Source: Alphaproteobacteria bacterium (GTDB lineage: Bacteria > Pseudomonadota > Alphaproteobacteria > JACZXZ01). Taken from it: a stretch of 64,000 nucleotides of DNA. Shown here piece by piece: positions 1 to 64,000 of the stretch. The DNA lies in assembly GCA_035294245.1 (NCBI GenBank), contig DATGLG010000068.1, positions 146,766-210,765 on the forward strand. The letters are read 5' to 3'. Numbering within the stretch: position 1 is the stretch's first letter; each line of letters opens with the position of its first letter. The notes below the pieces were generated by a model. It did no database searches. It was not told the DNA's origin and saw nothing but the letters and a program-made list of their open reading frames with translations. The position numbers and the translations under genes are program-made.

Positions 1-1
1 C

Positions 2-316
2 TATACGGCGAGCGTCGAGGCGCTGGCCTTCGACGTCGACCGCTCCTTCCAGATCCTGTTCATGATCATCATCGGCGGCCTCGGCAGCATCCTCGGCTCG
101 TTCCTGGGCGCTGCCTTCATCATCCTGCTGCCGATCCTGCTCAACAACCTGCCCGGCCTCCTCGGCATCAATGTCGGGGTGACCCTGGTGACCAATCTGC
201 AGGACATCGTCTATGGCCTGCTCATCGTCTTCTTCCTCATCGTCGAGCCGAACGGGCTCGCGCGGCTCTGGCAGATCGGCAAGGAGAAGCTGCGCCTATG
301 GCCCTTTCCTCATTGA
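2..316 (+). CDS. Branched-chain amino-acid-type ABC transporter permease, C-terminal fragment (LivH/LivM family); the gene starts upstream of the window
   Basis: In-frame ORF open from the window edge. Hydrophobic TM-rich C-terminus (GGLGSILGSFLGAAFIILLPILL...) typical of LivH/LivM permeases. A LivK-type binding protein gene follows. Confidence 0.55.
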   Translation, partial: YTASVEALAFDVDRSFQILFMIIIGGLGSILGSFLGAAFIILLPILLNNLPGLLGINVGVTLVTNLQDIVYGLLIVFFLIVEPNGLARLWQIGKEKLRLWPFPH

Positions 317-464
317 TATTCCTCAATGTTCCGGGCAGGCGCTCGGGCGGGTCGACTCGCGGGATTTGCGCCCCTGCCGAGGGGATGCTAGCCTCAATTC
401 ATAACAAGTCCTCGGGCCCGTGCCATGGCGCACGGAAGGCGGACGGACAGCATGGGAGGTTGCG

Positions 465-1802
465 ATGAACTTGCGACAAGTCACCATCGGCTTGGCTGTC
501 GTCGGGGCAGTCGGCTGGGCTTTCGGCGCGGCCGCGGCATTCGCTCAGAGCGAGCAATTCATCCCGCGCCTCGTCTACCGCACCGGCCCCTACGCGCCGG
601 ACGGCATCCCCTTCGCCAACGGCTATGCCGACTATCTCGACATGGTCAACGCCCGCGACGGCGGCGTCGGCGGCGTCAAGATCACCTACGAGGAATGCGA
701 GACCGGCTACAACAACGACAAGGGCGTCGAGTGCTATGAGCGCTTGAAGCATCATCCGCCCACGGGCGCCTCGCTGGTCGATCCCCTCTCGACGGGCATC
801 ACCTATGCCCTGATCGGCCGCGCCACCGCCGACAAGATCCCGGTGGTGTCGATGGGCTATGGCCGCGCCGATGCGAGCTACGGCCCGGTCTTCCCCTATG
901 TCTTCACCTACCCGGCGACCTATTGGGCGGGTGCGGACGCCATGATCCAGTATATCGGCCAGCAAGAAGGCGGCATGGCCAAGCTCAAGGGCAAGAAGAT
1001 CGCCCTCGTCTATTTGAACGCCGCCTATGGCAAGGAGCCGATCCCCACCCTGGAGCGGCTCGCCAAGGAATACGGCTACACCTTCACCGGCTACGCGGTG
1101 AATTCGCCGGGCCTCGACCAGCAGGCGACCTGGCTGCAGATCCACCAGGCGAAGCCCGACTGGGTGCTGATGTGGGGCTGGGGCGTGATGAACTCGACGG
1201 CGATCAAGGATGCCGTCTCGGTCGGCTATCCCATGGATCACTTCATCGGCATCTGGTGGTCGGGCGACAATCCCGACGTGCAGCCGGCCGGCATGTCCGC
1301 CAAGGGCTACAAGGCCGCGACCTTCCACGGCGTCGGCACCAACTACCCGGTGATCCAGGACATCCTCAAATACGTCTACGCCAAGGGCGGCGGGCATGGC
1401 CCCAAGGACGGCGTCGGCGGCCCGCTCTATGATCGCGGCGTCATCAACGCGATCTACGACCTCGAGGCCATCCGCACCGCCCAGGGGAAGTACGGCAAGA
1501 AGTCCCTGACCGGCGAGCAGGTGCAATGGGGCCTCGAGCACCTCAATCTGACGGACGCGCGGGTGAAGGCGCTCGGCGCCGAGGGCCTCGTCACGCCGAT
1601 CAAGCTCTCCTGCGAGGATCACGAAGGCGACGGCAATGTCCGCATCCAGCAATGGGACGGCAAGACCTGGCACATGATCAGCGGCTGGATCAAGCCGAAC
1701 CGCACCGCGCTGCGCGAGGCGTACAAGGAGTCGGCCATGGCCTATGCCAAGGAGAACAACATCACGCCGCGCGATTGCGCGAAGCAGGCGGCGGCGAAAT
1801 AG
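465..1802 (+). CDS. ABC transporter substrate-binding protein, Leu/Ile/Val-binding (type I PBP) family
   Basis: ORF 420..1802. Preferred start is ATG 465 (MNLRQV...) with GGGAGG 8 nt upstream. N-terminal signal peptide (AVVGAVGWAFGAAAAFA). Sits between a Liv-type permease and a LivF-type ATPase. Confidence 0.8.
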   Translation: MNLRQVTIGLAVVGAVGWAFGAAAAFAQSEQFIPRLVYRTGPYAPDGIPFANGYADYLDMVNARDGGVGGVKITYEECETGYNNDKGVECYERLKHHPPTGASLVDPLSTGITYALIGRATADKIPVVSMGYGRADASYGPVFPYVFTYPATYWAGADAMIQYIGQQEGGMAKLKGKKIALVYLNAAYGKEPIPTLERLAKEYGYTFTGYAVNSPGLDQQATWLQIHQAKPDWVLMWGWGVMNSTAIKDAVSVGYPMDHFIGIWWSGDNPDVQPAGMSAKGYKAATFHGVGTNYPVIQDILKYVYAKGGGHGPKDGVGGPLYDRGVINAIYDLEAIRTAQGKYGKKSLTGEQVQWGLEHLNLTDARVKALGAEGLVTPIKLSCEDHEGDGNVRIQQWDGKTWHMISGWIKPNRTALREAYKESAMAYAKENNITPRDCAKQAAAK

Positions 1803-1847
1803 CGCCGCGACGATTGCGCGCCGGGTGATGTCCTCGGGAGGCCAGCC

Positions 1848-2660
1848 GTGACCGAGCCCGGCCCGCTCCTCGTCGTCAACAACGTCGAGGTCATCTACGA
1901 CCACGTGATCCTGGTGCTCAAGGGCGTCTCGCTCGAGGTTCCCGAGGGGGGCATCGTCGCCCTCCTCGGGGCCAACGGCGCCGGCAAGACCACGACCCTC
2001 AAGGCGATCTCGAACCTGCTGCGCGCCGAGCGCGGCGACGTCACCAAGGGCAGCATCACTTTCCGCGGCGAGCGCGTCGACCGGCTCTCGCCCAACGACC
2101 TGGTGCGCCGCGGCGTGGTTCAGGTGATGGAGGGCCGCCACGTCTTCCCGCACCTCACCGTCGAGGACAATCTTTTGACCGGAGCCTTCACCCGACGCGA
2201 CGGCCGTGCGCCGGTGCAGCGCGATCTCGAGCGGGTCTATCACTACTTCCCGCGCCTCAAGGAGCGCCGGCGCTCCCAGGCCGGCTATACCTCGGGCGGC
2301 GAGCAGCAAATGATCGCCATCGGCCGTGCCTTGATGTCGCGCCCCGCGATGATGCTGCTCGACGAGCCCTCCATGGGCCTGGCACCCCAGCTCGTTGAGG
2401 AGATCTTCGCCATCGTCCAGCGCCTCAACCGGGACGAGGGATTGAGCGTGCTCGTCGCCGAGCAGAACACCAATATCGCGCTGCGCTTCGCCGGCTACGG
2501 CTACATCCTCGAGAACGGCCGCATCGTGCTCGACGGCCCGGCCGAGACCCTGCGCCAGAACGAGGATGTGAAGGAGTTCTATCTCGGCCTCGCGGGCGAG
2601 CGCCGCAAGAGCTATCGCGACGTGAAGCACTACAAGCGGCGCAAGCGCTGGCTCGCATGA
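1848..2660 (+). CDS. ABC transporter ATP-binding protein, LivF-like
   Basis: Walker A GANGAGKTT, signature YTSGGEQQM, Walker B MLLDEPS. GTG start at 1848 with GGGAGG RBS. Has a basic C-terminal tail. Confidence 0.85.
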   Translation: MTEPGPLLVVNNVEVIYDHVILVLKGVSLEVPEGGIVALLGANGAGKTTTLKAISNLLRAERGDVTKGSITFRGERVDRLSPNDLVRRGVVQVMEGRHVFPHLTVEDNLLTGAFTRRDGRAPVQRDLERVYHYFPRLKERRRSQAGYTSGGEQQMIAIGRALMSRPAMMLLDEPSMGLAPQLVEEIFAIVQRLNRDEGLSVLVAEQNTNIALRFAGYGYILENGRIVLDGPAETLRQNEDVKEFYLGLAGERRKSYRDVKHYKRRKRWLA

Positions 2661-2707
2661 GCCTCCGCCCCGCGCCGGCGATCCGGCCGCTGCCCTGAGA
2701 GCCGCGC

Positions 2708-3955
2708 ATGACCAAGGCGGGTGCTTATTTCGATTCCCTCGAGATCCGCGAGCCGGCGGCGCGGGAGCGCGAGCAATTCGCGGCGCTGCGCGAGATCGCG
2801 GCGCTGGCCAAGGCGAAGGCGCCGGGCTGGGCCCGCATCCTCGACGGTGTCGATCCGGCGGGCCTCGGCGATCGCGCGGCGCTCGCGGCCCTCCCCGTCA
2901 CGCGCAAATCCGGGCTTGTCTCGCTCCAGGCTGCGGCGATGCCCTTCGGCGGCCTGATCACGAGCGACGCCGGCGCGCTTGCGCGCATCTATGTCTCCCC
3001 GGGGCCGATCTACGACCCAGAGGGGCGTCGGCCCGATTACTGGCGCATGGCGCGCGCCCTCTTCGCCGCGGGCTTCCGCGCCGGCGAGGTGATCCACAAC
3101 AGCTTCTCCTATCACCTGACCCCGGCGGGCATGATGTTCGAGACGGGTGCCGCCGCCCTCGGCTGCGCCGTGATTCCGGGCGGCGTGGGCCAGACGGAGC
3201 TGCAAGCGCGCACCATCGCCGCATTGCGGCCCGCAGGCTATGTGGGAACGCCCTCCTTCCTCAAGCTCCTCCTCGACAAGGGCCGCGAGCTCGGCCTCGA
3301 TCTCGGCGCGCTGCGGCACGCCCTGGTCTCCGCCGAGGCGCTGCCGCCCAGCCTGCGCGCCGAGCTCGAAGGCCACGGCCTCGGCGTGCTGCAATGCTAC
3401 GGCACGGCGGATCTCGGCCTCGTCGCCTATGAGTCCGAGGCGAAGGAGGGGATGATCGTCGACGAGGGCGTCATTCTCGAGCTGGTGCGCCCCGGCACCG
3501 GCGACCTGGTCCCCGAGGGCGAGGTCGGCGAGGTCGTGGTGACGGCGCTCAACCCCGATTACCCGCTGATCCGCTTCGGCACCGGCGATCTCTCCGCCGC
3601 GCTGCCGGGCCCGAGCCCCTGCGGCCGCACCAATCTGCGCATCCGCGGCTGGATGGGCCGCGCCGACCAGACGGCCAAGCTGCGCGGCATGTTCGTGCAT
3701 CCGGGGCAGGTCGCCGCCGTCATCAAGCGCCATCCCGCGATCGTCAAGGCGCGGCTCGTCATCGACAGCCGCGAGCACCAGGACCTGGCGGTGCTCCGCT
3801 GCGAGGTTCGGGATGACGCCGCGGCAGGCCTCGCCGGCGAGATCGCCCACTCGTTTCACGAGGTCTGCAAGCTGCGCGGCGAGGTCGAGCTGGTGCCGCC
3901 GGGAACCCTCCCCAATGACGGCAAGGTGATCGACGATATCCGGACATACGAATGA
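2708..3955 (+). CDS. Phenylacetate-CoA ligase family (PaaK-like, coenzyme F390 synthetase-like) adenylate-forming enzyme
   Basis: 415 aa with PaaK-like architecture and motifs (YGTADLG..., GDL.. C-terminal region). Found immediately after the Liv-type ABC genes, as is common for this family. Confidence 0.7.
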   Translation: MTKAGAYFDSLEIREPAAREREQFAALREIAALAKAKAPGWARILDGVDPAGLGDRAALAALPVTRKSGLVSLQAAAMPFGGLITSDAGALARIYVSPGPIYDPEGRRPDYWRMARALFAAGFRAGEVIHNSFSYHLTPAGMMFETGAAALGCAVIPGGVGQTELQARTIAALRPAGYVGTPSFLKLLLDKGRELGLDLGALRHALVSAEALPPSLRAELEGHGLGVLQCYGTADLGLVAYESEAKEGMIVDEGVILELVRPGTGDLVPEGEVGEVVVTALNPDYPLIRFGTGDLSAALPGPSPCGRTNLRIRGWMGRADQTAKLRGMFVHPGQVAAVIKRHPAIVKARLVIDSREHQDLAVLRCEVRDDAAAGLAGEIAHSFHEVCKLRGEVELVPPGTLPNDGKVIDDIRTYE

Positions 3956-4048
3956 GCGGTACCGCGGCACCTTGAGGCTTCCGCCGCTTCCCGTTCCGTG
4001 GCATATGAGGGCGCGCAAATCCAAGAAACCGGGTGGAGGGGACGACAC

Positions 4049-5074
4049 ATGACCAAGCTCAGCCGGCGGCGATTTCTCGGCACGGCCGCCGCCATTGGCG
4101 GCGGCTCGTTCGCCGCGCTCAACATCCTGACGCGGCCTGCGGACGCCGCCGAGTTCACCTATAAATATGCGAACAATCTGCCGCTCACCCACCCGATGAA
4201 TCTGCGGGCTCAGGCCGCCGTGGCGAAGATCAAGGAGGAGTCCGGCGGGCGTCTCGAGGTGCAGATTTTCCCCAACAACCAGCTCGGCGGCGACACGGAC
4301 ATGCTCTCCCAGGTCCGCTCCGGCGCCATCGAGTTCTTCACCCTCTCCGGCCTCATCCTCGCCACGCTTGTGCCGGTCGCCTCGATCAACGGCATCGGCT
4401 TCGCCTTCAAGGACTACGACCAGGTCTGGGCCGCCATGGATGGCGCGCTCGGCGCCCATATCCGCGGCGCCATTGACAAGGCCAATCTCGTCGCCCTCGA
4501 GAAGATCTGGGACAACGGCTATCGCGAGATCACCTCGAGCACGCATCCGATCAATACCCCCAACGACCTCAAGGGCTTCAAGATCCGCGTGCCGGTGAGC
4601 CCGCTCTGGACCTCGATGTTCAAGGCCTTCGACGCCTCGCCGGCCAGCATCAATTTCAGCGAGGTCTATTCCGCCCTCCAGACCCACGTGGTCGAGGGCC
4701 AGGAGAACCCGCTCGCCATCATCCAGACGGCCAAGCTCTACGAGGTGCAGAAATACTGCTCCCTCACCAATCACATGTGGGACGGCTTCTGGTTCCTCGC
4801 CAACAAGCTGGCCTGGACCAAGCTGCCCGCCAATCTGCGCGAGATCGCCGCGAAGAATTTCAACGCGGCGGCCCTCGGCGAGCGCGCCGACGTGAAGAAG
4901 CTCAACGATTCGCTGCAGGGCGAGCTCAAGTCCAAGGGCATGGTCTTCAATGCGCCGGACGCCGAGCCCTTCCGCGCCGCCCTGCGCAAGGCCGGCTTCT
5001 ACAAGGAATGGAAGGGCAAATACGGCGACGAGGCTTGGGGACTCCTCGAGAAATATGTCGGCCAGCTCGCGTGA
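4049..5074 (+). CDS. dctP: TRAP transporter substrate-binding protein DctP family
   Basis: ORF 3998..5074. ATG 4049 (MTKLSRRRFLGTAAAIGG: Tat/Sec signal) follows a GGAGGGGA RBS. DctP-like body (Y.YANNLP, periplasmic-binding fold). Confidence 0.85.
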   Translation: MTKLSRRRFLGTAAAIGGGSFAALNILTRPADAAEFTYKYANNLPLTHPMNLRAQAAVAKIKEESGGRLEVQIFPNNQLGGDTDMLSQVRSGAIEFFTLSGLILATLVPVASINGIGFAFKDYDQVWAAMDGALGAHIRGAIDKANLVALEKIWDNGYREITSSTHPINTPNDLKGFKIRVPVSPLWTSMFKAFDASPASINFSEVYSALQTHVVEGQENPLAIIQTAKLYEVQKYCSLTNHMWDGFWFLANKLAWTKLPANLREIAAKNFNAAALGERADVKKLNDSLQGELKSKGMVFNAPDAEPFRAALRKAGFYKEWKGKYGDEAWGLLEKYVGQLA

Positions 5075-5239
5075 CAGAGCGGGGAGGCCGCCGCTGACGG
5101 CCGTCATTGCGAGGAACGCACGCGCAGCGTGCGGGACGAAGCAATCCAGGGATTCGAGAGGCTGGATTGCGTCGCTCCCTTCGGGAGCTCGCAATGACGG
5201 GCAGGAGAAAGCGCCCGACGTCGTTTTCGCGGTCGCACG

Positions 5240-7135
5240 ATGACCGCGGAGCGGACCGCGCGTGGCGACGTCACGGCCTTCGCGGCCGAAGCGGCGGGCG
5301 AAGCCCCGGCGGCGCTGCATTTCCCCCGCCTCGACCGCGCTCTTGCCTGGCTGACGGAGATCCCCGCCGCCGTTCTCGTCATCGTGGAGACGGTGGTACT
5401 CTTCGCGGGCGTCGTCTCGCGCTACGTCTTCGACCGGCCGCTCACCTGGTCCGACGAGCTCGCGGCGATCCTCTTTCTCTGGCTCGCCATGCTCGGCGCC
5501 GTGATCGCGCTGCGCCGCGACGGCCATATGCGGCTCACCGCCGTCGTCGCGGTCGCCTCTCCGGCCTGGCGGCGCTGGTGGGAGACGGTCGCCGCCATGG
5601 TGGTGGCCGTCTTCGTCCTCGAGATCGTCCTCCCCGCCGAAGCCTATTTCGAGGGTCAATGGGCGATCACCACGCCCGCGCTCGAGATCCATGACGGCTA
5701 TCGCGTGGCGGCGATCGGCGTCGCGGCCTTGCTGATGCTGGTGATCGCCGTGTTGCGCCTGATCGAGCGCTCGAGCTGGCGCCACGCCCTCGGCGCCATC
5801 GTCGTGGTCCTCGCCATCGCCGCCCTGCTCCGCCTGGCGCAGCCGCTCCTCCTAGCGCTCGGTAATTTCGATCTTCTCATCTTCTTCGTCGTCATGGTCG
5901 CCGCCTGCGTCGCCATCGCCGTGCCCATCGCCTTCGCGTTCGGCGTCGCCACCCTCTCCTATTTGGCCCTCGCGACCCATGTGCCCCTCACCATCGTGGT
6001 TAGCCGCATGGACGAGGGCATGTCGAATCTGGTGCTGCTCTCGGTGCCGCTCTTCGTCTTCCTGGGGCTCCTCATCGAGATGACGGGCCTTGCGCGCGCC
6101 CTCGTCGATTTCCTCGCCGCCCTCCTCGGCCATGTGCGCGGCGGGCTCTCCTACGTGCTGCTCGGCGCCATGTATCTCGTCTCCGGCATCTCCGGCTCCA
6201 AGGCTGCCGACATGGCGGCGATCGCTCCCGTGCTCTTCCCGGAGATGAAGCGCCGGGGTGCGGCACCCGGCGAGCTCGTGGCCCTGCTCTCCTCGTCAGG
6301 GGCCATGTCGGAGACGATCCCACCGAGCCTCGTCCTCATCACCATCGGCTCGGTGACCGGCGTCTCCATCGCGGCGCTCTTCGCCGGCGGGCTGGTCCCC
6401 GCGGCGGTGGGCGCCCTCGCGCTTGTCGTCGTCTGCTTCTTTCGCTCGCGCAAGGAGGATCTGAGCCATGTCCGCCGCGCGCGCGGCGGCGAGGTGCTGC
6501 GCGCCTTCATCGTCGCCCTGCCGGCCCTGATCCTTCCCTTCGTCATCCGCGCCGCGGTGGTGGAGGGTGTGGCGACGGCGACGGAGGTCTCGACCGTCGG
6601 CGTGGTCTACACCTTCGTCGTCGGGCTCTGCGTCTATCGCCAATTCGATTGGCGCCGGCTCTATCCGATCCTCATCGAGACCGCCTCGCTCTCGGGGGCC
6701 ATCCTCCTCATCATCGGCACGGCGACGGCGATGGCCTGGGCGCTGACCCAATCCGGCTTCTCCCACCAGCTCGTCGCCACCATGGCGGGCGCCCCCGGCG
6801 GCAAGGCGGGCTTCCTCGCCGTCTCCATCCTTGTCTTCGTCGTGCTCGGCAGCGTGCTCGAGGGCATTCCCGCCATCGTGCTCTTCGGCCCGCTCCTCTT
6901 TCCCGTGGCGCGCGCCATCGGCGTGCACGAGGTGCATTACGCCATGGTCGTGATCCTCGCCATGGGCCTCGGCCTCTTCGCGCCGCCCTTCGGCGTCGGC
7001 TTCTACGCGGCTTGCGTCATCGGCCGCGTCTCCCCCGACGACTCCATGCGCCGCGTCTGGCCCTATCTCGGGGCATTGTTCCTCGCCCTCGTCATCGTCG
7101 CCGCAGCACCCTGGCTGTCGATCGGGTTCTTGTGA
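5240..7135 (+). CDS. dctQM: TRAP transporter fused small/large permease (DctQ-DctM fusion)
   Basis: 631 aa. N-terminal 4-TM DctQ-like module (LAWLTEIPAAVLVIVETVVLFAGV...) fused to a 12-TM DctM-like module. Directly downstream of dctP. Confidence 0.85.
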   Translation: MTAERTARGDVTAFAAEAAGEAPAALHFPRLDRALAWLTEIPAAVLVIVETVVLFAGVVSRYVFDRPLTWSDELAAILFLWLAMLGAVIALRRDGHMRLTAVVAVASPAWRRWWETVAAMVVAVFVLEIVLPAEAYFEGQWAITTPALEIHDGYRVAAIGVAALLMLVIAVLRLIERSSWRHALGAIVVVLAIAALLRLAQPLLLALGNFDLLIFFVVMVAACVAIAVPIAFAFGVATLSYLALATHVPLTIVVSRMDEGMSNLVLLSVPLFVFLGLLIEMTGLARALVDFLAALLGHVRGGLSYVLLGAMYLVSGISGSKAADMAAIAPVLFPEMKRRGAAPGELVALLSSSGAMSETIPPSLVLITIGSVTGVSIAALFAGGLVPAAVGALALVVVCFFRSRKEDLSHVRRARGGEVLRAFIVALPALILPFVIRAAVVEGVATATEVSTVGVVYTFVVGLCVYRQFDWRRLYPILIETASLSGAILLIIGTATAMAWALTQSGFSHQLVATMAGAPGGKAGFLAVSILVFVVLGSVLEGIPAIVLFGPLLFPVARAIGVHEVHYAMVVILAMGLGLFAPPFGVGFYAACVIGRVSPDDSMRRVWPYLGALFLALVIVAAAPWLSIGFL

Positions 7136-7163
7136 GGGGGCTCTACACGCCCGATTTCTCGGC

Positions 7164-8072
7164 TCAATTGCGCTCCTCCGGGCGGATGACGGGCAAGCCG
7201 CGGAACGCCTCCGCGGCGTAGTCGAGGAAGGCCTGCACCTTCGGCGCTCTTTGGCTGCGACTCTGGGTGACGAGCTGCACCGGCAAGGGCGGCGGCTCGA
7301 AATCCCGCAACAGGCGCACCAGCGTTCCCGCCGCGAGATCGTCCGCGACCTGATAGGAGAGGACGCGCGCGATGCCCCGTCCCGCCCGCGCGGCGACGAG
7401 CTGCGCCTCGATCTCGTTGACGAGGAGCCGCGGCGCCAATCGCACCAAGGAACCACGCGGCGACGGGCCGAAGCGCCATTCCAGCAGCCCCGAGCGCGAG
7501 GTCCCGAAGATGATGTCGTGACGGACGAGCTCCGACGGTGCCCGCGGGATGCCGCGCCGCGCGAGATAGGCGGGACTGGCGACAGTGACGCGGCGGACGG
7601 AGCCCACCCGCCGCACCACGAGGGCGGAATCCGAGAGCGGCCCGATCCGCACCGCCACGTCGAGCCCTTCCTCGATGAGGTCGAGATTGCGGTCATTGAG
7701 CACGAGCTCGACCTGCATCTCGGGAAAGGCGTCGAGGAATCCGGTCACCACGGGCGCCACATGGCGGCGGCCGAACTGCACCGGCGCCGTCACCCGCAAC
7801 AGGCCCCGCAGCGGCGCGCTGGCGACGCCCGTCACCGCGATGTCGTAATCGGTCAGGAGGGCCCTCGCCCGCTCCGCCAGGCTGCGACCCGCTTCCGTGG
7901 GCGACAGGCGCCGCGTCGTGCGCTCGACGAGGCGCAGGCCGATGCGGGCCTCGAGGGCCGCGAGAGCGCGGGTCACCGCCGGCGGCGAGCGGCGCAGGCG
8001 ACGGGCCGCGCCGGCGAGGCTCCCCGCGTCGATGATCGCGACGAAAATCGCCAGCTCGTCGAGGCGATCCAT
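7164..8072 (-). CDS. LysR-family transcriptional regulator
   Basis: N-terminal wHTH (MDRLDELAIFVAIIDAGSLAGAARRL..SPPAVTRALAALE) plus a LysR substrate-binding domain. Divergent from a GST gene. Confidence 0.85.
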   Translation of the reverse strand: MDRLDELAIFVAIIDAGSLAGAARRLRRSPPAVTRALAALEARIGLRLVERTTRRLSPTEAGRSLAERARALLTDYDIAVTGVASAPLRGLLRVTAPVQFGRRHVAPVVTGFLDAFPEMQVELVLNDRNLDLIEEGLDVAVRIGPLSDSALVVRRVGSVRRVTVASPAYLARRGIPRAPSELVRHDIIFGTSRSGLLEWRFGPSPRGSLVRLAPRLLVNEIEAQLVAARAGRGIARVLSYQVADDLAAGTLVRLLRDFEPPPLPVQLVTQSRSQRAPKVQAFLDYAAEAFRGLPVIRPEERN

Positions 8073-8168
8073 GATTATTCCAATTCTCGAAATTCTGACT
8101 TTCCATTTTGCCGAGTTCTCATTGGATTTGGCAACGATAACATAGCCGCCTCGCTTTCAGGAGGCCCC

Positions 8169-8795
8169 ATGACCACTCCCGATATCACGCTCCACGGCAC
8201 CCCGCTCTCCGGCCATACCCACCGGGTCGAGCTGCTCCTGCTGATGCTCGGCCTGCCCTACCGGCTCGTGCCGGCGCCCGCCGAGGTGAGGCGCAGCGAG
8301 GCGTTCCGGCGCCGGCTCAATCCCCTGGGCCAGATCCCTGTCCTGGAGGATGGCGAGCTGGTGCTCGCCGATAGCAACGCCATCCTGGTCTACCTCGCGA
8401 AGCGTTACGCGCCCGGAGGCCCCTGGCTACCCGAGGAGCCCGTTGCGGCGTCCCGGGTTCAGCGCTGGCTCTCGATCGCCGCGGGCGAGGTGATGTACGG
8501 GCCGGCGACGGCGCGCATGGTGGCGCAATGGGGAATGGAGGGCGATCCCGCGCGGGCGGCCGTGATCGCCGAGCGGTTTCTGCGCTTCATGGAGGCGCAT
8601 CTCGCCGAGCGCCGCTATCTGGCGGCCGAGTATCCGACGATCGCCGACCTCGCCTGCTATTCCTACGTCGCCCATGCGCCCGAGGGCGGCATCGCTCTCG
8701 ACCCCTATCCCGCCGTGCAGGCCTGGCTGCGCCGCATCGAGGCGCTGCCCAAATTCAAGGCGATGCCGGCGTCCCCAATACCGCAAAAGAGCTGA
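8169..8795 (+). CDS. Glutathione S-transferase
   Basis: ATG 8169 (MTTPDITLHGTPLSGHTHRVELLL...) with a GST N-terminal thioredoxin-like fold and C-terminal helical domain. It is the coding C-terminal part of spurious long ORF 7251..8795. Confidence 0.8.
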   Translation: MTTPDITLHGTPLSGHTHRVELLLLMLGLPYRLVPAPAEVRRSEAFRRRLNPLGQIPVLEDGELVLADSNAILVYLAKRYAPGGPWLPEEPVAASRVQRWLSIAAGEVMYGPATARMVAQWGMEGDPARAAVIAERFLRFMEAHLAERRYLAAEYPTIADLACYSYVAHAPEGGIALDPYPAVQAWLRRIEALPKFKAMPASPIPQKS

Positions 8796-8802
8796 GACAC
8801 CG

Positions 8803-9726
8803 ATGATCCCTTCGCCCTTCCATGCAGACGAGCTCGCCGCCCAGGCGCTTGCCGGCGCTGGCGCGAGCGGCGGCGGCATCCGGAGCTTCATGCCCGACCA
8901 GCATCGCAGCTTCTTCGCGCTGCTGCCCTATCTCTTCATCGGCGCCATCGACGACGAGGGCTGGCCGATCGCGACGGCGCTGACCGGCGCGCCCGGCTTC
9001 GTCCATTCCCCGGACCCGGTGACCCTACGCATCGAGGCGCTGCCGGATCGCAGCGATCCCGCCGCGGCGGGCTTCACTCTCGGGCGCGAGATCGGCGTCC
9101 TCGGCATCGATTTCGGCACGCGGCGGCGCAATCGCGCCAATGGACGGATCGCCGCCCTGGATGCAGCCGGCCTCACCGTCGCCGTGCGGCAGAGCTTCGG
9201 CAATTGCCCGCAATACATCCAGCGCCGCGACATGCAACCGGCATCCGCCATGCCGAGCGATGCGGAATCCTTTGCCGCCTTCGACGACGAGACGCGGCGG
9301 CTGATCGCGAAGGCCGATACCTTGCTCGTCGCGAGCAAGGCGCGCCCGGAGAGCGGCGCCGCGGGAGGCGCCGATATCTCCCATCGCGGCGGCCGGCCCG
9401 GCTTCGCCCATCTCGACGGCGATGCGCTCGTCATTCCCGATTTCCGCGGCAACCGCTATTTCAACACCCTCGGCAATCTTCTCGGCGAGCCGCGCGGATC
9501 ACTGCTCTTCATCGATTTCGCGCGCGGCGACCTGCTGCAATTGCAAGGAACGGTGGAAATCGACTGGAGCGGCGAGGCTGCGCGCCGCATCGAGGGCGCG
9601 GAGCGCTTGTGGCGTTTTCGTCTCGCGCGCGGCTGGCGCCGCCGCGGCGCGTTTCCCCTGCGCGGCGCCTTCATCGATTATGCGCCGACCACCGAGCGGA
9701 CCGGCATTTGGCGCGCGGCGGAGTGA
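8803..9726 (+). CDS. Pyridoxamine 5'-phosphate oxidase-like FMN-binding (split-barrel) family protein
   Basis: ATG 8803 (MIPSPFHADELAAQAL...), 8 nt after the GST stop. PNPOx-like split-barrel signature region (...HRGGRPGFAHLDGDALVIPDFRGNRYFNTLGNL...). Confidence 0.6.
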   Translation: MIPSPFHADELAAQALAGAGASGGGIRSFMPDQHRSFFALLPYLFIGAIDDEGWPIATALTGAPGFVHSPDPVTLRIEALPDRSDPAAAGFTLGREIGVLGIDFGTRRRNRANGRIAALDAAGLTVAVRQSFGNCPQYIQRRDMQPASAMPSDAESFAAFDDETRRLIAKADTLLVASKARPESGAAGGADISHRGGRPGFAHLDGDALVIPDFRGNRYFNTLGNLLGEPRGSLLFIDFARGDLLQLQGTVEIDWSGEAARRIEGAERLWRFRLARGWRRRGAFPLRGAFIDYAPTTERTGIWRAAE

Positions 9727-9855
9727 GATCACGCTCTGCGCACCTGCTCGACCGCGCAAATGTGGCGAGACTGCCCAAATTCCACCACAAAAATGTCCCG
9801 TGACACCCCGGAGCCGATTTCATATCTAGCGCGCAGCTTCCGAGGGGGTGTCCTC

Positions 9856-10899
9856 TTGCTGCGTCTCGCCAAGCTCTGTCTGTCCGCGGCGGCGGTGGCC
9901 GCGCTTTTCGCCTGCTCGCCCGATTACTCGCCGAACACCTATAGCAGCAGCGCCGTGCAGAAGGCCAACAAGGTCGAGCCGGGCGTCGTCATCGGCTTCC
10001 GCCAGGTCGAGATCAGCGCCAACGGCACCGTCGGCGCCGTGGCCGGCGGTGCGGCCGGTGGAATCCTCGGCGCGCAGGCCGATTCGGGCGGCATTTATTC
10101 CGCACTGGGCGGCGTCGGCGGCACGTTGGTGGGCAGCGTCGTCGGCACCACGATCGAGCACGCGACCGGCGATACCACGGGCTGGGAATACATCGTGCGC
10201 AAGCCCAATGGCGACCTGCTCTCGGTCACTCAGCGCGAGCCCGAGCCCATCCCGGTCGGACAGAAGGTCCTCGTCATCACCGGCGATCAGGCGCGCATCG
10301 TCCCCGACTACTCGGTGACGGTGAACGAGCCCGCAACGCCCTCTACGGGAAAGAAGGCCGAGGACAACGACAAGGAAAAAGAGAAAGAGAAGAGCAAGGC
10401 CGCCGCAACCAGCGCGACGCCGCCGGCGGCGGCCGTGACCGCGCCGGCCTCGGGTGCGCAGCCGCCGTCGAGCCCGGCGCCAGGCGCCGCACCGGCGACG
10501 CCGGCCGCGACGATTCCGAAGACCGTTCCCGCGACCCCGGCCGGGGCGCTGCCGGCCGTGACCGGCGTGCTGGGGCTTCCCAGCCCGGTCGGGACACCCC
10601 AAGCCGTTTCCCAGCCGATTCCGTTGACGCCGTCGAGCGCGGCCACGCCGGCACCCAGTGCAGCGACACCGGCCGAGACGCCCTCCGCTGCGAATCCGCC
10701 GGCCTCGAATTCGGCGCCGGCAAACGCAGCGTCTACACCCTCGGCATCGACATCCCCGCCGTCGCCGCCGGCATCGACGCCGAGTGTGTCGGCGCCTGCG
10801 GCCTCGGCACCCGCCCCCGCCCAGGCGCCGGGCCCGGCGCCTGGGAACGCACCATCGACGCCGTCAGACCAGCAAACGACACCGGCCGCCAATCCCTAG
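9856..10899 (+). CDS. Outer-membrane lipoprotein with a glycine-zipper (17-kDa antigen/SlyB-like) domain and a ~190-aa Pro/Ala/Ser/Thr-rich low-complexity tail
   Basis: ORF 9760..10899. Preferred TTG start at 9856 after a GAGGGGG RBS gives MLLRLAKLCLSAAAVAALFAC (lipobox LFA|C). Glycine zipper GAVAGGAAGGILGAQADSGGIYSALGGVGGTLVGSVVG. KEKEKEKSK followed by a (P/A/S/T)n tail to the stop. Confidence 0.55.
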   Translation: MLRLAKLCLSAAAVAALFACSPDYSPNTYSSSAVQKANKVEPGVVIGFRQVEISANGTVGAVAGGAAGGILGAQADSGGIYSALGGVGGTLVGSVVGTTIEHATGDTTGWEYIVRKPNGDLLSVTQREPEPIPVGQKVLVITGDQARIVPDYSVTVNEPATPSTGKKAEDNDKEKEKEKSKAAATSATPPAAAVTAPASGAQPPSSPAPGAAPATPAATIPKTVPATPAGALPAVTGVLGLPSPVGTPQAVSQPIPLTPSSAATPAPSAATPAETPSAANPPASNSAPANAASTPSASTSPPSPPASTPSVSAPAASAPAPAQAPGPAPGNAPSTPSDQQTTPAANP

Positions 10900-10922
10900 C
10901 CCCGGGTCGCGATACGGCGTCG

Positions 10923-11558
10923 TCACGCCGCGCTGCGACGCGCTTGCTCCTCCTTGTAGAGCGCCAACTCCTCGGCGAAGGCCTTGGCGACGCTCGGCCG
11001 CTCCTGCATGCGGCGGAAATAGGCCAGCACGGCCGGCCAGGACGAGAGATCGAGCCCGCTCGGCCGCGCCCAATTGAGCACCGTCACAAGATAGGCGTCG
11101 GCGACGGTGAAACGGTCGAGCAGAAACTCGCGGCCGTCGAGATGGGCAGCGAGATGGGCGAAGCGCGGCGGCGCCTTCTCGCGCGCGTAAGCCTTCGCTC
11201 CCTCCGGGCTCTTGCTGTCGAGCAGCGGCGTGAAGACGCGCTTGTGCAGCTCCGAGGTGATGAAGTTCAGCCATTGCTGCAAGCGGTAGCGCGGCAATCC
11301 GCTTGCGGGCGCCAGCCCGGCCTCGGGATAGCGGTCGGCGACGTATTGCAGCACCGCCGGGTTCTCGGTGAGCAGCTCGCCCGTGTCGAGGCGCAGCACC
11401 GGGACCTGCCCCATCGGGTTGACGGCGAGGAAATCCGTGCCGTCCTCGACGCGCTTCGCTTTCAGGTCGACATAGTGGTAATCGGCGACCGCGCCGGCCT
11501 CGTAGAGCGCGATCCGCGTGGCCATCGAGCAGGCGAGCGGAGCAAAATAGAGTTCCAT
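10923..11558 (-). CDS. Glutathione S-transferase
   Basis: 211 aa (MELYFAPLACSMATRIALYEAG...) with GST N- and C-terminal domains. Divergent from a TetR gene. Confidence 0.8.
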   Translation of the reverse strand: MELYFAPLACSMATRIALYEAGAVADYHYVDLKAKRVEDGTDFLAVNPMGQVPVLRLDTGELLTENPAVLQYVADRYPEAGLAPASGLPRYRLQQWLNFITSELHKRVFTPLLDSKSPEGAKAYAREKAPPRFAHLAAHLDGREFLLDRFTVADAYLVTVLNWARPSGLDLSSWPAVLAYFRRMQERPSVAKAFAEELALYKEEQARRSAA

Positions 11559-11709
11559 GGCATCCTCCTATAGAATCGTTCTTTCAAAGCGATCGGTTGA
11601 AGCGCATCCCCGTCACCGCGAGGATCAAGCGACGACGTGGTGACAGGTTGAGTGATTGTTTTTTGTACCGTCTCGTATAAAATTGTCGCGGTCAAGGATT
11701 TTTTGCGGA

Positions 11710-12378
11710 ATGGTACAAAAATTGGTACCGAGGCGGGGGCGCCCCCGCGCCTACGATCCCGACGCCGCCCTGGCGCGGGCGATGGAGACCTTCTGGGACG
11801 CGGGCTACGCCGCGACCTCCCTTGACGATCTCAGCGCGGCGACGGGAATGAATCGGCCGAGCCTTTACGGCGCCTTCGGCGACAAGCGCGCCCTCTATCT
11901 GGAGACCCTGGAGCGCTATCGCGCGGCGGCGCGCGCCGCCCTCAAGGAGACGCTCGCCGGGGACCGCCCGCTCCGCGAGGCGCTCCGCCACCTCTACGCG
12001 ACGGCCCTCGCCCTCTATTTTTCCGGCGAGCACGGTGCGCGCGGCTGCTATCTGATCGGCACGGCGGCGACGGAGGCCGTGCTCGATCCCGCGGTGCGCG
12101 CGGCCCTGGCCGAAGCCCTCGGCGAGATTGACGCGGCCATCGAGGCGCGCATCCGCTTGGCGCAGCGGCAGGGTGAGCTCCGCGCCGATGCCGATTCCGC
12201 TGCCTTGGCGAGGCTCGCCGCGGCCGTCCTCCACACGCTTGCGCTCCGCTCGCGCGCCGGTGAGCAACGCGCCGCTCTCGAGGCGACGGCCGCCGCCGGA
12301 ATCGATCTCATCTGCGGCCGGCCTGCCGTCAAGCCGGGATCGCGGCGACACCTGCGCCGCCGCGAGGGAAGCTCGTGA
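11710..12378 (+). CDS. TetR/AcrR-family transcriptional regulator
   Basis: ATG 11710 (MVQKLVPRRGRPRAYDPDAALARAMETFWDAGYAATSLDDLSAATGMNRPSLYGAFGDK: TetR HTH). ORF 11656..12378. Confidence 0.8.
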   Translation: MVQKLVPRRGRPRAYDPDAALARAMETFWDAGYAATSLDDLSAATGMNRPSLYGAFGDKRALYLETLERYRAAARAALKETLAGDRPLREALRHLYATALALYFSGEHGARGCYLIGTAATEAVLDPAVRAALAEALGEIDAAIEARIRLAQRQGELRADADSAALARLAAAVLHTLALRSRAGEQRAALEATAAAGIDLICGRPAVKPGSRRHLRRREGSS

Positions 12379-12419
12379 TTAACGTCCCTCATTTCGATTC
12401 CCCCTGTCGCCCCGGCCGA

Positions 12420-12477
12420 CCCCGGACCTGATCCGGGGGAAGCCCGGGCCCATGGCGCAATGGCATCATATGGGCCC
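12420..12477. terminator. Tandem GC-rich stem-loops immediately downstream of the TetR gene (terminator-like; no U-tract)
   Basis: Hairpin 1: CCCCGGA-cctga-TCCGGGG (12420-12438). Hairpin 2: GGGCCCAT-N16-ATGGGCCC (12446-12477). Read directly from the sequence. Confidence 0.3.
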
Positions 12478-12749
12478 CGGATCGCGCCGTGCTCCCGCAC
12501 GGCTTGTCCGGGGTGACGAATAAAACGGATGCAACTGTCGGATTCGCTCCACGAGGGTCCGATAAGGCTGCCTATCCTATTGCTGGAAGCGGCAACCCCG
12601 ATGCCGCTATAACCGTTCAGGCATTGCCGGCCGAGCGTCAGACGGCGCGAGCGAATTCGATATTCGTGGCGCTCCGTTGGGATTGTCGACCGCCTCCGCG
12701 TGGGCGGGAAATCGGGCCGGAATTGGCTTCAAAAGCGAGAGGATACGCA

Positions 12750-13229
12750 ATGGCGATTGCCAAGAACACGATCTGCCTATGGTACGACAAGGACGCAGAG
12801 GCTGCAGCCCGCTTCTATGCTGCGACGTTTCCCAACAGCTCGGTGGGCGCCATCCACCGCGCTCCCAGCGACTACCCGTCCGGCAAGGCGGGCGATGTGC
12901 TGACGGTCGAGTTCACCGTCGCCGGCATCCCCTGTCTCGGCCTCAATGGCGGCCCCGCGTTCAAGCATAACGAAGCCTTCTCGTTCCAGATCGCCACTGA
13001 TGATCAGCAGGAGACCGACCGCTACTGGAACGCCATCGTCGGCAATGGCGGCCAGGAAAGCGCGTGTGGTTGGTGCAAGGACAAATGGGGCGTCTCCTGG
13101 CAAATCACGCCGCGCGTGCTGACCGAGGCGCTCGCTGCCGGCGGCGATGAAGCAAGGCGCGCATTTGAAGCGATGATGGAGATGAAGAAAATTGACGTCG
13201 CCGCGATCGAGGCGGCGCGGCGCGGCTGA
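12750..13229 (+). CDS. VOC (glyoxalase/bleomycin-resistance) family protein, PhnB/3-demethylubiquinone-9 3-methyltransferase-domain-like
   Basis: ATG 12750 (MAIAKNTICLWYDKDAEAAARFYAATFPNSSVG...) with a GAGAGGA RBS. This is the coding C-terminal part of ORF 12489..13229. Confidence 0.6.
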   Translation: MAIAKNTICLWYDKDAEAAARFYAATFPNSSVGAIHRAPSDYPSGKAGDVLTVEFTVAGIPCLGLNGGPAFKHNEAFSFQIATDDQQETDRYWNAIVGNGGQESACGWCKDKWGVSWQITPRVLTEALAAGGDEARRAFEAMMEMKKIDVAAIEAARRG

Positions 13230-13245
13230 GGGATCCTTTATCCCT
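13229..13245. terminator. Short bidirectional hairpin between convergent genes, overlapping both stop codons
   Basis: AGGGAT-ccttt-ATCCCT, a 6-bp stem, between the VOC stop (13227-13229) and the permease stop (13244-13246). Confidence 0.3.
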
Positions 13246-13906
13246 AAGCCGTCCCGGCGATGCGGCGCGCCGTGCGCGCCTCGAGCCGGCGTACCCAGCG
13301 GCTCAGGGCGAAGCAGATGACGAAATACATGACCGCGAGCGCCGTGTAGAGCGCGATCGGCCGCTGCTCCCGGGCGTTGATGATGTTGGTGGATTGAAAC
13401 ACGTCGGAGACGCCGATGATGCTGGCGATCGTCGAATCCTGAAACGCGATGATGCTCTGGGTCAGGAGCGACGGCACCATGCGGCGGAGCGCCTGGGGCA
13501 GGATGATGAAGACCGTCACCTGAGCCGGCGTCAGCCCCGTGGCGAGGCCGGCGAGTCGCTGCCCCACGGCGATGGATTGGATGCCCGCGCGCACGATCTC
13601 GGTGAAATAGGCGACCTCGAAGGCGGCGAGCGCCACGAGCGCGGCGTCGTAGGCCGAGCTCGGGCGGCCGGTGATCATCGGTCCCGTGTAATACGCCCAG
13701 AACATGATCATGAGGAGCGGGCTGCTGCGCAGGACATTCACGTAAGCGGTGACGGGATAATGGACGAGAGGAAAGCGCGAGAGGCGCCCCACCGCGAAGA
13801 GGCAGGCGATCGGCAGCGCGATGGCGACGGCGCTGATCGTGAGGCGCAGGTTGTAGACGACGAAGGCGAAGAGGAGCGTGCCCAGATTGTCGAGAAGCGC
13901 TATCAT
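13244..13906 (-). CDS. Polar amino-acid ABC transporter permease (HisM/GlnP family)
   Basis: MIALLDNLGTLLFAFVVYN... with an EAA-like loop. Start codon 13904-13906 overlaps the upstream permease stop (ATGA). It is the coding part of the longer ORF 13244..14608. Confidence 0.8.
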   Translation of the reverse strand: MIALLDNLGTLLFAFVVYNLRLTISAVAIALPIACLFAVGRLSRFPLVHYPVTAYVNVLRSSPLLMIMFWAYYTGPMITGRPSSAYDAALVALAAFEVAYFTEIVRAGIQSIAVGQRLAGLATGLTPAQVTVFIILPQALRRMVPSLLTQSIIAFQDSTIASIIGVSDVFQSTNIINAREQRPIALYTALAVMYFVICFALSRWVRRLEARTARRIAGTA

Positions 13907-14625
13907 CCCTGCCCGCTCCCGCGGCGAAGGAAGCCCGGCACGCGCGTGTGGCGCTCCACGACGGCCATGATCCCCGCGACGCTCCAGGCGCAGGCGAGAT
14001 AGACGCCCGTGCCGAGGGTATTGGACTCGATCCAATGGAAGGTCTGGAAGCCGATCTCCTGGGTGAGATAGGAGGTCTCGACCACGCCGACGGTCATCGC
14101 CAGGGACGAGCTCTTGAAGACCGTGACGAATTCGGAGGTGAGGCTCGGCACGATGACGCGCAGCAGGAGGGGCGCGATGACATAGCGCTGCGCCTGCCAC
14201 CAGGTGAGCCCGGTCGAGAGAGCGCCCCATCGCACCTGGCGGCTCACCGCATTGAGCCCGGCGCGCACATGCTCGGCGACTTTCGCCGAGGTATAGAGCG
14301 AGAGCGTGAGGATGGCGCTGCCCATCTCCCAGCCGAGATGGAAGAGCTCCCGCCGCAGGGGCATCGGCAGGAGGCGCGGCAGCACGTAATAGACGAAGAA
14401 GAGCTGCACCAGGAGCGGGATGTTGCGGAAGATCTCGACATGAGCTGCCGCGAGAAGGCGGACGCTGCGATGGGGCGATTCGCGCGCGAGGCCGGCAAGG
14501 GTGCCAATGACGAGCGCCAGGACCCACGAGGCGAGGGAAAGCTCGATCGTCGTCAGCACCGCATTCAGCACCATCTCGCCATAGGGCTCGCGCCACAGCA
14601 CCGACCAATCGAGTCCCGCCGGCAT
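13903..14625 (-). CDS. Polar amino-acid ABC transporter permease (HisQ family)
   Basis: 240 aa, multi-TM, part of the His/Gln-type permease pair. 4-nt overlap with the downstream permease. Confidence 0.8.
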   Translation of the reverse strand: MPAGLDWSVLWREPYGEMVLNAVLTTIELSLASWVLALVIGTLAGLARESPHRSVRLLAAAHVEIFRNIPLLVQLFFVYYVLPRLLPMPLRRELFHLGWEMGSAILTLSLYTSAKVAEHVRAGLNAVSRQVRWGALSTGLTWWQAQRYVIAPLLLRVIVPSLTSEFVTVFKSSSLAMTVGVVETSYLTQEIGFQTFHWIESNTLGTGVYLACAWSVAGIMAVVERHTRVPGFLRRGSGQG

Positions 14626-14644
14626 GCGCGCGCCCTCGCGCCGC

Positions 14645-15613
14645 TCAGCGCGGCGGCCAGGCGTTCATGACGACGAGCGTCTTGAGAGCCTCCGTCTGGG
14701 GAAACGGCGCCACGCCCTGCGGGCCGAAATATTTCTCGTAGAGCTTGTCCCAGCCGCCGCTCGCGCAGAGCCGCACGATGGTGAGGTCGACGATGCGCTT
14801 GAATTTCGAGCTCTCGGGCCGCAGCGGAAAGGCTTGCAGGAAGGTGTTGATCCCGGGATCGAAGACCCGCCATTTCGCCTTGTCCGCCGCCTTGTCCTTC
14901 ATGCCATAGAGGATGGGTCCGTCGGAGCTATAGGCGTCGATGGAGCCCGTTTGCAGTGCGGTGAAGCCCTGGGGATGGTCGGGGAAGCCGACGGTCGTGA
15001 CCGGCGGCTTGAGCCTCCCCTTCGCGTTGAGCTCGCGATAGGCCGCCTCCTCGAGCCCGCCCTGGGGAACGCCGATCCGCTTGCCCGCAAGGTCGGCAAG
15101 GGACTTGATCGGGCTGTCCGCCGGCACCAGCACCTCGGTCGCGGTGAGGAAGTCGGGCACGGAGAAGTCGACGACCTCGACGCGCGCCTGGGTGACGACC
15201 GTGGCACCCGCCTCCATGTCGATGGTGCCGTTCTGCAGCAGGGGAATGCGCGTCTCGCTCGTCACCGGGATGTAGTTGAGCTTGATCGAGCTTCCCAGCG
15301 CCTTCTCGACATTGGCGTGGATGGCCTGGGCGATCTCCGTCGCGAAGCCCACATATTTGCCCGCGGCGTCCTTGTAGCCGTAAGGCGGCGTCGCCTCGCG
15401 GGCGCCGAGGTTGAAGACGCCGGTGCGCTTGATCCGATCGAGCGTGTCCTCGCTGCCGGTCGCCCCTTGAGCCCGCGCGGCCCCCGGCATCGCCAGAGCC
15501 CCGAGACCGAGCCCGGCCGAGGCGACGAATCGCCGCCGGCTCACCATTCCTGCCGGTGCCGCCGTGTTGCTGTCTTTTCGCTTTGTCATGTGAGCCTCCC
15601 GTTCAATATTCAT
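14645..15613 (-). CDS. Amino-acid ABC transporter substrate-binding protein (family 3)
   Basis: Tat-like signal (RRRFVASAGLGLGALAMPGAARA) followed by a PBP type-II fold. An alternative start is at 15589 (MTKRKD). Confidence 0.8.
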   Translation of the reverse strand: MNIEREAHMTKRKDSNTAAPAGMVSRRRFVASAGLGLGALAMPGAARAQGATGSEDTLDRIKRTGVFNLGAREATPPYGYKDAAGKYVGFATEIAQAIHANVEKALGSSIKLNYIPVTSETRIPLLQNGTIDMEAGATVVTQARVEVVDFSVPDFLTATEVLVPADSPIKSLADLAGKRIGVPQGGLEEAAYRELNAKGRLKPPVTTVGFPDHPQGFTALQTGSIDAYSSDGPILYGMKDKAADKAKWRVFDPGINTFLQAFPLRPESSKFKRIVDLTIVRLCASGGWDKLYEKYFGPQGVAPFPQTEALKTLVVMNAWPPR

Positions 15614-15642
15614 ATCCGCCGAGCCTTCGCCGGGCGGCGGAG

Positions 15643-16380
<738 letters not shown>

Positions 16381-16433
16381 CCGACTCCCTTGCCGCGCCC
16401 CACGGGCGCAGCGCTAAAAATCACGGCCCCATT

Positions 16434-17696
16434 CTAAGCGAAGCGGCCGGGCCGGAAAGGCGCGAGGTCGAGGCCGGCGGGCCGGCCCGCGACGAGTGCC
16501 GCGATCACCCTCCCCGTCATCGGCGCCCCGGTCATGCCGACATGGCCATGGCCGAAGGCATAGAGCACGTCCGGGGAGCGGCGCGACGGGCCGAGCACCG
16601 GCAGGGAATCGGGCAGGCTCGGCCGGTGGCCCATCCAAACGGAGAGGCGCGCCGGCGAATAATGCGCGGCGAGGCCGGGAAAGAGGCGGCGGCCTTGCGT
16701 GAGCAGCATATGGGCGCGACGCCAATCCGGCGCCGCCTTAAGCCCGGCCAGCTCGACCGTGCCCGCGAAACGCAGCCCGCTCGCCATTGGCGTGACGACG
16801 AACTTGCCCTCGGCATCGTTGGTGGGCACGCGCGGTGCGACTTCCGGGTCGCGAATCATCAGGTGATAGCCGCGCTCGGTCTCGAGCGGCACATCATCAC
16901 CGAGGGCCGCAGCCAGGCGCTTGGAATAGGCGCCCGCCGCCACCACCGCGGCATCCGCCGGCAGCTCTCCCGCCTCGGTGCGGATGGCGCGCAGTCGCGC
17001 GCCGTCGAGAGCGAAGCCGAGCGCGCGGGTGGCGTGGAGCGTGCCGCCGCGGCGCTGGAAGGCCTCGGCGAGCCTGGCGACCAGCCCCTGGGGATCAACC
17101 GTGTGCCCGTTCGCGGTGAAGAGGACGCCGCGGGTATAGTCGCGCGAGAGCGCGGGATCGAACTGGCGCAGCGCGTCGGCATCGAGGGTTTCCCAAGTGA
17201 TGCCGTTGCGCCGGCGCAGCTCGAGCGCCGCGTGATCCTTGGCCAGCGCCCCGTCGGAGCGATAGACCACGAGATGGCCGAGGCGGCGGACGAGGTCCTG
17301 AGCGCCGGCCTCCTTCACCAGCGGCGCGAGCGCCTCCAGGCATGGGCCCAGGAGCCCGGCCAGGGCGCGCGCCTGGGCTTCGACCCGCCCTGGGGTTCCG
17401 GCGCGAATGAAGCGGATGAGCCACGGGGCGAGGGTCGGCAGATAGCGCCAGCGGATTGCCAGCGGTCCCAAAGGATCGCGAAGCCAGCCCGGCACCTTGC
17501 GCAGGGTCCCCGGCATGGCCATGGGCACGATCGAGGAGGAATTGAAGCAGCCGGCATTGCCGAAGGAGGCACCGCGGCCCGGCGGGTCGGGGTCGACGAC
17601 GAAGACCTCGTGCCCGTCGCGCTGAAGATAGCTCGCCGTGGCGATCCCGACGATCCCGGCGCCGATGACGCCGACCCTCTTCCGCGACCCTGTCAT
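16434..17696 (-). CDS. FAD-dependent oxidoreductase, D-amino-acid dehydrogenase (DadA)-like
   Basis: N-terminal GxGxxG (VGVIGAGIVGIATASYL) and a DAO-family body. First gene of the amino-acid ABC operon. Confidence 0.75.
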   Translation of the reverse strand: MTGSRKRVGVIGAGIVGIATASYLQRDGHEVFVVDPDPPGRGASFGNAGCFNSSSIVPMAMPGTLRKVPGWLRDPLGPLAIRWRYLPTLAPWLIRFIRAGTPGRVEAQARALAGLLGPCLEALAPLVKEAGAQDLVRRLGHLVVYRSDGALAKDHAALELRRRNGITWETLDADALRQFDPALSRDYTRGVLFTANGHTVDPQGLVARLAEAFQRRGGTLHATRALGFALDGARLRAIRTEAGELPADAAVVAAGAYSKRLAAALGDDVPLETERGYHLMIRDPEVAPRVPTNDAEGKFVVTPMASGLRFAGTVELAGLKAAPDWRRAHMLLTQGRRLFPGLAAHYSPARLSVWMGHRPSLPDSLPVLGPSRRSPDVLYAFGHGHVGMTGAPMTGRVIAALVAGRPAGLDLAPFRPGRFA

Positions 17697-17759
17697 CAGG
17701 GCTCGTCCCTCTCTCTGCCGATCATCGGTGCCACGGGCGCTGCCCGTGACCGCCGCCGA

Positions 17760-18278
17760 TCAGGCCGTGCCGGCGCTGCAGAGCTCCCAGCCGCCCGACT
17801 GGTGAGCGTAGAGAAGAATGTAGCGCTTGTCGCCGGAATGATCGACCAGCACCCGGAGATGATCCCCCGTGCAGGCGCCGGCGGCCTTGCCCGGCGCCGG
17901 CAAGTGCTTGGCCGCAGCACAGGTCGCGACGCTCTTGGGCAGGCTTGCCGCCTCGGCGGGGCGCGCGCCGTTGAGGGTGACGAAATAGGTTTCGACCTGG
18001 CCGCCCTTGACCGTCCCCTTCACGACGATGCGGCCGAAGCGGGACTTGTAGAGGCCGGCATCCTGGTCGCCGTCGTTGAGGCCCTGGGGCAGCGGCCGGA
18101 ACGTGATCGCGGCGCAGGCGGGCGGCTCTTTCGCCTTCGACCAGGCCGAAGTACCCGGCAGCAGCAGCGCCAAGGCGGCAGCCGCGAGGCCGGTCGCCGC
18201 GGCCGCGCTGCACAGGCGACGGCGAAGAGCGCGCGTGGCGCGCATGCGATTCCGGTGGTGCTCGTCGATGACGGCCAT
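17760..18278 (-). CDS. Hypothetical secreted protein (signal peptide, several Cys)
   Basis: Preferred start 18276-18278 (MAVIDEHHRNRMRATRALRRRLCSAAAATGLAAAALALLLPGTSAW) after a GGGGAGGAAG RBS. No recognisable domain. The ORF track lists 17760..18374. Confidence 0.4.
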   Translation of the reverse strand: MAVIDEHHRNRMRATRALRRRLCSAAAATGLAAAALALLLPGTSAWSKAKEPPACAAITFRPLPQGLNDGDQDAGLYKSRFGRIVVKGTVKGGQVETYFVTLNGARPAEAASLPKSVATCAAAKHLPAPGKAAGACTGDHLRVLVDHSGDKRYILLYAHQSGGWELCSAGTA

Positions 18279-18430
18279 CTCTTCCTCCCCTTCAGTCGCG
18301 GCGATCGATTGCGATTCGCCGCCAAGGAGTGTTCGGCAAATCCGGCCTTCGCGCAAGGCCCCGATGCACCGCATCGCCTCGTCGCCGATCGGCTGCTGAT
18401 TTCGCGCGCCGGGGACGCCATAATGGGCTC

Positions 18431-19654
18431 ATGCACGACGCGCGTACGACCGAGCTCGTTGCCTGGCTTACCGAAGCAGGATTGGCAGGCCGTTCCGAGC
18501 GGGATCTGCTTGAGGGCTTCTGCGAGCGCGTTGTCGCCGCCGGCCTGCCGCTCGGCCGAGTCCAGCTCGTCGTCGATACCCTGCACCCCGTCTATGAGGG
18601 CCGCGTGGTCCGCTGGCAGCAGGGTGAGGCGGTGACCACCGTCTCGGAATATGGCCGCTCGAACGAGGAAGGCCCGGCGGCGGTCGCCTGGCGGAGCAGC
18701 CCGTTCTACCATCTCCTGCAATCGGGCGAGTCGATGCTGCATTGCCGCCTTGACGGCGAATCGCCTTACGACTTCCCGATCTTCGTGGAGCTGCGCGACG
18801 CCGGCATGACCGACTACATCGGAATCGTGACGCGCTTCAGCGAGGGCGGCGTGATCGGCGAGATGGACTGCGTCATGACATCCTGGGCCACCGCGGCGCC
18901 GGCCGGCTTCGAGGAGGCGCATCTCGCGGCGATTCGCGCGCTGGCGCCGTCGCTCGCCTTGGCGGTCAAATGCGTCTCGCTCGGCCAGATCGCTGGCACG
19001 CTGGTCGAGACCTATCTCGGGCGCGATGCCGGGCGGCGCGTCTTGAGCGGCCGCATCATGCGCGGCATCGCCGAGCGGATCGGCGCCGTGCTCTGGTTCA
19101 GCGATCTCCGCGGCTATACCCGGATTACCGACACGGCACCGCCCGAGCAGATCATTCCGCTGCTCAACGATTACGCCGAGGCGGTGATCTCGGCGATCCA
19201 CGATGCAGGCGGCGACGTGCTCAAGCTGATGGGCGACGGCATCCTCGCCATCTTCCGCGCCGAGGAGCGCCAGCGCGCCTGCAATGCTGCGCTTGCCGCC
19301 GCCTCGGCGGCCCGCCGCAACATCGACGAGCTCAACCGCCGCCGCGCCCAGGGCGGCCTTCCCACCACCCACATGTATCTCGGCCTCCACGTCGGCGAGG
19401 TGTTCTACGGCAATGTCGGCAGCAAAGACCGCCTCGACTTTACGGTGGTCGGCCCCGCCGTGAACGAGGTGAGCCGCATCGCCGCGATGTGCCGCTCGGC
19501 GGACCAGGAGGTCCTCCTCTCCGATGCCTTCGTCGCTGCGGCGGGTGAGGAGCGCGGGCGCATCGTCTCGGTCGGGCGCTACGCGCTGCGCGGCGTCGGG
19601 CGGCCGCAGGAGCTCTTCACCCTCGAGCCGGAGCCGGAGCCCGAGGCCGGCTGA
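18431..19654 (+). CDS. Class III adenylate/guanylate cyclase with an uncharacterised ~200-aa N-terminal domain
   Basis: ATG 18431 (MHDARTTEL...). C-terminal CYTH-unrelated class III cyclase core (LWFSDLRGYTRITD..., GDGILAIF, FYGNVGS...DFTVVGPAVNEVSRI). Confidence 0.8.
   Translation: MHDARTTELVAWLTEAGLAGRSERDLLEGFCERVVAAGLPLGRVQLVVDTLHPVYEGRVVRWQQGEAVTTVSEYGRSNEEGPAAVAWRSSPFYHLLQSGESMLHCRLDGESPYDFPIFVELRDAGMTDYIGIVTRFSEGGVIGEMDCVMTSWATAAPAGFEEAHLAAIRALAPSLALAVKCVSLGQIAGTLVETYLGRDAGRRVLSGRIMRGIAERIGAVLWFSDLRGYTRITDTAPPEQIIPLLNDYAEAVISAIHDAGGDVLKLMGDGILAIFRAEERQRACNAALAAASAARRNIDELNRRRAQGGLPTTHMYLGLHVGEVFYGNVGSKDRLDFTVVGPAVNEVSRIAAMCRSADQEVLLSDAFVAAAGEERGRIVSVGRYALRGVGRPQELFTLEPEPEPEAG
19636..19652. 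terminator. Bidirectional hairpin between the convergent cyclase and ABC ATPase genes
   Basis: GGCCGGC-tga-GCCGGCC, a 7-bp GC stem with a 3-nt loop, overlapping the cyclase stop. Confidence 0.3.
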
Positions 19655-19675
19655 GCCGGCCGCGGGGGAAGCGCA

Positions 19676-20773
<1,098 letters not shown>

Positions 20774-20840
20774 GCGTAACGCTCCTGTTCCGTCTTGACG
20801 CGCCGCTTTCACGCGCGGCCGTTCTCGTTTCCGTCTCGGA

Positions 20841-21740
20841 TCATCCCTTGGTGGCGCCCGCCGTCAGGCCGGCGATGTAATAGTCCATGAGGAAAGCGTA
20901 GATGACGAGCGGAGGTGCTGCGGCAAGCAGGCAGCCCGCCATCAGCATGCCCCATTGATAGACGTCGGCGCGGATCAGGCTGGTCACCGTCCCGACCGTC
21001 AGCACCTGCTGGCCGGAGCTATAGAGGAAGGCCATCGGATAGACGAACTCGGCCCAGGAGACGGTGAAGGCGAAGATCATCGCCGCGATGATTCCCGGCA
21101 GCGCCACGGGTATGAAAATCTTGAACAGCATCTGCATGTGATTGGCACCGTCGATCACCGCCGCCTCGTCGAGCTCTTTCGGGATGCTGGAGAAATAGCC
21201 GATCATGATCCAGGTGCAGAACGGCACCGTGAGCGTCGGATAGACCAGCACCATGCCCCAGAAATTATTGAGGAGGCCGAGCCCGCGCACGATCTGGAAG
21301 AGCGGGATGAAGAGCAGCGAATCGGGAATGAGATAGGTGAGGAAGATGCCCGTCGCGAGCATCCCCGAGCCCCAGAACTTCATGCGCGCAAGCGAGAAGG
21401 CAGCGAGCACGCTCACCACCATGGTGATCGCCACGACGCACAGGGTGACGATCACGGTGTTCTTGAAGTAGATGGGAAAATCCGTCTGGAAGAGCAGCGT
21501 CTTGAAGTGCTCGAGGGTCACCCCGTCGGCGATGATCCAGGGGCTCGTCGCCATCCGCGCCACCTCGGCGTTCGATTTGAGCGAGGTGACAATCATGTAA
21601 TAGGGCGGCGTGAGGAAGAAGATCGCGAAGAGGATCAGGAAGGCATAGGACAGGATCAAGGCCCAGCGCCGATTGCGCTTGAGGCTGGCGCGCAGGCCGA
21701 TCCGGCGCTGCGAGCCGACGACGACGGTGCTCGCGGTCAT
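20841..21740 (-). CDS. Carbohydrate ABC transporter permease (MalG/UgpE-like)
   Basis: MTASTVVVGS... with an EAA motif region. Its start codon overlaps the upstream permease stop (TGATG at 21738-21742). It is the coding part of the longer ORF 20841..22568. Confidence 0.8.
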   Translation of the reverse strand: MTASTVVVGSQRRIGLRASLKRNRRWALILSYAFLILFAIFFLTPPYYMIVTSLKSNAEVARMATSPWIIADGVTLEHFKTLLFQTDFPIYFKNTVIVTLCVVAITMVVSVLAAFSLARMKFWGSGMLATGIFLTYLIPDSLLFIPLFQIVRGLGLLNNFWGMVLVYPTLTVPFCTWIMIGYFSSIPKELDEAAVIDGANHMQMLFKIFIPVALPGIIAAMIFAFTVSWAEFVYPMAFLYSSGQQVLTVGTVTSLIRADVYQWGMLMAGCLLAAAPPLVIYAFLMDYYIAGLTAGATKG

Positions 21741-22693
21741 CAGATCTCCCTTACGCGCCTGCGCACCCCGCGCAGGATGAAGACGGCGGCGATGCCGAGG
21801 ATGGGGAACATGAAGAGCGAGACCGAGGCGCCGAGCGGAATGTCGCCAACGCGGATGCCTTCCAGGAAGGCATAGGTGGCGAAGACGTGGGTCATGTCGC
21901 GCGGCCCGCCCGCCGTCATGATCTGCACGATGTCGAAATTGGCGAAGGTGACGATCAGCGAGAACAGCACGGTGATGGCAATGATGTTGCGCATCATCGG
22001 CAGGGTGACGTGGATGAAGCGCTGCCAGGCATTGGCGCCGTCGATGGCCGCGGCCTCGTAGAGCTGCTCGGGCACCGATTTCAACGCCGCGAGATACATG
22101 ATGAGGAAGAACGGCGCGCCGTACCAGACATTCACGAGGATGACGCAGAAGCGCGCCCAGTAAGGATCGCTGAGCCACGGGATCTCGGTTCCGCCGAGAG
22201 AGCGGATGATCCAGTTGAAGGCGCTGTGGGTCGGATCGAACATCCACCACCAGCCGAGGGTGGAGAGCGCCAGCGGCATCACCCAGGGCACCAGCAGCAT
22301 GCCGCGCCACTTGCGCTGACCCTTGCTCGGCAGGTTGTTGACCAGATGCGCGGTGATGAGGCCGATCACCGCCTTGAAGAACACGGCGCTGACCGCGAAG
22401 ATCGTCGATTGCTCGACCACCATCCAGAAGGTGTTGCGGCTGAGCAGAAAGCTGAAATTGCCGAGGCCGAGGAACTTGGTCTGCGACTTGTTGAGGGTCG
22501 AGAGATAGATCGAGTAGCCCGCCGGATAGACGACCAGGAAGGCGATGATCAAGAGCAACGGCAGGCACATGAGGAAGGCGATGGTGGAGCGCCGCCCCAT
22601 CATGCGGCGGAGCCCGCTTCGCCCGCGGCGCGCCGCCGGCACGGCGCCCGACGGCGTCGGTACGCTCACAGACTCGCGAACTGCGTCAACCAT
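21740..22693 (-). CDS. Carbohydrate ABC transporter permease (MalF/UgpA-like)
   Basis: 317 aa with 6 TM segments and an EAA loop (…EAAAIDGANAWQRF…). Confidence 0.8.
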   Translation of the reverse strand: MVDAVRESVSVPTPSGAVPAARRGRSGLRRMMGRRSTIAFLMCLPLLLIIAFLVVYPAGYSIYLSTLNKSQTKFLGLGNFSFLLSRNTFWMVVEQSTIFAVSAVFFKAVIGLITAHLVNNLPSKGQRKWRGMLLVPWVMPLALSTLGWWWMFDPTHSAFNWIIRSLGGTEIPWLSDPYWARFCVILVNVWYGAPFFLIMYLAALKSVPEQLYEAAAIDGANAWQRFIHVTLPMMRNIIAITVLFSLIVTFANFDIVQIMTAGGPRDMTHVFATYAFLEGIRVGDIPLGASVSLFMFPILGIAAVFILRGVRRRVREI

Positions 22694-22826
22694 GGTGCCT
22701 ACGTCCTGCTGTTGCGCCGGCTCTCATTCGACCAGCCGGCGGCCGGCCGTCCATCGACGGCCCGGAGGTGCGCGCTCCGCGCGGAGCGCGCCCTCCCAGC
22801 CTCAATCCCGACTCCCGCATCCGCGA

Positions 22827-24170
22827 CTAGGTGCGGAGATAGCCTTCGAGCTCGTTCGACGCCCATTTGATGACGTCGTCGATCTTCTGCTTGCCCTGGG
22901 TCACCTTCGAGACCATCACCGTCTGGAGCGCCTGGTTGTAGATCTGGGCGCCCACATCCGGCCGCGCCGGCCAGCCGGCCATGCTGGTCTCCTCGTCGTC
23001 GCGGGGCGGATAGTTGTAGACGGTCCCCGGCGGCGGCTTGACTTCCTTCCAGGTATCGAAATCGTAGAAGCTCTTGAAGGACGGCAGATCGTAGCCGTTG
23101 GACGCGGCGACGAGCTGGCGCGAGGAGTCCTTCTGCGAGACGAAGGTGAGAAGGTCCTTGGCCGCGCTCTTGTTCTTCGAGAAGTTCCAGATACCGTAGA
23201 AGATCGGAAGCTGACCGACGAAGCGGCCCTTGGGCCCGCGCGGCATCGCATGAGTCCAGCACTGCTCGCCCACCTTGGGGTTGTCGCGCACGGCGACGGT
23301 CCAGGCGCTCGGCGGATTCATGATGCCGGAGCCCTTGCCCGAGATGAGCCACCGGTTGTTGCCGGCATCGTCCCAGGCGTAGACCTCGGGCGGGTTCACC
23401 GCCATCAGCTTGGTCATGAACTCGAGGGCCTGCCGCGTCTCGGGCGAGTCGACCTTGATCTGATCCTTCTCGTCGATCATCACCGAGCCGAAGGACTTGA
23501 AGAGGGCGCCCGTCCAGTCGATCGCGTCGCTGGTCTGGCCCATCGGCAGGCCGACCGGATAGCCGCCCTTGAAGAGCTTCTCGGCGGTCGAGAGATAGAG
23601 ATCCCAGGTCCAGGTATCGATCAACTTCTGGTCGCGCGGCTGGCCCGGGCCCGGGAAGATCTTGGTGACGTCGAGGTCACAATACTTCTTATAGAGATCG
23701 ATGCGCGAGCAGCAGGGCTTGACCTGGCTGCCGCAGGTCGTCGGCACGCCGTACCAGGTGCCGCCATGCTTGGCGAGATACTCGGCGACCGGGCTGATCG
23801 GGCCGTATTGCTTGACCAGGCCGTCGACGACGTCGCTGATCGGCTCGAGCACCCGGCGATGCACCGTGATGTTCCAGTCGCGGTGCGTCATGATGTCGTG
23901 GCCGGCGCCCGCCTGGGCCTCCGCCGCCGCGGTCAGCTTGTCCTTCTCGCCTTGCGAGGTGATGTAGTCGATCTGGATCTCGACGTGATTCTTGGCGCCC
24001 CACTCATTGCAGAGCTTGGTGAAGGTCGCATTGGCGCCGGGGACCCAGTGGTCCCAGCAGCCGAGCGATAGCTTGCCTGCCGCATAGGCGCCGCGCACGA
24101 AAGGCGCTGCGACCACCGACGCTGTCGCCAGTGCCGCCGTCTTGATTACTCTCCGTCGTGTCACACCCAT
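22827..24170 (-). CDS. Carbohydrate ABC transporter substrate-binding protein (extracellular solute-binding family 1)
   Basis: 447 aa with a Tat-type signal MGVTRRRVIKTAALATASVVAAPFVRGAYA. First gene of a 4-gene sugar ABC operon. Confidence 0.8.
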   Translation of the reverse strand: MGVTRRRVIKTAALATASVVAAPFVRGAYAAGKLSLGCWDHWVPGANATFTKLCNEWGAKNHVEIQIDYITSQGEKDKLTAAAEAQAGAGHDIMTHRDWNITVHRRVLEPISDVVDGLVKQYGPISPVAEYLAKHGGTWYGVPTTCGSQVKPCCSRIDLYKKYCDLDVTKIFPGPGQPRDQKLIDTWTWDLYLSTAEKLFKGGYPVGLPMGQTSDAIDWTGALFKSFGSVMIDEKDQIKVDSPETRQALEFMTKLMAVNPPEVYAWDDAGNNRWLISGKGSGIMNPPSAWTVAVRDNPKVGEQCWTHAMPRGPKGRFVGQLPIFYGIWNFSKNKSAAKDLLTFVSQKDSSRQLVAASNGYDLPSFKSFYDFDTWKEVKPPPGTVYNYPPRDDEETSMAGWPARPDVGAQIYNQALQTVMVSKVTQGKQKIDDVIKWASNELEGYLRT

Positions 24171-24533
24171 GGCATTTGCCTCCCTGGAGTTTCTATGCCT
24201 GTGCCGGAAACGGGAGCCCCGTGGGGTCGTTATCGACCCTCATTTGGATCCGAGCCTTGCCAAGCGGCTACTCCCTCTCCCGTTGCGTCCTCAGCATATT
24301 ACTACGATTTCGCGAAGCGGAAAGCCAACATCGGCGACAAGCCTCGCCGCCTCGTCGAAATTACATCCCTGTCGCGGCCGCGCCCCGATCTTTACCTTCC
24401 TGGATCGCGCCCGAGGCGCATTATAAACGTCCACCGCGACGCCCTTGTTCCGACATGGCGGCCGGCGACCCGGCTGCGCTGGGCCAGCCACGTCGTCCGC
24501 GCCTGACTGCACACTCCCATCGTCATCACCCGT

Positions 24534-24562
24534 TTGACAAGGCGCCGGCGGCTTGTTAAGTA
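24534..24562 (+). promoter_or_regulatory. Candidate sigma70-type promoter upstream of uxaC (TTGACA-N17-TAAGTA)
   Basis: TTGACA at 24534-24539 and TAAGTA at 24557-24562, read directly. About 165 nt upstream of the uxaC ATG in a 555-bp divergent intergenic region. Confidence 0.3.
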
Positions 24563-24725
24563 CTGGCCTTACCACCTGACCAGAAGAGCATAAAACCGGG
24601 AGGACGACAATTGCCGTGTCACGGGTGCCACACCGCGGGCTGCAGCGGTGCGTTCAACGCTGTGCGAGCATCCGCTCTGCCGCGCCGCGAAATCACCCGT
24701 TGACCCGATTGCCGCAACAAATGCC

Positions 24726-26165
24726 ATGGAAGCGACGCTGAGAAGCACGCGCCGATCGGCCTTGCGCCTGCATCCCGACCGTCTCTTCCCGCCGGGGACG
24801 GAAGCGCGCGCGATTGCGCGCCGGCTCTATGCGGAAGTGCGCGACCTGCCCATCGTGAGCCCCCACGGCCACACGAATCCGGCCTGGTTCGCCGAGAACG
24901 AGCCCTTTCCCGATCCGGCGACACTCTTCATCGTTCCCGACCACTACATTTTTCGCATGCTGTTCAGCCAGGGCATTCCCCTGGAAAGCCTGGGCGTGCC
25001 GCGCAGCGACGGCGGGCCGGTCGAGGCGGAGCCGCGACGGATCTGGCGCCTCTTCGCCGAGAATTTCCATCTCTTCAGAGGCACGCCGTCGCGGCTCTGG
25101 TTCGAGCACGCGCTGGTCGAGGTTTTCGGCGTCGAGGAGCGGCTTTCCGCCGCGACGGCGGATGCGATCTACGATCATCTCGAAGCCTGCCTGGCGCGGC
25201 CGGAGTTCCGCCCCCGCGCGCTCTTCGAGCGCTTCAATATCGAGGTCCTCGCCACGACCGAGTCCCCTCTCGATCCGCTCCAGCACCACAAGCGGCTCAA
25301 GGCGAGCGGGTGGCGCGGGCGTGTCGTCACCGCCTATCGGCCCGATCCGGTGGTCGATCCGGAATTCGACGGCTTCTCGGACAATCTCGCCAAGCTCGGC
25401 GCGATCACCGGCAAGGACACCGCGACCTGGACGGGCTATCTCGAGGCGCTGGCGGAGCGGCGCCAATTCTTCATAGCAATGGGCGCCACCTCGACCGATC
25501 ACGGCCATCCCACTGCGCGGACCGCCGATCTTCCGGCACGGGAGGCGGAAGCCCTCTTCGACAAGATCCGCCGCGGCGGCTGCACCGCGGCCGAGGCCGA
25601 GCTCTTCCGCGCGCAGATGCTGACCGAGATGGCGCAGATGAGCCTCGAGGACGGGCTGGTGATGCAGATTCATCCGGGCTCGTTCCGCAACCATAGCCCG
25701 GCGATCCATCGTGCCTTCGGCCGCGACAAGGGCTTCGATATCCCCATGGCGACCGATTACGTGCACGCCTTGAAGCCGCTGCTCGGCCGCTTCGGCACCG
25801 AGCGCAATCTCAGCATCATCCTCTTCACCCTCGACGAGACGAGCTACGCCCGCGAGCTGGCGCCGCTCGCGGGGGTCTATCCCGCCCTCAAGCTCGGTCC
25901 CGCCTGGTGGTTCTATGACAGCCCCGAGGGCATGAGGCGCTATCGCCAGGCGGTAACGGAGACCGCCGGCTTCTACAACACCGTCGGCTTCAACGACGAC
26001 ACGCGCGCCTTCCTCTCCATCCCGGCGCGCCACGATGTGGCGCGGCGCGTGGATTGCGCCTATCTCGCCGAGCTTGTCGCCGACCACCGCCTCGACGAGG
26101 ACGAGGCGCGCGAGGTAGCGGTGGACCTCGCCTATAACCTCGTCAAGAAGGCCTATAAGCTGTGA
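24726..26165 (+). CDS. uxaC: Glucuronate isomerase (uronate isomerase)
   Basis: ATG 24726 (MEATLRS...). Conserved ARRLY...LPIVSPHGHTNPAW N-terminus, full-length UxaC-like, about 479 aa. Confidence 0.85.
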   Translation: MEATLRSTRRSALRLHPDRLFPPGTEARAIARRLYAEVRDLPIVSPHGHTNPAWFAENEPFPDPATLFIVPDHYIFRMLFSQGIPLESLGVPRSDGGPVEAEPRRIWRLFAENFHLFRGTPSRLWFEHALVEVFGVEERLSAATADAIYDHLEACLARPEFRPRALFERFNIEVLATTESPLDPLQHHKRLKASGWRGRVVTAYRPDPVVDPEFDGFSDNLAKLGAITGKDTATWTGYLEALAERRQFFIAMGATSTDHGHPTARTADLPAREAEALFDKIRRGGCTAAEAELFRAQMLTEMAQMSLEDGLVMQIHPGSFRNHSPAIHRAFGRDKGFDIPMATDYVHALKPLLGRFGTERNLSIILFTLDETSYARELAPLAGVYPALKLGPAWWFYDSPEGMRRYRQAVTETAGFYNTVGFNDDTRAFLSIPARHDVARRVDCAYLAELVADHRLDEDEAREVAVDLAYNLVKKAYKL

Positions 26166-27679
26166 CGGCCGCCCCGCAAGCCCGGCGCGCAAGCGAGGGG
26201 CGGCCTCGCCTCGGCGCGCGCAGCCTCGCCGCGGCACCGCTCCATGTCGCGCGTCCGCGTTATGACCGGGCGGAGCTCACGGCGGGAATCGTCCATATCG
26301 GCATCGGCGCCTTTCACCGTGCGCACCAGGCCGTCTATGTCGAGGATCTGCTCGAGCGGCGCTTCGGCCCCTACGGCATCATCGGCGTCAGCCTGCGCAG
26401 CCCATCGGTGCGTGACGCGTTGGCGCCTCAGGACGGCCTCTACACGCTCATTCAGCGCGACGGGGCTCGCACTGATTTCCGGATCGTCGGCAGCGTCAAG
26501 CAGGTGCTCGTCGCCCCCGAGAATCCCGCGGCGGTCCTTGACGCGCTTACGGCGTCCGCCACGCGGCTTGTGACCATCACCGTGACGGAAAAGGGCTATT
26601 GCCTGGCGCCGGACGGCCGCCTTGATCTCGCGCATCCCGAGATCGTCCACGACCTCGCTCATCCGGCGACGCCGCGCAGCGCCGTCGGCTTTCTCGTCGA
26701 GGCGCTGCATCGCATCCGTGCCGCAGGACTGCGGCCGCCGACCATTCTCTCCTGCGACAATCTGCCCTCCAACGGCGATACCCTGCGCCGTGCGCTGCGC
26801 GATTTCGCGGCCCGCCGCGACGGCGAGCTCGCGCGTTGGATCGAGGATGCCGTTGCGGTCCCGGCCTCGATGATCGACCGCATCGTCCCGGCGACGACGG
26901 CCGCCGATCGCGCCGAAGTCGCAGAGGCCCTCGGGCTCGAGGATCGCGGGGCCGTCGTCGCCGAGCCGTTCCGGCAATGGGTCGTCGAGAGCGATCTCGC
27001 GCCGGGCATGCCGGCCCTCGACGAGGTCGGCGTCGAGCTCGTCACCAACATCGCCCCTTACGAGCGCATGAAGCTGCGCCTTCTCAATGGCTGCCACTCT
27101 GCCCTCGCCTATCTCGGCCAGCTCGCGGGCTATGAGTATGTCGCCGATGCCATGGGGGATCCGGCGCTGCGCCGCTTCCTCGACCGCATGATGCGGATGG
27201 AGATCGCCCCCACCCTGGCCGAATTTTCCCCCGGCCGCCTCGCGGATTATGCGGCGCAGGTCCTGGCCCGCTTCGGCAACCGCGCGGTCAAGCACCGCAC
27301 CTGGCAGATCGCCATGGACGGCTCCCAGAAGCTGCCTCAACGCCTTCTCGGCACCATCGCCGATCGCCTGCGCGCGGGCGCGCCTTTGGGGCGGCTGGCG
27401 CTGGCCGTCGCCGCCTGGATGCGCTTCCTCGGCGCGCGCGACGATCGCGGCATGCCCATCGCGATCTCCGATCCGCGCGCCGATGAGCTCATGGCTTGGG
27501 CGGCACCCGGGCAGAGCGACGCGGCGATCGTCGGCAATCTCCTCGACCGCTCCCGCATATTCCCGCCCGAGCTCGCGGCGAGCCCTGTTCTCCGACAGGC
27601 GCTGACGGGCGCCTTGTCGTCGTTGCGCGAGCGCGGCGCGAAGGAGGTCTTGCGCATGCCGGCTTACGGGGGGTCTTAG
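26162..27679 (+). CDS. Mannitol-dehydrogenase-family oxidoreductase, probable fructuronate (D-mannonate) / tagaturonate reductase (UxuB/UxaB-like)
   Basis: 505 aa, long-chain mannitol DH family (HIGIGAFHRAHQAVY...). Start overlaps the uxaC stop (ATGA). Confidence 0.75.
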   Translation: MTAAPQARRASEGRPRLGARSLAAAPLHVARPRYDRAELTAGIVHIGIGAFHRAHQAVYVEDLLERRFGPYGIIGVSLRSPSVRDALAPQDGLYTLIQRDGARTDFRIVGSVKQVLVAPENPAAVLDALTASATRLVTITVTEKGYCLAPDGRLDLAHPEIVHDLAHPATPRSAVGFLVEALHRIRAAGLRPPTILSCDNLPSNGDTLRRALRDFAARRDGELARWIEDAVAVPASMIDRIVPATTAADRAEVAEALGLEDRGAVVAEPFRQWVVESDLAPGMPALDEVGVELVTNIAPYERMKLRLLNGCHSALAYLGQLAGYEYVADAMGDPALRRFLDRMMRMEIAPTLAEFSPGRLADYAAQVLARFGNRAVKHRTWQIAMDGSQKLPQRLLGTIADRLRAGAPLGRLALAVAAWMRFLGARDDRGMPIAISDPRADELMAWAAPGQSDAAIVGNLLDRSRIFPPELAASPVLRQALTGALSSLRERGAKEVLRMPAYGGS

Positions 27680-27719
27680 GACCCCACCGCCCGAGAACAA
27701 CATCGAAGGGAGGAACACC

Positions 27720-28916
27720 ATGCGAGTGGTCACATCGACGAGCATCGCCGCCGCGCTCGGCGCCGCGGTTCTGATGGCCGGGGCCGGCCCCGGCCATGCT
27801 GCCGCATTGCCGCCCCTGCCGAAATCCCCCGTCACGATCAATATCGTCGATGTGGGCGGCCAGCTCGCCCTCACCCAGAAGGCGATCGAGGCCTACCAGA
27901 AGGCTCATCCCAAGCTGGTGTCGCGCTTCGTCTTCAACAAGGCGCCGGCACCGGAGCTCCCGGGCAAGCTGAAGGCGCAGCAGGCCGCCGGCCGCGTCGA
28001 CATCGACATGGTGCTGAGCGGCACCGACGCGATCTCCGCCGGGATGGAGCAGCATCTGTGGACGCGGATCCTCCCCGACTACGCGGCGAAATTCCCCAAT
28101 CTCGACCAGAACTACCTCCCGGGCGCGCTCGACATGCAGAAGCCGACGGAGGGCCAGGCCATCGAGGTCGTGTTCGCGACGGCGGGCCCGATGCTGGAAT
28201 ACGCACCCGAGCGCGTGAAGGATGTGCCCAAGACAACGGATGAGCTGCTTGCCTGGTGCAAGGCCCATCCCAACCGCTTCTTCTACGCGCGCCCGACGAA
28301 TTCCGGCCCCGGCCGCGCCTTCCTCCAGGGGCTCCCCTACGAGCTCGGCGACAGCAACCCGCGCGACCCGGTCAATGGCTGGGCGAAGACCTGGGCCTAT
28401 CTCAAGGCCCTCGACAGCTGCATCGAATATTACCCATCGGGCACCGGCGTCACCATGAAGGAGTTCGGCGAGGGCTCCCGTGACATCATCGCCTCGATGC
28501 CGGGGTGGGACATCTATCCGCGCGTGATCGGCACCGTGCCGAAATCCGCTAAGGTCACCATCCTCAGCGGGCCGGCTGGGTTCAAATGGGTCTCGGATGC
28601 CCAGTATGTCGCCATTCCCAAGGGGATCGCGCCCGAGAAGCTCGCCGTGGCCCTCGACTTGATCGCCTTCATGCTGGAGCCGAAGCAGCAGGCCTATGCC
28701 TGGGACGATGGCTATTTCTATCCGGGTCCGGCGGTCAAGAACGTGCCGCTCAGCATGGCGCCCCAGTCGAGCCAGGACGTCCTCAAGGAGTTCGGCCGTC
28801 CCGAATACGACCAGCTCATCGCCAAATACCCGATCATGTCGCCGCTCTTCGGCAATCCGCTCGTCGTCGCCTTCCATATGTGGGACGAGAAGATCGGTGC
28901 CCAGAAGATGAAATGA
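27720..28916 (+). CDS. ABC transporter periplasmic substrate-binding protein (PotD/AfuA-like family)
   Basis: Signal peptide MRVVTSTSIAAALGAAVLMAGAGPGHAAA. Followed by PotA/PotB/PotC-like components. Confidence 0.7.
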   Translation: MRVVTSTSIAAALGAAVLMAGAGPGHAAALPPLPKSPVTINIVDVGGQLALTQKAIEAYQKAHPKLVSRFVFNKAPAPELPGKLKAQQAAGRVDIDMVLSGTDAISAGMEQHLWTRILPDYAAKFPNLDQNYLPGALDMQKPTEGQAIEVVFATAGPMLEYAPERVKDVPKTTDELLAWCKAHPNRFFYARPTNSGPGRAFLQGLPYELGDSNPRDPVNGWAKTWAYLKALDSCIEYYPSGTGVTMKEFGEGSRDIIASMPGWDIYPRVIGTVPKSAKVTILSGPAGFKWVSDAQYVAIPKGIAPEKLAVALDLIAFMLEPKQQAYAWDDGYFYPGPAVKNVPLSMAPQSSQDVLKEFGRPEYDQLIAKYPIMSPLFGNPLVVAFHMWDEKIGAQKMK

Positions 28917-28942
28917 CGCGACGATGAGAGGAATGCCGGGCG

Positions 28943-30049
<1,107 letters not shown>

Positions 30050-30054
30050 GAAGA

Positions 30055-30921
30055 ATGATGACCGGCTCGCGCGAGACAGGCCTCGATCGCTCGGTGCTTC
30101 TGGTCGTGCCCGGCGTTCTCGTCGTGCTGCTGCTTTTCATCTATCCCTTCATTTACGGGCTTATCCTCTCCTTCGAGCCCAAGGCCGGGAGCATCTGGGC
30201 GAACTACGCCCGGTTTTTCTCCGAGCCGCGATTCAAGGACACCCTCGGCATCACCTTCTGGATCGCGGTGCCGGCGACCCTGATCAATCTTGGCCTCGCC
30301 ATTCCCATGGCGTTCAAGCTCCGCCGAGCAACACGATTGCAGCGCTTCGTCACCACGCTCCTGGTGATCCCGATCACGCTCGGGACCGTGCTGGTGGCCG
30401 AGGGGCTTCTCAATTATCTCGGGCCGCAGGGCTGGCTCAACCGCGTGCTCGTCGATCTCCATCTCGTACTGACGCCGGTGCGCCTGACCCATAATTACTG
30501 GGGCGTCCTGCTCTCATTGGTGATTACCGGATTTCCCTTCGCCTTTTTGCTGACGCTCTCCTACATCACCGGTATCGATCCGGTGCTGGCGCAGGCGGCC
30601 TCGACCCTCGGCGCCGGCCCCAGCCGCCAATTCCTCCATATCTACCTGCCGCTCCTGGCGCCGGGCCTCGCCATCACCTTCTGCCTCGCCTTCGTGCAGG
30701 CCTTCTCGGTGTTTCCTTCTGCCGTGCTCCTGGGCGCACCCGCCGGCCCCACCCGGGTCATCTCGATCGCCGCCTACCAGGCCGCCTTTGAGGATTACGA
30801 CTATGCCATGGCCTCGGCCGTCGCCATGATCATGGGCGCGGCGCAGCTCGTCATCGTCGTCGCCGTACTGGGGCTGCGCAACGTCTTCTATCGCGGCCCC
30901 GCCGCCGGAGCCAAGGGATGA
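30055..30921 (+). CDS. ABC transporter permease (PotB-like)
   Basis: ATG 30055 (MMTGSRETGL...), 6 TM. It is the coding C-terminal part of ORF 29146..30921. Confidence 0.8.
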   Translation: MMTGSRETGLDRSVLLVVPGVLVVLLLFIYPFIYGLILSFEPKAGSIWANYARFFSEPRFKDTLGITFWIAVPATLINLGLAIPMAFKLRRATRLQRFVTTLLVIPITLGTVLVAEGLLNYLGPQGWLNRVLVDLHLVLTPVRLTHNYWGVLLSLVITGFPFAFLLTLSYITGIDPVLAQAASTLGAGPSRQFLHIYLPLLAPGLAITFCLAFVQAFSVFPSAVLLGAPAGPTRVISIAAYQAAFEDYDYAMASAVAMIMGAAQLVIVVAVLGLRNVFYRGPAAGAKG

Positions 30922-31817
30922 GCGCCGCCGGCCTCGCCGCTCGTGCCGCCGATCCCGGCCTCGCCGGCGGGACCGGCGTCGTGCGCAAATCCTGGCGCGA
31001 GATCCTGTGGACGAGCTTCGTTTGGGCATTGATGGCCTTTTTCCTCATCAACGTCGCCGGCGTCATCGCCTCGGTCGCGGTCAACTCCTTCGGCACGCGC
31101 TGGTTCGCGACCTGGCTCCCCGCCGGCTTCACGACGCGCTGGTATTTCACTGCCTGGGACGATTTCCAGCTTTACGACGTGCTGGTCGTCACCTTCGAGG
31201 TCGTCTTCGCCGTCGTGATCATCTCGGTCGTCGTTGGCGTTCCCGCAGCCTACGCCCTGGCGCGGCGGGATTTCATCGGCAAGCGCGCGGTTCTCCTGCT
31301 CTTCGTCATTCCCCTCCTCGTCCCGCCCATCACCTATGGCATCCCGCTTGCGACGGTGCTTTATCAAAGCGGCGTGGGCGGAACCCTGGCCGGGGTCATC
31401 CTCGCCAATCTGGTGCCGTCGGTCCCCTTCGTCGTCCTCGTCATGACCCCCTTCATCGAGCAGGTGGATCCGAGGCTCGAGGCGGCGGCGCGTGTCTTCG
31501 GCGCCGGGCTCGGCCGCATGTTCGTCCATGTCCTCGTGCCGCTGCTGGCGCCGGGCATTCTGGCGGCGGCGCTGCTCGTCCTCGTGCGCACCATCGCCAT
31601 GTTCGAGCTCTCCTTCCTGACTGCGGGACCGGACAGCCAGACCCTCGTCGTCGTGCTCTATTATTCGGTGTTCGCCGCCGGAGTGCGGGCCGGGCAATCG
31701 ATCGACGCCATGGCGGTCATCTATATGGTGACCACTCTCGTCTGGCTCCTCGTCGCGCTTCGCTTCGTCAATCCGACCCAGCTCGTTACGCGCGTGAAGG
31801 AGCAGCGGCGAGCGTAG
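30918..31817 (+). CDS. ABC transporter permease (PotC-like)
   Basis: 299 aa multi-TM. Start overlaps the previous stop (ATGA). Confidence 0.8.
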   Translation: MSAAGLAARAADPGLAGGTGVVRKSWREILWTSFVWALMAFFLINVAGVIASVAVNSFGTRWFATWLPAGFTTRWYFTAWDDFQLYDVLVVTFEVVFAVVIISVVVGVPAAYALARRDFIGKRAVLLLFVIPLLVPPITYGIPLATVLYQSGVGGTLAGVILANLVPSVPFVVLVMTPFIEQVDPRLEAAARVFGAGLGRMFVHVLVPLLAPGILAAALLVLVRTIAMFELSFLTAGPDSQTLVVVLYYSVFAAGVRAGQSIDAMAVIYMVTTLVWLLVALRFVNPTQLVTRVKEQRRA

Positions 31818-31868
31818 CGGCCGATATCGGCGGCTCGATGCCCGCGCGCCGCCGCAGAGGAGTAGATC

Positions 31869-33077
31869 GTGAAGATCAAGGAAGCCCGCGTCATCATTAC
31901 CTGCCCCGGGCGGAATTTCGTCACCCTCAAGATCGTGACGGATGATGGGCTCCATGGGCTCGGCGATGCGACCTTGAACGGGCGCGAGCTCGCCGTCGCC
32001 GCCTATCTGAGCGAGCACGTGGTTCCTTGTCTCATCGGTCGCGACGCCGATCGGATCGAGGACATCTGGCAATATCTCTATCGCGGGGCTTACTGGCGGC
32101 GCGGGCCGGTGACGATGTCCGCCATCGCCGCCGTGGATACGGCGCTTTGGGACATCAAGGCCAAGGCCGCCAACATGCCCCTCTATCAGCTTCTCGGCGG
32201 CCGCAGCCGCGACGGCGTCATGGTCTATGGCCACGCCAATGGCACCGACATCGAGGCGTGCGTCGATGAGGTCGCGCGCTATATCGCGCTCGGCTATAAG
32301 GCCATCCGCGCGCAATGCGGGATTCCCGGCTTGGCCTCGACCTATGGCGTGGCGCGCAACAAGATGTATTACGAGCCGGCCGACGCGGCCCTGCCGACCG
32401 AGAACCTGTGGTCGACGGAGAAATACCTCGATTTCGTTCCGAGCCTGTTCGAGAGGCTGCGCGTGAAGTTCGGCGCGGAGCCGCATCTGCTCCATGACGC
32501 GCATCATCGGCTGAAGCCCATCGAGGCGGCGCGGCTCGGGAAGGCGCTCGAGCCCTACCGGCTCTTCTGGCTCGAGGACGTTACCCCCGCCGAGAACCAG
32601 GAAAGCTTCCGGCTGATCCGCCAGCACACCACCACTCCCCTCGCCGTCGGCGAGGTGTTCAACTCGATCCACGACTGCCGCGCGCTGATCGGCGAGCAGC
32701 TCATCGATTACATCCGGGCGACGGTCGTTCATGCCGGCGGGATCAGCCATATGCGCCGCATCGCGGCACTGGCCGAGCTCTACAATGTGCGGACGGGCAG
32801 CCACGGCGCCACCGATCTCTCGCCGGTCTGCATGGGCGCGGCACTGCATTTCGACATCTGGGTGCCGAATTTCGGCATCCAGGAATATATGCGGCATACC
32901 GAGGCGACGGATGCGGTCTTCCCCCATGCCTATTCCTTCAAGGACGGCTATCTCTTTCCCGGCGAGGCGCCTGGGCACGGGGTCGATATCGACGAGAAGC
33001 TCGCCGCGAGATTTCCGTATCGGCGGGCCTATCTGCCTGTCAATCGCCTCCTCGACGGCACCATGCATGATTGGTAG
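31869..33077 (+). CDS. manD: D-mannonate dehydratase of the enolase superfamily (ManD)
   Basis: GTG start. [47 protein letters not shown]... is the characteristic ManD N-terminus, with the enolase-superfamily barrel following. Confidence 0.85.
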
Positions 33078-33090
33078 GAGCGGAGCCAGA

Positions 33091-34335
33091 ATGGTGGAGA
33101 TTCCGCGAACGATCGAGGAATGGCGCGCCTGGCTTGGCGACACGGTGCTGCCCTATTGGGTGGTGGTGGTGGCGGTGGCGTCCGAGCCCGCGGGTTATGT
33201 CGAGTATCTGACGCGCGACGGCGTGCGGGACGCGCGAGCTGAGAAGACGCCCCTCGTCACCGCCCGTCTGATTTATGTTTTCAGCCATGCCCATGTGCTT
33301 GGGCTCGGTCGCGATGTGCTCAAGGCTGCGGAGCACGGCTTCCGCTTTCTCGTCGAGCGCTGCTGGGATGCGCGTGACGGCGGATTCTTCCACAAGGTCG
33401 CCGCGGACGGCACACCCATCGATCGGCGCAAGGATGCCTACGATCACGCCTTCGCGCTCTTCGCCATGGCTTGGCTCCATCGCGCGACCAGGAGACGGGA
33501 GCCGCTCGATTGGGCCGCGCGAATCATCGCCTATATGGACGAAGCGCTCACCGATCCCACCGGCGGCTATCGCGAGCATATCGGGACCGGCGACCCGCAG
33601 CCGCTGCCGCGACGGCAAAATCCCCATATGCACCTGCTCGAGGCGTTTCACGCGCTCTTCGAGGCGACCGGCGATGAGGCTTGGCTTACGCTCGCAAGTG
33701 CAATCATCGATCTTTTCGAGCGGCATTTCTTCGATCGGGAGACGGGCAGTCTCGGCGAGTTCTTCACGGCCGATTGGCAACCGGCGCCCGGCGCCCTCGG
33801 GGTGTTGCGCGAGCCGGGACACCATTTCGAATGGGTTTGGCTGCTCCACCACCACGCGCGCCTCACAGGATCGGATGCCAGCTTGGTGGCCGCCGATCGC
33901 CTCTACCATTTCGCCCTTCGTCATGGCCTCGACAAGCGACCCGGCCGGATTCCCGCCGCGTTCGACGAGATCGACCGCATGGGCCGCCTGGTTACGGAGA
34001 GCAAGCTGCTGTGGCCTCAGACCGAGGCGGTCAAGGCCTTTCTCGCGCGCTGGGAATTTCTCGAGGACCGGGACGCCGCGCGGCGAGTCCTCGATCATAC
34101 AGTCCTGCTCTTCCGCTGGTTTCTCGTCGACGAGACGGCGCGCTGGCGAAACCGCCTCGCCGCCGACGGCCGCGAGATACCGGGCGAGCTGCCGGTGCGC
34201 GTCCTCTATCACCTCTTTCTCGGTCTCGCCGAGCTGGTTCGCCTGTGGCCGACGCTTCCGGCCGAAGAGCTGCGGCGGCTCGGTTCTTCGATCCGCGGGA
34301 GTAGCGCAGCCACGGCCTCGATGCTCCCGACATAG
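33091..34335 (+). CDS. N-acylglucosamine 2-epimerase (AGE) superfamily epimerase/isomerase
   Basis: ATG 33091 (MVEIPRTIEEW...), 414 aa, (alpha/alpha)6-barrel family motifs (...HMHLLEAF..., ...GHHFEWVWLL...). Coding part of ORF 32731..34335. Confidence 0.65.
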   Translation: MVEIPRTIEEWRAWLGDTVLPYWVVVVAVASEPAGYVEYLTRDGVRDARAEKTPLVTARLIYVFSHAHVLGLGRDVLKAAEHGFRFLVERCWDARDGGFFHKVAADGTPIDRRKDAYDHAFALFAMAWLHRATRRREPLDWAARIIAYMDEALTDPTGGYREHIGTGDPQPLPRRQNPHMHLLEAFHALFEATGDEAWLTLASAIIDLFERHFFDRETGSLGEFFTADWQPAPGALGVLREPGHHFEWVWLLHHHARLTGSDASLVAADRLYHFALRHGLDKRPGRIPAAFDEIDRMGRLVTESKLLWPQTEAVKAFLARWEFLEDRDAARRVLDHTVLLFRWFLVDETARWRNRLAADGREIPGELPVRVLYHLFLGLAELVRLWPTLPAEELRRLGSSIRGSSAATASMLPT

Positions 34336-34356
34336 AGCGAGGAAACAGGAGCGGCG

Positions 34357-35112
34357 ATGCCCATCCAACCCGTCGAGACCCAGCGATTGTACCAGCAGGC
34401 GGCCGACCAGATCCGCAGCCTGGTCCGGCGGGGCGAATATGCGCCGGGGGATCGTCTTCCCTCCGAGCGCGAGCTCGCGAAACGGCTCGGCGTCAGCCGC
34501 CCGACCGTACGCGAGGCGATGATCGCGCTGGAGATCGCCGGAATCATCGATATCCGCGCCGGCGCCGGCATCTTCGTTTCCGATCAGGCGACGCGCGATG
34601 TCCAGGCTTTGCTGCCGGCCCTCGATGCGGGCCCGAGCCCCTTCGATCTGCTCGCCGCGCGCCGGCTCCTCGAATGTGAGATCGCCGCCCAGGCGGCCGA
34701 GCAGGCGACCATCCGCGATCTGGCCGCGATCAAGGAAAGCATCGTGGAAATGGAGCGCGATATGGCCCGAGGCGGCTCGGGCCAGCGCGAGGACCGCCAA
34801 TTCCATGGCCTGATCGCCGGCGCAACCCGTAACAGCGTCTTCGTCTCACTCGTCGACGGCTTGTGGGAAGGCATGTCGGCGCCCCTCTTCCACAGCCTCA
34901 GCGCGCATACCCATCTTCCCGATCACAAGCAGATGACGATCGCCGATCACCGGGCGATCTATGAAGGACTGCGCAAGCGGGACGGTGCCGGCGCCCGAGC
35001 AGCGATGGCCGCGCACCTCGCCCATGTCGAGGCCGTCCTCACCGGCGCCGACGATCTCGCCATCCATCCCGAGCATGCCCCGGCGCGGCCACGGCGCCGC
35101 GACCAGAAATGA
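34357..35112 (+). CDS. GntR-family (FadR subfamily, FCD domain) transcriptional regulator, UxuR/ExuR-like by context
   Basis: N-terminal wHTH (GDRLPSERELAKRLGVSRPTVREAMIALE) plus a C-terminal FCD domain. Last gene of the hexuronate locus. Confidence 0.8.
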   Translation: MPIQPVETQRLYQQAADQIRSLVRRGEYAPGDRLPSERELAKRLGVSRPTVREAMIALEIAGIIDIRAGAGIFVSDQATRDVQALLPALDAGPSPFDLLAARRLLECEIAAQAAEQATIRDLAAIKESIVEMERDMARGGSGQREDRQFHGLIAGATRNSVFVSLVDGLWEGMSAPLFHSLSAHTHLPDHKQMTIADHRAIYEGLRKRDGAGARAAMAAHLAHVEAVLTGADDLAIHPEHAPARPRRRDQK

Positions 35113-35186
35113 TCTCCCGATGCGTCTTGCGTCGCGGGCTAATGCCCACTATCTCCAGGCTGGTCGAGGCAAGCGCCCATTAGGGC

Positions 35187-35420
35187 ATGGTCGGGATGAT
35201 GGCTGAAGGACGGCGTTCCTATTGGGTCGTGGGGGGCGAATACCGGGACCCGAACCGCTACGAGACCGTGATCGGCGAGGAGACCTGGCTCGGGCCGTTT
35301 GCGAGCAAGGACGAAGCCCATAAGGTCTGGAAGGAATGGGCGTGGAAGACCGTCGACAACGCGCAAATACGCTACCGTGTCGTCGAGGGCGCAGGCCCGC
35401 GCGCGAAAGCGCGACCCTGA
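35187..35420 (+). CDS. Small conserved alphaproteobacterial protein, DUF4170-like
   Basis: 77 aa (...WVVGGEYRDPN..TVIGEETWLGPFASKDEAHKVWKEWAWKTVDNAQIRYRVV), recalled from memory as resembling the DUF4170 family. Exact start (35187, 35196 or 35199) is uncertain. Confidence 0.45.
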   Translation: MVGMMAEGRRSYWVVGGEYRDPNRYETVIGEETWLGPFASKDEAHKVWKEWAWKTVDNAQIRYRVVEGAGPRAKARP

Positions 35421-35435
35421 TGATGTCGGCGCCGG

Positions 35436-36095
35436 CTATTTCGAGGCTTGGAGCTGAGTGAGCTTCGCCTGCACCTCGGCGATCAGCCCGTCGATTCCCT
35501 GCCGGGCGATCACCGAATCGACGGCGTCGCGAATCGTCACGGCCATGCTGACGCCTTGAACGAAGGCGTCGACGACTTTCGGCTCCCCGTCCACCTCGCG
35601 TACGCGCCATCCCACGACGAAGGGCTGGCCATCGCCGAGCTGGACGCTCGTCTCCACCAGCCTGTCCGTGTCGCCGGCGGGGCGGCTGCCAACCACGATG
35701 AAGTTCCTCACCTCGTTGACCTTGAAGGACGAGAGCGTCCGTGTGGCGACCTCGAGGGCGTAATTCGGGAGCAGGGACATGAGCTCCCGCCGCTGCGCCG
35801 CGGTCGCCTCGCTCCAATGGCGGCCGAGGACGAAACGGGTGCCGCCGTCAAGATCGAAGCTCTTGCGGAGGAGCGCCTCGAGCGCGGCGCGATGGCGGGC
35901 GTCATGCCGCTGGTGATAGGCGCCGGCCAAGCTGATCACGCGCTCGCCGACGGTCTTCACGAAATTCTCGACCTCGGCTTGCCCCATCGGGGCCGCGAAC
36001 GCAGTCGGGCTCGCCAAACCTGCGGCGCTCACCAACACAAGAAACCACAGCGCAAGCCGCATCAACGCCTCCGAGCTGCCACAACGCCGTCGCAC
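35436..36095 (-). CDS. MlaC/Ttg2D-family periplasmic lipid-binding protein (ABC-transport auxiliary component), orphan
   Basis: Signal peptide followed by an MlaC-like core (…FVLGRHWSEATAAQRREL…). The start is probably MRLALWF at 36062. Confidence 0.6.
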   Translation of the reverse strand: MRRRCGSSEALMRLALWFLVLVSAAGLASPTAFAAPMGQAEVENFVKTVGERVISLAGAYHQRHDARHRAALEALLRKSFDLDGGTRFVLGRHWSEATAAQRRELMSLLPNYALEVATRTLSSFKVNEVRNFIVVGSRPAGDTDRLVETSVQLGDGQPFVVGWRVREVDGEPKVVDAFVQGVSMAVTIRDAVDSVIARQGIDGLIAEVQAKLTQLQASK

Positions 36096-36144
36096 AACTT
36101 TATATATGCTCGTTCAGCTATCGAAAATGCGTTAATATGCGGCT

Positions 36145-36627
36145 ATGATGCGCTGCCGGTGCTCGTGGCCGTTCCGCCGTCTCCATCGTGATGATTCCAC
36201 CGTCATGGACATGGTATGGGATGCGCGCCCGCTTCGGCGAAGGAGCGCAGCCGCAGCCAAGCGATATGCTTGCGCGAGGCGCGTCGCCGCGTCGTCCCTC
36301 GTCGCGCTTGCTCTTGCATCTTGCATGAGTATTACAGCGCCAGATCCACGGCGAGCGCCGCCGAGTGCCGCCCTTCCACGCACGATCGGGCCCGACGATG
36401 TCGCCGCCTGCAGCGCGGAGCTCTACGCCTATGTCAGCGTTGGGGCCCTCGCGGAGCAGCTGGGTCCGGATGCCGATGTCTTCGATGCCGCGCTCAACGA
36501 CCTGCACGACCAGTTGCAGGACTGCCTCACGGCGCCGGCCGGTGATCTCTTGGACGTGAAATGGACCCCGCGGGCTGATCGGCAGCGGCTTTGGTCGCCG
36601 AAGGACGGCGTCGTCAATTATCGTTGA
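36145..36627 (+). CDS. Hypothetical protein, probable lipoprotein (LALASC lipobox)
   Basis: ORF preceded by an unusually AT-rich segment (36100-36140). Start is uncertain (36145 or 36205). No recognisable domain. Confidence 0.35.
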   Translation: MMRCRCSWPFRRLHRDDSTVMDMVWDARPLRRRSAAAAKRYACARRVAASSLVALALASCMSITAPDPRRAPPSAALPRTIGPDDVAACSAELYAYVSVGALAEQLGPDADVFDAALNDLHDQLQDCLTAPAGDLLDVKWTPRADRQRLWSPKDGVVNYR

Positions 36628-36660
36628 GCGCGTTGTCCGCGAACGATAACCGTCGTCGCA

Positions 36661-37143
36661 TCAGGCACCGCTCAGGAATGCCGCGACCTCGGGGTGGGAT
36701 TTGAGCTCTCGCAGGTCCTCATTGGACGGCAATTGAGGTTTATCCCTCATCGCATTGACCATGCAGAGAAATCCAAGAGGCTCGCCGGCCGTCGCGCGGA
36801 ACTGGTGCCAGGTCCATGCGGGAATCGTGATGAGATCGTAAGTCCCCACGTTCTGAACCGTGTCGCCGATCAGGCAGTGGCCGCGGCCGCGGAAGATCAT
36901 GACCGCGTGCGTATGCTCGTGGCGCTCCAGAGAGGAGTAGCCGCCGGCCTCCATCTCGAAATAGCGCAGCTCGCAACCGAAGTCGGCGCCCGCGAACAAC
37001 ACCTGCCGCGAAATGGCCTTGAACGGCGCGCTGCCCTCCTCCTTGTAGGGGAGGCGATCCGTCGCCTCCCACCGGTAATTCTGGAAGCGACGCAGACGCG
37101 CGGCTGCTGGCGCGGCCGCATCCATCGGCTTGCCCTTATGCAT
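36661..37143 (-). CDS. Cupin-domain protein
   Basis: 160 aa with cupin motifs (…LERHEHTHAVMIFRGRGH… / …TIPAWTWHQF…). Overlaps the RLP gene by 8 nt. Confidence 0.65.
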   Translation of the reverse strand: MHKGKPMDAAAPAAARLRRFQNYRWEATDRLPYKEEGSAPFKAISRQVLFAGADFGCELRYFEMEAGGYSSLERHEHTHAVMIFRGRGHCLIGDTVQNVGTYDLITIPAWTWHQFRATAGEPLGFLCMVNAMRDKPQLPSNEDLRELKSHPEVAAFLSGA

Positions 37144-38242
37144 GTGCCCTCATCACGGCAGCCCCTTGGGCGACGCGGGCCACGAAGGCCGCTGTTTCCG
37201 CTGTCAGGCGCTCGCACGCAGCGAGCAGCCCTCCGCCGATCAGCAACATTACATCGGCACCATAGAAGTCAAGCATCTCCGGCACCCGCGCGACGGTCAT
37301 GCCCCCCGCCGGCACCGGCACGCATGCGCGCTTGTCGGCCCAGGGCTCGACGGCCGCCAGCGCCAATCTCCGGCAGGTTTCCGGCGTATAGCCGAAGCGG
37401 CCCCCATGATTGGGGAAGATCGTGGCGTCGGCTCCCAGCAAACGAAAGAGCTTGCCGAGTAGAAGCGGCGGCGCCAGGCGCGCCGCGCCCGCCATCGCCG
37501 GATGGGCCATGAACGCCATGCCCGGATATTCGCGCACCAGCGCATCGAAAGCGGGAAGGCCCACGATCATGGGCGCGATGAGGACCGTATCGACCCCGGC
37601 CTCCCGCGCTATCGCCATCTGCGCACGCAGCCGGTCCAGGTTGCCCGACAGGCTCGGGACGTAGCGGGTGGCATGCCCGGTCGCGCGATTGGCCTCGCGC
37701 ACGGCAGCGGCGCAGGCGTGCACCCGCTCGGCGAAGGGGCTGTAGGCCTGGTCGGCCAGGCCGTGATCATCCTTGATGTAATCGAGCCCGCCGCGGGCGA
37801 GCCGGCCGGCCAACTCTGCCAGCGCTGCGGGCGGCAGACCCTGGGGCTTCAAGGCCGAGCAAGTCATGGCGCGTCCTTCGGCACCGACCCGTTGACGCAA
37901 ACCGGTGAGGCCATGGCAGGGGCCACCGAAGGCCGCAAGCAGCTCCACAGAGAAGACGACATCGGCGAGCGTCACATCGTCGTGGATCGAGGTGTTGCCG
38001 AACAGCATGTTCATGAGCTGCCCGGCCTCGAGCCCCGTGGTCGCAGTGGCGATGCCGATGCGGACTTCGAACAGTCCCGCTGCAATCTCCTCGATACCCT
38101 CGACACGGCCGATGATTTCTGCGAGCACGAAGCGATCCTCGATCGCCGCGACGGGCATTTCGACGCTTTGCTCGACCGCGATGGCGCGGGCGCGCGCCTC
38201 AATCGATCCCGCCTCGCTGCGAACCCGATAGATCGCCGTCAT
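37136..38242 (-). CDS. RuBisCO large-subunit-like protein (form IV RLP)
   Basis: Preferred start 38240-38242 (MTAIYRVRS...), 368 aa. The RuBisCO loop motif G-L-D-Y-I-K-D-D-H aligns to GxDFxKDDE, with E replaced by H. TIM-barrel C-terminal domain. ORF 37136..38560 has an Arg-rich, non-coding-looking in-frame leader. Confidence 0.75.
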   Translation of the reverse strand: MTAIYRVRSEAGSIEARARAIAVEQSVEMPVAAIEDRFVLAEIIGRVEGIEEIAAGLFEVRIGIATATTGLEAGQLMNMLFGNTSIHDDVTLADVVFSVELLAAFGGPCHGLTGLRQRVGAEGRAMTCSALKPQGLPPAALAELAGRLARGGLDYIKDDHGLADQAYSPFAERVHACAAAVREANRATGHATRYVPSLSGNLDRLRAQMAIAREAGVDTVLIAPMIVGLPAFDALVREYPGMAFMAHPAMAGAARLAPPLLLGKLFRLLGADATIFPNHGGRFGYTPETCRRLALAAVEPWADKRACVPVPAGGMTVARVPEMLDFYGADVMLLIGGGLLAACERLTAETAAFVARVAQGAAVMRAHA

Positions 38243-38267
38243 GCGCGAGGTCACGGCCTCTTCTCCC

Positions 38268-39287
38268 TCACGCCTGAGGCGCGCCTGCGCCGGCCGCGGA
38301 TTTCCTCGGGCGCGCAAAATACGGGGCGAGATTGGCGCGGATGCGCTCGAGCACCGGAACCCGCGGGTCGGGAAGCGGAAACGCCTCGCCGGTAATCCGC
38401 TCGAACACGCTGACGTAGATGCGGGCGGCTTCGAGGATGATCTCGCGCGGGATCTCCGGGATCGGGTCCCGGTAGGGATCGCAACGGGCGACGACCCAGC
38501 TGCGCACAAAGTCCTTGTCGAAGCTCTCCGGCTTCTCGCCGGCGGCGAACCGGCGCCCATAGCTCGCGGCGAACCAATAGCGGCTGCTGTCGGGCGTATG
38601 GACCTCGTCGGCGAGGATGATGCGGCCGACGTCGTCGAAGCCGAACTCGTATTTGGTATCGACGAGGATGAGGCCGTGGCGTTCCGCGATCTCGCGGCCG
38701 CGCGCGAAGAGCGCCAACGCCAGATCGCACGCGGTCCGCCATTGCGCCGCCGTGAGCAATCGGCGGCCGATGATGTCCTCCGCCGTCAGCGGCTCGTCAT
38801 GCCCGCCATCGGCCGCCTTCGTCGTCGGCGTGATGATGGTGGCCGGAAGCTTCTGGTTCTCGCGCATGCTGTCGGGGAAGCGGACGCCGTACATCTCGCG
38901 CCGGCCCGCCTTGTACATGCTCCAGATCGAGGTGGCGGTGGTCCCCGCCAGGTAGTCGCGCACGACGACTTCTACGGGGAAGATGCTCAGCCGCCGGCAC
39001 ACGACGACGTTGGGATCGGGGTACTCGATGACGTGGTTGGGGCAGACGTCCTGCGTCGCCTCGAACCAGAAGCGGGCGATTTGCGTCAGCACTTGTCCCT
39101 TGAGGGGGATCGCGGTGAGGATGCGATCGAAGGCGCTCAGCCGGTCGCTCGCGATAAGAATGCGCCGCCCGTCCGGAAGGTCGTAATTATGCCGCACCTT
39201 GCCGCGATAGTGGCCGGGAAGCTCGGGAATGGTGGCGTCCCAAAGCGCCTGGTCGGCATAACGCGCGAGATCGGCCGTTGCGAGCAT
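38268..39287 (-). CDS. SAICAR-synthetase (PurC) family ATP-grasp-like ligase, long form
   Basis: 339 aa. Contains DRLSAFD, …QIARFWFE…, [11 protein letters not shown] and [12 protein letters not shown], which are the classical PurC motifs. About 30-aa C-terminal extension. 25 nt upstream of the RLP. Confidence 0.75.
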
Positions 39288-39385
39288 CGGATCGTCCGGT
39301 CGTCAGCAATCCTCCCTGGTAGCTTTACATCGGGTGAGCGCCGATGGCCAGAGCGAGCATTTTGGCTCGGATGAGCCGGTGGAGG

Positions 39386-40195
39386 CTAAGCGTGAGGTTT
39401 CTCCTCGACCTGGGGCGCAGACGCCGCGGGCCGCATCGCCGCGGTGCTCACATACCAGAAGGTCTCGCCCTTGCGCTGGTGGCGCGTCGCCTCGAGGCCG
39501 CGAGATTGCAGGGATGACACCGTCGCGGACTCCGTCGAGTAGATACGCCATCCGGAATCCGCGGGCGGGCTCGCCTGGGCATGCCGCGATTCTTGCAGGG
39601 CGGCAAGGAGGCGCGAGCTCTCGGGACGATGAATGACGAAGCCCTCGCCCGTCGGGGCGGCGACATCGATCTCCAGCAAGCGGCAAAGGTGGCGCTTGCG
39701 CGGCGCGTCCTCCCGATCGGCCCGGCGAAAGGCTTCGACGAGCGCCCGGGTTTCTCCATCGGTGATATCGCCTGCCGAGGAGGGCGATGCCGCGGCTCGC
39801 CAGGCCTCCGGCGGGCAACTCTTGGCGCGCGCATCGAAAACCATGAACGGGTTGATCTCCGCCGGATAGATGCGGCAAACCCGCGGCCTCCGCTCATAAA
39901 TCCGGCAGCGCAGATCGTCACCCAGGTTCCGGCAGTTGCCGGAGACCATGCCGATCAACACAACGGTCACGCGGATCGGCGAGCCGCCGCAGGTCGCGGC
40001 AAAGGAGCGGCCCTTGGTGTAGGCGGCGCGGCGATCCTGCGCATCCGGCTCCGTCGACCAATCGGCGGCTTCGCAAAGAACACAGACCTCGCCGCCATCC
40101 TCGATCCAGGCGATCGCCTCGTCGATGCAAAGCGGAAGATTGTGGTCGCGGCAGCATTTGCCGCACATCGTGCACGAGAAATTCACGTCGCCCAT
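39386..40195 (-). CDS. YkgJ/UPF0153-family cysteine-cluster protein (putative Zn/Fe-chelating CxxCGxCC domain) with a ~120-aa C-terminal extension
   Basis: N-terminus MGDVNFSCTMCGKCCRDHNLPL…CRIYERRPRVCRIYP matches the YkgJ Cys pattern. Confidence 0.6.
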   Translation of the reverse strand: MGDVNFSCTMCGKCCRDHNLPLCIDEAIAWIEDGGEVCVLCEAADWSTEPDAQDRRAAYTKGRSFAATCGGSPIRVTVVLIGMVSGNCRNLGDDLRCRIYERRPRVCRIYPAEINPFMVFDARAKSCPPEAWRAAASPSSAGDITDGETRALVEAFRRADREDAPRKRHLCRLLEIDVAAPTGEGFVIHRPESSRLLAALQESRHAQASPPADSGWRIYSTESATVSSLQSRGLEATRHQRKGETFWYVSTAAMRPAASAPQVEEKPHA

Positions 40196-40366
40196 CGAGT
40201 CGCCACGCGCGCAGCGTTATTTCACTGCTGCGTGGTTAACAACTCGTTCACGATAAAAATTCCCCCCTTCCGCCCGTTGGCATGTATTCGGCGGGTTCCG
40301 GCACCGCGGCGACATGGTCGTCGAGGAGGCGCTCCGCCCAGCGCGACGAAGCGCCCCTTCGGCATG

Positions 40367-41668
40367 CTAGGCACGGACGGCGACGGCCTCTGCCCCCGAA
40401 CTCTGGCCGACCCAGCGAACGCGAATGGGCTTGAGGACGAACAGGGCCAGGAGTGCGGTCAGGGCGTCGAGGGCGACGACGATGATGAACACGGAGGTCC
40501 AATTCCCCGCAACGACGCGCAGATAGGCCGCGAGGGGACCGCCCAGGATCGAGCCGACGCCTTGGGCGATATAGAGGAACCCGTAATTCGTGGTAGCGTA
40601 TTTCGGGCCGAAGAGATCCGTGAGAGTCGATGGGAAGAGCGAGAAGATCTCGCCCCAGCCGAAGAAGACCAGCCCGGTGAGCACGACGAAGATCGCGGGA
40701 TTGCTGGCGAAGACCAGCAGCATCAGGATTGCCGCCGCCTCCAGCGCGAAGGCGATGAACATAGTGTTCTCCCGCCCGATGTGATCCGAGACCCAGCCGA
40801 AGAACGGCCGCGTCAGGCCATTGGTCGCCCGCGACAGGGTGAGCGAGAGGGGAAGCGCCGCCAGCCCGAGCACGAGCGCTGTGCTCACGCCGAAATCCTT
40901 CGCGAAGGGGCCGACCTGCGAGGTCACCATCAAGCCGCTCGTCGACATCATCGACATCATGACGAAGAGCAGCCAGAAGACCGGGGAGCGGAGCATCTCG
41001 CCCGGCGTGTAGCTGCGCCGGGATTGGCGGTCGACCTGCTTGTGGGCGACCGAATGGGGTGGGGTGGCGGGGCTCCAGCCGCTCGCCGGAACGCGCAGCC
41101 ATTGCGCGACGATGATGCCGATGATCCCCTGGATGAATCCCCACACCAAGAGTGTCTTCTCGAGCCCCGAGCTCGGCAGCATGCTCGAGATGGGAAAGGT
41201 GGTGAGGATGGCGCCAGCGCCATAGCCCGCGGCCGCCAGTCCGGCGGCGAAGCCGCGGCGATCGGGGAACCATTTCACCATCAGGCCGATGATCCCCACA
41301 TAGACGATCCCGGTGCCGAAGCCGCCGATGACCCCATAGGTAATATAGAGCGCCCAAATGCTCGTCACATGAGACGAGAGTATCCAGCCGGCCGCGGACA
41401 TCGTCGTCCCCACGGTGATGAGGAGACGCGGGCCGAAGCGATCGACGAGATAGGCTTGAAGCGGCGAGAGAAAGGTCTGAAGCACGATAAGAAGCGAGAA
41501 CGTCACCTGGATCGCCGCCAGGCCGGCCCCGAGCTTCTGGCCGAAGGGCTGGACGAAAAGGGTCCAGACATATTGCGGACTGGAAATGACCATCATCGAA
41601 AGGAAGCCTAGCCCGAGCTGGCTCCAGCGATTCCAATACCATCCGCGGTGTTGAGGTGCTGCGGACAT
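40367..41668 (-). CDS. MFS transporter, oxalate:formate antiporter (OFA) family
   Basis: 433 aa, 12 TM. OxlT-like N-terminus (MSAAPQHRGWYWNRWSQLGLGFLSMMVISSPQYVWTLF...). Confidence 0.8.
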   Translation of the reverse strand: MSAAPQHRGWYWNRWSQLGLGFLSMMVISSPQYVWTLFVQPFGQKLGAGLAAIQVTFSLLIVLQTFLSPLQAYLVDRFGPRLLITVGTTMSAAGWILSSHVTSIWALYITYGVIGGFGTGIVYVGIIGLMVKWFPDRRGFAAGLAAAGYGAGAILTTFPISSMLPSSGLEKTLLVWGFIQGIIGIIVAQWLRVPASGWSPATPPHSVAHKQVDRQSRRSYTPGEMLRSPVFWLLFVMMSMMSTSGLMVTSQVGPFAKDFGVSTALVLGLAALPLSLTLSRATNGLTRPFFGWVSDHIGRENTMFIAFALEAAAILMLLVFASNPAIFVVLTGLVFFGWGEIFSLFPSTLTDLFGPKYATTNYGFLYIAQGVGSILGGPLAAYLRVVAGNWTSVFIIVVALDALTALLALFVLKPIRVRWVGQSSGAEAVAVRA

Positions 41669-41707
41669 CGACCGGCTCTCCCCTGTTGTGGATTTGGACG
41701 CTTACCC

Positions 41708-41729
41708 GCTGGTATAGAATATACCGGAG
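41708..41729. promoter_or_regulatory. GntR/FadR-type operator-like palindrome upstream of the MFS-YkgJ-PurC-like-RLP-cupin operon
   Basis: gcTGGTATAgaaTATACCGGag read directly. Inverted repeat TGGTATA/TATACCG, about 50 nt upstream of the MFS start codon. Resembles TGGTA...TACCA GntR-family boxes. Confidence 0.35.
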
Positions 41730-41893
41730 CAGCCGCGCGCGATACGGCGCCCGAGCGGCTGCGCCAAGCCGGGCCATCCGCTGCGCGTGACGCAGTAATG
41801 CCGTTACAGCCACACCTTTATCACAGAGGATGGATTTTGCCCCCGCGACGCCGCCCCCTATTCTTCAAATAAGAGAAACAAAAGGCAGAGAAT

Positions 41894-42613
41894 ATGGATT
41901 ATATTAAGCAATTCGATTACTCCATCATACACTTCCTGAACCAGTTCGCCCGAAAAAGCCCGGCGTTCGATACTTTCGTTTTCGACGTCGCCGATTCCGA
42001 CCTGCTCAAGGGCGGCATCTTCATGGCCTATTTCTGGTGGCTCTGGTTCAAGAGCTACGAGGCGCCGGTGCGGCGCCGGGCCGTCGTCGTCTTCGTCCTC
42101 GGCGGCATCGCGGCGGCGATCATCTCGCGGATTCTCCAGATCGCCCTTCCCTATCATGGCCGCCCCTTGCACACGGCCGATCTCGGCTTCGTGGTGCCGA
42201 TCGGCGTCAATCCCGCCACGCTCAGCTTCTGGAACTCGTTCCCGAGCGACCACGCCGTCCTCTTCTTCGCCCTATCGATGGCGGTCTGGTATTACTCGCG
42301 CCGCCTCGGGGTCGTGGCGATGATCTGGACGTTCTTCGTCATATGCGTGCCACGGGTCTATCTCGGCTACCATTTCCCCAGCGACGTCATCGTCGGCGCC
42401 GTTCTCGGCGTGCTCATCATGATGGCCGCTCACCGGCTGTTCACCAATTCCGGCTTCGTCGAGGGAATCGTCGATCTGGAAAGGACGCACAGGGCGATCT
42501 TCTACTGCCTCGCCTTCCTGCTCACTTACGAGCTCGCCATCCTGTTCTACGATCTGCGCGTGCTCGCCGTGGACAGCATCCACATCATCAAGGCGATCGT
42601 GAAGGCTGCATGA
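41894..42613 (+). CDS. PAP2-family phosphatase (acid phosphatase / lipid phosphate phosphatase superfamily)
   Basis: Conserved PAP2 motifs SFPSDH and YLGYHFPSDVIVGAVLG, with a multi-TM topology. Confidence 0.75.
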   Translation: MDYIKQFDYSIIHFLNQFARKSPAFDTFVFDVADSDLLKGGIFMAYFWWLWFKSYEAPVRRRAVVVFVLGGIAAAIISRILQIALPYHGRPLHTADLGFVVPIGVNPATLSFWNSFPSDHAVLFFALSMAVWYYSRRLGVVAMIWTFFVICVPRVYLGYHFPSDVIVGAVLGVLIMMAAHRLFTNSGFVEGIVDLERTHRAIFYCLAFLLTYELAILFYDLRVLAVDSIHIIKAIVKAA

Positions 42614-42649
42614 CGTCAGCCGTCGCGGCTGCGTCGGCCGAGGTGGAGA

Positions 42650-43879
42650 TCACCCGGCCTTGGCGATCGGCTGAATAGGGAGATTCCCCACCGGGCGCGG
42701 CCGTCCCTCGAGGATGCGGCAGAGCTCCGTGACGTCGTCTCCGGACACGAAGGTTGCGATCGGCAGGCTGAGGAGACGCTGGCATTTCTCCTGATAGGCT
42801 GCCCGCGTCAGCGTTTCGAAGAAACGAACGATCGCCTCCTCGAGTAAACCGTCGAACGTCCACCCCACCCCGAGCCGTTCGATGAGCGCGCCGATCTCGA
42901 AGCCCTGCACGGCAAGACACGGCACGCCATGGAGGCCTGCCTCGTAGAACCGGCAAGGCAGCAGCCAGCGCGAATTGTGATCGGCGTGCTCGAGATCGAG
43001 GGCCCAGGCGAAATCGACTTGCCGATAGAGGGACGGCAGGTCGCGAGGCGCGAGATAAGGACCCTCATAGACCATGTTGCGGCTGCGCTTCAGGGCCGCG
43101 AAGAACTTCTCCTCGTCGACGGTCGTGAGGATGCCGCGGAACTTGAAGAGGACCCGATCCTGCAGTCGCGCGGCGACCCGCGTCATGAGATCGAACGTCG
43201 CCTCGCCGCGAATCAACCCGAAATAGCCGACCACCCATTGGTACGGCCCCCGCTCGTCGGCGCCATCCCCGCGCATTCGCCGCTCACCCGAGAGATGATT
43301 CAGCGCGGAGGGGTGAAGCTTGTTCTCGAGGAGGAACCACTCCCGCCGATAACCCTGAGTCGGCAGATAATAGTTGCGATGGAATCCCGGGGAGGACAGC
43401 ACGAGCAGGCGCACATGGCGCAGGCACCAGCGCTCGATCATCCGCAACAGGATTGATGCCGGCTTTCGACCGGTCAGGATCGGCGGTATGTCCAGAACCT
43501 CGTACGCCAAGGTGACCCGCCCGCAGGCCACCAGCCGCCCGATCAGCGCCAGGATGAGCTGGTCGATATTGCGTGCATAAAAGACGGAGGCGCGGCGAAG
43601 GCGGCGCCGATTTTTGATGACGATGGGGATCGCCTTCAGCAGCGCCCAGATGCGATGCCAATATCGACCGTCGGATGTCGCGCCGAGGGAGACATACGAC
43701 CAGGGCGGGTTGTAGTCGCGATTGTATCGCTGACGGCGGAAGCCGAAGACGGTGATGCGATAGCCGTAGTCGATGAAGTCCTGGACGCGCTTGATCGTGC
43801 TGCCATCAGTGAGATCGGGAGCGAAGAAGATGAGCCGTCGACCGTCCTTCTCAGCCCTGTCCGCCACGCTCCGCTCCAC
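42650..43879 (-). CDS. Glycosyltransferase (GT1/GT4-like)
   Basis: 409 aa with a GT-B fold C-terminal region (…FYEAGLHGVPCLAV…). First gene of the EPS locus. Confidence 0.65.
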   Translation of the reverse strand: MERSVADRAEKDGRRLIFFAPDLTDGSTIKRVQDFIDYGYRITVFGFRRQRYNRDYNPPWSYVSLGATSDGRYWHRIWALLKAIPIVIKNRRRLRRASVFYARNIDQLILALIGRLVACGRVTLAYEVLDIPPILTGRKPASILLRMIERWCLRHVRLLVLSSPGFHRNYYLPTQGYRREWFLLENKLHPSALNHLSGERRMRGDGADERGPYQWVVGYFGLIRGEATFDLMTRVAARLQDRVLFKFRGILTTVDEEKFFAALKRSRNMVYEGPYLAPRDLPSLYRQVDFAWALDLEHADHNSRWLLPCRFYEAGLHGVPCLAVQGFEIGALIERLGVGWTFDGLLEEAIVRFFETLTRAAYQEKCQRLLSLPIATFVSGDDVTELCRILEGRPRPVGNLPIQPIAKAG

Positions 43880-44171
43880 GGCTTCCCCTCAAGTCAAGCG
43901 CAGACCGCTCACTTCCCCCAACCGTCCGCAGATGTCGGCGAGAATGGCGTGATCGACGAATGCGGGCCGGGCTTCCGGGCGAGCATTATCCGTGAAGAGG
44001 AATAGCGCCCCTTGTGATCAATTTGTGGTTCGGCCGCGATCCTGAAAATTCCAGCATTTCCAACTTTTAACGCGCAATCCGCGAGGCCGGGACAGTCACA
44101 GGTTGATCACTGGCTCGACCAGGTCCCCCGATGTTCCATGTGGCTGCCTATGGCCCATATCGAAGCGGGGG

Positions 44172-45347
44172 ATGCGCGTGAGCGCGACCGTGGTCCAATC
44201 CGAGCCTCGACCGTCGACGCCGGCGCCCCAGGCGCCGCGCTTCGAGCGCGTGGCGGTGACGTCCGTGTTCGGCGATCCGCGGAGTCCCCGCACCTGGTCC
44301 GGCGCGCCCAGCAACGTCATCTCGGGGCTCGAGCGCCTGGGGATCAGCGTCGAAGGGATATGGCCGAAACTCACCCGTTGGCAGAAGCTGCGGTTGGCGG
44401 CGGGTCAAATTCTCGCCGGCTATGGCCGCCCGATCACCAGCGAGCAGATCATCCGCGGCCGCGGCGCGCGCGAAATTCGTGCGCGTCAGCTCGCGGCGGC
44501 CGTCGAGCGATTGGGCGTCCGCCACGTTTTGCACCTGGGAACCCTCGATCTGCCTGCCCTCGATCTCCTGCGCGGCGTCAAGCATTACCTTTATTGCGAC
44601 CAGACCTGGGCGCTGTCGATGCGCTATCGCCCCGATCGCAACAGCTACACGGCGAAGGCGGTCGAGGAATACGAGCGCCTGGAGCGTGATTCCCTGCGCG
44701 GCCTCGATCATGTCTTCACCTTCGGGGCCTATGTGCGCGACAACATCGTCGAGCATTACGGGGTCTCTCCGGAGCGGGTGACGACGGTGGGCTCCGGGAT
44801 GGGCAATGTCGAGCCCTATTTCGGCCCCAAGGAATACGGACAGGCAAAGCTGCTTTTCGTCGCCAAGCACCTTTTCAAGGCGAAGGGCGGCGCCCTCCTA
44901 GTCGACGCCTTCCTTCGCGCCCATCGCCGCCGCCCCGACTTGACGCTGACAATCGTCGGCGACGAAAGGAGCCGCCACTTCGTGCCCTCCCACACGGGCA
45001 TCGTCTTCCGCGCGCACCTGCCTTGGCTGGAGCTGCAGCAGCTCTATCGCACCGCCAGCCTGCTGACGCAGCCGATGCTGAACGATCCCTGGGGCCAGGT
45101 CTACCTGGAGGCGCTGGTGTCGCGCACGCCGGTCCTGGGACTCAATCGCAATGGCCTGCCCGAGATCACCGAAGGCGGGCGTCACGGCTTTCTCGTGGAC
45201 GAGGCCGATCCTCAGGCCTTGGCGGACGCCATCCTCGCGGCGGTCGAGAATCCCCGCCGGCTGGCGGAGATGGGAATGAGCGGCCAGCGCCACGCCCTCA
45301 ACACCTATTCATGGAATCGCGTGGCGGAGCGAATCGCCTACCGGTGA
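44172..45347 (+). CDS. Glycosyltransferase family 4
   Basis: ORF 44103..45347. ATG 44172 (MRVSATVVQ...) preferred, after a GGGGG RBS. GT4 C-terminal motifs (…EGGRHGFLVDEADPQALADAI…). Confidence 0.65.
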   Translation: MRVSATVVQSEPRPSTPAPQAPRFERVAVTSVFGDPRSPRTWSGAPSNVISGLERLGISVEGIWPKLTRWQKLRLAAGQILAGYGRPITSEQIIRGRGAREIRARQLAAAVERLGVRHVLHLGTLDLPALDLLRGVKHYLYCDQTWALSMRYRPDRNSYTAKAVEEYERLERDSLRGLDHVFTFGAYVRDNIVEHYGVSPERVTTVGSGMGNVEPYFGPKEYGQAKLLFVAKHLFKAKGGALLVDAFLRAHRRRPDLTLTIVGDERSRHFVPSHTGIVFRAHLPWLELQQLYRTASLLTQPMLNDPWGQVYLEALVSRTPVLGLNRNGLPEITEGGRHGFLVDEADPQALADAILAAVENPRRLAEMGMSGQRHALNTYSWNRVAERIAYR

Positions 45348-45437
45348 GTACGGGCGGGTTGCCGTCTCGATATCGCTCGGCGTGAGTGCCGATCAACGGA
45401 AATCGGCAAAATCCATCGGATCAACGATGAAAGGGAC

Positions 45438-46532
45438 ATGAGCATGTCGGATAAAGTTGCTCTGATAACGGGCGTGACGGGTCAGGACGGCGCGTATTTG
45501 GCCGCGTTCCTGCTTCAGCGGGGATATATCGTCCATGGTGTCAAGAGGCGCTCCTCCTCCCTCAACACGGCTCGGGTCGATCATCTCTATCTCGACAGGC
45601 ACGAGAAGAACCTGCGGTTCTTCCTGCATTACGGCGATATGACCGATTCGACGGGGCTGATTCGCCTGATCGACGAGGTACGTCCGACCGAGATCTACAA
45701 CCTCGCCGCCCAGAGCCATGTCCAGGTCAGCTTCGAGACGCCGGAATACACGGCCAATACCGACGCCCTCGGGACCTTGCGGGTGCTCGAGGCGATCCGA
45801 ATTTTGAAGATGCAGGACCACGTGCGCTTCTACCAGGCGTCCACCTCGGAGCTTTTCGGCAAGGTGCTGGAGACGCCACAGCGCGAGATTACGCCCTTCT
45901 ACCCGCGCAGCCCCTATGCAGCGGCGAAGCTCTATGCCTATTGGATCACCGTGAACTATCGCGAGGCTTACGGCATCCATGCCTCGAACGGGATCCTGTT
46001 CAATCACGAATCCCCCACCCGCGGCGAGACGTTTGTCACGCGCAAAATCACGCGGGCCGTCGCGGCCATTGAGCACCGGATGCAGGATCGGCTCTATCTT
46101 GGCAACATCGACGCCAAGCGCGACTGGGGCCACGCCCGCGACTACGTGGAGGGCATGTGGCTCATCCTGCAGCAGGACGAGCCGGACGACTACGTGCTGG
46201 CGACCGGAGAGACGCACTCGGTGCGCGAATTCGTCGAGCTGGCGTTTCGGTGCATCAATCGCCCGATCGTGTGGGAAGGCAAGGGCGCGAGCGAGAAGGG
46301 CTTTTGCACGAGAACGGGGGAGATCCTCGTCGCGATCGATCCGGCCTATTACCGGCCGACCGAGGTCGATCTCCTGCTCGGCAGCCCGGAGAAGGCACGC
46401 AAGAAGCTCGGGTGGCGACACAAGACGAGCTTCGAGCAGCTCGTCGCGGAGATGGTCGAAGCCGATCGCGCCGCCTTGCTGCAGACCCACGTCGACTTCA
46501 CCCAAGAGAGGCGCCTGCGCGCCGCGCAATGA
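45438..46532 (+). CDS. gmd: GDP-mannose 4,6-dehydratase
   Basis: [19 protein letters not shown]… with [10 protein letters not shown] and the Gmd-specific …[19 protein letters not shown]…[11 protein letters not shown]…. Confidence 0.9.
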
Positions 46533-46653
46533 TGCGGCGTCCGGCGCGCTATCGGGCGGCCGCTACGAGCGCGGGCGGCCGCCCCCGCCCGCCCCTCCTT
46601 GGGAAATCGCGGCTATTCGCCCGGATCCTTCCGTGTAGCTACAACCCAGATAG

Positions 46654-47877
46654 CTACAACGCCGCGATCGCGGCGATGAGCTGCTTGCCGCGGCTCGACC
46701 AGTCGAACTTGTCGCGGCACTCGGCATAGGCGTGGTCTTGCAGACTGTTGAGGAGCTTGAGGTCGTCCATCACGTTGAGCACACCCTGGGCGAGCGCCGC
46801 GTGATCGGGATAAAGGAGAATGCTGCGGTCCTGCCGAAGCGGGACACCGGCGACTGATCCGTCGAGCGCCAGGATCGGCAATCGGTTGAAGACATATTCG
46901 AGGACCTTAAGCTTGAACCCGCCCCCGTTGCGCTCCGGAACGATGGCGATGCGCGCCGCGTCCATGTAGTCGGTTACATCGCCGACCGTTCCCGTGAACA
47001 CGGTGGCCGTCACCTTCTTGCGCAGTTGATTGAGGAAGGACTCCTCGGCGCTCCCGATCACCTGAAGCTCCGCCCGATGAGAGGCGAATACCGGATCGGC
47101 AACGCTGACGAACTCCTCGAGATTCATGCGCTTGGCGACCCAGTCGAAGCTCCCGACGATGACGGCGCGACGAGGAAAATCGGTCGTGATCCTGCGGCCG
47201 GCCACGTGGCGCCCCTGATAGCCGGGCGTCAGGATATCGATCCGCTTGTCCGGTCGGCGGGCCTTGTAGAGGGAGCCGTCCTCGGGGGTGATGGCCGTCA
47301 CGAGATCGACCGCGTCCACCAGGCGCCGCTCGAGCAGACGGACCTTCAGCGCATCTAGCCACATCGCCTGCCGCTTCAGCGGCTGCTCCTGGTTGCTCGC
47401 GATCTGGGCCCGTATGCTCTCCTCGTGGTTATGGGAGATATAGACGAGCTTCGGCCTCCGTCGCTTGTTGGAATAATGCTGCAACACCGGCCGCATGGCC
47501 CAGCCGACGGAAATGCCGTCGAAGACGATGCAGTCCCAGCCATCCTGCCGGAGCAGGTCGCCGAGCAGCCTCTGCATGTCCGCGGTCTGGCATCGATGGG
47601 CGATATGGGGAAGGCACGAGGCTAGGCTTGCCCAGCGAGAGAGCGGCTGATGATCGGCCAGCCACCACCGCACATTGCCGTCGACCGCGTGCGTTCGATT
47701 CGATTCCGGCCGGCTTAGCCCGAGCACATCGACGAGGGCGCCCGCATTCGCGAGCGCCTCGATCAAGCCGCCCGAGTAGATGAACTGGCCGTTATGCCGC
47801 GGCTCCGGATCGGCAAGGGTTAGCCATAGACAGCGCATTTGTCGCACTGATCTAGCAGTGGGCCCATCAATAGGCAT
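46654..47877 (-). CDS. Glycosyltransferase family 1/4
   Basis: 407 aa. GT-B C-terminal domain (…AIVPERNGGGFKLKVLEY…). Confidence 0.65.
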   Translation of the reverse strand: MPIDGPTARSVRQMRCLWLTLADPEPRHNGQFIYSGGLIEALANAGALVDVLGLSRPESNRTHAVDGNVRWWLADHQPLSRWASLASCLPHIAHRCQTADMQRLLGDLLRQDGWDCIVFDGISVGWAMRPVLQHYSNKRRRPKLVYISHNHEESIRAQIASNQEQPLKRQAMWLDALKVRLLERRLVDAVDLVTAITPEDGSLYKARRPDKRIDILTPGYQGRHVAGRRITTDFPRRAVIVGSFDWVAKRMNLEEFVSVADPVFASHRAELQVIGSAEESFLNQLRKKVTATVFTGTVGDVTDYMDAARIAIVPERNGGGFKLKVLEYVFNRLPILALDGSVAGVPLRQDRSILLYPDHAALAQGVLNVMDDLKLLNSLQDHAYAECRDKFDWSSRGKQLIAAIAAL

Positions 47878-49378
47878 AACGGCCGGTGAAGCCGCCGAGA
47901 ACCGTCCGGGCGATGATGCGGAGGTCTAAGAGGATCGACCAATGCTCGATGTAATAGAGGTCATGCTCCACTCGCTTCTGAATCTGCTCGATGGTCTGGG
48001 TCTCGCCTCGCCAGCCGTTCACCTGCGCCCAGCCCGTGATCCCCGGCTTCATGCGATGCCGGGCGTCGTAGTACCGGACCGCGTCCTGGTAGAGCAGACC
48101 GCCCGCCTTGGCGGCGAGCGCATGCGGCCGTGGGCCCACGATGGACATCTCGCCACGCAGGACATTGATGAATTGCGGCAGCTCGTCGAGGCTGGTCTTG
48201 CGCAGGAAGGCACCGATCCTCGTCACGCGCGGATCGTTCCGGCGCGTGAGCTGCTCGGCATTATCGTCCCGCGCATGATGATACATGGTGCGGAACTTGA
48301 AGATCTCGATGAGCTCGTTATTGAGCCCATAACGCTTCTGCTTGAAGAAGACCGGCCCGCGGCTGCTCAGCTTGATGAGAGCGGCGATGGCGAGCATCAT
48401 GGGCGAGATCAAGGCGAGGATGAGTGCCGCCAGCAGCCGATCCTCGATCTCCTTCGCGACCCATTTCCAATCATGGAGCGGGTTGTCGGCGATAGTGAGG
48501 AAGCTGAGCCCCCCCATATGGCTGATCCCGCAGGTGGAGAGCTGAAACCCGAACTGGTCGGGGCAGAGGCGCACGTCGACGGGAAGCACCGTAAGCTTGT
48601 TAAGGATTTCCGTGAGGCGCCAATCGGCCGACAGCGGCAGCGCGACGATTACCGTATCAATCCGGTGTGAGCGCGCGTCGCTTACCAGATCGTCGACGTT
48701 TCCCAGGATCGGATGTCCCATGCAACGCGGCGGAAGCCGGCTCAGCCGGTCATCATAAACGCCGAGGATCTTGAGGTCGGGATCCGATTTGACATTGAGC
48801 TGCCGCAGGAGCCGCTGCCCAATCGCGCCGGCGCCGACGACCGCGACGACCTTGCCAAGGCTTCCTTTCGTCCGAGCGTGGCGGATAAAAAGAAGCACGG
48901 CGACTCGGATTCCCCAGAGGAGCAGGACTCCGCCGGCGAACCAGGCCACCAGCCATCGCCGCTCCGACGGACCGAATATTCCCGCGCCGAGGCTGATCGC
49001 CGCCAGGATGGCGGTGACGGCAAGGCAGGCCCCCGCCGACCTGCAGAACGAGGCGCCGGGAGCGCTCAAGGTCCCGAAGCGGTAGGCGCCGGCCCAATAG
49101 AGCAAATTGACGAGCAGAACGGCGCCCAGCAGGCCGGCCACAGCCATGACCCGCCACGCATCGCCTACTTGGCCCGCTATCCAAATGGTCGACGCCGTTG
49201 CCACGGCCACCATGCCCAAGCCGTCGGCGATGCCGACCAGGCCGCTCACAATTGCGCCGGACACCTGTCTCGGAGCTTCGGCGAAGATGCGTGGCTTCGC
49301 CGGTCGCCGATGTCTTTCCGCCGCTCGCCCTCCCTCGACGGCGCGTAGCAAGGGTTTCGATGCAGCCTGGCTTTTCAT
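47867..49378 (-). CDS. Polyprenyl-phosphate hexose-1-phosphate transferase (WbaP/ExoY-like initiating sugar transferase)
   Basis: Preferred start 49376-49378 (MKSQAAS...). N-terminal TM segments, a central Rossmann-like segment ([11 protein letters not shown]) and a C-terminal bacterial sugar-transferase domain (…KFRTMY…[22 protein letters not shown]…). The ORF track starts at 49543. Confidence 0.8.
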
Positions 49379-49547
49379 CGCATGATCCCGAACTCTCGGC
49401 ATGTCGTGGGAATCCACGGCCATGGCCCCTGCAGGCTTCGGCGCGCAGCGGCCTGGCAGGTTCGGGTTTGCCATATCGGGGCGGGCTTGGTCTTGTGACC
49501 AAGTTGGGGCAGCGACGGTTGCAGGAATCACTCCCGGGATCAATCCG

Positions 49548-50774
49548 TTACGTCGCGTCGCTCATCTCGAAAAGAGATGAAAAGATCGCCGAGGCAAAAT
49601 GCTTCGGCATACGGTCCGTCACAAAGGCGGCCGCAGCGCTGGCATCGAAGAAGGACCGTGATCCATGCCTTGCCATCTGCACCATGGCTTGCGACAAGGC
49701 GTGCGGATCGGCAGCGTCGATCGCGAGGCCAAGCCGATGATCCGCCACCAATCGCCCGATCAAGCCGAAGTCCTGCGTCAGGACCGGCCGCCCCGCTCGC
49801 GCGGCCCAAAGGAGAACGCCGCTCGAGCCGACAAAGCGCTGATAGGGGGCAAGCACGACGTCACAGCCTTTGACCATGCAGTCGAGCTCGCCACGCGCGA
49901 GCCACCGGTTCTCGACATGCAACCAGAGCTCCGGCCGCTCTGCAGCCAGGCTTCGACATTGCGCGAGGACGGTGTTGCGAATCCCGGGATCGATATTCCC
50001 CGCGAGGACGACCGCTATACGCTGCGCGCTATCACGCGGCAGGAGCCGAAGAGCCTCGAGGAGCACCAAGACCCCCTTGCGCGCGGTTAGAAATCCAAAC
50101 AGCAGGAATTTGACGCGGTCGACCGGCATCGATTCCGCGAGGCGCGCGTCTTCGGATGTATGATTCACGGGCGGGTGCGCGGGGTCGGGAACGCTGCGGA
50201 TCCGATCGCCACAGCGATAATGGCGCGCTGCATAGTTGGGAAAGTAAGGATCCAGCGTGAGAACGAGCCCAACGCTGGGATTGCGCAGCATCAGCCGATA
50301 GAGCAGCGCCTTCCGCCAATCCCTCACCCTCTCGCCGAAGCGAGGGCGATAGCGGCCCAGCGACCGATAATGCACGGAGGGGCGGAAGAGGATCCCGCTC
50401 ACGCTCTTCCCCCCTGCGCGGAGGCCGAGGGCGAGCGGCAAGGCGAGCTGGTCGAACATCAGAAAATGACCGATTTCGGCGCCGGTCAGGCGCAGGTAGC
50501 GCCGCATCGTCCACCAACGCGCGAAGGCGTTGATGGAGAGCAGCCGGTGCGTGCAGAGGCGATGCTCCCAGGCACGAAGCGGCACGAGGCGGACGCGCTC
50601 TTCCGCCTCCCGCGGCAGCTCGGACGCAAGCTCCGCATGAAGCTCCGCGGCGACGATAAACCACACCATCGACCGCCGCGCGTCGGCGATGGCGAAGCGC
50701 AGGAGATATTGCAGCCATTCTCTCGGATGCCCCTCGATGTCGGGCTCGAGAAAGAGGAAGCGCCTCGCTTGCAA
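49548..50774 (-). CDS. Glycosyltransferase family 1/4
   Basis: 408 aa, GT-B fold (…VVLAPYQRFVGSSGVLLWAARAGRPVL…). Confidence 0.65.
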   Translation of the reverse strand: MQARRFLFLEPDIEGHPREWLQYLLRFAIADARRSMVWFIVAAELHAELASELPREAEERVRLVPLRAWEHRLCTHRLLSINAFARWWTMRRYLRLTGAEIGHFLMFDQLALPLALGLRAGGKSVSGILFRPSVHYRSLGRYRPRFGERVRDWRKALLYRLMLRNPSVGLVLTLDPYFPNYAARHYRCGDRIRSVPDPAHPPVNHTSEDARLAESMPVDRVKFLLFGFLTARKGVLVLLEALRLLPRDSAQRIAVVLAGNIDPGIRNTVLAQCRSLAAERPELWLHVENRWLARGELDCMVKGCDVVLAPYQRFVGSSGVLLWAARAGRPVLTQDFGLIGRLVADHRLGLAIDAADPHALSQAMVQMARHGSRSFFDASAAAAFVTDRMPKHFASAIFSSLFEMSDAT

Positions 50775-50775
50775 T

Positions 50776-51999
50776 TCATCCCCTGGCGTAGAGACGATCG
50801 ATGAGCATCAGGAAGTCGCCGAGCACCTTCCGCTTCGAATAATGCCGCTCCACGAAGCTCCGGCCGCGCCGGCCCAGATCGGCGCGAAGCTGCGGGTCAT
50901 CGGCCAGCTTGAGCACGGCATCGGCGAACGCCGCAGGATTGTTGGGCGGCACGCAAAGGAAGGCCTGGCTCTCCCGCTGAAGCTCCCAGAGCGAGCTTCC
51001 GGGCAGCGCCGAGGTGACAAAGGGCCGCCCCGCCGCCATGATGTTGAACACCTTCGACGGAATCGCGAATTCCGCCGCCTCCGGATTCTGCGGAACCAAG
51101 TGAATGTCACCGGAAGCGAGGCCGCGCGACAGGTCGTGATCGGGAAGGAGCTCCGAGAGGCGAACGTTGCGCAGGTTGCGGCGGGCGATCTCGGCGGCGA
51201 TCGCCTCCGCCTGGCTTCCGCCGCCGCGAAGCATGATCTCGATATCGGGGCGTCGGGCCTGCAATTCCTCGGCCATGGCGATGATCTGGCCGAGACCCTG
51301 CTTCTTGCCGAAATTACCGCTGTAAAGGACTTTGGTCGGCTCGTGGCGCTCTTCCGGAAGCGGGTAGATGCGTTCGGTATCCACCCAGATCGGCACGACC
51401 TGGATGGGCCTCTCGACGCCGATGCGCCGAAGCTCCTGCTTCATATCCTCGGTCAGGACGATGATGAGATCGACCCGATTGAGGAGCTGGCGCTCGCACC
51501 AGCGCATGACGCGAATCATCACACCGTTGTCGACGAGCCGCAACCCGCGCGCCAAGCCCGACTGGATATCGTGCACGATCGCGATGTGGCATCCTCCTTT
51601 TCGACGCGCGATCTGGCCCAACGCCAGGCAGAGGATCGAGGGGCAAAGAGAAAATACCAGCGGCCGCCGCCCCAAGCGCCGGGTCACAAGGGCAGCACCT
51701 CCCTGGATCGCGAAAGCAAGCTCGCTTGCAATGCGGTAGGGCGCCGATCTGTGCCGCGGAATCCAGTTCCGCACGCGCTCGACGGCCACGCCGTTGATGA
51801 TCTCCTGCTTGCAGCGGCGCTTGCGGTAATCGGGGAATACCTCGGCCCGGGGATAATGGGGCAGCCCGGTCAGCACCGTGGTGCGACGCCCGTGCTGGTT
51901 CAGCCATTCCGCGAGGTCGGCACAGAACGGCGCCGAGCCGATGAGCTCAGGCTTATAGTATTGCGTGATGAGAAGCGCCCGCAGTGGCACCATTCGCAT
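50776..51999 (-). CDS. Glycosyltransferase, WcaI-like (GT4)
   Basis: 407 aa. N-terminus MRMVPLRALLITQYYKPELIGSAPF… is typical of WcaI-like GTs. Confidence 0.7.
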   Translation of the reverse strand: MRMVPLRALLITQYYKPELIGSAPFCADLAEWLNQHGRRTTVLTGLPHYPRAEVFPDYRKRRCKQEIINGVAVERVRNWIPRHRSAPYRIASELAFAIQGGAALVTRRLGRRPLVFSLCPSILCLALGQIARRKGGCHIAIVHDIQSGLARGLRLVDNGVMIRVMRWCERQLLNRVDLIIVLTEDMKQELRRIGVERPIQVVPIWVDTERIYPLPEERHEPTKVLYSGNFGKKQGLGQIIAMAEELQARRPDIEIMLRGGGSQAEAIAAEIARRNLRNVRLSELLPDHDLSRGLASGDIHLVPQNPEAAEFAIPSKVFNIMAAGRPFVTSALPGSSLWELQRESQAFLCVPPNNPAAFADAVLKLADDPQLRADLGRRGRSFVERHYSKRKVLGDFLMLIDRLYARG

Positions 52000-52006
52000 G
52001 CACGGC

Positions 52007-54268
52007 CTATCCCAACCGCGTCAACGCCGGCCTCACATACTCATAGTCCAGGCGGCCATAGCCGTATTGGCGATAGCGCTTGGGATCCACGCGTGTGAGG
52101 ACGACGCCGGCCACATCGCCTTGCGCCTCGATGATCTGCTTCAGCCCCTCGAGCGCCACTTCCTGCCGCGTATGGCCCCAGCGAACGGCGAAGACCACCT
52201 TGTCGACGATCCTCGATAAGGTGAGGACCTCGGCGCCCACCAGCACGGGCGGCGTGTCGAGGATGACGAAATCGTAGCTCTTGGCGAATGCGCGCAGGAT
52301 GAGCCGCATCCGCTCGGAGGTGAGGGCGTGGACGGCCGTCGGTCGCCAATTTCCCGCCGGGATCACGTCGAGCCCCGAGAGCGCATCGTTGTAGATGATC
52401 TCGTTGAGCGCCACCTTCTCGTCCGTCAGCAGGGCCGCCAGGCCGTCCTTGTTCGAGCAATGGAACAGCCGGTGCAAGCTGGGGCTTCGCCAGTCGCAAT
52501 CGATCAGGAGAACGCGGCGCCCATTGCTCGCCAGCAACCGGCCCAATGAGGCGGCCAGAACCGATTTTCCCTCGCCGGGTGTCGCCGAGCAGAACATGAC
52601 GGTCTTTGGCGAGGATTGCGCCGAGCCGGAGAGCTCGAGCCCGATATGGAGCTTGCGCAATGCCTCGCTATAGGGCGAAACCGGCTTGCGCAGGACATGG
52701 GCGACAGGCGACGGGCCGCGTCCGAGATTCGGCACCATGGCGAGCACCGGGAGTCCCGTCACCGCCTCGATCTGGCTGCCGCGGCGGAACGTCCGGTCCG
52801 CGCCTTCCTGCAGAAGCGACAGGATAATGCCGACGAGCGCGCCGCCCAGCGTTCCGAGGAAGACAAGCAGCGGCTTCGGTGGAAATGCGGGCGAGAGCGG
52901 CGGAGCCGCCGAGGATATGATCTTGGCGTCGGAGCGCTGCAGCTCCTGCTGACCGATGATCTCCTTGGCGCGACTCAGCATGCTTTGCAGCAGATTGCGG
53001 TTGACCGTCGCGTCGCGCTCCAAGGCGTCGAGATGGATGCTCTTCTCGTTGACCCCGCCCATCTGGGTCTTGGTCCGGTCGAAATTCTTGCGCAGCGTCT
53101 CGTAACGGGCGTCGGCGGTCATGGCCTCGTTCCGCAGCCCGTCGATGATTCGCGCCACCTCCATTTTGATCTTTTCGCGGATATCGGCGATGTTGGCCTT
53201 CTGATCGATGATCGCCGGGTGCTTGGGCCCGTAGCTCGCCGACAATTCCGCCAGCTTCCGCTCGGCCTCCGCCTGCTGCTGCTTGAGATTCTGGATCAGC
53301 GCCGACTGCAAAACCGCCGGCACGCTCTCGCCGTTGAGTCCGTGCCGCCTGACCGAGAGCGCCTCGTTCAACCGCGCATCGGCCTCCGCCTTGGCAGTCT
53401 GCGCGAGGATGAGCTGCGTGTTCAGCTCCGTGAGCTGCTGCGAGGTGACCCCGGTATTCGCGCCGTTATAGAGTCCGTATTGCCTGCGGTAGTCCTCGAC
53501 GGCCTGCTCGGATTTCTCGACCTGCTTGCGTAGCTCGGCAATGCGGTCGGCGAGGAACTTCTCGACCTCGTCGGTGGTCGCGATCTTGTTGTTGCGCGCC
53601 TGCTCGATATAGTCCTTCGCAAGGGTATTGGCGATCGCGGCGGCGACGTCCGGATTCTCTGCCGAAGCCTGGATGCTCAAGACATGGGTCCGCCCCAAGG
53701 TCGACACATCGAGCTTGGAGAGGAAGATGTCGACCATCTGGTTTTCCTTGAGCGCCGCCGCCTTGGCGGGGTCGAGCGCCGGCGCCGGCGCCTTGCCGGC
53801 TCCGAACCAGTCGTGCAGCCTTTCGCCGATATTGAGGCGGGGCATCCAGCCGCTATGGAGCACGAGGGCCGGGTTGAACTCCGGGTCGCTCGCCAGATTG
53901 AGCTGATCGATGACCTTTCGGGCCAGGTCGCGCGATTGGACGACATAGGCCTCGCCCTGAACGATCTCCGCATCCGGCGGGGTGTTGCTCAGGATCGAAT
54001 CGGCGGTCAGCACCTTGGGCTGCTCCACCCCGACGAGGACCCGCGCCTCCGCCACGTAGTGCGACGGCATGCGCACGGCCACGATCGTGGTGATGATCGC
54101 GAACGCAATGGTGCAGGCGAGGATCAGGCGCCGATGCCGCCAGAGCTTCCGCAGCGTGTCGACGAAATCCTGTTGCGGTGGCGGCGCCGCGATGATCGGC
54201 TGGGACTCAATGACCCGCTCGCGCGGCAAGCCGTGATGCCGTGCCTGGACAAGATCTGGAAGCGACAT
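52007..54268 (-). CDS. Exopolysaccharide chain-length determinant / transport protein with C-terminal BY-kinase domain (ExoP/Wzc/GumC-like, PCP-2a)
   Basis: 753 aa. N-terminal Wzz domain with TM, long coiled-coil, second TM, then an ATPase domain (Walker A …TPGEGKSVLAASLG…, Walker B …FVILDTPPV…). Confidence 0.8.
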   Translation of the reverse strand: MSLPDLVQARHHGLPRERVIESQPIIAAPPPQQDFVDTLRKLWRHRRLILACTIAFAIITTIVAVRMPSHYVAEARVLVGVEQPKVLTADSILSNTPPDAEIVQGEAYVVQSRDLARKVIDQLNLASDPEFNPALVLHSGWMPRLNIGERLHDWFGAGKAPAPALDPAKAAALKENQMVDIFLSKLDVSTLGRTHVLSIQASAENPDVAAAIANTLAKDYIEQARNNKIATTDEVEKFLADRIAELRKQVEKSEQAVEDYRRQYGLYNGANTGVTSQQLTELNTQLILAQTAKAEADARLNEALSVRRHGLNGESVPAVLQSALIQNLKQQQAEAERKLAELSASYGPKHPAIIDQKANIADIREKIKMEVARIIDGLRNEAMTADARYETLRKNFDRTKTQMGGVNEKSIHLDALERDATVNRNLLQSMLSRAKEIIGQQELQRSDAKIISSAAPPLSPAFPPKPLLVFLGTLGGALVGIILSLLQEGADRTFRRGSQIEAVTGLPVLAMVPNLGRGPSPVAHVLRKPVSPYSEALRKLHIGLELSGSAQSSPKTVMFCSATPGEGKSVLAASLGRLLASNGRRVLLIDCDWRSPSLHRLFHCSNKDGLAALLTDEKVALNEIIYNDALSGLDVIPAGNWRPTAVHALTSERMRLILRAFAKSYDFVILDTPPVLVGAEVLTLSRIVDKVVFAVRWGHTRQEVALEGLKQIIEAQGDVAGVVLTRVDPKRYRQYGYGRLDYEYVRPALTRLG

Positions 54269-54915
54269 CAGAAGAAACGCTCTCGTACGGTTATCACGTC
54301 GCCGGGCTGGACCGGCGTGTCGGGGGCCGCATCGATCTTGACCTTGCGGCCGTCTTTCTCGGAGCGGGTGACGTAGAAGGAGTCGTCCCGGGCGCGATAG
54401 GTGAAGCCGCCGGCAAGGGCCACGGCATTGATGACGGTCATGCCCGAGACATAGGCGTAGCTGCCCGGCGTCCTCACCTCGCCAACGATGTAGAACGGCC
54501 GGTAGGTCAGCACCTGGACGCTGACCTTCGGGTCCTTCAAGTAATTCGGCTGCAGCTTGGAAATGAGCTCGGAAGCCAGCTCGTCCGCGGTCAAGCCGCC
54601 CGCCTTGACCTGCCCGACGAGAGGAAAGGACAGCATGCCGGTGCCATCCACGAGATACTCGCCGGTGAGATCCTTTTGCCCGAATACGGTGATCTGCACG
54701 TGGTCGCCCGAGCCGAGCCGATATCCAGGCACCTGCTGCCCCGGCGTTTGATTTGCCGGCCCGGTCGAAGCGATGTTCGCGGCGTGCTTGCTCTCATTCG
54801 CGGCGGCCCGGGCCGCCGCGAAAGCGCCCGCTGCCCCGAGAAGTGCCAGCGCGGCCAATGCCGACACCAAAACCCGGCGACGAATCAAACGAGCGATGTC
54901 GAGGTTCCACCGCAT
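54268..54915 (-). CDS. Polysaccharide export protein (Wza/ExoF/GumB-like, short form)
   Basis: Preferred start 54913-54915 (MRWNLDIARLI...). Signal peptide, then a Poly_export domain (…YRLGSGDHVQITVFG…) plus SLBB. The ORF track starts at 54990. Confidence 0.7.
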   Translation of the reverse strand: MRWNLDIARLIRRRVLVSALAALALLGAAGAFAAARAAANESKHAANIASTGPANQTPGQQVPGYRLGSGDHVQITVFGQKDLTGEYLVDGTGMLSFPLVGQVKAGGLTADELASELISKLQPNYLKDPKVSVQVLTYRPFYIVGEVRTPGSYAYVSGMTVINAVALAGGFTYRARDDSFYVTRSEKDGRKVKIDAAPDTPVQPGDVITVRERFF

Positions 54916-55131
54916 GTCGTCACTCGTTTTTGCTGTGTATCCGCGGCCGCATATGCCTCGCGGCCGCTCGAAAGGGAGCGGCTCCTCCAAGGGAGTAGTC
55001 CGATGAGGGGTTGTACCAACAAATCCCCCCGCCCTGTTGTGACCAAACCGGGGCCGGAATGGGCCCGATTCCGAAGCCGCAATGGGGCTTGGCGGGCTTG
55101 GGCGACGGCGACCAAGAGGGACCAGCCGGCG

Positions 55132-56181
55132 CTAGGCGCGTCTGACATTTTTCACCGCACGCGCGATATCTTGATTATGCCAGGCCCAGGCGCTCGCGAT
55201 CTGCTGCTCAAGATGCGGATAAGCGGGCCGCCAGCCGAGCTCGTGTTTCGCCTTGGATGGATCAGCGAGCAGGATGGCCGGGTCGCCAGGCCGGCGCGGC
55301 TGGGTCTTCACCGGGATCGCACAGCCGGTTACGGCACGCGCGGTTTCGATGACCTCCCAGACCGAGGCGCCGGTTCCGCTTCCCAGGTTGAAGGCATGCG
55401 CGCCCGCCGCCTGTCCCAGGAACTTCAAGGCGGCCAAATGCGCGGCCGCCAAGTCGCTGACATGCACGTAGTCGCGGATGCAGGTTCCGTCCTTGGTGTC
55501 ATAATCGGTTCCGAACACGACGGCGTGGGAGCGGCGTCCGGCCGCGACCTCCAAGACCAGCGGAACGAGATGGGTCTCATCACGATGGGCCTCGCCGATC
55601 CCGGCATCGGCGTCGGCGCCCGCTGCGTTGAAATAGCGCAGCGAGACTGAGCGGATGCCATAGGCCGTGGCGAAATCCTGCAAGATGCGCTCGCACATCA
55701 TCTTGCTTGCGCCATAGGCGTTGACCGGCGCCTGGGGATGCTCTTCCGACATCGGCGTCCATTGCGGCTCGCCATAGACCGCAGCGCTCGAGGAGAACAC
55801 CAGCCGCGACATGCCGGCGCGCCGCATGACGCCGAGGAGCCCCAGCATGTTCATGACGTTGTTGGAATAGTACCGTGCCGGGCGCACAACCGACTCGCCC
55901 GCGGCGATCGACCCCGCCAGGTGAATGACGGCAATCGGCTGATAACGCCGGACCACATCCTCCAGCTTGCTGATATGGGCGAGGTCGCCCTGCTCGAACG
56001 GCCCCCAGCGCACGGCCCAGCGGTGCCCGTGGGAAAGATTGTCGTAGGTGACGGGGCGGAACCCGGCGTCTGCAAGCGCCTTGCAGACATGGCTGCCGAT
56101 ATAACCCGCGCCGCCCGTGACAAGGACGGGCAATGCTTCGTTAGGCACGGCCGTAATTGTCCGTGATGCGGACGATATCAT
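55132..56181 (-). CDS. galE: UDP-glucose 4-epimerase
   Basis: VLVTGGAGYIGSH…, YGASK. A GTG alternative start at 56146-56148 would avoid the 41-nt overlap with manC. Confidence 0.85.
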   Translation of the reverse strand: MISSASRTITAVPNEALPVLVTGGAGYIGSHVCKALADAGFRPVTYDNLSHGHRWAVRWGPFEQGDLAHISKLEDVVRRYQPIAVIHLAGSIAAGESVVRPARYYSNNVMNMLGLLGVMRRAGMSRLVFSSSAAVYGEPQWTPMSEEHPQAPVNAYGASKMMCERILQDFATAYGIRSVSLRYFNAAGADADAGIGEAHRDETHLVPLVLEVAAGRRSHAVVFGTDYDTKDGTCIRDYVHVSDLAAAHLAALKFLGQAAGAHAFNLGSGTGASVWEVIETARAVTGCAIPVKTQPRRPGDPAILLADPSKAKHELGWRPAYPHLEQQIASAWAWHNQDIARAVKNVRRA

Positions 56182-57604
56182 CCTCGCCCAGATAGCTCCC
56201 GGACTGAACCTCGATCAGATGCAGCGGAACCCTGCCCGGATTTTCCAGCCGGTGCTCCGTACCGATCGGTATGTAGACGGACTCGTTCTCCCTCACGAGC
56301 ATGGTCTCCTGGCCGCGCTGGACCAGCGCCGTGCCATGCACCACCACCCAATGCTCGGCGCGATGGAAATGCTTTTGCAAGCTGAGCTTGGCGCCCGGCT
56401 TGACCATGATGCGCTTGACCTGGAAACGGTCGCCGGTGTCGACGCTGCGATAGAAGCCCCAGGGCCTATGAACCGTCGTGTGATGTATCGGCTCCGACCG
56501 GTTTCGCTTTCGTAATTGCTCGACGATTCCCGAAACCTCGGCCGCGCAGTCGGCCCTGGCAACGAACACCGCATCGTCGGTCGCCACGACAACGACGTCC
56601 TCGAGGCCGATCGCGGCGATGAGCTTTCCTTCCGTGCGGAGATAAGAGCGCCGCACGTTTTCGCAAATGACATCCCCGTGGATCACGTTGCCGTTCTCGT
56701 CGGAGGAGTTGACCTCGCGCAAGGCTTGCCACGAGCCGATGTCGCTCCAGAACATCTCGACCGGGATCACCACGGCGTTCTCGGTGTGCTCCATGACCGC
56801 GCGATCCACCGAAAGCGACGGCGCCTCCCCGAACGACGATGATTCGAGCCTGAAGAAGCTCAAATCCTCCTTGGCGTTCTTCACGGCGCGGGAGCACGCG
56901 TCGAACATTCCCGGATGCAGCCGTCGCAATTCGTCGAGGAAGCCGCGCGCGCTGAAGAGGAAAATCCCGCTGTTCCAGAAGAACACGCCACTCTCAACAA
57001 AGCGCTGAGCGCTCTCGCGCTCGGGCTTCTCAACGAACTGCTCGACCGCGAGGACGTGCGGGCTGCCGTCGAGAGGATCGCCGCCATGGATATAACCGTA
57101 ACCCGTCTCGGCGCGGGTCGGCTTGATGCCGAACGTCACCAGCTTCCCGGCTTGCGCCGCCGCCACGCCACGACCGACCGCCTCGTGGAACTCCTCCACG
57201 GAGCCAATCACGTGGTCCGAGGGCTGCACGAGCATGAGGGCGTCCGGCTCGCGCGCGGCGAGCCAAAGCGCGGCCACGGCAATGGCCGGCGCCGTATTGC
57301 GCGCCACCGGCTCGAGCAGAATCTGCCGGGGCTTGACCCCGATCTGACGGAGCTGCTCGTCGATCAGAAAGCGGTGCTCGTCATTGCAGATCACGATGGG
57401 ATCCGCAAAGCCGGAATCGACCAGGCCGCGCGCAACCGTCTCCTGAAGCAGGGTGCGATCAGAGGTCAGTTGTAAAAGCTGCTTGGGGTAAAATGCGCGC
57501 GACAGCGGCCATAGCCGCGTTCCCGCGCCGCCCGAGAGAATCACGGGATGTATCTGGGCGGAAGATTGCGGACGGAACCTCCCCAGATCGACGATCGCGT
57601 GCAT
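56141..57604 (-). CDS. manC: Mannose-1-phosphate guanylyltransferase / mannose-6-phosphate isomerase (bifunctional ManC/XanB type)
   Basis: 487 aa. N-terminal NTP-transferase (ILSGGAGTRLWPLSR), C-terminal cupin-type PMI domain. Confidence 0.85.
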   Translation of the reverse strand: MHAIVDLGRFRPQSSAQIHPVILSGGAGTRLWPLSRAFYPKQLLQLTSDRTLLQETVARGLVDSGFADPIVICNDEHRFLIDEQLRQIGVKPRQILLEPVARNTAPAIAVAALWLAAREPDALMLVQPSDHVIGSVEEFHEAVGRGVAAAQAGKLVTFGIKPTRAETGYGYIHGGDPLDGSPHVLAVEQFVEKPERESAQRFVESGVFFWNSGIFLFSARGFLDELRRLHPGMFDACSRAVKNAKEDLSFFRLESSSFGEAPSLSVDRAVMEHTENAVVIPVEMFWSDIGSWQALREVNSSDENGNVIHGDVICENVRRSYLRTEGKLIAAIGLEDVVVVATDDAVFVARADCAAEVSGIVEQLRKRNRSEPIHHTTVHRPWGFYRSVDTGDRFQVKRIMVKPGAKLSLQKHFHRAEHWVVVHGTALVQRGQETMLVRENESVYIPIGTEHRLENPGRVPLHLIEVQSGSYLGEDDIVRITDNYGRA

Positions 57605-57714
57605 CGTTCGCCCTACCCGGAAATGATTATGGCGCTCGGAAAGGGGCGCCGCAGAGCGCTAACCTAGCGATCTATTTCGCCGGGTCACCAGTGATCAAAC
57701 TGTGTCACCGCCGG

Positions 57715-59370
57715 CTACAAGTCGTTGATCGGTAATGTAACGTGCACACAGAGGCCGCCGCCGAGGCGGTTCGCGGCGGAGATGCGGCCGCCCAGCGCCT
57801 CGACATTGCGGCGAACGATCCAGAGCCCCAGGCCGGCGTGACCTTGCTTCTGCTCGTCACCACCTTGCGCCGGATCCTCCTGCACCGCCGCGACCTCCGA
57901 TGCGCGCAGCGAGAAGTAGCGGTCGAAGATACGGTCGATCTTCTTCGGATCGATGCCAGGCCCCTCGTCCTCGATCAGGAGGTCGATATGATTCTCGTTC
58001 CTGAGCAGCGTTACCGTTATCGTCCCGCCGGACGGCGAGAAGCTGATGGCGTTGTCAAGGATGTTCTCGATTACGACGTCGATGACGCCGACCCCCGCTC
58101 TTACCATGACGCCGTCATCGAGATGGCGCGACAGCCGTATGCCGCGCTCGCTCAGGATATCGCGATACCTGAGCAGGACATCGGCAATCACCTGGGTCAG
58201 GTTCACGAGGGCGCGCGGGCTGTCGATGAGATCGGCGGTGTTGTTGTCGAGGCGTTGCGCGGCAATGACGAGCGCCCGCAGCCGGTTGATCGACAAATCC
58301 ACGAGTGAAAGCGCGCGCTGCGCCCTCGGATTGTCGCTCGGCAGCAGCCGCTTGATCGGCTCCAGCGACGACTGGATCGTGGCGAGAGGCGCCTTGAAGG
58401 AATGAGCGTTGTCCTCGGCCGTCTGGCGGATGTCGCGGGCCACGTGATGCAGGTCGAGCACCAGCTTGTCGAAATCCGCCGCAACGCTGGCCAGCTCGGG
58501 GATGACGTTGCGGGCGGTGAAGGAATGCCGTCCGATTCGGCCTTGCCTTATCTCTCGCGCGACCCGGCGGAAATGATTGACGTTGGTCCTCACGCTCCAG
58601 GCGATCAGCCCGGCGAGGAAGAGCCCCACGAGGTAGATGAGCGCCGCGATGCGGACCTCGCGCGTCTGCCAATAGGGTCGGCCTATGGACGTGTTAAGGA
58701 ATTCCGAAGCGGCATGCGCCGAGATGAGCACCCAGCATCCCCACCGGCTCTGGATGGGGATGACCGAGGTGAGAATCTGCTCGCCGCCATCGGGTCGGGT
58801 GTAGCGGATCTCCAGGGGCGAGTCCCAGGTGCAGGTGTCCGAGAGCTTCTCGAGGATGCCGTGCTGGGCGAGGCTGTTCAGTTCCGCATCGACGCGGCCG
58901 GATCCCACTTGGGGAGCCGATGCGACGTAATAGAAGTTTGTGCCGCCCTTGAGGGCGGCCGGTCGGAACATCAGCTTGAGGATCGTCCCGTCGAAGCTGT
59001 ATTTCCGCAGGATCTCGTTGAGGGACCGGCTCGGCGGCCCCTCGGACTGGTCGAGAATGGGGCTGATGGCCTGCGCGATGAGCCAGCTCCGATGCTGGAT
59101 GCTGCGCGCCACGAGATCCTGCATCTTGCGATCGGCGCTCTCGAATTGGCCATAGAGCACGATCGGCAGTGCCACGAAGATTCCGACCAGCAACACCAGC
59201 TTGACGGTCAGCGAGGCGCGTAAGCGCCACGCGGTCTTAGTCAGTGTGTGTGGAATCCGGAGTCGCGCCTCGCCAACGATACCCAAAGGCCGGGAAATTC
59301 TCGATCTCGGAAAATCCATCATCAATAGCGCGAAACTTGTTGCGGATACGCTTGACTGACGAACGCACAT
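57715..59370 (-). CDS. Two-component sensor histidine kinase
   Basis: TM segment, periplasmic region, second TM, HAMP-like, HisKA (…HSFKAPLATI…) and HATPase_c (…DEGPGIDP…GLGL…). The true start is uncertain. The track ORF start at 59370 overlaps the upstream response-regulator gene. Confidence 0.75.
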   Translation of the reverse strand: MCVRQSSVSATSFALLMMDFPRSRISRPLGIVGEARLRIPHTLTKTAWRLRASLTVKLVLLVGIFVALPIVLYGQFESADRKMQDLVARSIQHRSWLIAQAISPILDQSEGPPSRSLNEILRKYSFDGTILKLMFRPAALKGGTNFYYVASAPQVGSGRVDAELNSLAQHGILEKLSDTCTWDSPLEIRYTRPDGGEQILTSVIPIQSRWGCWVLISAHAASEFLNTSIGRPYWQTREVRIAALIYLVGLFLAGLIAWSVRTNVNHFRRVAREIRQGRIGRHSFTARNVIPELASVAADFDKLVLDLHHVARDIRQTAEDNAHSFKAPLATIQSSLEPIKRLLPSDNPRAQRALSLVDLSINRLRALVIAAQRLDNNTADLIDSPRALVNLTQVIADVLLRYRDILSERGIRLSRHLDDGVMVRAGVGVIDVVIENILDNAISFSPSGGTITVTLLRNENHIDLLIEDEGPGIDPKKIDRIFDRYFSLRASEVAAVQEDPAQGGDEQKQGHAGLGLWIVRRNVEALGGRISAANRLGGGLCVHVTLPINDL

Positions 59371-60070
59371 TGGTCCGGAAGCCGTCCTCGCCGCTTCCGG
59401 CGATGAAACCCACGCGATGGACGCAATCGTAGATCGCCCGATAGGTCACGTACTCCCCCGCATGGGTTGCCAGCATATGCACGATATTGAATTCCGTGAC
59501 CGTGAGGTTGATGTCGACGCCTTTCCAGAACGCGCGGCTGACCTTCGGGCGCAATTGCAGATTTCCGCAGACGATATCGTCGTCGCTCGGCAGCTGCTGC
59601 GGCCGCTTACCGGACTCAACGATGAGCCTGACGCGCTTGGCCAGAATTTCCACGCCGCGGGACTTGTCGACGAAGTCGAGCGCTCCGCGGTCGAGAGCGA
59701 TGTTCTCATAGTTCGTCGCCGGCATTCCCGTAAGGAATATGACCGGCACGAGGATTCCATGCCGATGCAGCTGCGGCAAAAGATCGATGCCCGAGCCGGT
59801 CTGGAGCTTCCAGTCCAGGACGATGATGTCCGCGCTGTTGCCCTGGGCGAAGAACTCGAACATCGCCGAGCCGTCGGCGAGCGCGACAACGTCGAAGCCG
59901 AGATCCTCGAGTTCTGCGCTCACCGCCTCGCGATAGGCATCATCGTCGTCGACCAGCACAAGCCGCGTCTTCTTCGCCTCCTGCAGCTCATTTGGAATGG
60001 GCGAGGGATTGGAGTTCGACCAGGCAGAGGCGTTTTCCCTCAGCGGAGTTGTCATCGCTCGATACCTCAT
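59237..60070 (-). CDS. OmpR-family response regulator (receiver + winged-helix)
   Basis: Receiver domain (RLVLVDDDDAYRE…DIIVLDWKLQ…) and a C-terminal wHTH (…FNIVHMLATHAGEYVTYRAIYD…). An alternative start is at 60055 (MTTPL). Confidence 0.8.
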   Translation of the reverse strand: MRYRAMTTPLRENASAWSNSNPSPIPNELQEAKKTRLVLVDDDDAYREAVSAELEDLGFDVVALADGSAMFEFFAQGNSADIIVLDWKLQTGSGIDLLPQLHRHGILVPVIFLTGMPATNYENIALDRGALDFVDKSRGVEILAKRVRLIVESGKRPQQLPSDDDIVCGNLQLRPKVSRAFWKGVDINLTVTEFNIVHMLATHAGEYVTYRAIYDCVHRVGFIAGSGEDGFRTNVRSSVKRIRNKFRAIDDGFSEIENFPAFGYRWRGATPDSTHTD

Positions 60071-60479
60071 AGGAAAGCGTGTGATAAACGTGGGTCTGAA
60101 CGTCCGGATAAAGGGAAACGTCCAGCGTGCATTTCCCGCTGCGGTACTTCCAGGTCTTTCCGGGCGCCTGGTCCTGCTGGGACGTCGGCGGCCCGAAGAG
60201 GGCGGCGAGCTGATCCTCGTCCAACCCGATCAGGCTGTTCGACGACGATGCGCCCGACTCCGGCGGCGGCTCGGGAATGGGCAGGTTGGCCTTGTCCAGG
60301 GTGCGTATTCCGTGCCTGGAGCCTTCCGCCCTCGCATGCATCTGGTAGCCCGCAGCATGCCCCGCCGGTTGAGCGAAGAACCGTTGCGCGTCACATCCCG
60401 ACAACAGCACGACTCCCATACTCCAGCAGATCCACTGCCACGGCCTTTTGCATTTCATGGCCTTTTCCGCAAACGTCAT
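59988..60479 (-). CDS. Hypothetical lipoprotein (lipobox LLSGC), first gene of the two-component operon
   Basis: 163 aa, signal peptide plus Cys. No domain recognised. Its 3' end overlaps the RR start. Confidence 0.4.
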   Translation of the reverse strand: MTFAEKAMKCKRPWQWICWSMGVVLLSGCDAQRFFAQPAGHAAGYQMHARAEGSRHGIRTLDKANLPIPEPPPESGASSSNSLIGLDEDQLAALFGPPTSQQDQAPGKTWKYRSGKCTLDVSLYPDVQTHVYHTLSYEVSSDDNSAEGKRLCLVELQSLAHSK

Positions 60480-60649
60480 GCACGCGGCAACACGCCCGCC
60501 TCTCAGCCCTCCCCTACCCCGTTTATCTGTTCAACCCCTTGCCATCGACCACGCCACAGGCCCCTCGGCCGCGGCCCCGGCAATGCTCAACGCCATGTCC
60601 AGGTCTTGGTCGTACGCCTCACGCCTGTCCCCAAGGTGAAGGGTGAACT

Positions 60650-60674
60650 TGTGATCGCTCACATAATTGTCACA
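60650..60674. promoter_or_regulatory. CRP/FNR-family-like palindrome TGTGA-N4-TCACA followed by a TGTCACA half-site, upstream of the lipoprotein-RR-HK operon
   Basis: ttGTGATcgcTCACAtaatTGTCACAgcg read directly, about 170-190 nt upstream of the lipoprotein start, in a lower-GC intergenic region. Confidence 0.3.
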
Positions 60675-61163
60675 GCGTAAGCGGAACGACAGCTCCGCCT
60701 CGCCGGTGAGCGGCAACGGTATGGACGTGATCCGAGACGGTTTATTCCGGGCGATTTGCTTCAGGTTGTCACCACGTCGATCATCGGCCAGATTGCCGCA
60801 GAGCAGTTCAGTGTTTTCCGGTAGTGGGAGGTGCCGGAGCGGCGGGAGATTCCGGATGCTCTCCTCTCAACGTCCGCTCGATGCGCGAAAGCTGTTCGTT
60901 GGCCTCGTCGTTCTTTCCGTCGCTGCAAAGGACCGCTGCCTTTGCCAGCCGCCTTTTGATGTCCATGAGTTCCGGCCGGTCGGAGAGAGCGTCCGCGAGC
61001 TTGCGTACGCGATCACTGCAAGGCGGCGGGGGCGGCAGCGCTTCGGCGCCTCGCGCCGCCGTACCCGACAGTAGGCCATTGAGGGACAGCATGAGGCCGG
61101 CAATCACGACGGCCGCGACCTCGATGCCCACCTTGCGAGTGGGCGGCGCATGGGCGCTTCCGG

Positions 61164-61586
61164 TCAGGGAACGGACCAGGAGCCGGCGAGACCCGCAATG
61201 GCCGCAAGCCCGACCAGCACGACGGCGCCCCACAAGGCCAGGCGGGTGATGGCAACGACGAGCAGGTAGCGGGACAATCTGCTCGCAAGGTGCTGCAGCT
61301 TCAGCGGCGGCGAGCCGGGCCGAATCCGGAATAACTCGCGGAGCTCGGCGTTCAGCCTCTGATAGCAGCGGGCCCGGGCGGCCTGCTGGGGGTGCCGCGT
61401 CAGATAGACTTCGATCCGGCGGCGGTCCAACGGCGCGAGGTGGTCGTCCACATAGGCGTGGATCTCCGTCTCCGCAACTTCGCGTGGGAAAAAATAGATC
61501 GCCCCTGGAGGAGCAACGCCCTGCCGATCCTCTTCGCTCGGCGTCCAAGCGTCTTTCCATTGATCCTTAAACACGATGGCCCTCAT
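61164..61586 (-). CDS. Orphan anti-sigma-factor-like membrane protein (N-terminal anti-sigma domain + single TM), possibly truncated
   Basis: …ETEIHAYVDDHLAPLDRRRIEVYLTRHPQQAARARCYQRLNAELREL… followed by the TM segment LLVVAITRLALWGAVVLVGLAAIAGLAG. The ORF ends 8 aa after the TM. An adjacent frame continues as a protein-like ~105-aa sequence. Confidence 0.45.
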   Translation of the reverse strand: MRAIVFKDQWKDAWTPSEEDRQGVAPPGAIYFFPREVAETEIHAYVDDHLAPLDRRRIEVYLTRHPQQAARARCYQRLNAELRELFRIRPGSPPLKLQHLASRLSRYLLVVAITRLALWGAVVLVGLAAIAGLAGSWSVP

Positions 61587-61898
61587 GCCCGGATCTGGTC
61601 AAAGGCCGACCGGTCGCTGTTATGAGCTTGTCCTACTGACCTTGGACTCCGAGCTTTATTCCCGCGCGCCGCCTTCCATCGCGATCGAAAGCACCGGCGC
61701 GCGCATTGGCTCCCGATAACGCCATGCGCGCCAATGCAAATATATGATGGGCGCAACCGATGCCGCCGCCTTCTCCGGAATAATATCGTCCCTGAAACGT
61801 CTACTGCCCTGTATCGCGAGCGCATTCCCGCCGAGCCCGCCATGCGCCTGGATCGCCGATTTGCGATGGCGGCTCGTCCTGTCCGGAGGTCGTCGTTA

Positions 61899-62849
61899 AT
61901 GGTGAAACGCATACGGAAGGCAATTTTCCCCGTCGGAGGCTTGGGAACCCGTTTTCTTCCCGCGACCAAGGCCATGCCAAAGGAGATGTTGCCGGTCGTA
62001 GACAAGCCCCTGATCCAATATGCCGTGGACGAAGCGCGTACTGCCGGCATCGAGGAATTTATCTTTGTCACGGGGCGCGACAAGACGGCGATCGAGGACC
62101 ATTTCGATCATTGCTACGAGCTCGAGGATCTCCTCGCCACGCGCGGAAAGACGAAGCAGCTCGAAGAGGTGGAGCAATCCGTCTTGCAGCCGGGCCAGAT
62201 CGCCTATATTCGGCAGCAGCGCCCGCTTGGGCTGGGCCATGCGGTCTGGTGCGCGCGCAATTTGGTCGGCGACGAGCCCTTTGCCGTCCTGCTCGCGGAC
62301 GACCTCATTCTGGCCGAGCGTCCTTGCCTCGCACAGATGGTGGAGGCCTACGAAGACGCCGGCGGCAGCGTACTCGCGGTCATGGATGTGCCGCCCTCGC
62401 AAGTGAACCGCTATGGCATCGTCAACCCCGGGGCATCGCGCGGCAATCTGATCGAGATGCGCGGTCTCGTGGAGAAGCCGAATGCGAAGGAGTCGCCGTC
62501 GAATCTTGCCGTCATCGGTCGCTATATCTTGGAGCCGAGCGTGCTGCAGCACCTCGGGCGCCTGCGCCCGGGCGCCGGCGGCGAGCTCCAGTTGACCGAT
62601 GCGATCGCGAAGCTGATCGGTGAGAGTCCGCTCTACGGCTATCGTTTCGAGGGCCGGCGCTTCGATTGCGGCGACAAGATCGGGTTTTTCGAAGCGAATC
62701 TCGCCTTCACGCTCGCGCGGCCGGACCTGGCCCCTGCGGCGCATCGGCTGCTCGAGCGTTATGCCGCCGCCCGAGCCGAGGAGGAGGATCGCACCCTTCC
62801 CTATCCCTCCCTCCGGACGCCGAAAGCGGACGTCGCGGTCGGCGTTTAG
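61899..62849 (+). CDS. galU: UTP--glucose-1-phosphate uridylyltransferase
   Basis: ATG 61899 after GGAGGT. KAIFPVGGLGTRFLPATKAMPKEMLPVVDKPLIQY… is the canonical GalU N-terminus. ORF 61734..62849. Confidence 0.85.
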   Translation: MVKRIRKAIFPVGGLGTRFLPATKAMPKEMLPVVDKPLIQYAVDEARTAGIEEFIFVTGRDKTAIEDHFDHCYELEDLLATRGKTKQLEEVEQSVLQPGQIAYIRQQRPLGLGHAVWCARNLVGDEPFAVLLADDLILAERPCLAQMVEAYEDAGGSVLAVMDVPPSQVNRYGIVNPGASRGNLIEMRGLVEKPNAKESPSNLAVIGRYILEPSVLQHLGRLRPGAGGELQLTDAIAKLIGESPLYGYRFEGRRFDCGDKIGFFEANLAFTLARPDLAPAAHRLLERYAAARAEEEDRTLPYPSLRTPKADVAVGV

Positions 62850-62934
62850 GGCTACGCTTCGCGCGTATCCAGTCCGGTGGCGCCGGCTCGGCCGGCATCA
62901 ACCGCTGTCGAACGAACAACAGGCGGGGTAGACC

Positions 62935-64000
62935 ATGGCCGGCTATCGCATGCACCCATCCATCCTGCGCGAATACGACATTCGCGGAGTCGTGGGCGAG
63001 ACTCTCACGACGGACGACGCCCTTGCCCTTGGTCGCGCCTTCGGCTCCTTCGTCGCCGCGCGGGGCGGACGGACTGTGGCGCTGGGAGAAGACGGACGCG
63101 TGAGCTCGCCTGCCCTCGCCTCCCGGTTCGCGGAGGGCCTGTCCGCGACGGGCATGGCCGTCTTTCGCATCGGCCTCGGACCGACGCCGATGCTCTACTA
63201 TGCAGGAAAATCGCTTGGTGCCGACGGCGCCGTCATGGTCACCGGCTCCCACAACCCGCCAGATCAGAACGGCTTCAAGATGGTGGTCAAGGGTGCGGCG
63301 ATTTACGGCGACGACATTCGGAAGCTTGGCGAGATCGCGCAAGCCGGCGCTTTCGCGAGCGGCGCCGGACGCGTCGTCGAGCGACCCGTCATGGAGGCCT
63401 ATCTCGATCGGCTGCTCCATGACGTGGATGTCGGGCGACCGCTCACCATCGCCTGGGACGCGGGGAACGGCGCGACGGGCGCCCTTCTCGACAAGCTGTG
63501 CGCCAACCTCCCCGGCCGGCATATCGTCCTCAACGGGGCCGTCGACGGCACCTTCCCCGCTCATCATCCCGACCCAACAGTGCCGGAGACCCTCGAAGAG
63601 CTGCGCAAGGTTGTCCTATCGGAGCGTTGCGATTTCGGCGTGGCCTTCGACGGCGACGGCGATCGCATCGGCATTGTGGACAATGAGGGCGAGATCCTGT
63701 GGGGCGACCAGATCATGGTCTTCCTCGCCGAGGATGTCCTCAGCGTCAATCCCGGGGCCACGATCATCGCCGATGTGAAGGCGAGCCAGGTTCTTTTCGA
63801 TGAGATTTCCCGGATGGGCGGGACACCGCTCATGTGGCGCACCGGCCATTCCCTGATCAAGGCGAAGATGGCAGAAACCAAGGCGCTGCTCGCCGGCGAG
63901 ATGAGTGGGCATATCTTCTTCGCCGATCGCTATTACGGATATGACGACGCGCTCTACGCGGGAATTCGGTTCATGAATGTCGTCTCCCGCGCGACGGGCA
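62935..64000 (+). CDS. Phosphomannomutase/phosphoglucomutase (alpha-D-phosphohexomutase family), 5' part; continues beyond the window
   Basis: Translated by hand from ATG 62935: MAGYRMHPSILREYDIRGVVGETLT…VMVTGSHNPPDQNGFKMV… (TGSHNP active-site loop) …FDGDGDR… It is not in the ORF track because it is open at the window end. Confidence 0.8.
   Translation, partial: MAGYRMHPSILREYDIRGVVGETLTTDDALALGRAFGSFVAARGGRTVALGEDGRVSSPALASRFAEGLSATGMAVFRIGLGPTPMLYYAGKSLGADGAVMVTGSHNPPDQNGFKMVVKGAAIYGDDIRKLGEIAQAGAFASGAGRVVERPVMEAYLDRLLHDVDVGRPLTIAWDAGNGATGALLDKLCANLPGRHIVLNGAVDGTFPAHHPDPTVPETLEELRKVVLSERCDFGVAFDGDGDRIGIVDNEGEILWGDQIMVFLAEDVLSVNPGATIIADVKASQVLFDEISRMGGTPLMWRTGHSLIKAKMAETKALLAGEMSGHIFFADRYYGYDDALYAGIRFMNVVSRATG

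What the first reader, a model, noticed from the sequence alone, without database searches (positions are those of the whole stretch)
37136..38242. RLP with a non-canonical metal-ligand motif (KDDH instead of KDDE) and a short N-terminal domain
The sequence G-L-D-Y-I-K-D-D-H-G aligns with the RuBisCO GxDFxKDDE loop. The carbamylatable Lys and the first Asp are kept, but the Glu ligand is replaced by His. The protein is only ~368 aa if it starts at MTAIYRV. The in-frame upstream extension is Arg-rich and looks non-coding, and starting there would overlap the PurC-like gene. This divergence argues for a reaction different from characterised RLPs.
Basis: seen in the sequence. Interest (0 to 1): 0.55.

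Follow-up and report, generated by a model that had tools for sequence, protein, structure and literature searches.

The report
Known DeepYkr RuBisCO-like isomerase with cupin
This gene is an ordinary member of a known RuBisCO-like enzyme family that recycles the sulfur by-product methylthioadenosine; its odd KDDH motif and short N-terminus occur in every family member examined here, including a crystallised, biochemically characterised one.

Summary
A minus-strand gene at 37136..38242 encodes a 368-aa RuBisCO-like protein (RLP). Its GGLDYIKDDHG stretch aligns with the RuBisCO GGLDFTKDDE loop: K201, D203, K175, H294 and N123 are kept and E204 is His. Its N-terminus is about 40 residues shorter than form I RuBisCO.

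The inference of a reaction unlike any characterised RLP is not supported:
- KDDH is invariant in 28/28 aligned homologues and in all 80 species loci fetched.
- It is also present in PDB 3QFW, the Rhodopseudomonas palustris RLP (E 1e-126, 55% identity, TM 0.90-0.94). This is the DeepYkr-type RLP1, shown in vitro to be a 5-methylthioribulose-1-phosphate 1,3-isomerase.
- The next gene, a cupin overlapping the RLP stop by 8 nt, matches Rru_A2000 (PDB 3JZV, E 4e-57), the 1-methylthioxylulose-5-phosphate methylsulfurylase.
- This cupin follows the RLP in 79 of 80 species. PurC adjacency is unique to this organism (0/80).

The short N-terminus is family-wide. The likely start is GTG 38254, four codons upstream of the ATG, with a GGAG 8 nt before it.

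Verdict: the RLP-cupin pair of the MTA-isoprenoid shunt. Already known, low interest. The catalytic role of the His remains open in what I could read.

The parts
37136..38254 (-). RLP gene (DeepYkr-type form IV RuBisCO-like protein). It is 372 aa if it starts at GTG 38254 and 368 aa from ATG 38242.
   Evidence: ORF. Pfam RuBisCO_large E 1.6e-23. PDB 3QFW E 1.2e-126. AlphaFold model pLDDT 87.8 with TM 0.90/0.94 to 3QFW. The GTG start is supported by homologue N-termini of the form M-x-S-R-[IL]-T-A and by a start codon 25-29 codons before the EQSVE motif in 70/78 loci.
37763..37774 (-). Codons for K157-D158-D159-H160. These correspond to RuBisCO K201-D202-D203-E204, with His replacing the Glu metal ligand.
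   Evidence: Sequence; alignments. Invariant in 28/28 homologues and present in all 80 species loci.
38263..38267 (-). Shine-Dalgarno-like GGGAG. Its GGAG core lies 8 nt before GTG 38254, and the element directly follows the PurC stop codon (38268-38270).
   Evidence: Read directly from the sequence.
36661..37143 (-). Cupin gene, whose start overlaps the RLP stop by 8 nt. It is a homologue of the R. rubrum 1-methylthioxylulose-5-phosphate methylsulfurylase Rru_A2000.
   Evidence: Pfam Cupin_2. PDB 3JZV 'Rru_A2000' E 4.4e-57 and 3KGZ E 1.3e-50. Immediately downstream and co-oriented in 79/80 species loci. Rru_A2000 is named as the MTXu-5P sulfurylase in PMC4958253.

Best explanation
The gene encodes a DeepYkr-clade RuBisCO-like protein, a 5-methylthio-D-ribulose-1-phosphate 1,3-isomerase. 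[quoted passage not shown] The RLP moves the carbonyl to give 1-methylthioxylulose-5-P, plus some of the ribulose epimer. The cupin then uses a thiol to release methanethiol and 1-deoxyxylulose-5-P. Shown here: the fold, orthology to the crystallised R. palustris enzyme, retention of K175, K201, D203, H294 and N123, the family-wide His at position 204, and the conserved cupin partner. Inferred: that K157 is carbamylated and binds the metal together with D159 and H160; that catalysis runs through metal-stabilised enediolate intermediates as in other superfamily members; and that this protein has the same substrate. KDDH and the short N-domain are clade signatures, not signs of a new reaction.
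For: The best solved relative is 3QFW, the R. palustris RLP, at E 1.2e-126 and 425.8 bits over residues 2-359. It carries the same IKDDHGLADQ, and the next best hit scores only 122.6 bits. The AlphaFold model superposes on 3QFW at TM 0.90/0.94, rmsd 1.6-1.7 A, 55% identity. 3QFW is distinct from 2QYG, which is labelled rlp2, and R. palustris has two RLPs. RLP1 (DeepYkr, RPA2169) converts MTRu-1P to MTXu-5P and MTRu-5P at 3:1 with kcat 1.3 per s, and the adjacent cupin RPA2170 is the methylsulfurylase (PMC5893883). [quoted passage not shown] The cupin lies directly downstream in 79/80 species loci, and no other neighbour is conserved in more than 13/80. A 78%-identical homologue is already annotated by JGI as 'S-methyl-5-thioribulose 1-phosphate isomerase'. 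R. rubrum and R. palustris enzymes are only 53% identical yet isofunctional, so 55% identity lies within the family's functional span. The query departs from positions that are at least 85% conserved at only 5 sites, none of them among the active-site positions mapped.
Against: No enzymatic data exist for this protein. mtnP and mtnA are not in the 64-kb window, although they are also unlinked in R. palustris (RPA4820/4821 versus RPA2169/2170). I could not obtain the R. rubrum RLP sequence to confirm KDDH in the founding member. The strain and locus tag behind 3QFW were not verified. No NCBIfam model claims the protein: the best, an MtnW model, scores 160.5 bits against a cutoff of 409.
Confidence: 0.85

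Rival explanations
1. One reading: the E204-to-His change and the truncated N-domain mark an RLP that catalyses a reaction unlike any characterised RLP.
For: The motif does differ from RuBisCO, from MtnW and from the RLP next to a four-carbon acid sugar kinase gene, all of which have KDDE. All NCBIfam RLP and RuBisCO models score far below their cutoffs.
Against: The same motif and length occur in 3QFW, the R. palustris DeepYkr-type RLP, whose enzyme has a characterised activity. They are invariant across the family. The partner cupin is the known pathway enzyme.
Confidence: 0.05
2. The enzyme class is the same, but the main physiological substrate is different or additional. One example would be 5-deoxyribulose-1-phosphate from 5'-deoxyadenosine, which the same 1,3-isomerisation would turn directly into 1-deoxyxylulose-5-P.
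For: This is only chemical analogy. None of the 7 papers that held at least two of the search terms 5-deoxyribulose, RuBisCO-like and 1-deoxyxylulose appeared, from their titles and the two I opened, to test this.
Against: The strictly conserved cupin, whose known role is to remove the methylthio group, argues that the methylthio substrate is the selected one.
Confidence: 0.07
3. It is a bona fide CO2-fixing RuBisCO, or an MtnW-type diketo-methylthiopentyl-phosphate enolase.
For: It shares the fold and keeps K175, K201, D203 and H294.
Against: K177, R295, H327, K334 and S379 of RuBisCO are replaced by Q, P, I, R and A. No small-subunit gene is adjacent and no phosphoribulokinase domain was found in the window genes annotated. 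The residue that aligns with MtnW Lys98 is Asn83. The MtnW models score 160.5 and 116.3 bits against cutoffs of 409 and 513.6, and the type III RuBisCO model 108.1 against 497.45. No mtnX or mtnB genes lie next to it.
Confidence: 0.01
4. It is a decayed or truncated pseudogene whose true N-terminus was lost through a frameshift or assembly error.
For: The stop-to-stop frame extends 204 codons upstream of the EQSVE motif, about 180 codons beyond the ATG start.
Against: The extension has non-coding composition in this frame and is the 3' end of an intact PurC gene. An identical 368-aa protein is called on 13 independent contigs. In 31/78 homologous loci an in-frame stop lies within 44 codons of the EQSVE motif, so the family N-terminus is short. 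The crystallised 3QFW chain is 378 residues long.
Confidence: 0.01

Closest known systems
DeepYkr-clade RLP: R. palustris RLP1 (RPA2169; PDB 3QFW) and R. rubrum RLP (Rru_A1998), 5-methylthioribulose-1-phosphate 1,3-isomerase of the MTA-isoprenoid shunt
   Same: The fold, the length of about 370 aa, the IKDDHGLADQ motif, and the ALKPQG, AHPAMAGA, FPN(H/Y)GGRF and P(V/T)PAGG motifs are shared. A co-oriented cupin lies downstream. mtnA and mtnP are unlinked, as in R. palustris.
   Different: Identity to 3QFW is only 55%. The host is an uncultured soil alphaproteobacterium. Here the pair sits directly behind purC, which no other species examined shows. Activity is untested.
Short RLPs next to split transketolase genes (Brucella anthropi pOANT04, Ponticoccus alexandrii, Vibrio nigripulchritudo plasmids)
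   Same: They have a short N-terminus (371-381 aa), N123, K175, K201, D203 and H294 equivalents, and Arg at the K334 position. B. anthropi has His at position 204 (KDDH) and Ponticoccus has KEDH. B. anthropi also has mtnK and mtnA in the same cluster.
   Different: Identity is only 28-39%. There is no cupin partner; instead they are flanked by split transketolase or TPP-enzyme genes. Vibrio has KEDD. I found no published function for them.
YkrW/MtnW RLP (2,3-diketo-5-methylthiopentyl-1-phosphate enolase; PDB 2OEK, 2ZVI, 4NAS)
   Same: It belongs to the same superfamily and to methionine-salvage metabolism, with the K175, K201, D203 and H294 equivalents kept.
   Different: MtnW keeps KDDE, has Lys where the query has Asn83, is about 410 aa long, and lies with mtnX and mtnB. 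Identity is about 30%.
Form I-III RuBisCO large subunit
   Same: It shares the N-domain plus TIM-barrel fold (TM 0.87-0.91 normalised to the query), the carbamylatable Lys and one Asp ligand.
   Different: The query's N-terminus is about 40 residues shorter and the C-terminal tail is absent. E204 is His, and K177, R295, H327, K334 and S379 are replaced.

Membership tests
DeepYkr RLP (MTRu-1P 1,3-isomerase) | RuBisCO large-subunit fold (N-domain plus alpha/beta barrel) | tested here: met
   Pfam PF00016 E 1.6e-23. AlphaFold model pLDDT 87.8, and Foldseek probability 1.00 for RLP and RuBisCO structures.
DeepYkr RLP (MTRu-1P 1,3-isomerase) | Closest to a characterised DeepYkr member rather than to another RLP clade | tested here: met
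   3QFW (R. palustris RLP) scores 425.8 bits; the next hits are 122.6 bits (MtnW types) and 101.7 bits (rlp2, 2QYG). TM to 3QFW is 0.90/0.94.
DeepYkr RLP (MTRu-1P 1,3-isomerase) | Clade active-site signature: N123, K175, K201, D203 and H294 kept; E204 His; K177 Gln; K334 Arg; S379 Ala | tested here: met
   Residue table. These columns are invariant in 28/28 homologues. The same motifs appear in the 3QFW alignment.
DeepYkr RLP (MTRu-1P 1,3-isomerase) | Adjacent, co-oriented cupin orthologous to Rru_A2000/RPA2170 | tested here: met
   The cupin at 36661..37143 overlaps the RLP stop by 8 nt. 3JZV matches at E 4.4e-57. The arrangement holds in 79/80 species.
DeepYkr RLP (MTRu-1P 1,3-isomerase) | The genome supplies the substrate (mtnP or mtnN/mtnK, plus mtnA) | not testable with these tools
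   Only 64 kb is available, and no IF-2B or PNP_UDP_1 domain gene was found in it.
DeepYkr RLP (MTRu-1P 1,3-isomerase) | Catalyses MTRu-1P to MTXu-5P and MTRu-5P (3:1) | not testable with these tools
   This needs an enzyme assay. The reference activity is in PMC5893883.
Bona fide RuBisCO (forms I-III) | Complete set of catalytic residues, including K177, E204, R295, H327, K334 and S379 | tested here: not met
   These are Q134, H160, P248, I275, R282 and A312. The type III model scores 108.1 bits against a cutoff of 497.45.
YkrW/MtnW enolase | Lys at the position of G. kaustophilus K98 and a KDDE metal motif; score above the NCBIfam cutoff | tested here: not met
   The query has Asn83 and KDDH. 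Scores are 160.5 and 116.3 bits against cutoffs of 409 and 513.6. That K98 is the catalytic base is my recollection of Imker et al. 2007, which I did not re-read.

The most novel reading that the evidence does not exclude
This soil alphaproteobacterial RLP, or the whole His-204 lineage, might use the His for something not yet described. It could give a metal preference other than Mg2+, or act as the proton shuttle of the 1,3-isomerisation. The enzyme might also accept a second substrate, 5-deoxyribulose-1-phosphate, giving 1-deoxyxylulose-5-P directly. Nothing I could read defines the role of this His, and nothing here excludes such a role.
Probability: 0.1. Interest if true: 0.45.

Novelty: already known. 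Interest (0 to 1): 0.12.

Why it matters
It matters little as a discovery. The gene pair marks this organism as probably able to run the oxygen-independent MTA-isoprenoid shunt, which salvages sulfur as methanethiol and feeds 1-deoxyxylulose-5-P to isoprenoid synthesis. The practical value is for annotation. NCBI names close homologues only generically ('RuBisCO large subunit C-terminal-like domain-containing protein'), and no NCBIfam model captures this protein. The signature KDDHGLAD plus a downstream Rru_A2000-like cupin could name at least 573 species-level genomes. The mechanistic role of His in place of the Glu metal ligand is a modest open question for enzymologists.

Tried and rejected
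- I tried to read the primary enzymology and review papers: Imker 2008 (by PubMed id and PMC2597038), Erb 2012 (PMC3475740), Warlick 2012 (PMC3490199 and PMC3517812), and Tabita 2007/2008 (PMC2168653, PMC2606765). None is held. Whether the literature already discusses E204His, I therefore cannot say.
- I could not get the R. rubrum RLP sequence.
- A tblastn search of plasmids for a canonical RuBisCO using the query found only RLPs. Hit H27 proved to be an RLP next to a four-carbon acid sugar kinase gene.
- PurC as a functional partner is rejected, because it is adjacent in 0/80 species.
- A longer N-terminus is rejected.
- The promoter and terminator scan of 36300-40400 gave nothing above the shuffled background.
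- The MAFFT default alignment put RuBisCO N123 one column away from N78. The L-INS-i alignment pairs G122-N123 with G82-N83 and with MtnW K98. I use the latter, but a structural superposition was not possible with these tools.
- The supplements of the 2026 rubisco survey are not held.

Full report
**What is there.** The finding's coordinates hold a minus-strand ORF, 37136..38242, of 368 aa beginning MTAIYRV. The stretch RGGLDYIKDDHGLADQ is present, and K157-D158-D159-H160 are encoded at 37774..37763. Pfam places the RuBisCO large-chain catalytic domain on residues 113-361 (E 1.6e-23). All NCBIfam RuBisCO and RLP models score far below their cutoffs: the two MtnW models 160.5 against 409 and 116.3 against 513.6, type III 108.1 against 497.45, and OiaX 64.5 against 700.

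**Is KDDH the active-site loop?** Yes.
- I fetched an annotated form I large subunit from a Nitrobacter hamburgensis plasmid. With a constant offset of -7 it carries the expected residue at all 18 spinach-numbered active-site positions I checked.
- Aligned to it, the query retains E60 (E24), N123 (N83), K175 (K132), K201 (K157), D203 (D159), H294 (H247), G380/G381 and G403/G404.
- It replaces E204 by H160, K177 by Q134, R295 by P248, H298 by A251, H327 by I275, K334 by R282 and S379 by A312.
- HMMER independently aligns K157/D159/H160 with K173/D175/E176 of the G. kaustophilus MtnW structure 2OEK.
- An AlphaFold model built on 28 homologues (pLDDT 87.8, pTM 0.88) puts K132, K157, H247, G313-G314 and G336-G337 at or just after the C-terminal ends of predicted strands, and R282 in the loop after strand 273-277. 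I read these strands as barrel strands 1, 2, 5, 7, 8 and 6, as in RuBisCO.

**Is it unusual?** No, this is what the family looks like.
- The best solved structure is 3QFW, 'Rubisco-like protein from Rhodopseudomonas palustris'. It matches at E 1.2e-126 over residues 2-359 and has the same IKDDHGLADQ and a 378-residue chain.
- The model superposes on it at TM 0.90/0.94, rmsd 1.6-1.7 A, 55% identity.
- 3QFW is not rlp2, which is 2QYG. R. palustris has two RLPs, RLP1 of the DeepYkr clade and RLP2 of the Photo clade (PMC5893883).
- In 28 aligned homologues of 68-100% identity, K157, D158, D159 and H160 are invariant.
All 80 loci retrieved have KDDH; most were retrieved through that pattern, so this count is not independent.
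- An identical 368-aa protein is already in public databases on 13 contigs from soil metagenomes. A 78%-identical one is annotated by JGI as S-methyl-5-thioribulose 1-phosphate isomerase.
- The query departs from positions that are at least 85% conserved at only five sites (I44, I64, S98, L256, C343), none among the active-site positions mapped.

**Context.** The next gene downstream (36661..37143, minus strand) starts 8 nt before the RLP stop and is a cupin.
- It matches PDB 3JZV, 'uncharacterized protein Rru_A2000', at E 4.4e-57, and 3KGZ at E 1.3e-50.
- Rru_A2000 is the cupin-type 1-methylthioxylulose-5-P sulfurylase, and Rru_A1998 is the DeepYkr RLP of R. rubrum (PMC4958253).
- In R. palustris the corresponding pair is RPA2169/RPA2170. 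RLP1 converts MTRu-1P to MTXu-5P and MTRu-5P at 3:1 with kcat 1.3 per s, the same as the R. rubrum enzyme although the two are only 53% identical (PMC5893883).
- Across 80 species loci the cupin lies directly downstream on the same strand in 79; the exception is a contig that ends there.
- No other neighbour is shared by more than 13 of 80 loci.
- PurC is a genuine PurC (PRK12607, 474 bits against a cutoff of 371) but is adjacent in 0/80 other species. Its closeness here is organism-specific.
- mtnA and mtnP are not in the window. They are also unlinked in R. palustris.
- KEGG-based surveys already track both enzymes (PMC10663253).

**Start codon and N-terminus.**
- The 474-aa ORF version is an artefact. 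Its extra 106 codons have GC1/2/3 of 0.55/0.82/0.71 and 21% Arg, while the same DNA read in the PurC frame has GC3 0.85.
- Homologues start with M-x-S-R-[IL]-T-A. In 70 of 78 loci a start codon lies 25-29 codons before the EQSVE motif. In 31 of 78 an in-frame stop lies within 44 codons of it, which rules out a long N-terminus for the family.
- In the window the ATG is at -23 and a GTG (38254) at -27. That GTG gives MTSRMTAIYRV and has a GGAG 8 nt upstream, directly after the PurC stop.
- I therefore favour a 372-aa product from GTG 38254. Relative to form I RuBisCO the N-terminus is 36-40 residues shorter (N123 corresponds to residue 83, or 87 counting from the GTG start), and the C-terminal tail is missing.

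**Mechanism.** By orthology, the protein most likely isomerises 5-methylthioribulose-1-P to 1-methylthioxylulose-5-P. The cupin then releases methanethiol and 1-deoxyxylulose-5-P. This is the MTA-isoprenoid shunt. It is inference, not shown here, that K157 is carbamylated, that the metal is held by the carbamate, D159 and H160, and that the chemistry runs through enediolates. Published assays contained Mg2+ and, in the coupled steps, Mn2+, so they do not reveal what the His does.

**Comparison and novelty.**
- The His at position 204 extends beyond the cupin-linked clade. Short RLPs next to split transketolase genes carry KDDH (Brucella anthropi, where mtnK and mtnA are in the same cluster), KEDH (Ponticoccus) or KEDD (Vibrio).
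- MtnW and the RLP next to a four-carbon acid sugar kinase gene keep KDDE.

The finding is a correct observation of a clade signature, attached to an incorrect inference of novelty. I rate it already known, with low interest. The residual open point is the catalytic role of the His, which I could not find addressed in the papers available to me.

Noticed in passing
L089:683-6104 (Brucella anthropi pOANT04); L091:1971-5047; L090:1998-6617: A sister group of short RLPs (371-381 aa, 28-39% identical to the window protein) sits next to split transketolase or TPP-enzyme genes instead of a cupin. In B. anthropi the cluster is mtnK-mtnA-transketolase N-transketolase C-RLP. The metal motifs are KDDH, KEDH and KEDD. 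I found no published function for them.
   Followed up: partly
window 38268..39287 (-): A bona fide purC (PRK12607, 474 bits) ends 13 nt before the likely RLP start, with no terminator-like site between, so it is probably co-transcribed. This adjacency is seen in none of 80 other species.
   Followed up: yes
L087:3992-6539 (Terrarubrum flagellatum plasmid): On this plasmid an RLP (53% identical) and cupin pair is followed by cysE (serine O-acetyltransferase), a further link of the module to sulfur assimilation.
   Followed up: no
window 7251..8795 (+) and 10923..11558 (-): There are two glutathione S-transferase genes. The first ORF, as called, has about 310 N-terminal residues with no Pfam match ahead of the GST domains, so it may be mis-started. 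They lie about 26-30 kb from the RLP-cupin pair, whose cupin uses a thiol such as glutathione. No link was tested.
   Followed up: no
window 44103..57604: This is an exopolysaccharide-type cluster. It contains several GT4 glycosyltransferases, a Bac_transf priming transferase, a Wzz/tyrosine-kinase-like protein, a Poly_export protein, an NAD-dependent epimerase/dehydratase-family protein (also matching GDP-mannose 4,6-dehydratase) and a mannose-1-P guanylyltransferase/isomerase.
   Followed up: no
window 24648..34335: This is a hexuronate/sugar-acid catabolism block, with UxaC glucuronate isomerase, mannitol-dehydrogenase family, ABC transporter, MR_MLE enolase-superfamily, GlcNAc 2-epimerase-like and GntR regulator genes. 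It is unrelated to the RLP.
   Followed up: no
window 37136..38242, residue 343: The query has Cys where 24 of 27 homologues have Arg (AACERL versus AARERL), in the C-terminal helix. This is its only non-conservative departure from a strongly conserved position.
   Followed up: no

Follow-up and report, generated by a model that had tools for sequence, protein, structure and literature searches.

The locus described here raises the question of whether a purC-like gene, embedded in a run of non-purine genes, encodes an ordinary SAICAR synthetase or a ligase that has been recruited to the chemistry of its neighbors. The gene lies in a 64,000-nt (64-kb) stretch of alphaproteobacterial DNA, referred to here as the window, within a compact run of five genes on one strand, in the order MFS, YkgJ, PurC, RLP (RuBisCO-like protein), cupin:

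40367-41668, minus strand: oxalate/formate-antiporter-family MFS transporter (OxlT-like), 433 aa; TIGR04259, 448.6 bits against a cutoff of 335; Pfam MFS_1
39386-40195, minus strand: YkgJ-family CxxCxxCC cysteine-cluster protein, 269 aa; PF03692, E 3.7e-9; named YkgJ family cysteine cluster protein by NCBI
38268-39287, minus strand: long-type SAICAR synthetase (PurC, NF009251/PRK12607 type), 339 aa; Pfam and NCBIfam matches
37136-38242, minus strand: RLP of the DeepYkr type, 368 aa; PDB 3QFW, E 1.2e-126
36661-37143, minus strand: cupin, 160 aa; Pfam Cupin_2

The MFS gene heads the run and is separated by 171 nt from the YkgJ-family gene. The initial annotation placed purC between a YkgJ protein and an RLP, and the coordinates agree, with the YkgJ-family gene 98 nt upstream of purC and the RLP gene starting 25 nt past the purC stop codon. 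At 269 aa, the YkgJ-family protein is unusually long for a cysteine-cluster protein of its kind. The same annotation set purC apart from purS and purQ, which was borne out by tblastn: purS, purQ, and a second purC were all absent from the 64-kb window. A Pfam scan of the 20 ORFs between 24.6 and 50.8 kb likewise returned no pur families, so the window PurC lacks an association with purine genes.

On one side of the run, a hexuronate/sugar-acid catabolism cluster occupies 24648-35112 on the plus strand and encodes a UxaC isomerase, a mannitol-dehydrogenase-family oxidoreductase, an ABC transporter (SBP, ATPase, and permease), an MR/MLE-superfamily dehydratase, an N-acylglucosamine-2-epimerase-family protein, and a GntR/FCD regulator. 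On the other side, a PAP2 phosphatase (41894-42613) is followed by an exopolysaccharide-type cluster (42650-50774) with several GT4 glycosyltransferases, a GDP-mannose 4,6-dehydratase, a Bac_transf priming sugar transferase, and a 409-aa protein at 42650-43879 that has no Pfam match.

The three hallmark PurC motifs quoted in the initial annotation, which gave no strand, were all located in the 339-aa minus-strand ORF: DRLSAFD at residues 48-54, KYEFG at 212-216, and a 12-residue third motif at 227-238. This ORF begins with ATG and has a GC3 of 0.86 in a window of 66% GC. Its match to Pfam SAICAR_synt (PF01259) is far beyond chance (E 1.6e-67). Among the NCBIfam models, NF009251 (PRK12607), a curated equivalog model of 315 positions for long-type PurC, scored 474 bits against a cutoff of 371, with residues 13-325 aligned to model positions 6-314. 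The cutoff of NF010568 was only just passed, and the score against TIGR00081, the short-type model, fell below the cutoff (159.8 versus 189.9). The best solved relatives, all of them SAICAR synthetases, are the long-type enzymes yeast Ade1 (E 7.6e-47) and mycobacterial PurC, each about 300 aa in length. An "Alphaproteobacteria bacterium" MAG encodes an identical protein, NCBI HLI14213.1; the closest named relatives are Stellaceae, and the window comes from a contig of soil-metagenome origin (JGI Ga0070737_10000470). This kind of feature is already known, and public records annotate the window PurC identically.

Compared with the long-type enzymes of solved structure (yeast Ade1, 1A48/2CNQ; Mycobacterium abscessus PurC, 6YVQ), the window PurC shares a full-length match, the catalytic and ligand residues, the C-terminal helical extension, and the insertions relative to E. 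coli PurC that follow the VVR..AG loop and precede the DKD motif. Its differences are a tail of about 14 residues and a gene that precedes an RLP–cupin pair instead of standing by itself or next to pur genes. The short PurC (TIGR00081; E. coli 2GQS) has the same Pfam domain and ligand-contact residues and presumably catalyzes the same reaction, but it is only 25-27% identical, about 85-100 residues shorter, and in Alphaproteobacteria typically encoded in purC-purS-purQ clusters, whereas the window gene is unlinked to purS and purQ. The C-terminal extension, put at about 30 extra residues in the initial annotation, is only partly peculiar to this protein. The yeast Ade1 alignment stops near residue 302, and the roughly 22 residues that follow are a conserved trait of this PurC subfamily, since NF009251 aligns as far as residue 325 and close homologues are nearly all 324 aa. 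Only the last ~14 residues, a low-complexity tail absent from homologues, are unique. Nor is the long form itself unusual, belonging as it does to a family that is large and curated.

The active site was compared with that of E. coli PurC, whose ligand contacts, as reported by Ginder et al. and quoted in PMC3261824, include K11, K13, Q69, R94, S100, D175, E179, R199, and R215. The contacts so quoted align with K30, R32, H85, R110, T116, D210, E214, R236, and R262 of the window PurC. Three further positions that we take to be conserved in the E. coli enzyme, D36, D191, and K211, align with D54, D227, and K258. The E. coli sequence used was 100% identical to E. coli records, and the comparison covered the ATP/Mg and CAIR contacts. 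Nine of the 12 mapped positions are identical, and the remainder carry family-typical substitutions: K13 to R and S100 to T are conservative, and Q69 to H is also seen in the alphaproteobacterial short form. Across 78 long-form sequences the mapped positions are near-invariant, with the exception of that equivalent to S100 (T, S, or V). As judged from this alignment, the active site offers no hint of a substrate change, and the contacts to the CAIR phosphate and ribose, to Mg, and to ATP appear to be kept.

The two genes downstream of purC resemble a characterized system. In Rhodospirillum rubrum, the DeepYkr RLP Rru_A1998 and the cupin Rru_A2000 constitute the MTA-isoprenoid shunt, in which methylthioribulose-1-phosphate is converted to methylthioxylulose-5-phosphate and then to DXP and methanethiol; the RLP–cupin organization also occurs in R. 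palustris and other relatives, and the published pathway requires no ligase (PMC4958253). The window RLP aligns with the R. palustris RLP structure (3QFW) over residues 2-359, and JGI gives a 78%-identical homologue the name S-methyl-5-thioribulose 1-phosphate isomerase. We predict that the window RLP is a 5-methylthioribulose-1-phosphate isomerase and that the cupin is its partner, of the 1-methylthioxylulose-5-phosphate sulfurylase type. With an R. rubrum/R. palustris-type RLP, a cupin directly downstream in the same order, and the same tight linkage, the pair is likely an MTA-isoprenoid-shunt module of an uncultured soil alphaproteobacterium, its activities being those suggested by homology and synteny. 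The adjoining PurC is no component of the published pathway.

We examined the association of PurC with this module from both sides. On the PurC side, a genome scan gave 80 loci with PurC homologues 45-77% identical to that of the window, spanning Rhodospirillales-type MAGs, Acetobacteraceae, Azospirillum, Rhizobiales, Rhodobacterales, and Sphingomonas as well as CPR phyla, Chloroflexi, Legionella, and Sorangium; three plasmid or chromid loci brought the sample to 83. Homologues of the window RLP, cupin, YkgJ-family protein, and MFS transporter were found by tblastn within about 8 kb of purC at none of the 83. Seven further close homologues (76-79% identical), at eight loci, were again set in differing contexts, without an RLP at any of the eight. 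In all, a homologue of the window RLP, cupin, YkgJ-family protein, or MFS transporter was present at 0 of 91 PurC-homologue loci (45-81% identical). For one 79%-identical homologue (P0004), a gene begins 25 nt downstream, a spacing like that in the window, and it does not encode an RLP.

The RLP side gave the same answer. We sampled 80 metagenome loci whose RLPs share 60-71% identity with that of the window, and in 52 of them the sequence extended beyond 1.3 kb upstream; homologues of PurC, the YkgJ-family protein, and the MFS transporter were found at none of the 80, while in 72 the RLP gene was immediately followed by that of a cupin homologue. RLP–cupin is a self-contained two-gene module that has landed in many contexts. 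A PurC-like gene thus does not recur in this module from either direction (0/80 RLP loci, 0/91 PurC loci), and the PurC–RLP adjacency is confined to contigs that carry this same 339-aa protein. The YkgJ-family protein is a conserved neighbor of neither purC nor RLP by tblastn across the 83 PurC and 80 RLP loci. Separately, the commonest upstream neighbor of the RLP was a NUDIX hydrolase, on the same strand at gaps of 19-206 nt in 13 of the 66 loci with an upstream ORF (L093, L098, L107-L109, L112, L127, L129, L140, L144, L153, L154, and L162); it may be an unrecognized accessory gene of the RLP–cupin module.

The relatives of the window PurC also speak to its history. Identity declines with taxonomic distance, from 70-77% in Rhodospirillales-type sequences through 63-69% in Rhizobiales to 58-64% in Rhodobacterales, which points to a vertically inherited, constrained gene. 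The commonest Pfam families among immediate neighbors of the PurC homologues were PurE (8), PfkB kinase (7), PurM (5), PurQ-type amidotransferase (4), and PurB (3). The pur-gene neighbors are confined to distant (45-56% identical), non-alphaproteobacterial members of the long form. Within the Alphaproteobacteria, long-form purC is essentially solitary, with variable neighbors.

Several of these neighborhoods merit description. Seven loci of the Rhodobacterales/Paracoccaceae type (L045, L047, L050, L053, L057, L058, and L060; around positions 8001-10000) have a PfkB-family kinase gene directly after long-form purC. In five loci, comprising four of these seven and L061, purC is preceded by a conserved zinc-ribbon membrane protein of ~380 aa with no Pfam family, and zinc-ribbon protein, purC, and PfkB kinase form a conserved three-gene arrangement in this group. 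Two close relatives (77-79% identical) carry purC within or beside cobalamin genes (L172, 3447-12588; L169, 6001-12978), in the order CobT, CobS, CobC-type phosphatase, PurC, CobU, CobW, CobN in L172; this link is lineage-specific, being absent from the window and from the other 83 PurC-homologue loci. In Stellaceae-type relatives, the gene directly upstream of purC encodes a small, repetitive Gly/Tyr/Trp/Pro-rich protein (for example, GGWGGGGHGGG) with a hydrophobic N-terminus and no Pfam match (L009, 7454-7945; L017, 7386-7976; L048, 7413-7976). We compared the window YkgJ-like protein and cupin with the upstream PurC neighbors of relatives, namely the Rhodobacterales zinc-ribbon protein, the cupin of one Stellaceae MAG, and the Gly/Tyr/Trp-rich small proteins, and found no similarity (best blastp E 0.29-0.9). 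In two Sinorhizobium fredii records (NZ_CP029452.1 and NZ_CP023071.1), a 47-residue N-terminal long-form PurC fragment, 66% identical, is all that is detectable, which suggests a decayed remnant of long-form purC on the chromid.

Proximity in the window nonetheless leaves room for shared expression. The 25-nt gap between purC and the RLP gene (38243-38267) holds a ribosome-binding site, GGGAGAAGAGG, and the cupin start overlaps the RLP stop by 8 nt; on this spacing, purC is probably co-expressed with the RLP and cupin genes. The pair would then probably be read through from the purC promoter, a relationship that amounts to a shared transcript at most, and some regulatory coupling of purC with the shunt genes may exist in this lineage. 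A scan for promoters and terminators across the cluster returned nothing above shuffled expectation, so the limits of the operon are not fixed by it. We also considered a riboswitch or other RNA element that would tie purC to SAM or purine control; Rfam gave no match at gathering thresholds in the whole window, and the best matches within 36400-42100 were at chance level (E 0.16-0.82).

Given these results, we consider the window gene very probably an ordinary long-type SAICAR synthetase whose place ahead of RLP–cupin is incidental and which would take no part in the chemistry of that module. SAICAR synthetase converts CAIR, L-aspartate, and ATP to SAICAR, ADP, and Pi. As a member of the long subfamily (EC 6.3.2.6), with the architecture of yeast Ade1 and of the mycobacterial and Bacteroidetes enzymes, the window PurC would activate the CAIR carboxylate as an acyl-phosphate with ATP and Mg, and attack by L-aspartate would yield SAICAR. 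The MTA-isoprenoid-shunt module would have come to lie directly downstream through a lineage-specific accident of gene order. The initial annotation had offered two readings of the locus, a genuine purC simply hitch-hiking and a ligase for a different carboxylate within the operon. The absence of conserved linkage from either side, together with the equivalog score and the kept contacts, favors the former, and the same observations weigh against the latter. Moreover, an adjacency restricted to one lineage, beside a known shunt module, calls for no new chemistry.

The case for recruitment merits a fuller hearing, as the five same-strand genes, their short gaps, and the lack of a predicted terminator or promoter between them are what a dedicated pathway would look like. 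Acting with the YkgJ, RLP, and cupin proteins, a PurC-like enzyme would join a carboxylate outside purine synthesis, for instance a sugar-phosphate acid, to aspartate or some other amine. There is also a precedent, in that PurC-like proteins of the same fold family have been proposed to add aspartate in forming beta-RFSA-P during methanopterin biosynthesis (PMC3261824). We regard such a recruitment as extremely improbable. Orthologues whose genes have unrelated neighbors share 76-81% identity with the window PurC, in which every contact to CAIR phosphate, ribose, Mg, and ATP is kept, so a change of substrate would have to leave no visible trace in the sequence. The RLP–cupin pathway is, furthermore, complete as published without a ligase (PMC4958253), and the adjacency is found with this one protein. 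The methanopterin parallel fares no better: a Pfam scan of the 20 ORFs of 24.6-50.8 kb detected no methanopterin or beta-RFAP gene families, and the CAIR contacts are conserved. A divergent, 286-aa PurC-like gene on the Aminobacter sp. plasmid pANY103c (L167, 5010-5870) adjoins purH and lies 2.2 kb from a gene of the beta-ribofuranosylaminobenzene-5'-phosphate-synthase family, making its product a candidate for the proposed aspartate-adding step. Over 56% of its length, the window PurC shares only 28% identity with this variant, and it falls clearly within the NF009251 group.

Whether the gene is the first or the second purC of its genome is a separate matter. Long-form and short-form genes coexist on one replicon in Shinella sp. 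PSBB067 (4.6-Mb record; long form 66% identical, with a short purC-purS-purQ) and in Pseudorhodobacter turbinis (1.58-Mb record; long form 63% identical, with a short purC-purS), and a canonical purC-purS(-purQ) was also found in a Sphingomonas and a Paracoccus. In several alphaproteobacterial orders, then, the second copy is the long form. By analogy with Shinella and Pseudorhodobacter, the label "paralog" given in the initial annotation is plausible, and the window purC is most likely a second copy beside a canonical short purC-purS-purQ elsewhere in the genome. It could instead be the sole, housekeeping purC, with the same chemistry and the same incidental placement, only the copy number being different. 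The 64-kb window does lack any other purC, purS, or purQ, and the long form seems to be the only PurC of some other bacteria: in Prevotella NC_022111.1 (1.77 Mb), the window PurC and E. coli PurC each match a single place, at overlapping coordinates, which fits a sole long-form PurC. Azospirillum chromids showed no short purC among the matches listed, an absence that is uninformative because the main chromosomes lie outside the collections searched. A short-form profile built from four orders was run against the protein database to look for a short purC in Rhodospirillales or Stellaceae relatives; the best 120 hits with an organism name were almost all from Rhodobacterales, plus one Sphingomonas, which makes the search uninformative on that point. 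We consider a sole copy rather unlikely, as both forms are present on the alphaproteobacterial replicons open to full examination (Shinella and Pseudorhodobacter), the short one in its canonical cluster, and the Sphingomonas and Paracoccus clusters point the same way.

The coexistence of two forms in turn invites the idea that the whole alphaproteobacterial long-form clade, a "PurC2", has a conserved non-SAICAR function or a condition-specific role unrelated to the RLP genes. A distinct function would explain retention alongside a canonical purC, and it would accord with the sharing of single replicons in two orders, the strong conservation of the long form across orders (58-77% identity), its lack of pur-gene neighbors in Alphaproteobacteria, and its recurrent but differing contexts, including the PfkB kinase in seven Rhodobacterales-type loci and the cobalamin genes in two close relatives. 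We nevertheless judge it improbable. The window PurC passes the curated equivalog model with its ligand-contact residues conserved, its 45-56%-identical relatives lie beside purE, purM, purQ, or purB as expected of working PurC enzymes, and no alternative context is conserved clade-wide. Two types of PurC have long been kept in different alphaproteobacterial orders, a hint that they differ in some way functionally. That the long PurC is non-redundant, through a distinct substrate or regulatory role, and is here transcriptionally wired to SAM/MTA recycling strikes us as highly improbable. If true, such wiring would couple SAICAR/AICAR supply to the adenine-releasing salvage of methylthioadenosine. 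Literature searches on RLP with SAICAR, purC2, alphaproteobacterial purC paralogs, and Rhizobium purC auxotrophs found nothing relevant.

Together, these findings favor an ordinary SAICAR synthetase and leave a modest question, that of why a short PurC and a long one are both maintained in many Alphaproteobacteria. An ordinary purC has come to lie beside a known MTA-shunt module in one lineage, and neither PurC nor RLP should be used to reinterpret the other. More broadly, the locus serves as a caution for operon-based prediction of function, as a tight same-strand run can mimic a novel pathway.
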